Origin: Macrostomum lignano
Lineage: Eukaryota
Direction: 5' to 3'
DNA: 64,000 bases
Assembly: GCA_002269645.1 (NCBI GenBank)
Contig: NIVC01000646.1
Coordinates: 310,001-374,000, forward strand
Shown: positions 1-64,000 of the stretch, in pieces
How the letters are laid out: each line of letters begins with the position of its first letter
Numbering within the stretch: position 1 is the stretch's first letter
Position numbers and translations under genes: made by a program
Notes under the pieces: model-generated
Databases searched by the model: none
Told to the model about the DNA's origin: nothing
Seen by the model: only the letters and a program-made list of their open reading frames with translations

Positions 1-710
1 TCAGGCCCTTGTGTCAGTCACAATGTCAGGCCCTTGTGTCAGTCACAATATCAGGCCCTTGTGTCAGTCACAATGTCAGACTGTGTCAGTCACAATGCCA
101 GACTTGTGTCAGTCACAATGCCAGACTTGTGTCAGTCACAATGTCAGACGCGTGTCAGTCACAATGTCAGACTAGATTCAGTCACAATGTCAGACTTGTG
201 TCAGTCACAATGTCAGACGAGTGTCAGTCACAATGTCAGACGAGTGTCAGTCACAATGTCAGACGAGTGTCAGTCACAATGTCAGACTAGATTCAGTCAC
301 AATGTCAGACGAGTGTCAGTCACAATGTCAGACGAGTGTCAGTCACAATGTCAGACTAGATTCAGCCACAATGTCAGACTAGTGTCAGTCACAATCCCAG
401 ACTTGTGTCAGTCACAATCCCAGACTTGTGTCAGTCACAATGTCAGACGAGTGTCAGTCACAATGTCAGACGAGTGTCAGTCACAATGTCAGACTAGATT
501 CAGCCACAATGTCAGACTAGTGTCAGTCACAATGTCAGACTTGTGTCAGTCACAATCCCAGACTTGTGTCAGTCACAATGTCAGACTGTGTCAGTCACAA
601 TGTCAGACTGTGTCAGTCACAATGCCAGACTTGTGTCAGTCACAATGCCAGGCTATTGTCAGTCACAATGTCAGACGAGTGTCAGTCACAATGTCAGACT
701 ATTGTGGCGC
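1..710. repeat. ~23-bp minisatellite (TGTCAGTCACAATGTCAGACGAG-like), probably intronic in the Islet gene
   Basis: Tandem units are directly visible; the overlapping ORFs have a 23-aa (3 x 23 bp) period. The array runs off the window edge. Confidence 0.95.
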
Positions 711-1604
711 TTACAGAGACATTCTCTAATAATTGTTCTCCCCTGTAAGTGCCATAAAAATCGAGTTCCAGGATATGGACAGCAGCCAGAAAGCACAGTC
801 AGCCTTATCTAGTACTAAAAGCATCTTAGGAATTGTCTCCGACGACAAGACGCGACAAGCCATTGAGGCCAGACTGGCAGGCACCGCCCCAGCCCCCCCC
901 CCCCCCTGATTGCTGAATTTTTATCTTTTATTATTTTCCAGCAAGCCGGATCCTGAAGCAGGCCGGCCCAAATCGTTGCCTTCCCTTTTTAGGGGACGGG
1001 GCGAGGCTGACTAGTTGGAAAGAGTTTCCCTGCCTCTGTGTTGGGGCTGTGTGAGGGCTTGATGGCCAAAATGGTCTATAGGAAGGCTTGTTCATAGTAC
1101 GGGCATTAACTTCCATAGGGGAAGGGGGAGACCAGGCTTTGATCATTAGTCCCTAGTCACCAGTAGCCATATTCATTCAGGGGGTCAAGCGCTCCTAGTT
1201 AGGCACTGTTTTCTGGCTTCTATTCATCAGAGATATAAAAGCATGCTTTATAGGATGATGTAATGCTTATAAATTTCATCCAAACACCAAACGGTAGCCA
1301 AATATATAAGCTCAGCGTTGGGCAAGATAAAACAACACTGTAACAAAATGCGGTACGACACTACACAATAGAACACAACACGACACTACCACAAAACACA
1401 ACTCAACATGGTAAAACAACTCAGCACAACAGCACAACCCTTAACAACAACCTAGCTCTTCGCTGCAACAGAACTCGGCGCAGTTAATCCCACTTATACC
1501 CCGGTAGAAAGCAAGGACTACTAGACTAGACTACAACGAAGTGTTCCTAGTGGTCCTTGATAGAAAGATCTGTAGCAAAACCCACCCGACACCCAACCGA
1601 ACAG

Positions 1605-2002
1605 GCCAGGAAAATGACGACTCGCGAAGCCCGTCGGTCACCAGCGAGACGCCGTCAAACAGCGAGAGCTCCGTGTACAACTCGGCCGGGCATGGCGGCG
1701 GTCACGTCGGCAGCGGCGGCGGCGGCGGCGGCAAAAGGAAAGGCGGCGGAGGCGGCGGAGGCGGCGTGAGCAAGGACAGCAGCAAGGCGACCCGAGTCCG
1801 GACGGTGCTGAACGAGAAGCAGCTGCACACGCTGCGCACCTGCTACGCGGCCAACCCTCGGCCGGACGCGCTGATGAAGGAGCAGCTGGTGGAGATGACC
1901 GGCCTGAGCCCGAGGGTCATCCGGGTCTGGTTTCAGAACAAGCGGTGCAAGGACAAGAAGAAACAGCTGCTCATGAAGCAGATGGAGCACCAGCAGCAGA
2001 AG
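1605..2002 (+). CDS. isl1: Islet-class LIM-homeobox gene, homeodomain exon (the LIM exons lie upstream of the window)
   Basis: Encodes [57 protein letters not shown], the diagnostic Islet homeodomain. Phase-0 donor AAG|GTGAGG at 2002/2003. The acceptor AACAG at 1604 is the best candidate and is less certain. Confidence 0.93.
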
Positions 2003-2989
2003 GTGAGGGTTCGCCATCATGCACTTCATGCTGCAAAATTGCATTTAATGAGAAACTGAAGCTCATTTGATAGAAATTTGCCTCACCCCATGCAGCTGGC
2101 TAAAGTTTATAAACACAATCAAATAATCAATTACCGCGTGGGCGTTGAAGAAAATTTCATAACTATGGAAATCTTTAATTAATTTTTAATTATAGCGCAA
2201 GGCAGGAAAATGTACATGCCTTAATCTGCTGGCATCCCCATTGCTTTTCTGCTTATCTTTCTATCCCGTTGCCACAAATAAATATTCCCAGTTAACTGGC
2301 TCTCCCGGGTGGGCCGGGATGAGGCAGCCGCTGCTATGCCGGTAAAGCTGTCCAGAGCGTTGAGGGTCGACCCGAACCCTCCAATTCAATGTTATGCATA
2401 ATCTGTCTGCGGGGGGGGGTTGCCAGCCCATTGTGCAGCTGACATGGACACAGAATCTGCAGTACAGACATATGAGATGGTGCTGAATGCTCAGCCAATA
2501 ACTATTATTTATTTTGAAACTAAAAGGGCTGCGAGAACTCCATATGGATTTCAGCAATGTAAAACTCTTGAGTGATAGGAATATTAATATTTGAAGCACT
2601 AAGAAATTAAAAAGCATTTTGTGACATCCGGTCGAGAATTGCCTCCCCAGGTATTCCGAATTCAGAGGTTCCACGACCTGCCGCTCTGCCACTTCCTCAT
2701 TGTGCTCAGGAAATCCTCATTGCATTCCGCTGCTCATTTCTGCAACTCTATTTGCCCCTTCCGGAGTACAAGTGCACTGTAAAGATCCATTCTCTATTAT
2801 GGAGGGCCGCGGGGCATGAGATGCAGGCTGGGATCTGAGAGTTGTTACAGTCTGTGACCAAGCCCTTTCTCATCGATCAGCAGAGCAAACTAATTATCCG
2901 CGGACCCTATTGTTTCAGCTGCAAACAATTTATTGGGAAAATCTGCTATTTTCATTGTGTCGCAGCAGGAATCTGATTTCTGACCGTCT

Positions 2990-3925
2990 CTTCACCTCTG
3001 TTCCCTCTCTTCACCCTCTGTTCCCTCTCTACCATCTGTTCCCTCTCTTCACCCTCTGTTCCCTCTCTACCATCTGTTCCCTCTCTTCACCCTCTGTTCC
3101 CTCTCTACCATCTGTTCCCTCTCTTCACCCTCTGTTCCCTCTCTACCATCTGTTCCCTCTCTTCACCCTCTGTTCCCTCTCTATCATCTGTTCCCTCTCT
3201 TCACCCTCTGTTCCCTCTCTACCATCTGTTCCCTCTCTTCACCCTCTGTTCCCTCTCTATCATCTGTTCCCTCTCTTCACCCTCTGTTCCCTCTCTGCCA
3301 TCTGTTCCCTCTCTTCACCCTCTGTTCCCTCTCTTCACCTCTCTGCCTTCCCTCTCTTCACCCTCTGTTCCCTCTCTTTACCCTCTGTTCCCTCTCCTTA
3401 CCCTCTCTGCCTTCCCTCTCTTCACCCTCTGTTCCCTCTCTTTACCCTCTCTGCCTTCTCTCTCTTTACCCTCTGTTCCCTCTCTTCACCCTCTGTTTCC
3501 TCTCTTTACCCTCTGTTCCCTCTCCTTACCCTCTCTGCCTTCTCTCTCTTCACCTCTGTTCCCTCTCTTTACCCTCTGTTCCCTCTCTTCACCCTATGTT
3601 CCCTCTCTTTACCCTCTCTGCCTTCTCTCTCTTTACCCTCTGTTCCCTCTCTTCACCCTCTGTTCCCTCTCTTTACCATCTGTTCCCTCTCTTTACCCTC
3701 TGTTCCCTCTCTTTACCCTCTGTTCCCTCTCTTTACCCTCTCTGCCTTCTCTCTCTTCACCCTCTGTTCCCTCTCTTCACCCTCTGTTCCCTCTCTTCAC
3801 CCTCTGTTCCCTCTCTTTACCATCTGTTCCCTCTCTTCACCCTCTGTTCCCTCTCTTTACCCTCTCTGCCTTCTCTCTCTTTACCCTCTGTTCCCTCTCT
3901 TTACCCTCTGTTTCCTCTGTCTTCA
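2990..3925. repeat. Pyrimidine-rich ~20-21-bp minisatellite (CTGTTCCCTCTCTTCACCCT-like) in the last Islet intron
   Basis: Tandem units are visible; the array ends about 70 nt before the acceptor at 3995. Confidence 0.95.
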
Positions 3926-3995
3926 CCCCACCATCTCCATCATTGCCTCCCGCTAGTCCAATTCAACATCCACCACCATCCGCCCTCCTCCTCAG

Positions 3996-4343
3996 CGAAC
4001 TCTAAACGGCGTCCCGATGATCGCCTCCTCGCCTGTCCGCCACGACCCGGGTGCTCAGCCGGTCGATGTCATCACCTCTTCTCAGCAGTCGGCTTTTGGC
4101 GGTCCGCCGCCGCCACCGCCGCTGCTGCAGCCGCTGCCGCCCCTGCCGCCACCGCCGCCACCGCCGCCGCCTCCGCCGTCACACTGGGCTCAGCCGCTGG
4201 ACTCGTCAGTGCCACAGCCGCCGCCATTTCAACAGCTGGTGTCGGCCTACAGCAGCCTCTACGGCTCGGAAGATGAAGCGGAAGAGGACGACTCCTGCGT
4301 CACTCTGTCAGCTGACGGCTGCCACCTGTACACCCCCCGATAG
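3996..4343 (+). CDS. isl1: Islet terminal exon with the Lhx3/4-binding-type motif and a poly-Pro tract
   Basis: Acceptor CTCCTCCTCAG (ends 3995) is phase 0, matching the donor at 2003. Reads RTLNGVPMIASSPVRHDPGAQPVDV...PFQQLVS, matching the Islet GTPMVAASPERHD...NPVEV...FQQLV motifs. Stop TAG at 4341-4343. Confidence 0.88.
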   Translation, partial: RTLNGVPMIASSPVRHDPGAQPVDVITSSQQSAFGGPPPPPPLLQPLPPLPPPPPPPPPPPSHWAQPLDSSVPQPPPFQQLVSAYSSLYGSEDEAEEDDSCVTLSADGCHLYTPR

Positions 4344-5392
4344 ACCGGAGGCTGTTTATCAAGAGTTCGATTTCTTTTAACCAAAGTTTTGCACCGCAAT
4401 GCAAGACAGAACTGTTGTCCCACTCGTTGTGATCTTCAAACTAACTTCAATTTGACCCTTGGTACTTCGAAATCAACTGCCACCCCCCCCCCCGAGTTTG
4501 ACCTCCAATGTCACCCTCCTCATTGGGGCACCAATCTGAGCCTGATGGCTTTCTAACGATTAAAAGTACTTATTGAACTTGTCTTGGACTTGTGATACTG
4601 CCCGAGGCCGCAGTCCCATCGAATTCTCAGTAATCCTAGCTGTGTTGTATTGTGAAAACATTCTCAACTTGTCAATCACAAAATTAACAACTTTTAATAA
4701 ATATTTGTGTATAGCTGTTCTAATAGTCTAGTGCTCTATCATGTAAACTGAATTACCTTCTTCTGCCACTGTTCCATTACTGAGATTCCCCATACTCATC
4801 TGTTCTGTTGTCAACTTTATAAAACTGGTTCAAAGAGCTTTATGATAATATGTTCTGTAGGCGATTGTTGACCACAGTTTTGCAAGAGGAAAATAATAAA
4901 CAAACCATTATTGACTTATTCGACGATGTAACCAGTTAAGCATTGGTACAAACCTTTCGATTCAGTTATTTGTAAGACATTAATTGCGGTTCAAAGGTTT
5001 AAAATGTCATCTTTCGAAAGGAAAATCGTAGAGGACTTTTATCGTCTATGGCCAGAACTGAGAGTGTTACAGTGAACCTGTCTAGTTATGGTAGATTGTG
5101 TCGATAGTTTTGGAGCTGGACTAATTAACGCTTAGGGATCCTTTATACCACAGCATCTATTTTAACTAAGCCACGGCCAACCATATTAAACCCGTGCCTC
5201 GAAGATTGTCTATGGCCCAACCTTTCTTTTACAAGACATCGACTCTTTGGATGTCCGCTCGCTAACTTAAGCATTAAATAAGCTATTTTTTGCTAATAAA
5301 TACTCAGAAACTCTGTACTTTTCTCCTAAACAAAAAACCGTTTTCAATCTTCTCATTAACTTACATGCATGAAATTTACTGTCGCTTTAGCT

Positions 5393-5666
5393 AAGGTCAG
5401 GGGTTCGATTCTCCATCCAGTCGTAACAATTTGTGTCCTTGAGCAAGACACTCAACTCTACATTGCTTCAGTTCACCTAGCTGTAAAATGGGTGCCAGCA
5501 TTAGCTGGGGTAATTGAGGGTGTGTGTGGCGACCCCCCAGTCCTTGGACTGAACAGCCGTACGCAGCCTTCAGATGCGCCGCTCAATAGCTGCGGCTGAG
5601 CTGTCGGTTGCACATCTGGCCCAATTGGGGCAGGTGTAATCAATTGTTATCATAATTATTATTATT
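5393..5666 (+). mobile_element. tRNA-derived CORE-like SINE, 5'-truncated copy
   Basis: Near-identical to the copies at 6669, 22015, 27886 and 50628. Has B-box GGTTCGATTC, core TGTGTCCTTGAGCAAGACAC...CTGTAAAATGGG and an (ATT)n tail. Confidence 0.9.
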
Positions 5667-6668
5667 GTGCTAAAAACCAATGTTACAGGGGACACGAAGT
5701 ACAGCGGCCGTGGCTCTCTAATCGTCAGGCATGCACCCCACACTGGTGCCTTGGGAGTTGACCCTCTTACTCATGATCGCGTATGGCCATACACGATTCG
5801 AACCCGGGGGGGGGGCTCTTTGAACTTACCGCTTCTCTCTCCAGTGTTCTCTGTCCTGCTTTCTGGGGTGAAAATCAAAAGACAGAACTATTGGAGTTCG
5901 CCTAAAGCAATCCAACAGATTACGGAACCAAAGCGGCCCACGAAAAGCAGCCGGCGAGCCCATAGATACTACTGGGCGGTGAGCGTCAGTTGTCCATCAG
6001 CTCCCCTTGTTGGACCTCCTTGAGGCAACAGCAGCGGCTGCTGGTGCAGACCGAGCCTGGCCCGATTATCGCATCAAATTTAATTGTCCCCAGGGCTGCC
6101 GATGTCAGCTGGCGGGGTCAAGCCGGTGGCAATCCGGCCGCGAATGCGGCACAGTGGCGGCAGGCGGCAGCAGCGAAGCCCCTATAGCGGTGCAGCGAGA
6201 ATTATTCGCCAACTGTTGTTGCTCCGCCAGCGAAGCCAGATTAATCCCCGGGATAGGGGAGAAAAACTTGCGTGGCGGGGGGGGGGCTCTGTACCGAGCG
6301 GGATCTGGGATCTTTTATACATATATATATATATGAATTCCCCCCGGCCAAAATCCCGCTGCTAAGGTCTTCTTCTTCTAGGGGTGCTAGGCCGGAGGGG
6401 ATTCCCTGCTGCTTCTAGTATAGTATTTTGTAAGAAATCAATGTAGCTCGCTCGATTAATTATGTGACAATTATGCCAGCAAGAATGATGGCAACAATGT
6501 GCTGAAATTATTTATGGAGGGTATTTTAACGCAGTAACTTGCAGGTGTTACCAGTTTACAACAATCTGGTCTCTCTCTCAAAGCACCGAGCTGATGGACC
6601 TTTGGCTCGGCCCCTTGTTGAGCTTAAAAACCGGATGCATAAATGTTACCCACTCTTACATTGGCAAA

Positions 6669-6891
6669 GGGGGTTGCAAGCCTAGTGGTCAGAGCGTCGG
6701 ACTCACGACTTGAAGGTCGGGGGTTCGATTCTCGACCCACCGGAACAATTTGTGTCCTTGAGCAAGACACATAACTCTGAATTGCTTCAGTTCACCCCGC
6801 TGTAAAATGGGTGCCAGCATTAGCTGGGGTAATTGAGGGTGTGTGTGGCGACCCCCCAGTCCTTGGACTGAACAGCCGTACGCAGCCTTCA
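6669..6891 (+). mobile_element. tRNA-derived CORE-like SINE, 3'-truncated copy
   Basis: Head GGGGGTTGCAAGCCTAGTGGTCAGAGCG (A box) ... GGTTCGATTC (B box) plus the core; stops before the tail. Confidence 0.9.
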
Positions 6892-7603
6892 CTTTCAGGC
6901 CAATTTCAAACTAGGGCCTCGCTTCCAATCCAGATACCTTAACAGTCCTTGATTCGTCCCCCTACCCGCTAAGCGACTGACTCAAACTCAGCCTAGCGAG
7001 TCCAATATTTTGCTCCAGCTTTTAGTTGAAAGCTTCTTCAAACCCCCATAGCCCTACCCTGCCCCACCTGGCGCACCATTGATGCCATCGATCCCGCAAA
7101 TACCCCCCCCCCTGTGTCTGTCTGTACCTCCCGCCTGAACTGGGATTCCACATACTGCTCGCGAGTAGAGCACATCCAATCCTCCACCCACCCATCTTCG
7201 ATAAATCCCTTTTCCCCAAAGACTCCATTAGCGATCCCGAAGTGAGTCCTCTCCGTAACCATGGTCACTAATGGATGTCTCAACCAGCAGCAGCAGCAGC
7301 AGTAGCAGGGGTTACCTGGTCGGCTTCATCGATATCTTTTTTCCCTTAGAGTCGTCACATTCGCTCGCTTTTACATTTTTTATATCCAGGCTATATGGAC
7401 AGACTGTATCTGTATTTAAGCCTGCTATAACGGTGTTGCAGATTTCACTGCATTAGCGAGGAATGCGAGACTCAAAAAAGTAAACAACTCCGAGATTTGC
7501 TGCGCTGGAAACCCGACTGACATTGGGGGGATGCAGCGGTCAAGTAGAAATTCTTTAAGGGTGGATTTTTTCCTGGGAGGATGTGTGAGTGAGATAAATT
7601 CCT

Positions 7604-8727
7604 GTGACTGAGGAGGATGTGTGACTGAGGAGGATGTGTGACTGAGGAGGATGTGTGACTGAGGAGGATGTGTGACTGAGGAAGATGTGTGACTGAGGAA
7701 GATGTGTGACTGAGGAGGATGTGTGACTGAGGAAGATGTGTGACTGAGGAGGATGTGTGACTGAGGAGGATGTGTGACTGAGGAGGATGTGTGACTGAGG
7801 AGGATGTGTGACTGAGTATTATTTGTGACTGAGGAGGATGTGTGACTGAGGAGGATGTGTGACTGAGGAGGATGTGTGACTGAGGAGGATGTGTGACTGA
7901 GGAGGATGTGTGACTGAGGAGGATGTGCGACTGAGGAGGATGTGTGACTGAGGAGGATGTGTGACTGAGGAGGATGTGTGACTGAGGAGGATGTGTGACT
8001 GAGGAGGATGTGTGACTGAGGAGGATGTGTGACTGAGGAGGATGTGTGACTGAGGAAGATGTGTGACTGAGGAGGATGTGTGACTGAGGAAGATGTGTGA
8101 CTGAGGAGGATGTGTGACTGAGGAGGATGTGTGACTGAGGAGGATGTGTGACTGAGTATTATTTGTGACTGAGGAGGATGTGTGACTGAGTATTATTTGT
8201 GACTGAGGAGGATGTGTGACTGAGTATTATTTGTGACTGAGGAGGATGTGTGACTGAGGAGGATGTGTGACTGAGGAGGATGTGTGACTGAGGAGGATGT
8301 GTGACTGAGGAGGATGTGTGACTGAGGAGGATGTGTGACTGAGGAGGATGTGTGACTGAGGAGGATGTGTGACTGAGGAGGATGTGTGACTGAGGAGGAT
8401 GTGTGACTGAGGAGGATGTGTGACTGAGGAGGATATGTGACTGAGGAGGATGTGTGACTGAGGAGGATGTGTGACTGAGGAGGATGTGCGACTGAGGAAG
8501 ATGTGTGACTGAGGAGGATGTGTGACTGAGGAGGATGTGTGACTGAGGAGGATGTGTGACTGAGGAGGATGTGCGACTGAGGAGGATGTGTGACTGAGGA
8601 GGATGTGTGACTGAGGAGGATGTGCGACTGAGGAGGATGTGTGACTGAGGAGGATGTGTGACTGAGGAGGATGTGCGACTGAGGAGGATGTGTGACTGAG
8701 GAGGATGTGTGACTGAGGAGGATGTGC
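7604..8727. repeat. 17-bp minisatellite (GTGACTGAGGAGGATGT)
   Basis: More than 60 visible tandem units; the reverse-strand ORFs repeat every 17 aa. Confidence 0.97.
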
Positions 8728-9429
8728 GAATGAGAAAGATGTGACAAGGAAGACAAATTCAGAAGGCAATACCTATGTAACAATGTGTAACAGTTATTTC
8801 TATGTAGGGCCATGAAACGCAATATAAACCGTAAGAAAATCATGGAGTCTCACTTTTGCTACTATCAGTAGTGTTAATCGAACTTTGCGTGGCCAATTTA
8901 TTTTGCCAAATAAAATTTAGAACGAGAAGGGAGTACCCATGTTGATTCTCTTCAATCAAAATTTGATTAAATTACGGGGATCGACTTGACCAAAACTGCT
9001 CTCTTGCCGCCTTGCTTTCAAGAAGAATTGAACTTGATTTGGCGTCCAAACTAATTAGAAACTAAAACGGACCCCCAGATCCAGCGGCAATCATCTGGAA
9101 TCAAGGCATTTGAAGTGTCCTCGAGAGCAACCCCACCCTCCTCTCTCATCTAAAACCAGACCCCGTGGTTCACTTGATTAACTTCCTTGTGCTAACTAGA
9201 TTTACTAGTAATTTAAGTCGACATATTTCTTCTTCAAGTTTCTCAACACATTTCAAATCAGACTACGAGCTGAGTCCGTGGGTGAATCCGGGAGCTACCT
9301 GACCCCAATTCTCTACACAACCCGTCGATACATGAACTGAACTGCTGTGCGACGCCGGGGCGCCCGACACTTAGCTGCGCGCCATCTAACGCACCCTAAC
9401 GGCATGATGTTACTACTCAGTACTGCGTC

Positions 9430-9680
9430 CTTTGTTGTTGTTGTTGTTGTTGTCGTTGTTGTCGTTGTTGTTTCTTTTGTCGTTGTTATCGTTGTTTTTG
9501 TTCCTGTCCTTGATGTTTTCATGGTTTTGTCGTTGTCGTTGTTGTTGTTGTTGTTGTTGTTGCCGTTGTAGTTGTTGTTGCTGTTTTTGATGTTGTTATT
9601 GTTGTTGATGTTGTTGTTATTTTTGTTCCTGTCGTTGTTGTTGTTGTTTTTGATGTTGATGTTGTTATTGTTTTTTGTAG
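9430..9680. repeat. Imperfect (GTT)n microsatellite
   Basis: Directly visible. Confidence 0.92.
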
Positions 9681-11629
9681 TGGTGGTCGTGAAAATGGTT
9701 GTTAATTTTCAATTGATCACATTCAGCAGATGGTTCCCTGTTTTTTTAACTTTACTAATTTTTCAAAAACTAATTGCTGAAGGAATTCCCACTACGTACA
9801 ACCTGTAGAGTTCTGCTAGCCATTCTGTCTAGTCAGATTTCCATTGAATGAGCAGAGCAGAGTGATATACGCACACCGATCTTGATCTGCCTGCATTCGG
9901 TCTAGATCGTGATAGAGATATAGGGATCGCGCATGCGATACGTGCTCTAAGTGGCTGACACGCAGTGCAGGCAGACTTAAAGTCTAGAGAGACAGAGACA
10001 GACCAAAGGGACATAAAAGTCGGGAGCGCGGCACTAGCAGTTCTCTTTCTGAAAAGGCGGAGACCCCCAAGCGCTGCGGCCAGCAGTGTGGCGCGTCATA
10101 AACTGAGTTGATGGCCCACACCGGGTGCGGAATTCGCAGAATTTGGACTTAGAGAAACAGCCCCCCACTTTTTACAACCAGTGCAGGTTATTTTGACTAG
10201 CCATCTCATCTCATTTTTGCGTGAGCCGGGCGAGAGATTGCTCCGAGATTGTATCAGTGCGCCACCACCTCACAGCTAGGCTAACAAGGTGATGTGTTCT
10301 TTTTCACCTTTGCCGATTTTGCGTGACTGACGCAGCCTCTTTACCCCGCCTCTGGCATGCTCACTCATCTTATATCATTGTCAGGACTGTAGTTGATGGG
10401 TCTCCCATGACAGGTATACAATTCGAAAAGCATTGGCCGGTCTCTCTCATTCTCTTCCACTCGACAACTGAGAGAGAAAGAATATGCAGATGATTTTCTT
10501 TGGTTTAACACGCGTCTAGCACAGACAACATGGCAACTTTCAGGACTGCAGTTCCCATGGACTGCCACTACAGCTGTCTGGGGTGGATGGTGTGTATAAG
10601 TTGAGAATATCATTCGGGAGTACCCAGGATTTCTCAGTCTTACGCTGCTCTAACAATAAATCAATCGGATCTTCTAAGGATGCCACTCGTCTCAGCCGGC
10701 CTCGTCACGGAAGCTCCATCGATTCGGACAGCCGTGAAAGCCGTGACGACGCGGCGATCGCTGCTTGTTGAGAATTAAGAAAGACAGGGGGCGGCCGGGC
10801 GAGGGTCTGTAAGCGGAACTGTGGCAGGTGGCTGCTGGGAGCTCATGCATAATGAGTTATCGAGGCAGGCAGGAACGCATCTTGAAATGGAATTAGCTGC
10901 GGAACGAGATTCAGAAGGGTTTTAAAGCTCCCGGTGTCAGATTAGCCCCATAATAATCCTTTTGCGCTCGACTAGATTGAAACTTATCAAGTGTCCGGGG
11001 GGGGGGGTCTGAAACACAGGGCAAAAACAGTTCCAATCTATTCGACATTTTATCCTGACCTCTGGGCCCCGTACGCTCGACAGGCGCGAGCGGGGACAGA
11101 TGAGGGGAATTGAATTGCTTTCTAATTCCACAGACCTGACTAAAAAGAGAAGCAAATTCTGTCTTCCGCTTCTGGATTTCCCTTTTTCTCTCTCCCGAGC
11201 CTCGATCAAGATCTTATCGTTTGAAAAATGCACAGGCGAGGTTGATGCAGGGAAATCGCATAGAGGGAGTCGCTGACAAGCCCCCCCCCTCGATCCCGCA
11301 GGAATCTTTCAATAATGGAGCGAAACACGGAGCGCTTGCATTATAATTCAAGGTTACGCAACTGACTCGGCTGTGGAACACGATTCTAATAGGTGGGCGC
11401 GGCCTGAACTGTGCGAACCCGCCGTTGTCTTGGGAGGTTCCACCCGCTTATCGCGTGATAGCAAGGATCGGTGCGGGAAAGAGAGCGGACGACCCCAGAC
11501 TGCAGAACACAGGGCCCGGGCTCCGCGGGGTTCCATGAAAGCCAATTGACTTCCGACATGGGAGATTTTTTAATAACTGACAACCCCTGCTCTGAAATAA
11601 AAACTGACATAATCCAGTTATTCCCCGAA

Positions 11630-11765
11630 CACAGACACCCTGAGCACAGACACCCTGAGCACAGGTACCCTGAGAACAGGTACCCTGAGCACAGGTACCC
11701 TGAGCACAGGTACCCTGAGCACAGGTACCCTGAGCACAGGTACCCTGAGCTGAGACACCCTGAGC
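11630..11765. repeat. 15-bp minisatellite (GAGCACAGGTACCCT)
   Basis: Directly visible; gives the HRYPE repeat in translation. Confidence 0.93.
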
Positions 11766-11768
11766 AAA

Positions 11769-12192
11769 GTGACCCCAATAGCACAGTGACCCCAATAGCA
11801 CAGTGACCCCAATAGCACAGTGACCCCAATAGCACAGTGACCCCAATAGCACAGTGACCCCAATAGCACAGTGACCCCAATAGCACAGTGACCCCAATAG
11901 CACAGTGACCCCAATAGCACAGTGACCCCAATAGCACAGTGACCCCAATAGCACAGTGACCCCAATAGCACAGTGACCCCAATAGCACAGTGACCCCAAT
12001 AGCACAGTGACCCCAATAGCACAGTGACCCCAATAGCACAGTGACCCCAATAGCACAGTGACCCCAATAGCACAGTGACCCCAATAGCACAGTGACCCCA
12101 ATAGCACAGTGACCCCAATAGCACAGTGACCCCAATAGCACAGTGACCCCAATAGCACAGTGACCCCAATAGCACAGTGACCCCAATAGCAC
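11769..12192. repeat. 17-bp minisatellite (GTGACCCCAATAGCACA), about 25 homogeneous units
   Basis: Directly visible; abuts the 15-bp array. Confidence 0.96.
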
Positions 12193-12689
12193 AAAAACTG
12201 CAATATTATGTAAACTGTCCTTTCTGTTCACCTCGGCCGCTGTCTCATGAATATTCATCAGCTACAGGAGCCTCGCCTCCTTAACCCCGCAAGGCTATTT
12301 AGGCTGCCGCAAAAAATCGATGCAGCAACTCCACCCAGCAAAACTGCTGGCACAGCTTAATAGTGAATCGATAGCGATTTTCCAAAGACAATTTCACCCC
12401 ATATTGCAAACTAGGGGGAGCTGCTTGAAGAACCCCAAAGCTGATTGACTGAGGTTTTCAAGCTTACAAACCGCGGACCAAAACCCGGATGCATTACAGA
12501 GTCGCTTTGTTGATCCAAGATGAGTGACATTCGGTGGCTGGTGTGTTCGAAAGCTATCGAATGCTGCATGTAAATATAGCATGGAAACTATGTCATACTG
12601 TGGGCATTCGGTTAAGAAAACATTCCGAACATTTTATTGACAGTCTGCAGATGTGCGAAAAATGATCGCAAGTTTTTTGCTGATTGGCT

Positions 12690-14376
<1,687 letters not shown>

Positions 14377-15305
14377 AAAATGCTCTTGCAGATAATTTAA
14401 ACGTAGTTAAACTATTACTAGTTAAACTAATATTAAACTGTTAGTACTAGTTGACTATAGAATCTCAGTCGTCTGTCTCATTCTACTGCAGCAAAGCAAG
14501 AAATGGCTAGCTACTGTATTAGAAAAAGCAGAGCGTTGCAGAAGCGGACAGACAGAGACCAGCAGGAGAGGCAATTAACTGGCTTCTCGGCCCAAGAGCT
14601 CGCCCAATTAATGCTTCGGCTCAGCAATATTGACGGCCAAATATTACTTTAACAAAGCTTAGTCCTCCCAGCTCATTTGCCCGCTCTCTTCATTCAGTCG
14701 GCACTTGCCTGCCGGCTGCAAGTTGCTGCTTTCGCAAAGAGGAGAGCTACAGTCCATCACGGCAGGGGGGGAGCGGTATAGGCGCTGGGAAGTGGACTCT
14801 GATGGTTCAGGCAAAGCTTCGGGGGGTCGACACTTCAACTTCGGGTCTTATTTTTTTTTCACGGCTGAAGTGCGGGGACTAACCCGTATGGATAGATGCT
14901 TTTGCAGCTCATAAGGGCCTTCGTTATAGTTCGCTTGGCTATAATACCCCAAAGGCCTCCTGCTGTGGCCACCTGAGAGTTTTTTCTGATGCCTCGGCTA
15001 CTCCCTATTGGACCGGGCCAATGTGCACTGGGGCAGCGCTTTGACTGGCTGGCCATACCAGAGGAAAGGGCTGGAATGAGCAGCTGTGAGTGGAGGGGTG
15101 ACTGGCATAGGGTTAAAGCTATACTAAAGGCAATGGGCCGCAACACCCTCGCCTAGATCTGGGGCAGCAGCAAATTTGCCAACTCGCAGCCTCTCTCAGC
15201 CGCCGTCTGGCGTCCAAAAACGATACCTACGTTTGTTAAGGTGTTCACAAAGAAGCGGGGTCGAATCGCTGAGGATGCAGCGGCCTTAGAATCCTGCAGA
15301 AGGCG

Positions 15306-18300
15306 ATGCAAAACTGGCTGCATCCAGCCGACCTCTTGAGGCTGCTGGTACTAACTGTGAGCCTCTTCAGCGGCTGCCCGGTCCTTGAAGCGTCCACCAG
15401 TAACGTTACGTTCCACGTGGAGGAGAACGGACCACAGCCGCTGCAGCTGGTCGGCTCTGTGCAGTCCGGCGGTTGCCAGGCTCCCTTCAACTCGTTCAAC
15501 ATCCCGAATGAGGCGCTCAGCCTGGACCGGGAATCCGGCAATGTGCGGACGCAGACCAGGCTGGACAGAGAGCTGCAAGCGGCCTACACCTTCGACGTAA
15601 TCTGCAGCACCTCCATCGTCCACGTGCTTGTTGTCGTAGACGACAAGAATGACTGCTATCCGACTTTCCAGAATGCCACCCTGGTCTTGCACCGGCCGGA
15701 GAACATTCCAACTCCGACGGCGCTGCCGCTAATGTACGTCGAAGACCTGGATTCGGAGCCGAACTCCATCGACAGGGTGGAGATCACAGCCGGAAATGCT
15801 GACAATCGCTTTGCGGTGCAGCAGCGACAGCAGGTGGGCCGGCCGACCCGCTTCGACTTGGTGTTGGTGCTACAGACACCGCTGGACTACGAGTCAGCCA
15901 GCTCGTACAGCCTTCAACTGACGGCCTACGACAAGCGGGGCTTGACTGGCACGGCCAATGTTGTACTCAACGTTAACAACGTGAACGATGAGAGTCCGGT
16001 GTTTACGCAGTCTTTATATCAGGTGAACGTCACCGAGAATACCACAATTGGTACAGAAGTAATCCAGGTGCGAGCCAACGATCGCGACCTGGGCGAGTTC
16101 AACACCGTGCGCTACTACATCAATAACGAAGTGTCGGACCCGGACCGCCACTTTGCGATGGACCCGGTGACAGGAAGCATTCGTCTGGCCAAGACACTGG
16201 ACTACGAGTTGCGTCAGTTGTACTCCATCGTAGTCGTGGCCACGGACGGCGTCAACAATGGCTCAGCCAATGTGGTCGTCCGAGTTATCGATGTCAACGA
16301 TAGACCACCGCAGGTTACGCTGTTAAACCTGACCACAGGAGGCCAGGTTCTTCAGAGCGCGGTGATCGGCCAGCCGGTAATGCGGATAGAGGTAACAGAC
16401 CCGGACAGGCCGCTGGACCCGGTGCAAGTAGTCCTATCCATGAGCACTTTTGAGTTCAAGCTGACCGCCTTAGATAAGAACATATTCGTAATCCAAGTCA
16501 ACTCTAGCCTGAGCCCGCAGCTCTACATCATGACCCTAACGGCTATTGACTCGGGCGATCCGCCCCTGACAACTACAGTCAGCATCGGCATCCAGGTGCT
16601 GGCTAGCAACGATCACGCGCCAGAGTTTACGAAAGTAAATTATCACGCAACAGTGGGCTCGAGCACCTCGTCTGGATTTCAAGTAGTTCAAGTCCAGGCC
16701 GCTGATCCTGACCGGACGACTGTCAGCTATTCGATGACACCGGCTTCCGCATCGGATGCTGGCTTCTTCGACATCAACTTGGCGACAGGCTGGATAACGG
16801 TGGGCTCCAAGCGGTTAGTTTGCGGTTCATTCGCCATGCAAATCCACGCTGCTGACAGCGGCTCGCCGCCACGAGTGAGCAACGCCACTCTAGTTGTATT
16901 CGTCACCGACAGCAATCAGTATTGGCCGCGATTCCAGAAGCCTTTTTATTCGGTCACTTTGCCGAAAGCTGGCGTGACGTCCTGCTTTTCGCAAGTTCAT
17001 GCCACTGATCGCGACTGCGGAGCCGCCTTGAGCTACTCGTTCTCGGAGAACGTGAGCTCAGCCTACGGCTCGCTATTCACATCGACCTACTCTGTGGACA
17101 GCTACACCGGTTACATCTGCGTGTCCAATGCCTCAAACGCTCTGGCCTTTGGCAACCTGATACAGCTACCAATCAGAGTTTTAGATTCCGCAGCGGGTGT
17201 GGCCAAGGCGAGCTACTCTCTGTTCCAGCTGAGCATATCAGATATCGGCCCAAGCGCTCCAAACAGATTCCCGCTGACGAACTATCGAATTGACCTGAGT
17301 GAGAGCTATCCAACAAACGTGGCCATATTGTCAGTAGCGGCCATCGGTGGGGCGGATTACTCGCTAGTCAGCTCCAGCAGCTACTTCACTATGTTCGGCA
17401 ATGGCACACTGGCACTTGCGAGCTCACTGGACTATGAAACTGGGCCCAGAGCGTTCTCTCTTACGATTGTCAGCGGTGCGAGTCTTTCAGCTAATCTGAT
17501 AATTAGTGTGAGCGTCCTGGATGAGAACGACAATTATCCGAACTGCTCAGTCGTGGAGAAGAGCCTAGCAGTGGCTGATAACTCTCCCCAAAGCACACAA
17601 ATCATCCAGTTTGCCTGTACAGATCCGGACACGGGGCCCGGCCTGGTATACACAGCCGACTTCGACAACTTTGCCGTGAGCAGCGGCGGTTCGCTGACCG
17701 TGAAGAATAGCATCACTCACCTGGCTGGACAGACGGTGACTCTGCCTGTGAAGGTCTGTGATCCAGACATGCAGTGCGTGAACTTCACGACCAGCGTGCG
17801 AGTTATCGACACCAACGATCACTCACCGGAGTTCTCCCAACCGGCTGGCTACTGGTTCAGGACGCCCGAAAATGTTTCTCCAGGGACCGCCTTGGGAACA
17901 GTGCTGGCTACGGACATGGACCTGGGTCTCAATGCGGCGGTGAAATATCGACTGATCGATCCCAGCGGCAGTTTTACCATCGGAGAGTTAAGCGGTACGT
18001 TAAAAACGTCGGCTCCACTCGATCGGGAAACTTTGAGCTCGTACTCACTTAAGGTCGAAGCCTACGATGTAGGATCTCCGAGTCGAACTGCAACTGTCCA
18101 GGTAGCAGTCATAGTTACTGACGTCAACGATGTTGCACCGAAATTTCGACTCAAAAGCTACGCCGTGTCCGCCACTGATCAAACACCTGCTGCGGCCAGT
18201 CTTCTAGTAGTGGACGCAACCGACCCCGACCTTGGACTCGGAGCAACTCTCAGCTTCAGTCTCAGCGGCCCTGTGTCCGAATATTTGTCCGTGAATAGGG

Positions 18301-20763
18301 TTACAGGGGTCTTGTCAACTGTAAAGCGTCTGACGCCGGGTCATTGGATCGGTCTGCTGACTGTAAGCGATGGTGGCGACTTAACTGACACTTCCCAGTT
18401 ATCCCTGACCATCTCACGAGTGCCCGTCTGGCCCAACAGTTCTGTGCTCATGACGGCTAGCGAGTCAGCCAAAGTTGGTCACCTTGTTGGTCAAATCAAA
18501 GCTCCATCGACAAAGGCGTATTATACGTTGCAAGCGGCAGCGGATGGAGCTTTTTGGGTGTCTGTGAACTCTGGAAAGATCTACGTGAACCGACCTTTAG
18601 ACAGAGAAGCTGTCTCGGTTCACACGTACGAAATATTGGTTACCGACGCCACAGAGAGAGCCCCCGGCCGGCCTCAGTCTTCAACTGTCTCCCTAACCAT
18701 CTCTATACTGGACGAGAATGACAACGCACCGAGAATTGGTGACGAAGACTTGTCTCCAACAATCAGCGTAGCAGAAGACCTGCCCGGTGGCTCACTGATT
18801 CACACCTTCTCTGTAACTGATCCAGACCTAGGCTTGAACGGAACAATCGCGTATTTTTTAGCTGAGCCAACGGCACTCTTTGCGATCGATGAAAAGGCTG
18901 GAAAGCTCGTCATACTGCAGTCGCTAGATCGGGAGACACTCGGTGAAGCAACGCAAATAGGAGTTTTTGTGACCGATAGATGTCAAACTGTTCCTCTTTG
19001 CTCAAAAACTAGAGCAGTAATCGTCACCATAGTTATTAAGGATGTAAACGACCATGCTCCTAGTCTGTCATTCGATACCGGCGCTTTCTATCTTTCCACA
19101 GATAAAGCTGGTGCGATAATTTCCCATGTTGAAGGCGTCGATAATGACCCGGGGTTAAATGGCACCCTATCGTTCAGCGTCAGTCCCGCTGACGCGGTAG
19201 CTATAGACGAGTTCGGTCTGGTGCGGCTGCTAGCCGCTGGAACAGCGACAGTCGCAGTGAACGCGTCCGCAACAGACAGTGGCCCGCTGAGCTCGCGTCA
19301 AACAAATTGGCGCTCAACCGACATTCCCTTCGTGAGCTTCGGAGGCGCTGACAAGCCAAAGTTCCAGCAGTCTATTTACAGTACAAGTATTAGCTCGCGA
19401 GCTGCTCAGGGCCAGGATGTGGTCTTGCTAGACGCTCAGAAACGAGTAGGATCGCTGGAATTCCGCCTACCCTATGGCCTCTATGACAATTTGTTTTCGA
19501 TTGATCCGGTCATTGGCCAGGTACGACTGGCCCGGCCGCTTCCCGATGACTATCGGCTTACCTACCGGCTGACCGGCCTCCTGGCTGACAAGGCAAGCCG
19601 CCCCAGCCGTCTTGGCACCACCGAAGTTGCCGTGAATTTGGTGGACGCAAACGAGCACGCGCCGGTGTTTCTCAGCGCCTACTACACGGATGTGCCGGAG
19701 GGCCAGGCGTACTCCGGCCTGCTCACTTTGGCTGCCTACGATCTGGACCGCGGACCGGCAGGCGAAGTCACGTACGCCATCGAGGGCAGCGGTGGGCTGC
19801 AGTTCATTCTGGATCCAAAGAGCGGCGAGCTCTCCTGCTCAGCGCTGGACTCCTCAGCAGCCAGCCAGTATCTGCTGAATGTGACAGCCACAGACGGCGG
19901 AGGCCTTGTTGGCCGCACCACTGTGACTGTCCGGGTGCTCCCAGTGAATCGATTTGCTCCGACATTCCAACGCGGCCTCTACACGACCGCTGTGTCCGAG
20001 AACGCCCCAGTTGGCGCCTCGGTGCTGAATGTAACCGCAACGGATCGTGACGCTGGCGTTAATGGCCGAGTGACCTACTCCCTGCTGGGCAAGCCCGACA
20101 CTGTCGGCATCGACCCGGACACTGGGGAGATCCGACTGGCGCGGCGTCTGGACAAGGAGCTGGAGTCGTTCGTGTCAGCATCTGTGATCGCCACCGACTA
20201 CAGCCAGGAGAATCCAATGTCTTCCATGGTCAACGTCGAAATCGAAGTGCTCGACGCCAATGACGAGCGACCGGTGTTCCAGACTGCTTATTACTATTAC
20301 CAAGTCAGCGCCCCTCTCGCACCTGGCGCCCTGCTGACGACCCTCAGAGCAACCGACGCGGACAGCTCGCCGGTGAACAGCGCCGTGAAGTACAGCATCG
20401 AGTCCAACGACTTGCTGTCGGTGGACGAAACTTCCGGTCGGGTTACGCTGCTGCGCAGCCTCGCCGCATCGCCCGCTTCAGTCAGCTTCCACTCGTTCGA
20501 AGTGCGGGCCAGAGACACTGGACTGCCGGCACCTCTGACCTCGGTCACTCGGCTTGTTGTGCAGCTGGGCTCCCCGAGTCCGGCTCTCGCATTCGCCTAC
20601 GTCAATTACTCGGCCGCGCTGCCGGAGAACTCGCCAGCTGGAGCCTGTCCGCTCAGCGACGCCACGGCCGCTTGCCTGACGGTGTCGACTGTCCCGCCGG
20701 CCAGCCGGTACGCCATCGTGGCCGGCAATGAGGAGGGAAGATTTGCAATCAATCCATTGACAG
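15306..20763 (+). CDS. ds: Dachsous-type protocadherin, coding exon 1 (signal peptide plus about 17 cadherin repeats)
   Basis: 5.46-kb open frame with a hydrophobic N-terminus and repeated LDRE/LDYE, DxNDNxP and AxDxG cadherin motifs. Phase-1 donor ACAG|GTAAGA at 20763/20764. Confidence 0.93.
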
Positions 20764-22014
20764 GTAAGAGTCCGGCTGGTTTTGTTCCACCCTACATGTA
20801 GTTGGCTACAGCAGTTCTCATGAGTGACCCTCGAGACCGCATACACCAACTCGGGTTCGGAATCGAACCCGAGTAGTTTGGTGTGTTACTCACCCTCCAC
20901 ATCTAGTTCCTATATTCCCATCTCAGCATCGCATAAAAGAGAGCCTTCTTGTGAAGTTTGATAATCTCTTTATAAACTGTGGATTTCTCATTGCTATTCC
21001 CGTCCCACCCAGCATCAGCCCATGGACGCTGCATCAATGCACTGCTCGGCACTCCCGTTAATCTCTCAAGCCTTACTCATTTAGTGGCCTTACCTGACCC
21101 TAAAAGCGGCAAAGCTGAGGTGTGCTCAACACTGAGTTTGCTGATGCAGGCCCATTAGAAGGGGCAAGAGATTGAGTGAGAGCACAGTGCTCAAGGCTCA
21201 GCGATCAAAGCAGGGACCTTAGGTAAGCCTTCTTCAATAAATCTCTCATTAAATAAGAGAAGAAACTAGAGTTACACTAAAAAGAAACGGACACAGAAGA
21301 AGAAGAAGAAGAAGCGACAGGATCAGGAGCTGCAGCCTCTTAAAGCTCTCTTCCTCTTCTTTCTCTCTACCTTATTTCCTCAGCTCTTCCCCTAATTTGG
21401 CTTGAATGGGTGGGGCGCCGACTCATATGGGGATTTGCACTTTTTGCTGTTTGGAACTGCTTTTGACAATCAGTGCTACAATCAATTCTCAATAGATTCT
21501 AGGTATCAAAGTGTACACTGACTGCGCCTGAGAAATATCTGTACTCAGATGTGCAGAGATGACAGAGAGCAGGTATTCTATAACGTGACACTAGAGCACT
21601 AGAGCAGGGTTTAGAATAGCGAAAAAACGGAGCAAAAAAGAATGCAGAGTCAGTGGAGTGTAAATTCTAAGCTCATTCTGAACTGGCGACAGAGGCGACA
21701 CATGCAATCCTAGAGAGCGACAGAGGTAGAGAGAGGCGAACTTTGCTAAATCTACTTTTGCAGTTGACTAGAAAATTGTCTTGTTAAACAAGGCTGCCTT
21801 TGTGTGCCAGGCGGCGGAAAGGGCTGGGGGGGGGGTTGGCGCAGGCACTGCCGCAGTGCTGCAGCCGCTAAGTGGCTCATGCAGACCTTTCGGAGCCACA
21901 GACTCATTCTCGGTGTCCATAATTGCTTGTCTGCCATCTTTTTATGAAGTGAGATGAGTTTGACATGATAGGAACGTCTGGTCGATTGAGCCATCTTTGG
22001 ACCTGAGCACTGGA

Positions 22015-22319
22015 GGGGGTTGTAGCCTAGTGGTTAGAGCGTCGGACTCACGACTTGAAGGTTGAGGGTTCGATTCTCGACCCACTCGAAAAAAATTTGC
22101 GTCTTTGAGCAAGACACTTAACTCTGCATTGCTTCAGTTCACCCAGCTGTAAAATGGGTGCCAGCATTAGCTGGGGTAATTGAGGATGTGTGTGGCGACC
22201 CCCAGTCATTGGACTGAACAGCCGTCCGCAGCCTTCAGATGCGCCGCTCAATAGCTGCGGCTGAGCTGTCGGTTGCACATCTGGCCCAATTAGGGCAGGT
22301 GTAATCAATTATTATTATT
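22015..22319 (+). mobile_element. tRNA-derived CORE-like SINE, full length, in ds intron 1
   Basis: Complete head, core and (ATT)n tail; possible short TSD ACTGGA. Confidence 0.92.
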
Positions 22320-24849
22320 GGTATTTTTATTACTGGAAGGAAATATTGGTTACAGAAAGTGACTTTCACAAGCTAGTGAAAGTGCAGTAACAACGTTTTA
22401 ACATTGAGACAAAAATTTGTTGGTTTTAGAACCCTGTAGAAGTTTATAAACTATATAGTATCCGTATTTGTGCAGAGTTTGATCATACAATATTCATCGC
22501 AGAGCAAACTCAGCGGTAGAGTATACAAACACAGAGTTCTTATCGGCTAGACTCAGTTCTCTTCTCTCTTGCATTTCCGTCTTTGGCCTTAATTTGTGTG
22601 TAATTTGCAAATCACTGGCCAGGCACAAAGGCGGGCGCGATCGCACTCACGCAAGGCCCGCCCCTCAATCCTATTAAAAGGCTATTCTTTTGTGAGTCTC
22701 TCAGCCTCCTTCATCATGTCAGAGTTTGCTCATGTCATGTCTAGCTGACAGGCTTGGCTGACTTCTTTCACTGGCTGTTCCTTATTCTCTCTCTCTCTCT
22801 CTCGCTCTCTCATTCTCAACCTGGCTTCAAAGTGGTTTTGCGAGCCGAAAGGGAGCAAGGCGACTGACTCATCGACCTTAACTCTGCACAATCAGGTGCG
22901 TTTCTCTCTCTCTCTCTTGTATCGAGCCATCCGCTTTAGAAATCCCCCAAGCTTCAAATGGATTCCCGAAATGTCGCCTGATTCAAATAGTCGCAAAAAA
23001 GTACTTAAAGTTTGAACAAAACGAATTTGCGTAGACCATCAAGGAGAAACTTCCTCATTTTTCCACTCTTGCAAGCTTTCTCTCTCTCTCGCGGTCCACG
23101 CAGATTCTATATTTTACGATTGAAAACTCCCGAGGTCCAAGAGGCCTGCACCAACTTACGCTCCTATGATCGGGGTTTATTGGCCATGCAAACGCTGCTA
23201 GGAAGTGGAAACGGCGGCATTTTAGTGCGCCTGCCCTCCCGTCAAAAAAATAAGAAGCCAGCCGCCCCCCCCCCAGACCGCCACCTTTGCCACAGCAATT
23301 TCCTGCCCGCGGTGACAAGAATGCAGCCGCTACAATTTATGGCCCAGTTGTCTGAGGTCCGGGATTGGGACCGCATCACGGGGCTGGAAATGGAGAAAAA
23401 AAGGGAAAATATTGAAACACGCACGATACTAGAGGTTTTATGTGCATTCAGCCGTACTCAAATTGTGACATGATGGAGAATATTGTCTAAAAAAGCAAGT
23501 AGAAAGAATTTTAGAAAAAAAGCAGTATTGCACCGTAGTGCTATGAATTCCCTTGAGGTAGCGCTAACTGATTTTAACAGACAACCTCCCTCGAGCAGTT
23601 CGATAAGCTTTGGATCTTCATCTCTCACGTCCAGCTTCCTTGGGGATTTGGGAAGCAAGGTGGGCGTCAGGGCTTCGGGTTATTTTGATTTGCGCGAAAT
23701 AATTACTTGGAGCTGGGAGAGGCTGGGGAGATGAGGGGAGATCAGAGAGTTTTGCCCTCCCTGGCTGCTTTTTCCGATGCAGCAGCAGCCGTCTCGCGCA
23801 CCCCCCGTCGAGAAGCAGCAGATGCCGCCGGGGCAGCCTCCAATACTCGATCTCGGCAGTCTCCGCGAGTATTAAACTGAACACAGGAGGTCTTGTTAAG
23901 AAGGGAGGAAGACCCCCAGGGGGCTTGGGGGCTGCCGGAGCCTGCGCGGGATAGACGGAACCAAGAATTAGTGTCAGCTGCTTGGGATTTCAGTATGCGG
24001 TATCCATGCAATGCTTTCCCTACTCGCCATTTCCTCCTTGACACCCCGCCCTGAGGGGATTTTTCCGGGAGGGGATAAGCATCTCTCCGAGCCTATAGGA
24101 GTAGAAATCTGCCAGTCGGTCTGACTGTCTGGTCCTAAGTGATTCGGTCTGGCATATCGCCTTTTCAACTTTATACTGTTGGCTGCTTCTTAGTTTCTTG
24201 TATCGCTAGTTGATATTCTTAACCTACAGCAAGATTCAGAACACAGGTTGAATCTTGTGTTCTGAACACAGGTTGCTGTTAATCCCCTGTCAATCACGAT
24301 TGGAGTCCACTTGCTTTTCCATATTATAAAGTCGCAGTCCAAGATTTGGACTTCCTATAAAAGTTGAGAGTTTCCCACGTTCATTCAGGCTAATTCTCAC
24401 GGGGCTTAACCTCGCAGCATTCTATTCAGTAGTGTATTAGCTATATGGTTTAGCGTAGGGGTCACAAAACTCAGGTCAGCCATGCAAATGAGCTTCTTTA
24501 GAAAATAAGAGCTTTCTAGAATGGTTTACTTACGTGAACTTCACGAAAAGCTATAGTCTCGAAGTTCTCAGGCCTGCGGAGTATGGACCTTATTTCTCTT
24601 ACTCTCAAAGTTAAGGAATAAAGACTAATTAAAGTCAATAGTTAGATATAATTTAATTTGAATAAGTAAGACCATTAACAGAATTCAGGGTATCAAGAAT
24701 TCAGGGCTTTCGCCCACTTGACCTTTGACAATTTTTGTTTGATTAATTATCCTTCTCTCTCTACTTAAACACTGCTGCATAAGTTGTTGACAAGTTGAAG
24801 AAGAATATGCGAGCTATAATAGTGACTTAGTGTCTGCGAGATTCTGCGA

Positions 24850-25230
24850 CAGGCCGATTCAGAGGGAGTAGACAGGCCGATTCAGAGGGAGTAGACAGGC
24901 CGATTCAGAGGGAGTAGACAGGCCGATTCAGAGGGAGTAGACAGGCCGATTCAGAGGGAGTAGACAGGCCGATTCAGAGGGAGTAGACAGGCCGATTCAG
25001 AGGGAGTAGACAGGCCGATTCAGAAGGACACAGGGAGCGGGGAGGCAGATTTAAGGATACGGGGAGCGGGGAGGCAGATTTAAGGATACGGGGAGCGGGG
25101 AGGCAGATTCAAGGATACGGGGAGCGGGGTGGCAGATTTAAGGACACGGGGAGCGGGGTGGCAGATTCAAGGACACGGGGAGCGGGGAGGCAGATTCAGG
25201 GACACGGGGAGCGGGGTGGCAGATTCAAGG
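24850..25230. repeat. Two adjacent purine-rich minisatellites: a 23-bp unit (CAGGCCGATTCAGAGGGAGTAGA) then a ~29-bp unit (GGGAGCGGGGAGGCAGATTTAAGGATACG)
   Basis: Directly visible; the switch occurs near 25025. Confidence 0.92.
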
Positions 25231-25328
25231 ATGTTGACTGATCTATGGGGCAGACAAAAACACCGTGGGAGCAGATTAAAGACTGGTAGCTGACTGACAT
25301 TGGAACCCAACAAAACCCAAACCCCCAG

Positions 25329-25592
25329 GTGCCATAACGGTGGCAACCACCAACGCGTCGGCCCTGGATTATGAAACCCGCCGCAGCCACCGGCTGGTCG
25401 TTCAGGCGTCCACCGCGCAGCAGGCAGCGCTGACTCGAGTCGACATCCGGTTGAGCAACCGGGACGACTGCGGGCCCCGCTTCGCCCAGCTGGTCTACGC
25501 CGCCGTTCTGCCCGAGAAATCGCCCGCGGGCGCACCAGTTGCTCGAGTCTGGGCCATCGACGATGACAGCCGGGTGAAATACCGCCTGCTGA

Positions 25593-25627
<35 letters not shown>

Positions 25628-26175
25628 AGCGGCTTCGCCATCAACGAAGACACCGGGCTGGTGACCGTGGCCACTCCGCCGGACTACAGTCTGCAGTCCA
25701 ACCATTCCTTGGCCGTGGTAGCCGCCTCCGAGGATGACCCGCTGATGACGGCCAAGTGCACTTTGCTGGTCCGCATCGTCAATCTGAACAACCAGAAGCC
25801 GCTGCTGCAACCGACTCCCGACCTGACCTTGGCCGCCGATGCCCGGCCCGGTCAGCGGCTGACCCAGATTCGAGCCACGGACCTCGACGGCTACCCTCCG
25901 CTGGCCTACAGCCTGGCCATCGAGCCGTCGACGCATTCAACGGTGTTCGCCATCGGCCGATTCTCCGGCGACCTCTGGCTGGTTGGCAAACCCGACCGGT
26001 CCGACTTCAACCTCAGCGTGACTGTCGTGGACGGTGGCGAACACTCGGCGTCTGGCAGCTTCCGCGTCCGACTCAACGCCTCGGCTGGCGGCGCCAAGTT
26101 CGTCCGCGGCTTGTTCTTCTTTGCTGCCAGGGTGGGCGCCTCGCTGACAGATCCGGTCGGCACTTTGGAGCTTGT

Positions 26176-26246
<71 letters not shown>

Positions 26247-26758
26247 TGTCCTTGTCGATTGTCGCCGATCCGACGCTGCCACAGCCGCCGCCGTTTCAGC
26301 TGGTCGGCTTGGAACTCCGGCCGAGCCGGGCCGTTCTCGAGGCCGCCGACTTTGCCTTCGTTGTCAAGGCGACGCTGCCGCTGTCGTCCGGATCGACGAC
26401 GACATCCGCCGACTTCGCCACGGTGCTGGTCAGCTATCAGGCCTCGAACTCGCGACCGCCGGCCTTCCGGAATGTCAGCGCCGCCACCGGCGACATCGTG
26501 CTGACGGTGTCGGAGGCGACGCCGATTGGTCGAGCTGTGGGCGTCGCAGTCTGCGTCGACGAGGACGCCGGCCAGACGACGTCAGTTGAGGTGGTCGCCG
26601 CGGCGGGCTCGGAGCCTCCGCCGGTGCAGGCGGTGCGGCACACGGGCCGGCTGGTGCTGACGAAGCGGTTGGACCGGGAGTCTCAGGCGGAGCACCGCTT
26701 CCAGGTGGCCTGCTGGGACAGCGGCCTGCCGAGCCTGGGTGTCAACGCCACCGTCAGG
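25329..26758 (+). CDS. ds: Dachsous-type protocadherin, coding exon 2 (cadherin repeats with two poly-Gly inserts)
   Basis: Acceptor CCCCCAG|G (25328) is phase 1 and gives INPLTG|AITVATTNASALDYE. Phase-0 donor AGG|GTGAGA at 26758/26759. Confidence 0.92.
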
Positions 26759-27324
26759 GTGAGAGAGGATTGAGATTGAGTTGGAGTCAGGATATAGATA
26801 GAGAGAGAGAGATGGGAGATGTAATGAAATTCAAAAAAGCCATTCAAAACGGTTTAAAAGTACAAAATTCAAATCCGCATATGCCCATAGTCATTGGATG
26901 GTATTTCCCTAAATCAACTGGCACAAAAGCACAAGTGCCAGCAAACAATAGAATGAATAAAAAGGACAGAGTTGGAATCTCTATAGAATTACTCATAGTT
27001 ATAGCTAATATAGTTCAGTCCTAATGCAGTTTTGCGGGTTCCAAAAGTGCCAACACAGGGAGGGACTGTCAGTGGCTCACTGCAGCATCCCTCACGTGTG
27101 TGCTCAGTACCCGCTGGGGTGAGCATGTTGGGAGAATCAAAAGAAGAGAATGAATTCTGCGTAGTCAGAGGGCCGCCGCTTGTGCCATTTATTGTGCGCG
27201 ACAAGCAGGAAGGGGGGAGCAAGAGGAGTGTCTGGTTGCCGGGCTGGGAAAGGACACTCAAGCCAGGCAAACTCTCCCCCTGCTGCTGTCAATCAGCTGA
27301 GGAGCGCGGCGCCGGGGGGGGGGG

Positions 27325-27695
27325 TTTCACTAGGCCGAAATTTCACTTCGCCGAAAGCATCTTCCTTCACAAGGCCGAAACTTCACTAGGCCGAAACTTC
27401 ACATTGCGGAAAAATCATTTTAGCAGCCTCTTTCACTAGGCCGAAACTTCACTAGGCCGAAACTTCACTAGGCCGAAACTTCACTTTGCCAAAATGATTA
27501 GCACGCTCTTTCATAAGGCCGAAACTTCACTAGGCCGAAACTTCACTAGGCCGAAACTTCACTTTGCCAAAATGATTAGCACGCTCTTTCATAAGGCCGA
27601 AACTTCACTAGGCCGAAACTTCACTAGGCCGAAACTTCACTTTGCCAAAATGATTAGCACGCTCTTTCATAAGGCCGAAACTTCACATTGCCGAA
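27325..27695. repeat. Tandem/nested repeat of CACTAGGCCGAAACTT with a triplicated ~67-bp block; possibly a solo foldback-type arm
   Basis: Repeats are visible. No inverted partner or TSD was found in the window. Confidence 0.8.
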
Positions 27696-27885
27696 AAACC
27701 ATTTTAACCATTTAAACCAAATTAAAGTTTCTCGTTTATAACTTAGTTTCAGCCGCTCTTCAGTTGCTTGAGCTGTCAAGATGATTTTGACACAAGTTTT
27801 TAAATGTAATTTTGAGATTATACCGACGAAAATTTTATTTACAAATTGACTGCAATTGATGGTATCTACCACCGGTTAGTATTCG

Positions 27886-28183
27886 ATAATAATAAATAAT
27901 AATTGATTACACCTGCCCTAATGGCCAGATGTGCAACCGACAGCTCAGCCGCAGCTATTGTGCGGCGCATCTGAAGGCTGCGTACGGCTGTTCAGTCCAA
28001 GGACTGGGGGGTCGCTACACACACTCAATTACCCCAGCTAATGCTGGCACCAATTTTACAGCTGGATGAACTGAAGCAATGCAGAGTTGAGTGTCTTGCT
28101 CAAGGACACAAATTGGTCCAGTGGATCGAGAATCGAACCCCCGACCTTCAAGTTCGACGCTCTAACCACTAGGCTAAACCCCC
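27886..28183 (-). mobile_element. tRNA-derived CORE-like SINE, full length, antisense in ds intron 2
   Basis: Reverse complement of the other copies; head CCCCC at 28179-28183, tail at about 27886-27905. Confidence 0.92.
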
Positions 28184-28186
28184 TAG

Positions 28187-28260
28187 GCCTTAAAAACGGT
28201 CTCTTACTGTGAAGAGCCAATTTAATATTAGAGCAACAGTAAAGGTCACGAAAATTTCGC
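28187..28260 (+). ncRNA. Spliced-leader (SL) RNA-like sequence (variant or pseudogene) in ds intron 2
   Basis: GCCTTAAAAACGGTCTCTTACTGTGAAGAGCCAATTTA closely resembles the Macrostomum SL exon as I recall it (GCCGTAAAGACGGTCTCTTACTGCGAAGACTCAATTTATTGCATG; recalled, not verified). Hairpin GG(T)CTCTT/AAGAGCC is present. The terminal ATG and a canonical Sm site are not evident. Confidence 0.55.
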
Positions 28261-28312
28261 TCATCATGCTAATTAAAGTAGTCACAGGCTGATTTTCTCA
28301 CTGAACCCGCAG

Positions 28313-30163
28313 GTTTTGGTGCAGGACGCCAACGACAATGCGCCGAAGTTCGTTGGCGATCCCTACGCAACCAGCCTCGTCGCGTCCACCGCGGCCGCCT
28401 CCGTTGGATCTCGCCTCCTGACGGTGGCCGCGAACGACCCAGACGTTGGCATCAACGGTCAGGTGACCTACCGGTTGCTTGGCAACGGGACGCTGCTCGG
28501 CGTAGATTCCGCAAGCGGGGGAGTGTCGCTACTTTCGACTCCGCCGGAGGTTCAGATCGACGCATCTGACAGCGCCGCCGGCTTTGTCGGCTTCGAATTC
28601 CTCGTCCGCGCTTCCGACGTCCGGCTGTCCAGCCTCGCCCGCCTCAGTCTTCGGGTTCTCACCGACGCTGCGGCTTCTGCGCCGTCGCTACCGGCGAACC
28701 CGCTGGCTCTGCTGGTGAGCGAAGGCCTCGCAGCCGGGTCACTGGTCAGCGACAAACTGCCGACCGACTGCGCAGTTGAGCCGGCCAGTCCGGAGTTCGA
28801 ACTCAAATCGGGTCGCTTGACAACGCTGAGGATGCTCGACTACGAGAACACGACTGCCTACAGCCTGCGGCTCAACTGCAGCGCTGGCGCGGAGAGGCAG
28901 CAGCTGCTGATGCTGGTGCAGGATGTCGACGAGTTCCAACCGGTCTTCGACCTGGCCGAGTACCGGCTGAACCTGGCATCCACACCACCAATCGGACAGT
29001 CGCTAATTCGTCTGGCCGCCTCGGACAGGGACGCCGGGTCGGCCGGCCGGGTTGCTTTCTCGCTGACTGGCGTGGACTGCGACGCCGACAGCGAAGCGGC
29101 TGCCGGACGGTTCAGCGTGAACACCAGCACGGGCGAAGTTTACCTGGCGCGAGCTTTCAATGCGGCGGCAGCTGATGACACGGTGCTGGCGAACTACAGC
29201 CTCCGAGTGCGTGCCAGCAGCGTGGCTCTGTTCACCGACGCAGTCGTCCAGCTGACCATGCCAGTGCCGCTGGAGATGAAGCCACCCTCGACAGGCCTTG
29301 CCACTCCACCGCTGGCTGCCATCCTCGCAGGCCTCTTCGTCTTGGTTGCTATCATTGTCGTCGCGGTAGTCGTGGCAGTCTGCGTGCATCGCCGCCGGCA
29401 ACTGGCTGGAAAGCGCGGTCTGCATTCGAGTCGAGCCAAGAGAAGGGAGGCAGCGGCCGCGGCAGGAGCCGCAAACTCAGCATCGCCCAATTCCACGCTG
29501 TACGACTCGTGCTTCGACCAGAACGTGGCCGCTGTCGTTGCCGCGGCGGCCGCCGGACTCCAACCGCCGAGGCCGCCGCCGAGGACAATGACGGAGTTGA
29601 CTCGACTGAGCGGCACCGCGCACAGCTCCGGACTTGGCAGCGCCGCGTCAGACGAAGACCATCAATCGCAGCAGCTGCATCACCACCAGCAGCAGCAACA
29701 GCAGCCGCTGAATTTCATATCGACAGGACAGACTGACGGAGCCTCCTTGCCTAAGGACCATCGAGAGTATCTGCACCGGCTTGGCGTGACCCCGGAGCTG
29801 CGACCGTCGCCTCTGAGCGCTGGCGCCGGCAGGCGATTCCACTCCGCGGCCAGCCTGTGGAGCGAGGATCCGTACCAAGCCACCCCGGTGCCCAGCCTGC
29901 TGGAGCTGCCGCGGGCTGCCGCTGGTGCCGCTGGCTTCGGTGGCTCCAACGGCGTCAGCGGAGTCGGCGGCTTCCCCGTCGGGCTGAACACGGCTCAGCC
30001 CCGGCTGCCGTCGCACCTGACAGCCTGGCAGCCGCAGTTCCAGCCGTTGGCCAGCGTCTTCGCCGAGATCGCGCAGTTGAAAGACGACGCCAACGCTGAT
30101 GGAGGCTTTGTGGGACTCTACGATGTACACGACGAGACCGCATTTTCAACCTCCGTGATTTGA
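28313..30163 (+). CDS. ds: Dachsous-type protocadherin, coding exon 3 (last cadherin repeats, TM helix, cytoplasmic tail)
   Basis: Acceptor CCCGCAG|GTT is phase 0 (VNATVR|VLVQDANDNAP). TM segment LAAILAGLFVLVAIIVVAVVVAVCV. The tail carries SSGLGSA and WQPQFQPLASVFAEIAQLKD, matching the Dachsous/DCHS cytoplasmic motifs. The spliced CDS is 8739 nt, 2912 aa. Confidence 0.93.
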   Translation, partial: VLVQDANDNAPKFVGDPYATSLVASTAAASVGSRLLTVAANDPDVGINGQVTYRLLGNGTLLGVDSASGGVSLLSTPPEVQIDASDSAAGFVGFEFLVRASDVRLSSLARLSLRVLTDAAASAPSLPANPLALLVSEGLAAGSLVSDKLPTDCAVEPASPEFELKSGRLTTLRMLDYENTTAYSLRLNCSAGAERQQLLMLVQDVDEFQPVFDLAEYRLNLASTPPIGQSLIRLAASDRDAGSAGRVAFSLTGVDCDADSEAAAGRFSVNTSTGEVYLARAFNAAAADDTVLANYSLRVRASSVALFTDAVVQLTMPVPLEMKPPSTGLATPPLAAILAGLFVLVAIIVVAVVVAVCVHRRRQLAGKRGLHSSRAKRREAAAAAGAANSASPNSTLYDSCFDQNVAAVVAAAAAGLQPPRPPPRTMTELTRLSGTAHSSGLGSAASDEDHQSQQLHHHQQQQQQPLNFISTGQTDGASLPKDHREYLHRLGVTPELRPSPLSAGAGRRFHSAASLWSEDPYQATPVPSLLELPRAAAGAAGFGGSNGVSGVGGFPVGLNTAQPRLPSHLTAWQPQFQPLASVFAEIAQLKDDANADGGFVGLYDVHDETAFSTSVI

Positions 30164-30872
30164 AGAAGCTGATCAGCTGCATCAGTGATTGATTGTGACG
30201 CATTGTGCTCTACTATTCCTACGAGTTGGTGCCAGAATTCTGTGCTAATCTCAGTTTCCATGCAAGCGTTGCTCATTGTCCACTTTGCCCACTTATGTAT
30301 ATTAAACATACGCTCAAGGACCACTGGTAGTATTCGCTGGACGACGCCTTTCAATAATAATAATCGCAGGAGGGCTGCGGGCGCCCGCATCGTTGCACAA
30401 TCCCACAGCCAGCGCTGAGGCCATTCTGCCCACTTCGCTGAGTCCTGAGCACATACAGAAGTGTACATCGGGAACACTGCTACCATTTTGAATTTAAGGG
30501 CCTTCCACTGCGTCCTTCCACCCTAACAGTGGTTCCTTGAGAAAAAGGCTTGGGTTTTCATTCTCATTTATTGAGCGGCTCCGTGCATCCCTGTGTACTT
30601 GTTACGTCAATCATAATTCATAATTCAGTTTTAAACAGTTTTTCTCATGTCAGTCAAACTATTAATAGTTCAGTCACTGTCATTCAATGTACAGATTATT
30701 TATTTAATAATTAATTGCATGCGTGACGACTGCCACACGCCAATGATCAATATCCAAGTATTACGTATTTTATGCTATTACTGTATAATTATTAGCAGGA
30801 CACAATGCTAAATACATGCTTGTTTATAGTGCAGTACACGTGTACTGACACGGAAGGACTATAAGTTCATTT

Positions 30873-30878
30873 AATAAA
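30873..30878 (+). promoter_or_regulatory. Candidate polyadenylation signal for ds
   Basis: AATAAA about 710 nt after the stop, in AT-rich sequence; motif only. Confidence 0.35.
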
Positions 30879-32356
30879 GTCCTTTATAAAAAAACTATGG
30901 AAGCATTCACGATAGGTGTATAATTTTATTGACGCAACGGCGTCACCTGGTCGATATAAATAAGCACCAACAATACGTAAATATTTGAGAGTGATTGAAT
31001 TTATAATTCGTGATTTGAAGAAAATCGTTACTTAGGAAGGTTTGACAGAGAGGAAAGAGGTTTTGCAATACCCAGCACTGCTATTTATGGAACGGTGTCT
31101 ACAGCCCTGGTGCCATGCGAATTCTTTTTTGTTCGATGGTACATCTCGGTGAATCACAGTGCACACTGGCGCATAACCTTACAGACGGACGCGAGCCGAA
31201 CGAACAAACAGTTGGGCTCAGTACGGGAGCAACTAATTAATAAATTGACCTGCTTTTCCGTACAACTCGCGCGTCGTCTTCAAGGTGTTCTGCTCTCTTT
31301 TTCAAAAAGAAACGAGCAAACTTACCTATGAACAAAAGTTGAATATTGGAAAACAACTGGCAAATGTAGTTGGAATGAAGAATTGCAGCAACTGGTCTGG
31401 CCTGGGCCGAGTTGGCATTAAATCCTTTTTCTGGGAGTAGGGGGTGGGGGCAGGGGGGCGCCGGCATCAATGGGACAGCGCGTGCGAGGGGGGGGGGTTG
31501 CGCCAGATAGATAGCTAGATAAGAGAATTCTATTGCCTACTAAAGTAATCTCAGCGAGACCAGCGCTAGTTACTGCTGTCCCAAATATCCCTTTTGGCCC
31601 ATCCAAGCAATACATTGAAGCTCAGTTACTCTCTGTGGGTGACTTGTGTGAAAGCAACGGCTGCGCCGAAACTAATGCCCAGGATATCTTCAGTGTTGCT
31701 TATGGGACTCGAAACCTATGACTGAGAGAGAGATAGAGGGAGAAAGAGAGAGATAGGGGCCGGGCGTGCGCCCTGCATGACTCCGAGTCCAACGGTGCAG
31801 GCAAAATATTCTAGGATCTTAAAACTGTTGGGAATTATTAACAATCCAGAAATCTCAAACAACAGATAAGGGAGTTGCTTCTAAAAGCAACTGGCTTGAA
31901 TCGGCAAGATTTTGCTAGATAAATGCCTAATTCAAGCTTACGATCAAAGACTTTGTAATTTTTAAGCAACTCGTGATGCAGTGAATTGGATTATTTATAG
32001 CTCGCAGTAAATTTGAAGCAATTTTAATATTCAATTATTAATATTTAGTACCGTCCGAACTTCTAATGTGCGCATAGAGTTTCAAAAGTGAGAAGAGGCA
32101 CAAGCCAGGAAAATCCGTAATTTCGCTCGGATTTTAATGCTTCAAAATGTCCTGTTAAATGGCATATTTTATAAATTACAACTCTGTAAACCTGTTAGAT
32201 CACATTCGAGAAGCCATTCTTTCTTCAAATTGATATTCAGAAGTGCAGGTCGGGAAAGTGCAATTAAAGGCCTCGAAAGTTTATAAAAAATTGAGCCTTT
32301 AACTATACTCAACATGACATGATAAAATTTCCAGTTCAGGAAGACTGAGAACTCGG

Positions 32357-34829
32357 GAGTCACATCACAAGCTCGAAAAGTCACATCATCGAAAAGTAAC
32401 CACCATCACAAGCTCGAAAAGTCACAAGCTCGAACAAAGATTTAGCAACCACCATCACAAGCTCGAAAAGGGTTAGGGTTAGAACTTGTGCCTTTCGAGT
32501 TTGCGATGGTGGTTGCTAAACTTTTCGACGATGTGACTTTTCCAGCTTGCGATGGTGGTTGCTAAACTTTTCGACGATGTGACTTTTCGAGTTTGTGATG
32601 GTGGTTGCTAAACTTTTCGACGATGTGACTTTTCGAGTTTGTGATGGTGGTTGCTAAACTTTTCGACGATGTGACTTTTCCAGCTTGCGATGGTGGTTGC
32701 TAAACTTTTCGACGATGTACTTTTCGAGTTTGCGATGGTGGTTGCTAAACTTTTCGACGATGTGACTTTTCGAGCTTGTGATGGTTGCTAAACTTTTCGA
32801 CGATGTGACTTTTCGAGTTTGCGATGGTGGTTGCTAAACTTTTCGACGATGTGACTTTTCCAGCTTGCGATGGTGGCTGCTAAACTTTTCGACAATGTAC
32901 TTTTCGAGTTTGCGATGGTGGTTGCTAAACTTTTCGACGACGTGACTTTTCGAGCTTGCGATGGTTGCCAAACTTTTCGACGATGTACTTTTCGAGTTTG
33001 CGATGGTGGTTGCTAAAATTTTCGACGATGTGACTTTTCGAGCTTGCGATGGTTGCTAAACTTTTCGACGATGTGACTTTTCGAGCTTGTGATGGTTGCT
33101 AAACTTTTCGACGATGTGAATTTCGAGTTTGCGATGGTGGTTGCTAAACTTTTCGACGATGTGACTTTTCGAGCTTGCGATGGTTGCCAAACTTTTCGAC
33201 GATGTACTTTTCGAGTTTGCGATGGTGGTTGCTAAACTTTTCGACGATGTGACTTTCGAGTTTGCGATGGTGGTTGCTAAACTTTTCGACGATGTGACTT
33301 TTCAAGTTTGCGATGGTTGCTAAACTTTTCGACGATGTGACTTTTCGAGTTTGCGATGGTGGTTGCTAAACTTTTCGACGATGTGACTTTTCCAGCTTGC
33401 GATGGTGGCTGCTAAACTTTTCGACAATGTACTTTTCGAGTTTGCGATGGTGGTTGCTAAACTTTTCGACGATGTGACTTTTCGAGCTTGCGATGGTTGC
33501 CAAACTTTTCGACGATGTACTTTTCGAGTTTGCGATGGTGGTTGCTAAACTTTTCGACGATGTGACTTTTCGAGCTTGCGATGGTTGCTAAACTTTTCGA
33601 CGATGTGACTTTTTGAGCTTGTGATGGTTGCTAAACTTTTCGACGATGTGACTTTCGAGTTTGCGATGGTGGTTGCTAAACTTTTCGACGATGTGACTTT
33701 TTGAGCTTGTGATGGTTGCTAAACTTTTCGACGATGTGACTTTCGAGTTTGCGATGGTGGTTGCTAAACTTTTCGACGATGTGACTTTTCAAGTTTGCGA
33801 TGGTTGCTAAACTTTTCGACGATGTGACTTTTCGAGTTTGCGATGGTGGTTGCTAAACTTTTCGACGATGTGACTTTTCCAGCTTGCGATGGTGGCTGCT
33901 AAACTTTTCGACAATGTACTTTTCGAGTTTGCGATGGTGGTTGCTAAACTTTTCGACGACGTGACTTTTCGAGCTTGCGATGGTTGCCAAACTTTTCGAC
34001 GATGTACTTTTCGAGTTTGCGATGGTGGTTGCTAAAATTTTCGACGATGTGACTTTTCGAGCTTGCGATGGTTGCTAAACTTTTCGACGATGTGACTTTT
34101 TGAGCTTGTGATGGTTGCTAAACTTTTCGACGATGTGAATTTCGAGTTTGCGATGGTGGTTGCTAAACTTTTCGACGATGTGACTTTTCGAGCTTGCGAT
34201 GGTTGCCAAACTTTTCGACGATGTACTTTTCGAGTTTGCGATGGTGGTTGCTAAACTTTTCGACGATGTGACTTTTCGAGCTTGCGATGGTTGCTAAAAT
34301 TTTCGACGATGTGACTTTTTGAGCTTGTGATGGTTGCTAAACTTTTCGACGATGTGACTTTCGAGTTTGCGATGGTGGTTGCAAAACTTTTCGACGATGT
34401 GACTTTTTGAGCTTGTGATGGTTGCTAAACTTTTCGACGATGTGACTTTCGAGTTTGCGATGGTGGTTGCTAAACTTTTCGACGATGTGACTTTTCGAGC
34501 TTGCGATGGTTGCTAAACTTTTCGACGATGTGACTTTCGAGTTTGCGATGGTGGTTGCTAAACTTTTCGACGATGTGACTTTTCGAGCTTGCGATGGTTG
34601 CCAAACTTTTCGACGATGTACTTTTCGAGTTTGCGATGGTGGTTGCTAAAATTTTCGACGATGTGACTTTTCGAGCTTGCAATGGTTGCTAAACTTTTCG
34701 ACGATGTGACTTTTTGAGCTTGCGATGGTGCCTGCTAAATCAGTTTTCGACGATGTGACTTTTCCAGCTTGCGATGGTGGTTGCTAAACTTTTCGACGAT
34801 GTGACTTTTGGAGCTCATGATGGCGACTC
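32357..34829. mobile_element. Non-autonomous foldback/Mutator-like element whose right arm is a 2.3-kb 43-46-bp satellite
   Basis: Exact 9-bp TSD AGAACTCGG (32348-32356 and 34830-34838). Termini GAGTC...GACTC. The short left arm (32357-32468) is the reverse complement of the array unit. AGGGTTAGGGTTAG lies at the centre. Confidence 0.85.
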
Positions 34830-35874
34830 AGAACTCGGAGTGGCAGCTTTAATCCAATTATAGCCATAACTTTCCACCCTCTCCTATAAGCTCGGTCCTT
34901 GTGACGCAAGTTGCATCACCCGCAGTTGGCGTGAGTTGCATCATTTGAGGCTGACATCTGAGAAAAGTTTACCGCACTGCTTTTCGGGTTGGAAACTTTA
35001 ATGCGTTGCTGGGTGTAAATCGTAATATTTTTAGTGTCAGTTAGGTCCTTTAATAACTACATGTAGTTGGAATTAACTCGTAAAACCCGAGCTATCAAAA
35101 GTTTACTCAAAGCGTCAATGTTACAGTAAGTCAAATGTAATGAATTAAATATGTAACCCGCACCACAGTAAAAACCATTTGTTGGAACCCAGAAAGACAT
35201 GAGCTAATTGAAATCATAAGTCCAAGCTCAAGCCATTAAAATTTGGCAGAATTCTCCACTATAAGGACGCATTTGTCAGATCTTTATGAATCAAATTAAA
35301 CATTACTGAAATGAGTAAACTGATAAACAAATTATAGCAAATTTGAACTTCATACAAACAAAGAGATTAATGCGGTGTATTTTGATGCTTCTTGGAAACA
35401 GCTGACAGGTTGAGAAGGCAATAAAGGCAGCAAAGTCGTCCGAAAATGCACACACCGAAAAGCAATAATAAAATGGTCAATGATATTAGAAAATGACGTC
35501 AAATTATATAGTCTGTTTCATCAGATGGAAACTGTGGGATTAAGTCATACGAAAATTGCGGAAATAGAAAGTAACGAACTGATATTATTGAACTAATGAT
35601 ATTTTCATTGTGCAGCTTGAAGAATCTGTGCCGAATTTGCTGCAGGATTCCTTGTTTTGATGTTATTGGCATCCGTTTTTGATACTGAAAATGAACATAA
35701 ATGTTGTTTTGTAGTTTCTATAACTTCTTACACGCTTATTAAAACACGTGAGAGAAAACATGTACTGCCGGCGAGACGTCCAACAAATTTAAGACAATGA
35801 ACCTCAAACAAGAAGTGCATGAGACCCAGCCAGCACCATGGAGCCGAGGGCATCGCCTGAGGGCCTGTGAGTCA

Positions 35875-36185
35875 GAGATAATACCTGTGAGCCAAGGATA
35901 ATACCTGTGAGCCAAGGACAATACCTGCCAGCCATGGATAATACCTGTGAGCCCAAGATAATACCTGTGAGCTAAGGACAATACCTGTGAGCCAAGGATA
36001 ATACCTGTGAGCCAATGATAATACCTGTGAGCCATGGATAATACCTGGGAGCCAAGGATAATACCTGTGAGCCAAGGATAATACCTGTGAGCCCAAGATA
36101 ATACCTGTGAGCCAAGGATACTACCTGTGAGCCATGGATAATGAGCTCAGGATAATATCTATGAGCCAAGGATAATACCTGTGAG
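35875..36185. repeat. 20-bp minisatellite (GATAATACCTGTGAGCCAAG)
   Basis: Directly visible. Confidence 0.94.
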
Positions 36186-36346
36186 GTAAGGGCATCCCCA
36201 GCAATCTACATATGAGAGCTTTAAATTTTAATTAATAAATTTTCGGAACCAGCCGAAAAAATCAATTTCAAACAATTGACTAATTGTTTCAATTGTTTGA
36301 CTAACCTACCTGTACCTGACGAAGTTGATTCTGCCTCAAAAGCAGT

Positions 36347-38376
36347 TCAAAACGCATGCGACACTGCCCTGGTGAAGACGGTGGTGAGGTTCGAAGTGCA
36401 GGGGAATCTGGTTGTATCCGTGTCCAGCAGCAGTGGGTAGCTGGCAAACCGCATCATGTCCGGCAGAGTTACCTCCAGATCGGCCAGTGTAGACAGAATG
36501 TGATCCCAATCCGGAGCTTTGATTACAATCACGCGACGCGGCAGTGACTTGTACAGCTCCAGATCTTTCAGGAAGAGCTGCACCTTGATGATTTAATATG
36601 TGAAAATACAAATAATTGTAAGACTTTTAGCCTGAAGTCGAAGATATGCATTTGAAAACATCCCACATATGACTGAAGTCTTCCCGTTCTTCTGCCTCAA
36701 TAAACACTCTCCAAATTAGCCGACTAACAGTTACCAGTTAATCAAAAGTTCGAGATGAGTGCAGATTGTGGCTCCGCGGGAAATGCGTCGGATTTGTGTT
36801 GCTTGTACGACCCCCTACATGGTTCGATTCCGTGCGCTGCCACATTCATTTGGGGCTTGTGTGCACGAAAATTAGCCGGCGGGTTGTGATGCAATTTACA
36901 CCCGTGAGGTCCAACCAAAAAGGCTCAGAGAGTGTACATGCCTGACGATTAGAAAGTCAAAGAGCCTCTGCACACTCCGTGTGAGCGTGTGCACGAGTGC
37001 GTGCCTGCGTACGGTATTGGCGCGCTTGCATGTGCTCAGGAGCCAGCGGAATTGGTAGAATTGTCTCATCGCTGCGCATGGAACGATGTCACCCAATGAA
37101 ATATCAATAACATTTCAAACCTTACCCCATTCCGCCTCATCAGGCAGAGCAGCCGCTTGTCCATTTGAGTCTTCTTATCGGACTCCCGAAAAGGCTTCAG
37201 AATGGCTTCAACGTCGCTGCTGTAGGCGAACAAGTAGAACCAATAGTGCACCGGGAGGTCCACGGGTACTTTCCGATGCACGCTTTCAATTAGCCGCGTT
37301 CCTGTCGGACGGAAGCCCGGGTAGCCAAATATAAAGGGCACCTTGTTATTGCTCGACAATGGCGCGTCGCCTTCTGGTAATTTTTCATCGTTGCTTTGAT
37401 TGGCTTCGAACTGGCTGCTGAACTCGCTGGCGTATTCCAGCTCGGCAGACAGCACTTTGGGCCGGCGCCATTGCCTCCCGAACCTCAGTTGGCTGCTATT
37501 GATGCGAACGGAAGTGATCACTTCCCCTGAGGATTTGGATCGCGCGTGTTTTGAGCTGGGGCGTTGATGATCCGATGCGTTGGTTGGCAGCAAGGCCGCC
37601 TCGGGCCTCAATTTTTTAACTGTTCGCTTCATTGCGGCTGGATTCATTTTCGCAATTTTTTTACGTCAGGTCTGCTTTGTTGCCTAGAAATAAGCAACTT
37701 TCGCATAAAAGTACATCGGGAGGAGACACTCGTACATTATAACTTGCGGACGTCAAAACCATAGAAATCTTAAAGAAGATAATGCATAGTTGGCAAGAAT
37801 TTACATTTATGTCCAAGAGAAAGGTTAAAGAGAAAAGGATTTATTTAAACTAATATTAATTATGATGTATGAATCACTCGATCAAAATAGATTATAAAAT
37901 TTACCATATATTGAAAGGAAAGCCGAATGTGGTCCTTGATGCATGTGATGGGTTTCGGCCTTTTCGGCCCCTTTCGGGAAGCCTTCGGGCCTCAGGTCTC
38001 AGAAATAAATCAATTAGAGTCCTGCCCCCCCCCCACTCCTGTCAGATGGTCAGCCCCATGGTAGCTTGATCTTGTGGCGAGCAGCCTAGGTCCTATAGCT
38101 AAGAGAGGGACAGCGAGAGACAAGCAGGGAGAGTTTTGAAGGTAGAGATTAGCCAATCTGCAGATTAACTAACCCGCTTCCACCAGCCCGTGCGTCCTGG
38201 CTCACCAAACCGGAACTTTCGAAATCGGGCTTCCGACTAGAGGGGGCTTAGCACTTACCTGCCAACTAGTGTCTTTTTGCTGTCAATCTCGAAGTCATAG
38301 CCGATGTTAAGGGACACTGCTGGGACTAGATCGCATTGGCCATGCAGGTACAGAGGGGATTCTTGCAGTGGCGAGA
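36347..38376 (-). pseudogene. Probable multi-exon protein-coding gene of unknown family; frameshifted, so either a pseudogene or an assembly error
   Basis: Exon-like blocks with coding-type codons at 38376-38259 (SPLQESPLYLHGQCDLVPAVSLNIGYDFEIDSKKTLVG, AG acceptor, GTAAGT donor), about 37683-37126 (GTAAGG donor), about 37070-36940, about 36710-36630 and 36583-36347. No recognisable domain; some phases do not reconcile. Confidence 0.45.
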
Positions 38377-38465
38377 CTATGGGGTGGCTACATGTACTAT
38401 TACATTGCTAAATACGAGAAATGTACTTTTGGCCTTCAACGCGCCAACCAGCCTCTCCTAGCGCT

Positions 38466-39378
38466 GGGGCCCATGCTATAGATTTAAGAGCAAAGAGTAA
38501 GGAGTTAGGAGTCAGGAGTGCTCCTAGCAAGGAGCGAATCGATTTTGTGTGCTATAGAGTTCAAGAATCAAGAGTTAGGAGCTAGGAGTTGTTTTAAGGA
38601 GTGCAGCATAGGAGTGAGGAGGAGTCTAAGGAGTGTAAGGCAATTGGCTAAGGAGTCTGCCAATCTGCGTGCTATATTAAACTCCTAAATGTACGCACCT
38701 TAAGGAGTAATTATAGGAGCAATTCGTGAATTCAAACAATGCAAGCAAACCAAAAAGTTGCGTTTGTTAAAGCGATTGCGGCTCGAAAGGACGTACTTTT
38801 CGGTGCCTTTTCGCCAACAATAACAAAAGCACTCAAGACTGAAATGTGGAGAGAGGTCATCCTTGAATGTCGCCAAGAGTTGATTCTCATTGAGCCGAAA
38901 TCGTGACACAGTATTATATTCTTCAAAAAAGTTAATCTTCTGCTTAAATTGTCTGGGTCGTCGATCATTAGCTCCCTCATCGTCCGAGCCTAGCTCACTG
39001 TCCGAAAACATGAAAAAAGAAACGAATCACACGATCCTACTATAACCTAAGAGTGAAATTTGGCCCTTGAAGTCTTAACTAGGAGTTAGGAGCTAGAAAT
39101 GAGTTTCGCTCCTTCTATAGGACACGCACTCCTAAAACTCACTCCTAAACGGCAATTCCTAGCTCCTAGCTCCTACGCTCCGCTCCTTATTCTATAGCAC
39201 GCGACAAACCTTAATGAGGTCTCCTAAATTCACCAAGGAGTATCCTAACGTCCTTAAGGAGCCTCCTAGCTCTTAAAATTTACTCTTGATTCTATAGCAC
39301 AGAAAAGCCAGCTAGGAGCTAGGAGTTAGGACACTCTTAAGGATTTAGGAGTTAAGAGTATTCTATAGCACGGGCCCC
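38466..39378. mobile_element. Internally deleted PIF/Harbinger DNA transposon
   Basis: TIR GGGGCCC(A/G)TGCTATAGA (17 bp, 1 mismatch) and TAGGAG subterminal repeats. + strand remnant MQANQKVAFVKAIAARKDVLFGAFSPTITKALKTEMWREV (38739 onward) is Myb/SANT-like. - strand remnant RRPRQFKQKINFFEEY...RFRL (39011 downward) resembles a Harbinger transposase N-terminus. Confidence 0.8.
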
Positions 39379-40116
39379 AGATGATAGGCTAACTCGAACA
39401 TCAGAGACCGCATGATTCATTACCCGAGCCGCTTGGCGGACCTAGAGTGCACAGAGTACATCTCTAGCGCCGATTTTGCACTATTGGCAATTTTGCTCAC
39501 TGATTTGATAGATTGATCGACTGAGAACCATCTTGCCATTGGTCCACTGTGACCGGCGCCTACTAGCTTCTCTTCTCATCTGAGCCATCGGCGAGCGAAG
39601 AAATAAAACCGATAAAAATAACTGTCAGATTTAACCTTCTTCTTAAATCAGGTCACACCTCAGATTGAATTGGAGTTTTAGACTACTAACAGTATTATTA
39701 AGTCATTTCTGCCTCGATAACAGCACTGTTGAACGAATTGAGCAAAAGTGTGCGCCTAATTCAGCTACTGAAATAGGGGACAGATAAGGGATCACCCAAT
39801 CAAGCAAGTCTAGGCAGCCTCTCACCCAACCAATCAAAAACTCAACAGCCGGAGACCAGGTAATCCACAGTGACCGAATCGGCTTAGTGCTTCGCAGCTG
39901 TAGACTCGGGATGATGCCGTCACACTCTTGGCAGATAGCTAGCAGGTGATGATCTTTAACCTTGATATTCGCTGCTGACGACCGGGGGATTCGTCCTTGA
40001 TGATGATGGGGGAGTCGCGATCCGGGGATTAAGAGACGACGGTCGCGTGTAGCAGCCGGGTGTCAGGTGACAGGTGACCGGCCAAATTGAAGTCCGAGCG
40101 GGCCAAAAAACGCCGG

Positions 40117-40220
40117 TTTTTATAGCCGCCAACTGGACCGCAATTTGTTATTATGGAACACCTCGATTCTGATTGGCTGAGCCGATTTGTTATACCGCAC
40201 GTCGAATTTTCTGATTGGCT
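40117..40220 (-). promoter_or_regulatory. Candidate leftward promoter: TATAAAAA plus two CCAAT boxes
   Basis: TTTTTATA at 40117-40124; CTGATTGGCTGAG twice (about 40169 and 40211); CACGTG nearby. Motifs only. Confidence 0.4.
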
Positions 40221-40273
40221 GAGCTTGTTGCCACCCAAACTCACGTGACCAAGAGATCCTATCAGTTCCCTCG

Positions 40274-42100
40274 GGATGCACGACAATTGACTGCCACAAT
40301 TTGACTGCCGACAAAATGACTGCGAACAAAATGACTGCGGACAAAATGACTGCGGACAAAATGACTGCGGACAAAATGACTGCGGACAAAATGACTGCCG
40401 ACAAAATGACTGCGAACAAAATGACTGCGGACAAAATGACTGCGGACAAAATGACTGCGGACAAAATGACTGCCGACAAAATGACTGCGAACAAAATGAC
40501 TGCGGACAAAATGACTGCGGACAAAATGACTGCGAACAAAATGACTGCGGACAAAATGACTGCCGACAAAATGACTGCCGACAATTTGACTGCGGACAAA
40601 ATGACTGCCAACAAAATGACTGCCGACAAAATGACTGCGGAAATTTGACTGCCGACAATATGACTGCGGCAATTTGACTGCCGACAATATGACTGCGAAC
40701 AAAATGACTGCGGACAAAATGACTGCGGACAAAATGACTGCCGACAAAATGACTGCCGACAATTTGACTGCCGTCAAAATGACTGCCAACAAAATGACTG
40801 CCGACAAAATGACTGCCAACAAAATGACTGCCGACAAAATGACTGCGGCAATTTGACTGCCGAGCAATTTGACTGCCGACAAAATGACAGCGGCAAAGCT
40901 TGCTAGGCGCATTCTCGTTATGCAAAAGAGGAGAGAGATAAGAGAGAAGTTGAAAAAGAAGACAGGGGAAAGGAGAGATTGTAGAGATGAGAGAGATGAA
41001 AGGAGAGATGAGAGATGAGAGATGAAGGCGGAGAGAGCAGAGTGCAGAGAGACGAGAGAAGTGAATAAAGGGGAGAGAGTATAGAAGAGGGAAAAGAAGA
41101 GGACTAAGGAAAGAGAGGAGTCAGAAGAGGGGAAAGAGTGAAGTGACAGGTACACAGGAGTGAAGAGTAAAGATGAGAGGGGGATGAGAGAGCAAAGATG
41201 AGAGTCAGAGAGTGAACACGATATATGAGAGGAGAGAGGAGAGCGCAGAGAGAGAAGAGAAAAGACAAGAGAGGGAGAGACTATAGAAGAAAGAAGAGAA
41301 GAAAAGAAAAGGCAAGAAAGGAGAAAGGAAAGAGAGGAGTCAAAAGAGGGGAAAGAGAAGAGTACAGAGGAGAGAGGTGAGAGAACATACCAGTATAAGA
41401 GAGTAAAGATGACAGATGAGAGAGGGGAGATGAGAGAGCAGAGACGAGAGAGAAGTGAGAAAACAGAAGAGAAGATAGAAGGTTCAAAGGATGCAAGGGA
41501 CATAGGGATCGAGAGGCAGAAGTAGAGGCCAGAGTTTTTCTGACATTCTGCGCCGCACCCCAGCCAACAATATCAATAGTTTGCCTCCAATCCTAATTTT
41601 ACACGAATGTAATCTATGTTATGTTTAACTCTAATAATAAAAGTTTTTGCTTGAGTTTAACTTTAGATTTTAGAATATATGCAGTTCCTAAGATTGGAAT
41701 TCCTATTTCCCACTGTTCAAAATCCGCGGGTTTCAACAGCTGTTACAGCTTGTTGTATAAAGGTAGTGTTCTGTTCTGCATCATTCTAGCTCGTAAATAC
41801 AATATTTCACTACATGCATAGACTTAAAAGGGTTGACAGAGTGCTAAACTTTAGGAGCATCATTTTTCCGGCAGTCATTTCGCTGGCAGTCAATTGCTCG
41901 GCAGTCAAATTGCCGCAGTCATATTGTCGGCAGTCAAATTGCCGCAGTCATATTGTCGGCAGTCAAATTTCCGCAGTCATTTTGTCCGCAGTCAAATTGT
42001 CGGCAGTCATTTTGTCGGCAGTCATTTATTTTGTCGGCAGTCAAATTGACCGCAGTCAAATTGTGGCAGTCAAATTGTGGCAGTCAATTGTCGTAGACCC
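40274..42100. mobile_element. Non-autonomous foldback/Mutator-like element with arms built of 15-bp tandem repeats
   Basis: Arms GG(A/G)T(G/C)(C/T)ACGACAATTGACTGCCACAATTTGACTGC then (GACAAAATGACTGCS)n, inverted at 40274-40895 and about 41865-42100. 9-bp TSD GTTCCCTCG / GTTTCCTCG (1 mismatch). GA-rich filler at about 40925-41520. Confidence 0.87.
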
Positions 42101-42761
42101 GTTTCCTCGGGGCCATAAAAATACGACAGGTGCGGTCATAAATCACTCAAAATCGCTACATAATGATTTATGACCTTTCGCGTAGAAATGACAAAATTTA
42201 ATGAAAAAATATACATTAGAAAGCTCTTATTGAGTAGAAAGTAAAGATAATGAAGAGAAATTGCTAATCGCTAATCTCAACATACTTTTAGGGGTAAAAC
42301 GCATAGCTCTCAAAGCTGTCACACGCTTGAGTAAACACGAACAATAGGCCCTGACCTCATAAATCTTGATGGCCTGTTGAAATGATGAGAAAAAAGCCAC
42401 CTCTCAGACCATCCTCCGCATTGATTGGCGCCAGCCTCCGCATTGAGTGAGGCGCAGGTGGCTGTCAGTCAGACGCAATGATTTATGACCCAAAAGCAGC
42501 TAAAAAACCGCGCCTGTGTTACAAGTATGGCAGATTAATATAGCTACAGAAGTCCTACTAGTATGAATTCTAGAAAAATTGCAAAAGAGGGAGAAAAACG
42601 CCCATAGCCTGCTGTGAGCGTGAAATTTGAAAAAAGTGCGTCCTCATCACATGCTTATCGTTCACCTTCAAGTACATGTACGTACATGTAAGCCTAGCTC
42701 TGCTTGTTCGTTTCTATTGGATCGTGTGCATGGAAAATAACGAAGCAAAACCATTAAACTT

Positions 42762-42868
42762 AAAAACATACGCGGACAAGTATTTTGACTCAGTGGACAA
42801 AAACATACGTGGACAAGTATTTTGACTCAGTGGACAAAAACATACGTGGACAAGTATTTTGACTCAGT
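42762..42868. repeat. ~37-bp unit repeated three times
   Basis: AAAACATACGTGGACAAGTATTTTGACTCAGTGGAC repeated in tandem. Confidence 0.85.
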
Positions 42869-43692
42869 ACGGGATTTAGGGGGGAGGGCGCCCCCTTTGC
42901 GTTTGATTTCTTAAACTTTTACATGGGCTATTTTATAAAACGTTATCGAAAGCATACCTTAATTAGTATAGTCTTGCCCCCATTCAAAATTTTCTGGATC
43001 CTCACCTGGTTGGACTAGTTAGCTAAAAGCTGATTGTTCCTCAGTATTTAGGAAAATGCATGGCGAAAATGTGCAAAACCTTTTGTCTGACCCCACATGA
43101 CCCACGAAAAATGCAGGTAGTTGAGCATATTTGCTTTAGTTTTCCTTGAGTTTATGTCGTCGTTTGGCATATATTTTATATTTGGTGAAGCAAGAAGAAA
43201 GATTTAAATCAGTCTTGATCCTTTAAAAATAAAATTAAGCGGCTTCATTCATTGAATCGTTAGCTATGAGTGAAACTAGGCGCTGCTTCATCTACCGCAA
43301 GAACGGCCTCGACGCGGCCAAGGCCGTGGTACGCTGCCACGCTGATCCAGACTATGACTGACGACCGCAGCGACCTTGATCTGACCCCGAGTGACACTGC
43401 ACTCTGCCCCTATGAGCTGTTAACTTTAGAGCAGTTAAGCACCATACTATTTGACAATATGCAGTTTTATGCTCTACTAGCTCTTTTAATTACTACTGGA
43501 TTATGTAGCTCTTTGACCTAAATTGTGTTTTAGATTACTAAATATATTGTGCATTATTATTATTCTATCTTATACTTATATCTAAAGTGCTAAGTAGATC
43601 AATCAACTGGCTGGTTTAATGTGTATCTCCTAGATGGCTAGCAATTCAAATGTGGGACTTATATATCAATGCAGAATTTTCCTACTCAACAA

Positions 43693-44596
43693 TAGGGATT
43701 CTGGGATCCCGGGATTGGGGCCAAAAATCTGGGATTTGAATCCCGGGATTTTTTTGGGAATCGAATCCCGGGATTTTTTTAATCCTGGGATTGCAAAAGT
43801 CCGGGATTGGGATCCCGGGATTTCAAGGCCTTAATCCCGGGATTGGTCCTGGATTAGAACAACCTTTCAATGCCTAAATTAGATAATTTAAAGTCTAAAC
43901 GTTTATTTGAATAATAAAACATTTATTTGTTTTTGCTGTTTCTTAATGAAACGTTAAACATTTGCAAAGCTCCTGTCCTAATTGAGCTAAAAATTGTTAA
44001 TGTGAACTGTAAATGATAGATAATTTTAACTTTTTTTCTTTTTCCACCATGAGACGAGACTGAGGGCCTTTTCATATTGCTTGTTCTGGTTCCAGAACCA
44101 GAACCAATTTGTGAAGTATAACTTTTTGTCTCCATAACTAGAGGTAGATACATGCTATAAAGTTTTTATTATTGAATGACAATCGCCAAGAAGAAAGTGA
44201 AAAATCGTGCAAAGTGAGGCTGTTAAGGCAGTCAAATATTAATAGAGTTTAATAGTTATACTGTTGTTTTTCTTGGAATTCCGAACCGATTCTGGTTTTA
44301 GAATTGGTAATATGAAAAGGCCCTGAGACTCTGAGAGTCACAAGACCATGACTACTGCATGCGGCATGCCACACAGTCTGTCTTAGGGATTCCAATCCCG
44401 GGATCCCGGGATTGGGGCTAAAAATCCGGGATTTGAATCCCGGGATTTTTTTGGGAATCAAATCCCGGGATTTTTAATCCTGGGATTGCAAAAGCACCGG
44501 GATTCTGAGATTTTGAATCCTGGGATTTCAACAGCATCGGGATTTCGGGACTATTCAATCCCGGGATTATAAAATGTCAGGAATTTGGAATCCCTA
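43693..44596. mobile_element. hAT-type non-autonomous element (MITE)
   Basis: Exact 8-bp TSD CTCAACAA (43685-43692 and 44597-44604); TIR TAGGGATTC; many AATCCCGGGATT subterminal motifs at both ends. Confidence 0.9.
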
Positions 44597-45589
44597 CTCA
44601 ACAAGTAGGCTATTTTACTTAATGTTGAAAACTAAAAAAGTTAAGTCTGTTAAAAAAAGTAGAAAACACTTTTTGTAACCTTCTTTGGCCACTTTTTCTA
44701 CTGAGAACTAAATATTTGCAATAATTTTAAGTGATTGTATCACAACTTTTTCCTATCTTGGCAGAATGGCAGTGTATTATCTCTCTAGTGGAGGGGTGGC
44801 GGCATTCTCAGTGGCTGTGTGTGTACATTCTGACCTTAGCTAACTGGCCAACTGTATAGACAATTGCTAAATTTATAGATTTCACTCAACTGCACATTGG
44901 CTAACTATGCATAATTTGTGGGGTAGTGGGCAAGAAGCGCAATGATTTACAACTGTGTCAAGATTCAATTGCTTTTTTTATTGGCGCCTTTCAATGTGTA
45001 TTAGTTATGCAGTTAAATTCAATGAATAAACTTGCAAGCCTTTTACTATAATATAGGCTTACAAATGAATGTATACTCAATACTTCAATGCTTTAAAATT
45101 TGGAAATTTCAAATAATACTAACTACTCCTCAAGTTTTAAACTTTGAGAGGAGAGAGACTTATATTGCTAGAAAGTTCCTGCAACACTGAGTTTAGAGAT
45201 ATCAGTTGTTTGCTTTAAATATGAAAATAGAAAGCACATCATTCAAAATACTATTTCTATACTTTTAACTTTCTGCAAAGATTATACTCACTTTTGCAAG
45301 ATGTAATAGATAAATGTTGGGGGGGTTCAACTTCTAACTGCCGCTGTGTATTGGAAGGGGGTTGGTTGCTATGTATTAGAGGGTTGATTTAGATTGTGTA
45401 ACCATTTTGTTAGCTTTAATGAAGACTGATACTGACTGACAGAGAAATAGATTATGCCATCAATTGGTTCAATTTTTTTTATTTTCGGCACCTTTTAATA
45501 GGCTGCTCTATATATCCCTAACCCTAACCACTGATTTCAATTTCAATTTATTAGTATTGATTGACGGAGATAATATTGTTAGATATTGT

Positions 45590-45845
45590 TTAACAGAGGA
45601 GATTTTGATAGAATTCAGTTTCATGAAGAGCATTTGATAAAGTTCTGTTTCATGGAGAGGATTTTGATAGTGCTCTGTTTCATGGAGGGGATTTCTATTT
45701 CACAGATAGAATTTTGATAAAGTTCTAGTTTATGGATAGGATTTTGATAAATTTCTATTTCACAAATAGGATTTTGATAAAGTTCTATTTCACAGATGGG
45801 ATTTTGATAAATTTCTGTTTTACAGATAGGATTTTGGTAAAGTTC
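45590..45845. repeat. Degenerate ~30-bp AT-rich tandem repeat (GGATTTTGATAAAGTTCTATTTCACAGATA-like)
   Basis: About 8 diverged units are visible. Confidence 0.8.
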
Positions 45846-46882
45846 TATTTTGGTTCTGTTTAAAGCTCTGGTCTTGGGATTCAGCTGATAGATTTCAGGG
45901 AATGGAGTTCTGGCAATGGGAGTTCTAACCCCTTCTCTTCCAATGGAGGAGTTGGTCTTGTGACTATATAATACTCAAAATTATTTCTGTAGCATATATT
46001 TTAAAAAATACTAATAAAAGTTAAAACCAAAACTTTGCTAGAATGATTATATTTATAGGGTTGAGAACATCAAGCCTTTGTTTAAAAATAAATTGTTTTT
46101 AAAAGTATCATTTCTAAATTTTCAGTATAAAATTTGAAATATAAGTCAATTGTGTATTATAACTATTATTATATGCATTTTATTTTTATATCATTTTTAG
46201 GTAATAAAGCCAAGAAATATTAGTTCATTCTTTATTTCAATGTCTATTTCAATCAAATACATTTTTTCTATCAAAGGTCATGCAGGAGTTAAGTGGCTAT
46301 AATCTTAAGGCACTTCTTTGCCAAGGAAAATCTGAATATATATACATGTATAGCAGTAGTATCAATTGACAGTTATTCTATTTTAATTTTAATTTTTCTA
46401 CAGTACACTTAGCTAGCTGACAATGCATACCTTATACTTAAGTTTAAGTTATATATTTGTTGTATTATTAACAAAAGGGATAGGGGTTAATTAGACTATT
46501 TGACAGATAGCTTATAAAAGTATATCTGACTAAAACCTTGGTTAGATCAATAAATTAGACCTAAAAAGACTTGTTGCCAAATTTGCCTAGATTATTGCCA
46601 AATTTGCTTTTGCTAAATTTGTCCATGGTAAATTTCTATTGCCAAAATTGTTTGTTGCCAAATTTAAATGTGCATTTAAATAGTCAAAGTAGAATATATT
46701 ATTTGCAATGTTAAAAAGTAACTTGGCACTTGTTTTAGTAGTGAATAGCACTATTTTTGAAAAAAGTAACTTCCATTCTTCCATTACTAGTCTTTTCTAA
46801 TTCTAAAGAACCAAATAATTAAAAAGTGATTAAATATTTCTTTGTACAAAGAGCAAAAATGTTCGTTGGTCTAGAATTAAAC

Positions 46883-47171
46883 GGTAATGGCTAGAGTTCC
46901 GGCACCGGAACCCGTTTTCTAACAGCTAGGGATCTGGCAGTGCCATATAGAAGCATATAAAGACTGCTAAGAACATATCTAAGAATTCTGGATATTAGAA
47001 GCATCTCGTCCTGAATCTTATCATATTGTCTTAAATTTTAATCTAGAACAAAATCTCAATATCAGCCACATGTAAAAAGAAAAATATAATGTTTCATCTA
47101 TATTATAATGGCACTGCCGGATCCGTAGCCATTTGAAAATGGGTTCCGGTGCCGGAACTCTAGCCATTGCC
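46883..47171. mobile_element. Mutator-type MITE (289 bp)
   Basis: Exact 9-bp TSD GAATTAAAC (46874-46882 and 47172-47180); about 65-bp TIRs starting GG(T/C)AATGGCTAGAGTTCCGGCACCGGAACCC. Confidence 0.92.
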
Positions 47172-48234
47172 GAATTAAACATGCAGTTCTTCTTCAAATA
47201 AAAATGCTAAAATGATATTATTATCACATCCAATATTTGAATAAATTAGTAAAAACCTTTAGAAAACAATGAATAATCTGATTAGTGCCTTTGCAGTAAA
47301 TATAATTAGCCTCAAAAGAGTTAATAGTCATAAAACACTCTTACTGCATGTAATCCTGCGCAAACAAAATATTGAAATGAAAGAATAAGCCTCCATTAAA
47401 ATTTCTACAAATCACAAGTGTAGCTTCTGCATTATCTGCATTATTTGGGTTGAACAAAACAATTTATAAGCAAAAGAAACAAATGAAGCACAAAAGGAGA
47501 ATACTTGTCAATCTTCAAAGAAAAATTAATTGTATACCTTTTTGGGGTACAGAGTTAAGTTTGGCTAAAATGTATCAAAGCCTAAAGAAATTGCCCAATT
47601 AATATTCTTTGTATTTTGCTAGACTTGTCTATTTTTATAACTTGTTTAAGTATTAGTTATCAAAATTTCTTCAATATCATTTATAAAGCCCACATAGAAA
47701 AAAATGCAAGGCATATATTGGAACAGAAGGTTATAGGTATGGATATAGGGAGAAGATATCTAACATAGGAACTATATTTAAGTGCACTTTAGATTTTGAT
47801 TGCAACATGATTTGCCACTTAGCCCTAAAGGTTTAATCCTATAATTAAGGTTGTGTATTTTATTAGAAATGTTTATTTTCTCAAAGCAAGTTTACTCACT
47901 GTTGGGCACAATGCTAAAAAAAGTATCAGTGAAAGCCAATACTCCAATACCCTTTCTAAAAAAAGTATTACCAATACCTGAAAGTCCAATACCCAAATTT
48001 GAGTATCAGTGATACCCCAATTCCAATATTCTATTCTAATACCCTGTCTTACAAAAAGAATTGCTTAACAAAAAATGCATATAATTCAAGCTTCTTAGAC
48101 CTTTTCCTTTGTTTTTCGGGTGAATGAAGCAAGCTTAGCACTGTTTTTAATGATAAAGCCTTCAATAAAAAAAATAAAATTAACAAATGAAAACCAATAG
48201 TTACCATTATAGTTAATCATTAACTACTTATTAG

Positions 48235-48889
48235 AACATTAGAACAACATTAGAACAACAATTAGACGGCGCTCCCGAAGTGCCTTCAGTTCGTCTACCT
48301 CGGCGGACTGGTGCCGGACGTCGGTGACGACCTAGCGAGACGGCGCGGCAAGGCCTGGGCTGCCTTCCGATCTGTGCGGGCGGTGCTGCTCTCCGAGGCC
48401 CTGTCCGACGGCGCCAGGTCCCAGCTGTTCCAGGCGGTTGTTGAGACCGCCCTGCTGTACAATGCTGAGACCTGGACGCTGACCGGGGCGCTTGAGGCGC
48501 AGCTCGACGCGGCGCATGCGGCCCTAGTCCGCGCCGCTTTCGGCGCCCGCCGCGGCCCTGGCAGCGAGACAACCGAGTCCCTGTACAAACGCACAGGCCT
48601 GACGCGGCCTTCTGCCCTGCTGAGTCAGCGGCGCCTGCGGCTTGCCGGACATGTCATCCGGGCCGAAGCCTACTGCCCAGAGCCGCTGCAGGACGTCCTG
48701 CTGTGGACCCCGCAGGGACCGCGCAGGCGTGGTCAGGGACGATCAGCCCGCTACGTCGACCGCCTTTTTGAAGATGCGCGAGCACCCAGCCAGACGGCCG
48801 GTGTGAAGCACATTAGAGACCTGGCTCTGAAACGCGCGATTTGACGCTCCCCCCTCTTGGCCACTCCCGTGGCTGGCGTGGGGCGTAAC

Positions 48890-48931
<42 letters not shown>
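48235..48931 (+). mobile_element. 5'-truncated non-LTR retrotransposon (RTE-like), 3' end
   Basis: ORF 48311-48844 carries the post-RT motifs LLYNAETW, RRLRLAGHV and GPRRRG. Short 3' UTR, (TTA)n tail and 10-bp TSD TACTTATTAG (48225-48234 and 48932-48941). Confidence 0.88.
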
Positions 48932-48934
<3 letters not shown>

Positions 48935-50627
48935 TTATTAGCCTCTGTAGTTATTTTTCTTTATATATATTAGTACTGTTATACTGTTAGTATAGTGTGG
49001 CAGCCTGTCAGTCTGCAATTGATGCACTTGCATGCTTAATCTCGGTCTTGTTTTTTTGGGTTGGGTGCATTTACATGTACATTTAGTCAGCTAGCCAGAC
49101 CAAATGCTCTAAGCCAAGGTATAGACTTTAAAATCTCTGATTGGGCAACACCTTGCCATTCTATTCTTTACATATGTAAACCCAAGTAAATCATGTCACT
49201 TCTCTTTAATTCCCTTTACTCAACTTGGCCTTGCCCAATATATACACCCAAAATAGTGCATTTATTTATTTATTGCTAAGTGTTTACATGTATGCATCAT
49301 TCACTAAATTGGTTCTATTACTAGTGTAGTACTTGTGTATATACTAAATTGTAGAAATTGTAGACTTAATTGGCAATCAGTGGCTGATAGTGACAATGTT
49401 GCAATACTTGCAGCATGATAATTGAATAAATAATATCATTTTGATGATACTTACTAATTACTAATTGAAAAAGTATATATGGCACAGGCAATTTTTAAAA
49501 GTTCTAAAAACTGGTTTTAAGGTTGAAAGTAATAACTATTTCAGAGTCATTACCTAAAAGTGAAGGATTTATCATTACTTTCTATAAAATTATGCAACTA
49601 TTTCATTCATTTTAACAAATTTTGATTGTTTGCAGGCTCAAAATTTAAAAAAATATTGGACTATCAGACTATCAGGAAAATTTGAAATGTATTGGAAGTT
49701 ACCAAAGTCTGATACTATCATAAAAGTATTAGCTTCTAATACTCCAATACCCAGAATGTATTGCTAATAGTATTAGAATATCAGAGTATTAGAATTATGT
49801 CTAAGACTGAATTTACTCAATATGATATTGTCATTTTTTAGTTTTTTTATCTTATATATATTGATATATAAGGTATCTAATTATTGTAATTTTTGGTAAA
49901 AGCAAATAACAATTAGAAAATAAAAACATTCTAAATACTTTAAAGTTTAAGAAATCTAATATTATCAAAAAATAGAATAGTTTAAGTCAGCAATCAAACT
50001 TATAGCTTATACTTGTAGGATATATATTTGGTTAGTTGGATTAGCTAAGTTTATTTTATTATATAATATTAGTTTCTTTTAAATCAAATGATATTAGTTA
50101 GTATTCTATAAATCGTTTTTTCTTTAGCATCCTAAATTAAGACCTGGCATACCAAATGTACTACAATTTTGATACTTAAAAACCTAACCTAAAAGTAATC
50201 TATATTGCAATAGCAATGTGTAATTGTTATTGTATTAAACAATAGACTTTAGTGCTAGACTATTTTATATAATTTACTTTGATACACCTAATAATAAGAT
50301 GGTTAAGATAGTTATTTTTTATTTGTTAACTAATTCTAACATTGCTTTTATATTTATTATCAAGTGGTGCTTGACTTTTTCATTTAAATAAATAAACTAG
50401 ATATTAAATTGGCATCTTAAACTCCAAATTCAAGATGCAAATTTAGAATCTCATAGGCCATGGCACATTTATTGTTGCAAAAAACTAGTCAAGGCTATGG
50501 CTTCTTACTAAATTATTCATATTATTTTTCCTAGTTATAGCCATAAGTGCAGTCTTCTATTGGCATATCTATAGCTATCATAGGTAATTATTATACTGTA
50601 ATTTATCTATAAGCAGCTATAGCCATT

Positions 50628-50931
50628 GGGGGTTGTAGCCTAGTGGTTAGAGCGTCGGACTCACAACTTGAAGGTTGTGGGTTCGATTCCCAATCCCACT
50701 GGAACAATTTGTGTCCTTGAGCAAGACACTCAACTCTGCATTGCTTCAGTTCATCTAGCTGTAAAATGGGTGCCAGCATTCAATGGGGTAATTAAGGGTG
50801 TGTGGCGACCCCCCAGTTCTTGGACTGAACAGCCGTACATAGCCTTCAGATGCGCCGCGCAATAGCTGCGGCTGAGCGGTCGGTTGCACATGTGCCCAAT
50901 AGGGCAGGTGTGATCAGTAATCAATTATTAT
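50628..50931 (+). mobile_element. tRNA-derived CORE-like SINE, full length
   Basis: Same family as the other copies; shows CpG-to-CpA changes relative to them. Confidence 0.92.
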
Positions 50932-51347
50932 GATTAGTATATGTTGCATAATGGAAAACTAATTTAGGTATTGTGCAATTTTAAGAGAACATACTATGTA
51001 GTGTGCATTGTGTCAAACACAGCACACAGCACACTAGATATAGAAGTGAGCAGACTTTTCTTGGATATGTATTGTCACTGTACATAAAGAATATGACAAT
51101 ATGATTCTATTTATAGTCTATTTCAACTTGTCGAGACAGTGGACTATTGTTGTACTTACTTAATACTAATTTTAAGTTGCAAGTACTTAGGCCAGTACTC
51201 GTCAGGTTTCTAAAAATAGAACATTACTAAATGAGTTCATGATTCTTTTTGGCCCAAGTTTATTCGCTAAATAAGTTCTTTTTAAATTAAATTTTTCAGT
51301 TTTAAATTCTGCAAAAATAAGACTCAGAGCTGCTGAACTTCTCGATC

Positions 51348-51729
51348 ATGACGAATCCGCAGCAGCAGCAGCCGCCTGCAGCTGCTGGCCAGGTGGTTGC
51401 CGAACCACCAGACCCTCAGCATCAGCAGCCGCCGCAGTCAGCGGCAGAATCCTACAGTTATTTTACTTCGCCGAATCCCAATCCTCCCCAGGCGACAGCG
51501 TCGCTGCCACCGGCTGGTGTGGACGCGGCCGGGCCTCCCAGCCCGCCGGACAAGGGCTACGCTTGGTTCATTGTGCTTGGCGCATTCCTCTGCCACGGCC
51601 TTGTTGACGGCTTTTGCTATTCGTTTTTTAGCGTAGCTCGCGACCGGATTAGCGAATCCTTTGCTGGCAGGGGGCCGGCAGAGCTGTCTCTGATCGGCAG
51701 CACCGTGTTTGGCGTCTACATGCTGTTTG
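51348..51729 (+). CDS. SLC16/monocarboxylate transporter-like MFS protein, exon 1
   Basis: PPDKGYAWFIVLGAFL matches the MCT TM1 signature (PPDGGWGW). Phase-1 donor TTTG|GTGAGT. Confidence 0.9.
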
Positions 51730-51799
51730 GTGAGTTCAATTGGAGTTCATTAGCTCCTTAATCATTAGTTAAATTGTTAGTTAAATAGCTAGTACTGTT

Positions 51800-51939
51800 G
51801 GTTAGATTTTTAGCTAGTTAGTTAGTTAATTACTCAGTTAGTCAGTTATCTAGTCAGTTAGTTAGTTAGTCAGTTAGTTAGTTAGTTAGTTAGTCAGTTA
51901 GTTAGTTAGTCAGTTAGTTAGTTAGTTAGTTAGTCAGTC

Positions 51940-51974
<35 letters not shown>

Positions 51975-51975
51975 C

Positions 51976-52010
<35 letters not shown>

Positions 52011-52039
52011 CCTTTAGTTAGTCAGTCAGCTAGTTAGTC

Positions 52040-52070
<31 letters not shown>

Positions 52071-52239
52071 CAGTTAGTCAGCTAGCTAGTTGGTTAGTCA
52101 GTCAGTTAGTCAGCTAGCTAGTTAGTCAGTTAGTCAGTTAGTCAGTTAGTTAGTCAGTCAGTTAGTCAGTTAGTTAGTTAGTCAGTTAGTTAGTCAGTCA
52201 GTTAGTTAGTCAGTTAGTTAGTTAGTTAGTTAGTTAGTC

Positions 52240-52270
<31 letters not shown>

Positions 52271-53068
52271 CAGTTAGTCAGCTAGCTAGTTAGTTAGTTA
52301 GTCAGTCAGTTAGTCAGTTAGTTAGTCAGTCAGTCAGTTAGTCAGCTAGCTAGTTAGTCAGTTAGCTAGTTAGTCAGTTAGTTAGTCAGTCAGTTAGTCA
52401 GTTAGTTAGTTAGTCAGTTAGCTAGTTAGTCAGTCAGTTAGTTAGTCAGCTAGCTAGTTAGTCAGTTAGTTAGTCAGTCAGTTAGTCAGTTAGTTAGTTA
52501 GTTAGTTAGTCAGTTAGTTAGTTAGTTAGTTAGTCAGTTAGTTAGTTAGTCAGTCAGTCAGTTAGTCAGTTAGTTAGTTAGTTAGTCAGTTAGTTAGTTA
52601 GTCAGTCAGTTAGTTAGTTAGTTAGTCAGTTAGCTAGTTAGTCAGTTAGTTAGTCAGTTAGTTAGTTAGTCAGTCAGTTAGTCAGTTAGCTAGTTAGTCA
52701 GTCAGTTAGTCAGTCAGTTAGTCATTTAGTTAGTCATTTAGTTAGTTAGTCAGTTAGTTAGTCAGTTAGTTAGTTAGTCAGTCAGTTAGTCAGTTAGTCA
52801 GTTAGTCAGCTAGCTAGTTAGTCAGTCAGTTAGTCAGTCAGTTAGTCAGTTAGTTAGTCATTTAGTTAGTTAGTCAGTTAGTCAGTCAGTTAGTCAGCTA
52901 GCTAGTTAGTCAGTTAGTTAGTCAGTCAGTTAGTCAGTTAGTCAGTTAGTCAGTCATTTAGTTAGTTAGTCAGTTAGTCAGTTAGTTAGTCATTTAGTTA
53001 GTTAGTCAGTCATTTAGTCAGTTAGTCATTTAGTCAGTTAGTCAGTCAGTTAGTCAGCTAGTTAGTCC
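51800..53068. repeat. Mixed (TAGT)n/(CAGT)n microsatellite
   Basis: Directly visible; starts about 70 nt after the exon 1 donor. Confidence 0.96.
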
Positions 53069-53814
53069 TCATGGTCGAGAGTGGCGTGACCAGCTGCTCC
53101 CCCCGCCATCAGTCTTATGAATTGTAAAGTTCATAAATAGATTTGTAAAGCCCAACACAGATAGCTGGGCTCGAATCCGGGTCATCTCCTCGGCTTCAAC
53201 ACGGTGATAAAGTTCCGAGCAAAAGTTAAAAAAGCGATAGAAGCGAGAAAAGCCTGCACTGGATCCGGCCCAAAGCGTAATTTTTTTTCGCTACATTCCG
53301 CCATTAACCCGCCATTCCTGTGGAGCCCGCATTCGAAACATAAGGCAATAGTACGAGTAAAAGCAGCCGCTTTCTTCTTTATGATCGCAGAAATTTGAAT
53401 GCTGATATGTTTCTATTTTAGGCCGGGTTGTTGTCGCTGTATAAATTTCTATTGCATAAACTTGATGCCTGATTTTGCCTGTACGAGCTAAAAAAGTTCA
53501 GTCGAGGTCAACTAGAAATGCTCGTATTCGTATTGACAGAACCAATGCAGCCGTGTGTTTTGCTGCTTATCTAAGTAGCGGGGTTTTCATCTGGCCGGAT
53601 CGGCCCCGCGCCCTTCGATACCACATAATTACACTATTCGTATTTATTATCGAGTCGTATGTGCTGACAAATGTGTGTTGATAAGCTGCGCCTCTTTAAC
53701 TGAACTCTTGATAAATAGCCTGCTATTGCTGCTGCTGTCTGTTTATGGCATGCCCGAATGGCTGTGTTTTTTCGGTTAACTTTTTGCCTACTTTGTTGTC
53801 TGGCTGACTGCATG

Positions 53815-53956
53815 TCTGTCTGTGTCTCTCTTAGTGTCTGTCTTAGTGTCTGTCTTAGTGTCTATCTTAGTGTCTGTTTTAGTGTCTGTCTTAGTGTCTG
53901 TCTTAGTGTCTGTGTTAGTGTCTGTCTGTCTGTCTTAGTGTCTCTCTCTGTCTTAG

Positions 53957-53993
<37 letters not shown>

Positions 53994-54822
53994 TAGTGTC
54001 TGTCTGTCTTAGTGTCTGTCTTAGTGTCTGTCTGTCTTAGTGTCTGTGTTAGTGTCTATCTTAGTGTCTGTCTTAGTGTCTGTGTTAGTGTCTATCTTAG
54101 TGTCTGTGTTAGTGTCCGTCTCTCTGTCTTAGTGTCTCTCTTAGTGTCTGTCTTAGTGTCTCTCTTAGTGTCTGTCTTAGTGTCTGTCTTAGTGTCTGTG
54201 TTAGTGTCCGTCTCTCTGTCTTAGTGTCGCTCTTAGTGTCTGTCTTAGTGTCTCTCTGTCTTAGTGTCTCTCTTAGTGTCTGTCTTAGTGTCTGTCTTAG
54301 TGTCCGTCTCTCTGTCTTAGTGTCTCTCTTAGTGTCTGTCTTAGTGTCTCTCTTAGTGTCTGTCTTAGTGTCTGTCTTAGTGTCTGTGTTAGTGTCCGTC
54401 TCTCTGTCTTAGTGTCGCTCTTAGTGTCTGTCTTAGTGTCTCTCTGTCTTAGTGTCTCTCTTAGTGTCTGTCTTAGTGTCTCTCTTAGTGTCTGTCTTAG
54501 TGTCTCTCTTAGTGTCTGTCTTAGTGTCTCTCTTAGTGTCTGTCTTAGTGTCTGTCTTAGTGTCTGTCTTAGTGTCTGTCTTAGTGTCTGTCTTAGTGTC
54601 TGTCTTAGTGTCTGTCTTAGTGTCTGTCTTAGTGTCTGTCTTAGTGTCTGCCTTAGTGTCTCTCTTAGTGTCTGTCTTAGTGTCTGTGTTAGTGTCCGTC
54701 TGTCTGTCTTAGTGTCTGTCTGTCTTAGTGTCTGTGTTAGTGTCCGTCTGTCTGTCTTAGTGTCTGTCTGTCTGCCTGCCTGCCTGCCTGTCTATCTGCC
54801 TGCCTGTCTGTCTGTCTGTCTT
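53815..54822. repeat. 12-bp repeat (TTAGTGTCTGTC)n grading into (TCTG)n/(CCTG)n
   Basis: Directly visible. Confidence 0.95.
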
Positions 54823-55043
54823 TGTTGATGTGTCACTATATGTACAAAACAATGATAATCGCCCCGATCTTTATTTCTGTATTATTTACTATTACTATTT
54901 ACTTTGCATTCTCAGATGGTCAATAATTATTGCGAGAATATAATAACTGTATGATTACTTCTTACGAGTATTGCTCCGGTCATGTCCATAAGCCAATGGT
55001 TGCAGTGCATATCAAGAAGCCTCTCCCACCGACCCTTCCCCAG

Positions 55044-55187
55044 GCCCCACGAGCTCCGCCTTGGCCAACACATTCGGCTGCCGGCCCATCATTATGCTGG
55101 GCGCCGCGGCCTCCGCTGCCGTCTTCTGCGGGGCATCCTTTGTCACCAACTATTATGCATTCGTGTTCGTGTTCGGCGTCCTTGGCG
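55044..55187 (+). CDS. SLC16/MCT exon 2
   Basis: CCCCAG acceptor and GTGAGT donor; 144 nt, phase 1-1. Reads GPTSSALANTFGCRPIIMLG...FGVLG, the MCT TM3-4 region. Missed by the ORF track in this frame. Confidence 0.9.
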
Positions 55188-55219
55188 GTGAGTCGCTCGT
55201 CATGTGTACTGTTGACTGA

Positions 55220-57880
55220 TATCTGTCACTGATTTATGTGGATCTGTCACTCAAGTTCTAGTAAATCTGTCACTCTGGATCATGTAGATCTGTCACTCAG
55301 GTTCTAGTAAATCTGTCACTCTGGTTCCTGTAGGTCTGTCACTCAGGTTCTAGTAAATCTGTCACTCTGGTTCATGTAGGTCTGTCACTCAGGTTCTAGT
55401 AAATCTGTCACTCTGGTTCATGTAGGTCTGTCACTCTGATTCTAGTAAATCTATCACTCAGGTTCTAGTAAATCTGTCACTCTGGTTCATGTAGGTCTGT
55501 CACTCAGGTTCTAGTAAATCTGTCACTTTGGTTCATGTAGGTCTGTCACTCAGGTTCTAGTAAATCTGTCACTCTGGTTCATGTAGGTCTGTCACTCAGG
55601 TTCTAGTAAATCTGTCACTCTGGTTCATGTAGATCTGTCACTCATTTTCTAGTAAATCTGTCACTTTGGTTCATGTAGGTCTGTCACTCAGGTTCTAGTA
55701 AATCTGTCACTCTGGTTCATGTAGGTCTGTCACTCAGGTTCTAGTAAATCTGTCACTCTGGTTCATGTAGGTCTGTCACTCAGGTTCTAGTAAATCTGTC
55801 ACTTTGGTTCATGTAGGTCTGTCACTCAGGTTCTAGTAAATCTGTCACTCTGGTTCATGTAGGTCTGTCACTCTGATTCTAGTAAATCTATCACTCAGGT
55901 TCTAGTAAATCTGTCACTTTGGTTCATGTAGGTCTGTCACTCAGGTTCTAGTAAATCTGTCACTTTGGTTCATGTAGGTCTGTCACTCAGGTTCTAGTAA
56001 ATCTGTCACTCTGGTTCATGTAGGTCTGTCACTCAGGTTCTAGTAAATCTGTCACTCTGGTTCATGTAGATCTGTCACTCATTTTCTAGTAAATCTGTCA
56101 CTTTGGTTCATGTAGGTCTGTCACTCAGGTTCTAGTAAATCTGTCACTCTGGTTCATGTAGGTCTGTCACTCAGGTTCTAGTAAATCTGTCACTCTGGTT
56201 CATGTAGGTCTGTCACTCAGGTTCTAGTAAATCTGTCACTCTGGTTCATGTAGGTCTGTCACTCAGGTTCTAGTAAATCTGTCACTCTGGTTCATGTAGG
56301 TCTGTCACTCAGGTTCTAGTAAATCTGTCACTCTGGTTCATGTAGGTCTGTCACTCAGGTTCTAGTAAATCTGTCACTTTGGTTCATGTAGGTCTGTTAC
56401 TCAGGTTCTAGTAAATCTGTCACTCTGGTTCATGTAGGTCTGTCACTCTGATTCTAGTAAATCTATCACTCAGGTTCTAGTAAATCTGTCACTTTGGTTC
56501 ATGTAGGTCTGTCACTCAGGTTCTAGTAAATCTGTCACTTTGGTTCATGTAGGTCTGTCACTCAGGTTCTAGTAAATCTGTCACTCTGGTTCATGTAGGT
56601 CTGTCACTCAGGTTCTAGTAAATCTGTCACTCTGGTTCATGTAGATCTGTCACTCATTTTCTAGTAAATCTGTCACTTTGGTTCATGTAGGTCTGTCACT
56701 CAGGTTCTAGTAAATCTGTCACTCTGGTTCATGTAGGTCTGTCACTCAGGTTCTAGTAAATCTGTCACTCTGGTTCATGTAGGTCTGTCACTCAGGTTCT
56801 AGTAAATCTGTCACTCTGGTTCATGTAGGTCTGTCACTCTGATTCTAGTAAATCTATCACTCAGGTTCTAGTAAATCTGTCACTTTGGTTCATGTAGGTC
56901 TGTCACTCAGGTTCTAGTAAATCTGTCACTCTGGTTCATGTAGGTCTGTCACTCAGGTTCTAGTAAATCTGTCACTCTGGTTCATGTAGGTCTGTCACTC
57001 AGGTTCTAGTAAATCTGTCACTCTGGTTCATGTAGATCTGTCACTCATTTTCTAGTAAATCTGTCACTTTGGTTCATGTAGGTCTGTCACTCAGGTTCTA
57101 GTAAATCTGTCACTCTGGTTCATGTAGATCTGTCACTCTGATTCTAGTAAATCTATCACTCAGGTTCTAGTAAATCTGTCACTTTGGTTCATGTAGGTCT
57201 GTCACTCAGGTTCTAGTAAATCTGTCACTTTGGTTCATGTAGGTCTGTCACTCAGGTTCTAGTAAATCTGTCACTCTGGTTCATGTAGGTCTGTCACTCT
57301 GATTCTAGTAAATCTATCACTCAGGTTCTAGTAAATCTGTCACTTTGGTTCATGTAGGTCTGTCACTCAGGTTCTAGTAAATCTGTCACTTTGGTTCATG
57401 TAGGTCTGTCACTCAGGTTCTAGTAAATCTGTCACTCTGGTTCATGTAGATCTGTCACTCATTTTCTAGTAAATCTGTCACTTTGGTTCATGTAGGTCTG
57501 TCACTCAGGTTCTAGTAAATCTGTCACTCTGGTTCATGTAGGTCTGTCACTCAGGTTCTAGTAAATCTGTCACTCTGGTTCATGTAGGTCTGTCACTCAG
57601 GTTCTAGTAAATCTGTCACTCTGGTTCATGTAGATCTGTCACTCTGGTTCATTTAGATCTGTCACTCACTTTGATGCGTCACTCTTGTTCACACAAATGT
57701 GTCACTCTGACTCACATAAATGTGTCACTCTGACTCACATAAATGTGTCACTCTGACACATAAATATGTCACTCTGACTCACATAAATATGTCACTCTGA
57801 CTCACATAAATGTGTCACTCTGGTTCGCGTGAATGTGTCGCTCTGGTTTACATGAATGAGCCACTCCAACTCACATGAAT
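55220..57880. repeat. 46-bp (2 x 23) satellite with higher-order structure, decaying into a 23-bp variant after about 57660
   Basis: Alternating TCTGTCACTCAGGTTCTAGTAAA and TCTGTCACTCTGGTTCATGTAGG. Confidence 0.97.
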
Positions 57881-58524
57881 GTGCCATTATGTTTCACCGG
57901 TATCGTGTCACATATAAATAGGTAACTGAAGCAAAACAGTTCGGAACCCTAGTACGCTTAGTTCTTATCTTAAGCGCCTGTTCCCAGTTCTGTCTGCTTT
58001 CAGTGCTAGTGCACTTTTTAGTACGTACGCGTACAGTTTATAAAAGTGAACTAAAGCCTACTGTTAGTAGTTTAGATTATATATTATGGCACCAGCCTAC
58101 TAGGCTAGATTTAACAGTGTAAAATGCTCTTTTCTGCTATGCTACTCGTAATGTACTTTTAATTGTGTTCAGTCCCAGTCCGGGCGTTGGTTCGATTTCC
58201 CATGTGCCGTTCTCTTTTCATTCTCCTCCTCCTCTCTCAGTGACTGCCATGTCGGAACTAGCTATTTAAGCCTAATTAATTAATTGCCCGACTGTCAAAT
58301 GGCTTCTGTGTGTTGCTATCTGCTTCTCCCGCATCTTTTTGTGTGCCATCCTGTCGTTTCGCGTTTTTGTTAACTGAAAATTAATCCAAATTTGCATAAG
58401 ATAAAAGATGAAAATTAATGTTTAGCAACTCTCTGTTGGACGCTTGTAGGAAAATAAATTTATTACCTGTGTCCTTCTGTTCAGTTGAAATATAATTTTT
58501 CTCACCCTTCTCTTTGCTCTACTT

Positions 58525-59575
58525 ATATCTACTCTCCTTCCCTCCATTCTTCACCCTCCATCTCCTCTCCCCTCCCAATTCTTCACCCTCCATCTCTCCA
58601 TTCTTCACCCTCCATCACCCCCTCTTCACCCTCCATCTCCTCCCCCTCTTCACCCTCCTTCACCCTCCATCTCCTCTCAACTCTTCACCCTCCATCACCT
58701 CCCCCCTTTTCACCCTCCATCTCCTCTCAACTCTTCACCCTCCATCACCCCCCTTTTCACCTCCATCTCCTCTCAACTCTTCACCCTCCATCACCTCCCC
58801 CCTCTTCACCCTCCATCTCCTCCCCTCTTCACCCTCCTTCACCCTCCATCTCCTCTCAACTCTTCACCCTCCATCACCTCCCCCCTCTTCACCCTTCATC
58901 TCCTCTCAACTCTTCAACATCTATCTCCTCCCCCCTCTTCACCCTCCATCTCCTCTCACCTCCTCACCCTCCATCTTCTCTCCCCTCGTCACCCTCCACC
59001 CCCCTCAATTCTTCACCCTCCATCTCCTCTCCCCTCTTCACCCTCCATCTCCTCTCAACTCTTCACCCTCCATCTCCTCTCCCTTCTTCACCCTCCATCT
59101 CCTCTCCCCTCTTCACCCTCCATCTCCTCTCAACTCTTCACCCTCCATCTCCTCTCCCTTCTTCACCCTCCATCTCCTCTCAACTCTTCACCCTCCATCT
59201 CCTCTCAACTCTTCACCCTCCATCTCCTCTCAACTCTTCACCCTCCATCTCCTCTCAACTCTTCACCCTCCATCTCCTCTCAACTCTTCACCCTCCATCT
59301 GCTCTCAACTCTTCACCCTCCATCTCCTCTCAACTCTTCACCCTCCATCTCCTCTCAACTCTTCACCCTCCATCTCCTCTCAACTCTTCACCCTCCATCT
59401 CCTCTCAACTCTTCACCCTCCATCTGCTCTCAACTCTTCACCCTCCATCTCCTCTCAACTCTTCACCCTCCATCTCCTCTCAACTCTTCACCCTCCATCT
59501 CCTCTCAACTCTTCACCCTCCATCTCCTCTCAACTCTTCACCCTCCATCTCCTCTTCCCTCTTCACCCTCCATCA
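58525..59575. repeat. 25-bp pyrimidine-rich minisatellite (CTCTTCACCCTCCATCTCCTCTCAA)
   Basis: Directly visible. Confidence 0.95.
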
Positions 59576-60084
59576 CATGGGCGGAGTCTCCTGAGAGAAA
59601 TGCATTGTGTTCATTTTCTATAACTATTTTGCTCAGAGCTGTCCCATACGCAGCTAGCTGGGTAGACTACAAAAATTATCAAATGTACGCAATTTTAATC
59701 AGCTCCCATAGAATAGGAAATAAATTTACACATTAGTTTAACACTCGCCAGTATTTCACATTGGTAGCTCATGGTTTGTACTAAACTAGTTCATCCATTT
59801 GGGCTGGCATAGCTGCCGCTAAACCTCGTATTTATGCGCCGGCTGTGCAATTTGATAGCAAACCTCCCGTCACAAACAGATGTGGGAGGCTCGCTAGAGT
59901 GAATAAAAAACTGCCATATATACTGAAGTATTGTATTACAGCATAGACTGCGCCAGCCATGATAAAAACATTGGATTGCTTATGCCCCTGCTTTTCAAAC
60001 CAGATATTGTCTATAAATAGCTGATTTGTCCTCTTTTTGTTGACTTCGAATTCCCAGCATACAAGCTGTACTCTGCTCGCGTCT

Positions 60085-60087
60085 GCC

Positions 60088-60140
<53 letters not shown>

Positions 60141-60235
60141 GGCTGGCTGGCTGCCTGCCTGTCTGTCTGTCTGTCTGTCTGTCTGTCTGGCTGGCTGCCT
60201 GCCTGCCTGTCTGTCTGTCTGTCTGCCTGTCTGCC

Positions 60236-60296
<61 letters not shown>

Positions 60297-60387
60297 GCCT
60301 GTCTGCCTGTCTGTCTGTCTGTCTGTATGTCTGTCTGTCTGTGTGTCTGTCTGTGTGTGTGTCTGTCTGTCTGTCTGTATGTCTGTG

Positions 60388-60448
<61 letters not shown>

Positions 60449-60480
60449 GTCTGGCTGTCTGTCTGGCTGTCTGTCTCAGT
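60085..60480. repeat. (TCTG)n/(CCTG)n microsatellite just upstream of MCT exon 3
   Basis: Directly visible. Confidence 0.95.
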
Positions 60481-60513
60481 GTCTGTAGCCGTCCACCCCG
60501 GCTCCGCCCGCAG

Positions 60514-60872
60514 GCGCCAGCCTAGGCCTAGTCTACCTGCCAGCCGTAGTCACTGTCGGCTTCTGGTTCGAGCGTCGACGAGCCATCGCCACCGGCATCG
60601 GCGTCTGCGGCAGTGGCGTCGGCACGGCCGCCGTAGCCCTGGCCACCGATCAGCTGGTCGACCAGCTGACCTGGCGAGGCGCCCTCATGGTGCTGGCCGG
60701 TGTGCTGCTCAACTGCGCCGTCGCCGGCTCCCTGCTGATGCCGCTGGATCGCTACTACGACATCCTGGCTAAGCGGGAGCTGCGCCGGCTGGCCCGCGGC
60801 GAGCCGCGCGTCAAGGGGAACATCATGCGGAAGCTGGTGGAGAATAAGAAGCGTGAGAGAAATATTAGCCAG
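60514..60872 (+). CDS. SLC16/MCT exon 3
   Basis: CCCGCAG acceptor, phase 1. Reads GASLGLVYLPAVVTVGFWFERRRAIATGIGVCGSGVG...TWRGALMVLAGVLLNCAVAGSLLMPL, the MCT TM5-6 motifs. Phase-0 donor CAG|GTGAGC. Confidence 0.92.
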
Positions 60873-60934
60873 GTGAGCGGTGGGCGACTTTTTGTGCGCG
60901 GCCTTAAAATTTAAATTTTAGCAATTAGAACCGG

Positions 60935-61530
60935 TCCTCAGATTCCCCATAATCCAGTCCTCAGATTACCCATGAGCCAGTCCTGAAATTCCTCATAAGT
61001 AAGCCAGTCCTTAGATTCCTCTCTAGCCAATCTTCAGATTCCACTCTAGCCAATCCTCAGATTTCCCAGGAGTCAGTCCTCAGATTCCCCATAAGCCAGT
61101 GCTCAAATTCCCACTAGCCAGTGCTTAGATAGATTCCCCATAAGCCAGTCCTCAGATTCCTCTCTAGCCAATCTTCAGATTCCACTCTAGCCAATCCTCA
61201 GATTTCCCATGAGTCAGTCCTCAGATTCCCCACTAGCCAGTGCCCAAATTCCCCAGTAGCCAGTGCTCAGATTCCCCACTAGCCAGTCCTCAGATTCCCC
61301 ACTAGCCAGTCCTCAGATTCCCCACTAGCCAGTGCCCAAATTCCCCAGTAGCCAGTGCTCAGATTCCCCACTAGCCTGTCCTCAGATTCCCCATAAGCCA
61401 ATGCTCAGATTCCCCACTAACCAATGTTCAGATTCCCCACTAGCCAATGCTCAGATTCCCCACTATCCAATGCTCAGATTCCCCACTAGCCAATGCTTAA
61501 ATTCCCCACTAGCCCGTCCTTAGATTCCCC
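60935..61530. repeat. ~23-bp minisatellite (AGCCAGTCCTCAGATTCCCCACT) filling MCT intron 3
   Basis: Directly visible. Confidence 0.92.
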
Positions 61531-61579
61531 ATAAAACCGGTGCGCAGAGGCAGCCCTAATCTCTCACTAACCAACGCAG

Positions 61580-62167
61580 GGCTCCCTAAACGGCTGGATC
61601 ATCACTACGGCTAATCGGGTGGAGCCGCCGCCCCCAGACTTTGATGACCGGCCAATGCTCAGCATGGAGGCGATCCACCGCATAGCCGAGAATGTTCTGC
61701 GCAGGAAAACGCCCGGCTATTCTGCTGCGACAGCGGCTGCGGCTGCTTCCGGCGCAGGATCGCGTCGTTTAACTAGCAGGCACAGCTTCCTGGCCGAGGC
61801 GGCCGCCACAGCCAAGGGCAGCCTGTCTCAGCTGGCTGCTACCGTCAGAGGCGGAGGCGGCGGCGTCAGCGGCGTGAGCGGAGGCATTAGCGGCGGCGCA
61901 GGCGTCGGCGACTTCGCCCAAAGCCAAACTTCTCTAGCAGTCGGCGGCGTCAGCAGCAATGATCCGGCAGCGAATCAGCCGCATCTGGTCGGCGCGCCGC
62001 TGCAGCCGCACACGGCGCTCAATTCCGAAGTTCCGACGCCTGATCAATCGAATTTTGCGTCGGGCACGTCGCTAGCCGGCACGGCAACTTCGGTAGCTGG
62101 CGGGCCGGCGGCAATCAACGGGGCTGCGATGGCTCTGCTGAGCGGCTCGACTGAAATCACCGAGGAG
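61580..62167 (+). CDS. SLC16/MCT exon 4 (long low-complexity cytoplasmic loop between TM6 and TM7)
   Basis: AACGCAG acceptor, phase 0 and in frame with ORF 61619. Probable donor GAG|GTGGGC at 62167/62168. TM7-12 must lie beyond the window. Confidence 0.75.
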
Positions 62168-62214
62168 GTGGGCGCTCTAGCTATCTAGAGGGTACCTAGG
62201 CCATATTTGACAGT

Positions 62215-64000
62215 GAATGGTAGCATGGAGACCCTGAACAAAACAGTCACAGTGAACGGTAACATGGTGACCCTGAACAAAACAGTCACAGTGAACGGTA
62301 ACATGGTGACCCTGAACAAAACAGTCACAGTGAACGGTAACATGGTGACCCTGAACAAAACAGTCACAGTGAACGGTAACATGGTGACCCTGAACAAAAC
62401 AGTCACAGTGAACGGTAACATGGTGACCCTGAACAAAACAGTCACAGTGAACGGTAGCATGGTGACCCTGAACAAAACAGTCACAGTGAACGGTAACATA
62501 GTGACCCTGAACAAAACAGTCACAGTGAACGGTAGCATGGTGACCCTGAACAAAACAGTCACAGTGCACGGTAACATGGTGACCCTGAACAAAACAGTCA
62601 CAGTGAACGGTAGCATGGTGACCCTGAACAAAACAGTCACAGTGAACGGTAACATAGTGACCCTGAACAAAACAGTCACAGTGAACGGTAGCATGGTGAC
62701 CCTGAACAAAACAGTCACAGTGAACGGTAGCATTGAGACCCTTAACAAAACAGTCACAGTGAACGGTAGCATGGTGACCCTGAACAAAACAGTCACAGTG
62801 AACGGTAGCATTGAGACCCTTAACAAAACAGTCACAGTAAACGGTAGCATGGTGACCCTGAACAAAACAGTCACAGTGAACGGTAACATAGTGACCCTGA
62901 ACAAAACAGTCACAGTGAACGGTAGCATTGAGACCCTTAACAAAACAGTCACAGTAAACGGTAGCATGGTGACCCTGAACAAAACAGTCACAGTGAACGG
63001 TAACATAGTGACCCTGAACAAAACAGCCACAGTGAACGGTAGCATGGTGACCCTGAACAAAACAGTCACAGTGAACGGTAGCATTGAGACCCTTAACAAA
63101 ACAGTCACAGTAAACAGTAGCATGGTGACCCTGAACAAAACAGTCACAGTGAACGGTAACATAGTGACCCTGAACAAAACAGTCACAGTAAACGGTAGCA
63201 TGGTGACCCTGAACAAAACAGTCACAGTAAACGGTAGCATGGTGACCCTGAACAAAACAGCCACAGTGAACGGTAGCATGGTGACCCTGAACAAAACAGT
63301 CACAGTGAACGGTAGCATTGAGACCCTTAACAAAACAGTCACAGTGAACGGTAGCATGGTGACCCTGAACAAAACAGTCACAGTGAACGGTAGCATGGTG
63401 ACCCTGAACAAAACAGTCACAGTGAACGGTAGCATGGTGACCCTGAACAAAACAGTCACAGTGAACGGTAGCATGGTGACACTGAACAAAACAGTCACAG
63501 TAAACGGTAGCATGGTGACCCTGAACAAAACAGTCACAGTGAACGGTAGCATGGTGACCCTGAACAAAACAGTCACAGTAAACGGTAACATGGTGACCCT
63601 GAACAAAACAGTCACAGTGAACGGTAGCATGGTGACACTGAACAAAACAGTCACAGTAAACGGTAGCATGGTGACCCTGAACAAAACAGTCACAGTGAAC
63701 GGTAGCATGGTGACCCTGAACAAAACAGTCACAGTGAACGGTAACATGGTGACCCTGAACAAAACAGTCACAGTGAACGGTAGCATGGTGACCCTGAACA
63801 AAACAGTCACAGTGCACGGTAGCATGGTGACCCTGAACAAAACAGTAACAGTAAACGGTAGCATGGTGACCCTGAACAAAACAGTCACAGTGCACGGTAG
63901 CATGGTGACCCTGAACAAAACAGTAACAGTAAACGGTAGCATGGTGACCCTGAACAAAACAGTCACAGTGAAAGGTAGCATGGTGACCCTGAACAAAACG
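62215..64000. repeat. 39-bp minisatellite (GACCCTGAACAAAACAGTCACAGTGAACGGTAGCATGGT)
   Basis: Directly visible; the ORFs have a 13-aa period; runs off the window edge. Confidence 0.97.

What the first reader, a model, noticed from the sequence alone, without database searches (positions are those of the whole stretch)
28187..28312. Spliced-leader-RNA-like sequence hidden in a Dachsous intron, 3 nt from a SINE head and about 75-125 nt upstream of the 3' splice site
Seen: GCCTTAAAAACGGTCTCTTACTGTGAAGAGCCAATTTAATATTAGAG on the sense strand, with a stem GG(T)CTCTT-loop-AAGAGCC, then candidate donors CA|GTAAAG (28239) and AAG|GTCACG (28245), and a weak Sm-like AAAATTTCG. From recall, unverified: the Macrostomum SL exon is GCCGTAAAGACGGTCTCTTACTGCGAAGACTCAATTTATTGCATG, which would give 33 of the first 38 positions identical, with the differences leaving a hairpin intact and the terminal ATG lost. 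Inference, three options: (a) a variant SL or SL-like snRNA; (b) an SL pseudogene whose promoter was displaced by the SINE; (c) an SL-like mini-exon that cis-splices to ds exon 3, mimicking trans-splicing and yielding a short Ds isoform.
Basis: partly seen in the sequence, partly recalled or inferred. Interest (0 to 1): 0.72.

Follow-up and report, generated by a model that had tools for sequence, protein, structure and literature searches.

The report
Dead spliced-leader fragment in an intron
A 38-base stretch in an intron of a flatworm Dachsous-type cadherin gene is a real but decayed copy of the start of the Macrostomum spliced leader; it lacks every other part of a spliced-leader RNA gene, so it is most likely an inert relic of a kind already known in flatworm genomes.

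Summary
Window 28187-28224 matches nt 1-38 of the published 45-nt Macrostomum spliced leader (SL) at 33 of 38 positions. It is unique in the window and far beyond chance. It lies on the sense strand of the last intron (26759-28312) of a Dachsous/protocadherin-16-type gene, 3 nt from the head of a minus-strand tRNA-derived SINE.

The "SL RNA" reading fails. Homology stops abruptly at leader nt 38, and the terminal AUG is gone. GTAAAG and GTCACG do not fit the Macrostomum donor consensus GT[G/A]AG. I recovered two genuine SL RNA genes from public contigs. Their leaders are 45/45 identical and their intron halves 55/65 identical, yet they show no similarity to 28225-28312.

A covariance model built from one true gene gives 143 and 111 bits for the true genes, 19-22 bits for leader-only mRNAs, and 9 bits for this element. 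The true gene folds with z = -3.3; this element folds with z = +0.7. The fragment (13% diverged) looks older than the adjacent SINE copy (2.7%).

Best reading: a non-functional SL-leader relic. Expression and orthologous introns could not be checked. Interest is low.

The parts
28187..28224 (+). SL-leader-derived fragment: homologue of nt 1-38 of the 45-nt Macrostomum spliced leader, 33/38 identical
   Evidence: Every comparison (two SL genes and two trans-spliced mRNAs) ends at 28224.
28225..28312 (+). Remaining 3' end of the intron, with no detectable SL RNA homology.
27886..28183 (-). tRNA-derived SINE copy (copy A), about 300 nt with an (ATT)n-type tail. Its head abuts the SL fragment, 3 nt away and in the opposite orientation.
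   Evidence: Four other copies lie at 22014-22319, 5393-5662, 50628-50931 and 6668-6891 (all +). None carries the SL-like sequence.
26759..28312 (+). Phase-0 intron between coding exons 2 and 3 of the Dachsous-type cadherin gene (GTGAGA...CCCGCAG)
28313..30163 (+). Last coding exon of the cadherin gene: final cadherin repeats, transmembrane segment, cytoplasmic tail and stop codon
27826..27835 (+). Left copy of the 10-nt direct repeat ACGAAAATTT. It brackets a 412-nt block made of 50 nt, the SINE, TAG, the SL fragment and 23 nt.
   Evidence: 2% of shuffles. Possibly a target-site duplication; unresolved.
28248..28257 (+). Right copy of the 10-nt direct repeat ACGAAAATTT.

Best explanation
The element is a non-functional relic of the first 38 nt of the Macrostomum spliced leader, lying in the last intron of a Dachsous-type cadherin gene. 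It is transcribed only passively, as part of the pre-mRNA, and is removed with the intron. Shown: the homology, its sharp limits (SL nt 1 to nt 38), and the absence of the other defining parts of an SL RNA gene. Inferred: because homology begins at the first nucleotide of the SL RNA, the piece probably entered as cDNA of an SL-bearing RNA (SL RNA or a trans-spliced transcript) captured in the intron, and was then truncated or broken at nt 38. It accumulated about 13% substitutions. A young SINE copy inserted 3 nt upstream later. Alternatively, the two arrived together in a 412-nt block.
For: Homology is 33/38 and far beyond chance. The canonical leader is invariant in M. lignano, M. cliftonense and M. 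hystrix and in four environmental sequences, L001-L004. This copy, with five differences, is therefore a diverged derivative and not the species' working SL. The host is a Macrostomum relative: its Ds is 58% identical to M. lignano A0A1I8GRF3, and L003 shares its SINE family. Homology ends at nt 38 in every comparison. Under the 13% divergence of nt 1-38, having 5 or more of 7 mismatches in nt 39-45 has P = 7e-4, so this is a breakpoint and not decay. The rest of the element, compared with the intron halves of two true SL genes, is no better than shuffles (P = 0.1-0.6), although those halves are 55/65 identical to each other. Covariance model R1 gives 142.8 and 110.8 bits for the true genes, 22.3 and 19.5 bits for leader-only mRNAs, and 9.4 bits (E about 1) here. 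The true gene folds at -33.4 kcal/mol with z -3.3 and its donor paired in stem I; this element folds at -18.1 kcal/mol with z +0.67. Its first 61 nt give z 0.0, against -1.7 for the true gene. GTAAAG and GTCACG do not fit GT[G/A]AG. SINE copy A is 2.7% from its consensus against 13% for the fragment (Fisher P = 0.009). There is precedent. Parasitic flatworm genomes hold 597 loci whose only SL feature is a partial leader, next to mobile elements (PMC12582326). In M. lignano, a sequence once taken for the SL RNA maps to the 5' end of a coding gene (PMC8629364).
Against: No RNA data and no genome of this species or its relatives could be searched, so expression, copy number and conservation in orthologous introns are untested. 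The exact start at SL nt 1 would also fit a gene copy cut off from its promoter. The adjacent changes C30G and T31C lengthen a local hairpin. CAGUAA at 28237-28242 can pair with the leader's UUACUG, as the real donor pairs with UCUUAC; this is direct reading of the sequence, and the predicted fold does not use this pairing. The leader piece is the second-best complement of this intron's own 5' splice site (-17.3 kcal/mol). No poly(A) tail or clean target-site duplication marks a retro-insertion of the fragment itself. The age comparison rests on 38 nt and on a consensus built from only five SINE copies.
Confidence: 0.8

Rival explanations
1. It is a functional variant SL RNA or SL-like snRNA gene, with a longer leader lacking AUG, a GTAAAG donor at 28239 and a divergent 3' half.
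For: There is leader homology from nt 1 and a local hairpin. GTAAAG is preceded by CA, and CAGUAA can pair with the leader's UUACUG (read directly from the sequence). U-rich stretches lie at 28251-28259 and 28291-28297.
Against: No similarity to the SL intron half, which is conserved between the two true genes. The covariance-model score is 9.4 bits, below leader-only mRNAs. The fold z is +0.67. The donor is off-consensus. AAAATTTCG is a palindrome that overlaps a direct repeat. The GAUUUUCUC stretch is the pyrimidine tract of the Ds acceptor. A reversed SINE occupies positions -3 to -300, where a promoter would be. No variant leader was found among the few environmental Macrostomum sequences.
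Confidence: 0.03
2. It is a whole SL RNA gene copied as DNA and decayed in place, with its promoter separated by the SINE insertion.
For: Homology starts at the transcription start, immediately next to the SINE head. With ad hoc gaps, TT, GCA and GTAA(A)G can be lined up with TTGCATG|GTAAG (direct reading).
Against: Uniform decay at 13% would leave about 87% identity across the other 71 nt, but these are at shuffle level. The jump at nt 38/39 has P = 7e-4. Nothing left of the SINE resembles SL-gene upstream DNA, though that test is weak.
Confidence: 0.1
3. It is an SL-like mini-exon cis-spliced to the last Ds exon, giving a short isoform that mimics a trans-spliced mRNA.
For: The orientation is right, and GT dinucleotides lie 68-74 nt upstream of a proven acceptor.
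Against: Both donors miss GT[G/A]AG. The mini-exon has no ATG. The first in-frame Met of exon 3 is about 170 codons in, and the product would lack a signal peptide. No promoter is evident, and upstream lies a reversed SINE.
Confidence: 0.03
4. The SL fragment and the SINE arrived together, as one 412-nt composite retro-insertion read on the minus strand and bracketed by the 10-nt duplication ACGAAAATTT. The juxtaposition would then have been made at another locus.
For: The 10-nt direct repeat at 27826-27835 and 28248-28257 appears in only 2% of shuffles. SINE copy A has no duplication of its own of 5 nt or more next to its head, whereas copy B has ACTGGA. The minus-strand 3' end is ...GTAAATA followed by AAATTTT.
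Against: P = 0.02 was obtained after looking for repeats, so it is only suggestive. The two parts differ in divergence (13% against 2.7%). No second copy of the block exists in the window. This changes the origin but not the verdict that the fragment is inert.
Confidence: 0.12
5. The resemblance to the spliced leader is due to chance.
For: None beyond the short length.
Against: Zero of 100 shuffles match. BLAST E is 4e-7. The binomial estimate is about 6e-8 for the window and about 5e-4 even for 1e9 placements.
Confidence: 0.01

Closest known systems
Macrostomum SL RNA gene (109 nt; Ustyantsev & Berezikov 2021, PMC8629364). Examples recovered here: L003:615-723 and L004:1589-1697.
   Same: The first 38 nt are homologous (33/38), starting at the first nucleotide of the RNA and in the sense orientation.
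   Different: It lacks leader nt 39-45 with the AUG. It lacks the GTAAG donor paired in stem I, stem-loop II (TGATCCA...TGGATCA), the AUUUUUAG Sm-like site and stem-loop III (AGCCC...GGGCT). It has no fold stability and a covariance-model score of 9 bits against 111-143 bits.
Partial-leader loci in parasitic flatworm genomes (Calvelo et al. 2025, PMC12582326). There are 597 loci next to LTR or LINE elements, read as integrated cDNAs of trans-spliced retroelement transcripts.
   Same: The only SL RNA feature is a partial leader, and a mobile element is immediately adjacent.
   Different: Here the neighbour is a SINE in the opposite orientation, lying upstream of the leader. The leader is therefore not the 5' cap of that element's transcript. 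The part missing from the leader is its 3' end. The host is a free-living macrostomid.
Relict spliced leaders of dinoflagellate retrogenes (Slamovits & Keeling 2008, as cited in PMC12582326; also PMC5585692 and PMC6050394).
   Same: Genome-encoded SL remnants left by reverse transcription of SL-bearing RNA.
   Different: Dinoflagellate relicts sit directly at the 5' end of a retro-copied coding sequence and are typically trimmed at their 5' end. Here there is no retrogene body, the trimming is at the 3' end, and the site is intronic.
Genome-encoded SL at the 5' end of M. lignano gene Mlig013257.g1, the sequence first mistaken for the SL RNA (PMC8629364).
   Same: An SL sequence in a Macrostomum genome that is not an SL RNA gene and does not fold like one.
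   Different: That copy lies at the 5' end of a coding gene. This one lies inside an intron, is diverged and is truncated.
Truncated snRNA retro-pseudogenes of animals (from general knowledge, not tested here).
   Same: They are short copies that start at the RNA's first nucleotide, are cut short at the 3' end and are scattered in introns.
   Different: The classic examples end in an A-rich tract and have flanking direct repeats. Neither is clear here.

Membership tests
SL RNA gene (flatworm / Macrostomum type) | Leader sequence homologous to the species' spliced leader | tested here: met
   33/38 over nt 1-38 only. Nt 39-45 are not homologous.
SL RNA gene (flatworm / Macrostomum type) | [quoted passage not shown] | tested here: not met
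   The sequence after nt 38 is ATATTAGAGCAACA. The nearest GTs are GTAAAG, 14 nt later, and GTCACG. Neither fits GT[G/A]AG.
SL RNA gene (flatworm / Macrostomum type) | Stem I in which the donor pairs with the leader, and a three-hairpin fold more stable than chance | tested here: not met
   True gene: -33.4 kcal/mol, z -3.3, donor paired. Window element: z +0.67 for 126 nt and z 0.0 for 61 nt.
SL RNA gene (flatworm / Macrostomum type) | Sm-type site between stem-loops II and III, with a conserved intron half | tested here: not met
   The two true genes share 55/65 in this half, including TATTTTTAGCAGCCC. The window element is at shuffle level. The covariance model gives 9.4 bits against 110.8-142.8 bits. 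AAAATTTCG is a palindrome and not RAU(n)GR.
SL RNA gene (flatworm / Macrostomum type) | Upstream promoter | tested here: inconclusive
   A reversed SINE fills positions -3 to -300. There is no similarity to L003 upstream DNA on the far side, but L003 and L004 upstream regions do not align with each other either.
SL RNA gene (flatworm / Macrostomum type) | Expressed small RNA with a trimethylguanosine cap, whose leader is found on mRNA 5' ends | not testable with these tools
   No reads or transcriptome of this species were reachable. No near-identical protein exists in the collection.
Rfam SL families | Match to a curated SL covariance model | tested here: inconclusive
   No match. The genuine Macrostomum SL gene also matches nothing in Rfam, so the negative result says nothing.
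Partial-leader / relict-SL loci (retro-integrated SL-bearing RNA) | Leader homology as the only SL RNA feature | tested here: met
Partial-leader / relict-SL loci (retro-integrated SL-bearing RNA) | Leader joined in sense to a retro-copied transcript or mobile element, with tail and target-site duplication | tested here: inconclusive
   The adjacent SINE is upstream and inverted. The 88 nt downstream are unique in the window and have no poly(A). The only candidate duplication is the 10-nt repeat around a larger block.

The most novel reading that the evidence does not exclude
The fragment is not inert. One possibility is that it is the first exon, or the leader, of a rarely used variant SL-like transcript that joins to the last Ds exon and gives an N-terminally truncated, membrane-anchored Ds tail. 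The other is that the retained U1-like UCUCUUAC core of the leader acts inside the pre-mRNA. It would pair with the intron's own 5' splice site (GGUGAGAGA; -17.3 kcal/mol), bringing the donor to within about 100 nt of the acceptor across a 1.55-kb repeat-filled intron. That would be an SL stem-I mimic co-opted for cis-splicing.
Probability: 0.04. Interest if true: 0.6.

Novelty: new member of a known kind. Interest (0 to 1): 0.17.

Why it matters
As it stands, it matters little. It is one more genome-encoded spliced-leader remnant, showing that such relics also occur in free-living macrostomid flatworms and can lie inside introns of conserved genes. In practice it warns annotators that SL-seeded searches for SL RNA genes or trans-splice sites will pick up such fragments. 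It also gave two complete Macrostomum-type SL RNA genes from environmental contigs as yardsticks; one of them is filed under a bacterial MAG. If the fragment were expressed or conserved, it would bear on how trans-splicing parts are recycled into cis-splicing, but nothing here points that way.

Tried and rejected
- **Rfam:** at gathering and permissive thresholds it found no SL family. I rejected this as evidence because the genuine SL gene is also invisible to Rfam.
- **SL-like piece as part of the SINE:** rejected, because four other copies end at the same head position without it.
- **Template switching from the SINE RNA onto SL RNA:** rejected, because the two are head-to-head and not co-oriented.
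- **SL-gene promoter on the far side of the SINE:** nothing found, and the test has no power.
- **Orthologous or paralogous Ds loci and transcripts:** the collection holds no near-identical protein, and the M. lignano orthologue has no contig on record.
- **Scans for the leader with the three internal variable positions left free:** metagenome, bacterial-genome and viral collections returned only canonical leaders, so no variant family was seen.
- **Bacterial-type promoter and terminator scan:** irrelevant to a eukaryote and empty.
- **Pairing of the leader piece with the intron's 5' splice site:** a satellite unit in the same intron pairs better (-20.7 against -17.3 kcal/mol), so the complementarity is not special.

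Full report
**1. What is there**

The spliced leader it recalled is correct. Supplementary table 3 of PMC10468722 gives GCCGTAAAGACGGTCTCTTACTGCGAAGACTCAATTTATTGCATG for M. cliftonense and the same sequence, 2 nt shorter, for M. hystrix. PMC8629364 gives the same 35-nt core for M. lignano.

Local alignment gives 33/38 identities over SL nt 1-38. The differences are G4T, G9A, C24T, C30G and T31C. The match is unique in the window and absent from shuffles. BLAST E is 4e-7. A binomial estimate gives about 6e-8 for the whole window on both strands. The homology is therefore real.

**2. Setting**

Three long open blocks (15306-20801, 25340-26758, 28313-30163) are full of cadherin repeats. They are colinear with M. 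lignano A0A1I8GRF3 (P0016) at residues up to about 1806, then 1816-2243, then 2244-2752. The next-best relatives are protocadherin-16 and Dachsous.

The exon 2/3 junction ...ATVR|VLVQDANDNAP matches P0016 2243|2244. This fixes a phase-0 intron at 26759-28312 (GTGAGA...CCCGCAG). "Dachsous intron" and "exon 3" are therefore right.

Identity to M. lignano is only 58%, so the animal is a Macrostomum relative and not M. lignano. The intron holds, in order:
- a 78-nt satellite at 27365-27686;
- a tRNA-derived SINE on the minus strand at 27886-28183;
- the SL-like piece.

Four further SINE copies in the window all end at the same head position and none carries the SL-like sequence. The piece is therefore not part of the SINE. 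Exactly 3 nt (TAG) separate the two, head to head.

**3. Yardsticks**

A scan of metagenome contigs for the leader, with the three internal variant positions left free, returned three contigs. Two are mRNA-like, with the canonical leader at their 5' end (L001, L002). The third, L003, carries a complete SL RNA gene.

The same scan of bacterial genome contigs returned L004. This is a second complete SL RNA gene, on a contig filed under a Flavobacteriaceae MAG.

Both genes fit the published description. Each has a leader, a GTAAG donor, a hairpin, an AUUUUUAG Sm-like site and a second hairpin. Their leaders are 45/45 identical and their intron halves 55/65 identical. L003 folds at -33.4 kcal/mol, z -3.3, with the donor paired to the leader's UCUUAC. 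L003 also carries a diverged copy of the window's SINE family, which ties it to the same group of animals.

**4. Tests of the SL RNA reading**

- **Limits of homology.** Every comparison stops at 28224, which is leader nt 38. Under the 13% divergence of nt 1-38, seeing 5 or more of 7 mismatches in nt 39-45 has P = 7e-4. This is a breakpoint and not gradual decay.
- **Intron half.** The remaining 88 nt are no more similar to either true intron half than shuffles are (P = 0.1-0.6).
- **Covariance model.** Model R1, built from L003 with its structure, scores as follows:

| Sequence | Bits |
|---|---|
| L003, true SL gene | 142.8 |
| L004, true SL gene | 110.8 |
| L002, leader-only mRNA | 22.3 |
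| L001, leader-only mRNA | 19.5 |
| Window element | 9.4 (E about 1) |

- **Fold.** The element folds no better than shuffles: z +0.67 for 126 nt and z 0.0 for the first 61 nt.
- **Donors.** The Macrostomum donor consensus is GT[G/A]AG. GTAAAG and GTCACG both miss it.
- **Sm-like site.** AAAATTTCG is half of the palindrome CGAAAATTTCG and overlaps a direct repeat. The other U-run is the pyrimidine tract of the Ds acceptor.
- **Rfam.** It finds nothing here, but it also misses the true gene. That negative result carries no weight.

**5. Origin**

The canonical leader is invariant across three named species and four environmental sequences. The five differences therefore mark a diverged derivative.

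SINE copy A differs from its family consensus at 8 of 298 positions, against 5 of 38 for the fragment (Fisher P = 0.009). This suggests the fragment is older and the SINE landed next to it later. The consensus rests on only five copies, so the inference is soft.

Homology beginning at SL nt 1 favours an RNA-derived (cDNA) origin, but no tail or tight target-site duplication supports that. A search for SL-gene upstream DNA on the far side of the SINE found nothing. It had no power, because the two true genes' upstream regions do not align with each other.

A 10-nt direct repeat, ACGAAAATTT, lies at 27826-27835 and 28248-28257. It brackets a 412-nt block containing the SINE and the fragment, and it appears in 2% of shuffles. 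SINE copy A lacks a duplication of its own next to its head, whereas copy B has ACTGGA. A joint insertion of the block therefore remains possible. I could not resolve this without other genomic copies.

**6. What it does**

Most likely nothing (confidence 0.8). It is carried in the Ds pre-mRNA and discarded with the intron.

The mini-exon idea needs three things: a promoter where a reversed SINE lies, an off-consensus donor, and translation from a Met about 170 codons into exon 3 with no signal peptide.

The leader's U1-like core can pair with this intron's own 5' splice site at -17.3 kcal/mol. A satellite unit in the same intron pairs better, at -20.7 kcal/mol. Any SL leader is complementary to consensus donors by design, so this is inherited complementarity and not evidence of function.

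**7. Comparison with what is known**

Calvelo et al. (PMC12582326) set aside 597 loci in parasitic flatworm genomes whose only SL feature was a partial leader. These loci lay next to mobile elements, and the authors read them as integrated cDNAs of trans-spliced transcripts. Dinoflagellate relict leaders are the classic parallel. In M. lignano, a sequence once published as the SL RNA maps to the 5' end of a coding gene.

The present locus belongs to that kind. It differs in detail: its site is intronic, it is truncated at the 3' end, and its neighbouring SINE is inverted. It fails the membership test for an SL RNA gene on every structural feature that could be tested.

**8. Verdict**

The element is a new member of a known kind and of low interest.

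Still untested are expression, genomic copy number and orthologous introns. The decisive checks are listed under next steps.

Noticed in passing
L004:1589-1697 (JAGQZA010000190.1, filed as a Flavobacteriaceae MAG): A complete Macrostomum-type SL RNA gene (leader 45/45 identical, 110.8 bits with model R1) sits on a 3.75-kb contig of a bacterial metagenome-assembled genome. This is almost certainly flatworm DNA binned by mistake.
   Followed up: partly
L003:615-723 and L003:1-390: A complete SL RNA gene lies on a JGI metagenome contig, preceded by a (GGCA)n microsatellite and a diverged, 5'-truncated copy of the same SINE family as in the window. The upstream regions of L003 and L004 share no alignable promoter.
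   Followed up: partly
window 50629-50698 (+): The only Rfam gathering-level hit in the window (tRNA, 38.6 bits) is the head of SINE copy D (50628-50931) and not a free-standing tRNA gene. The family has at least five copies in 64 kb, at 5393-5662, 6668-6891, 22014-22319, 27886-28183(-) and 50628-50931.
   Followed up: partly
window 27365-27686: The same Ds intron holds a satellite of 4.1 copies of a 78-nt unit (95% matches), itself built of 16-nt CTTCACTAGGCCGAAA subrepeats. One unit is the best complement in the intron to the intron's own 5' splice site (-20.7 kcal/mol).
   Followed up: partly
window 27826-27835 and 28248-28257: A 10-nt direct repeat, ACGAAAATTT, brackets a 412-nt block holding the SINE and the SL fragment. 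It appears in 2% of shuffles. It may be the target-site duplication of a composite insertion.
   Followed up: partly
window 25340-26758 (Ds exon 2): Two long poly-glycine runs (about 11 and about 20 Gly) lie in the extracellular cadherin region and are absent from the M. lignano orthologue. They are probably expanded GGN repeats.
   Followed up: no
window 40262-41503 (-): A 413-aa open reading frame matches pentapeptide-repeat families (PF13599, E = 5e-12). It may be a real gene or a translated simple repeat in a strongly skewed region.
   Followed up: no
window 2001-4000, 12001-14000, 54001-60000: These stretches have extreme GC or AT skew (down to -0.63 and -0.56), which points to long strand-biased simple repeats. 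L003's (GGCA)n aligns to 60083-60308 and 54761-54818.
   Followed up: no
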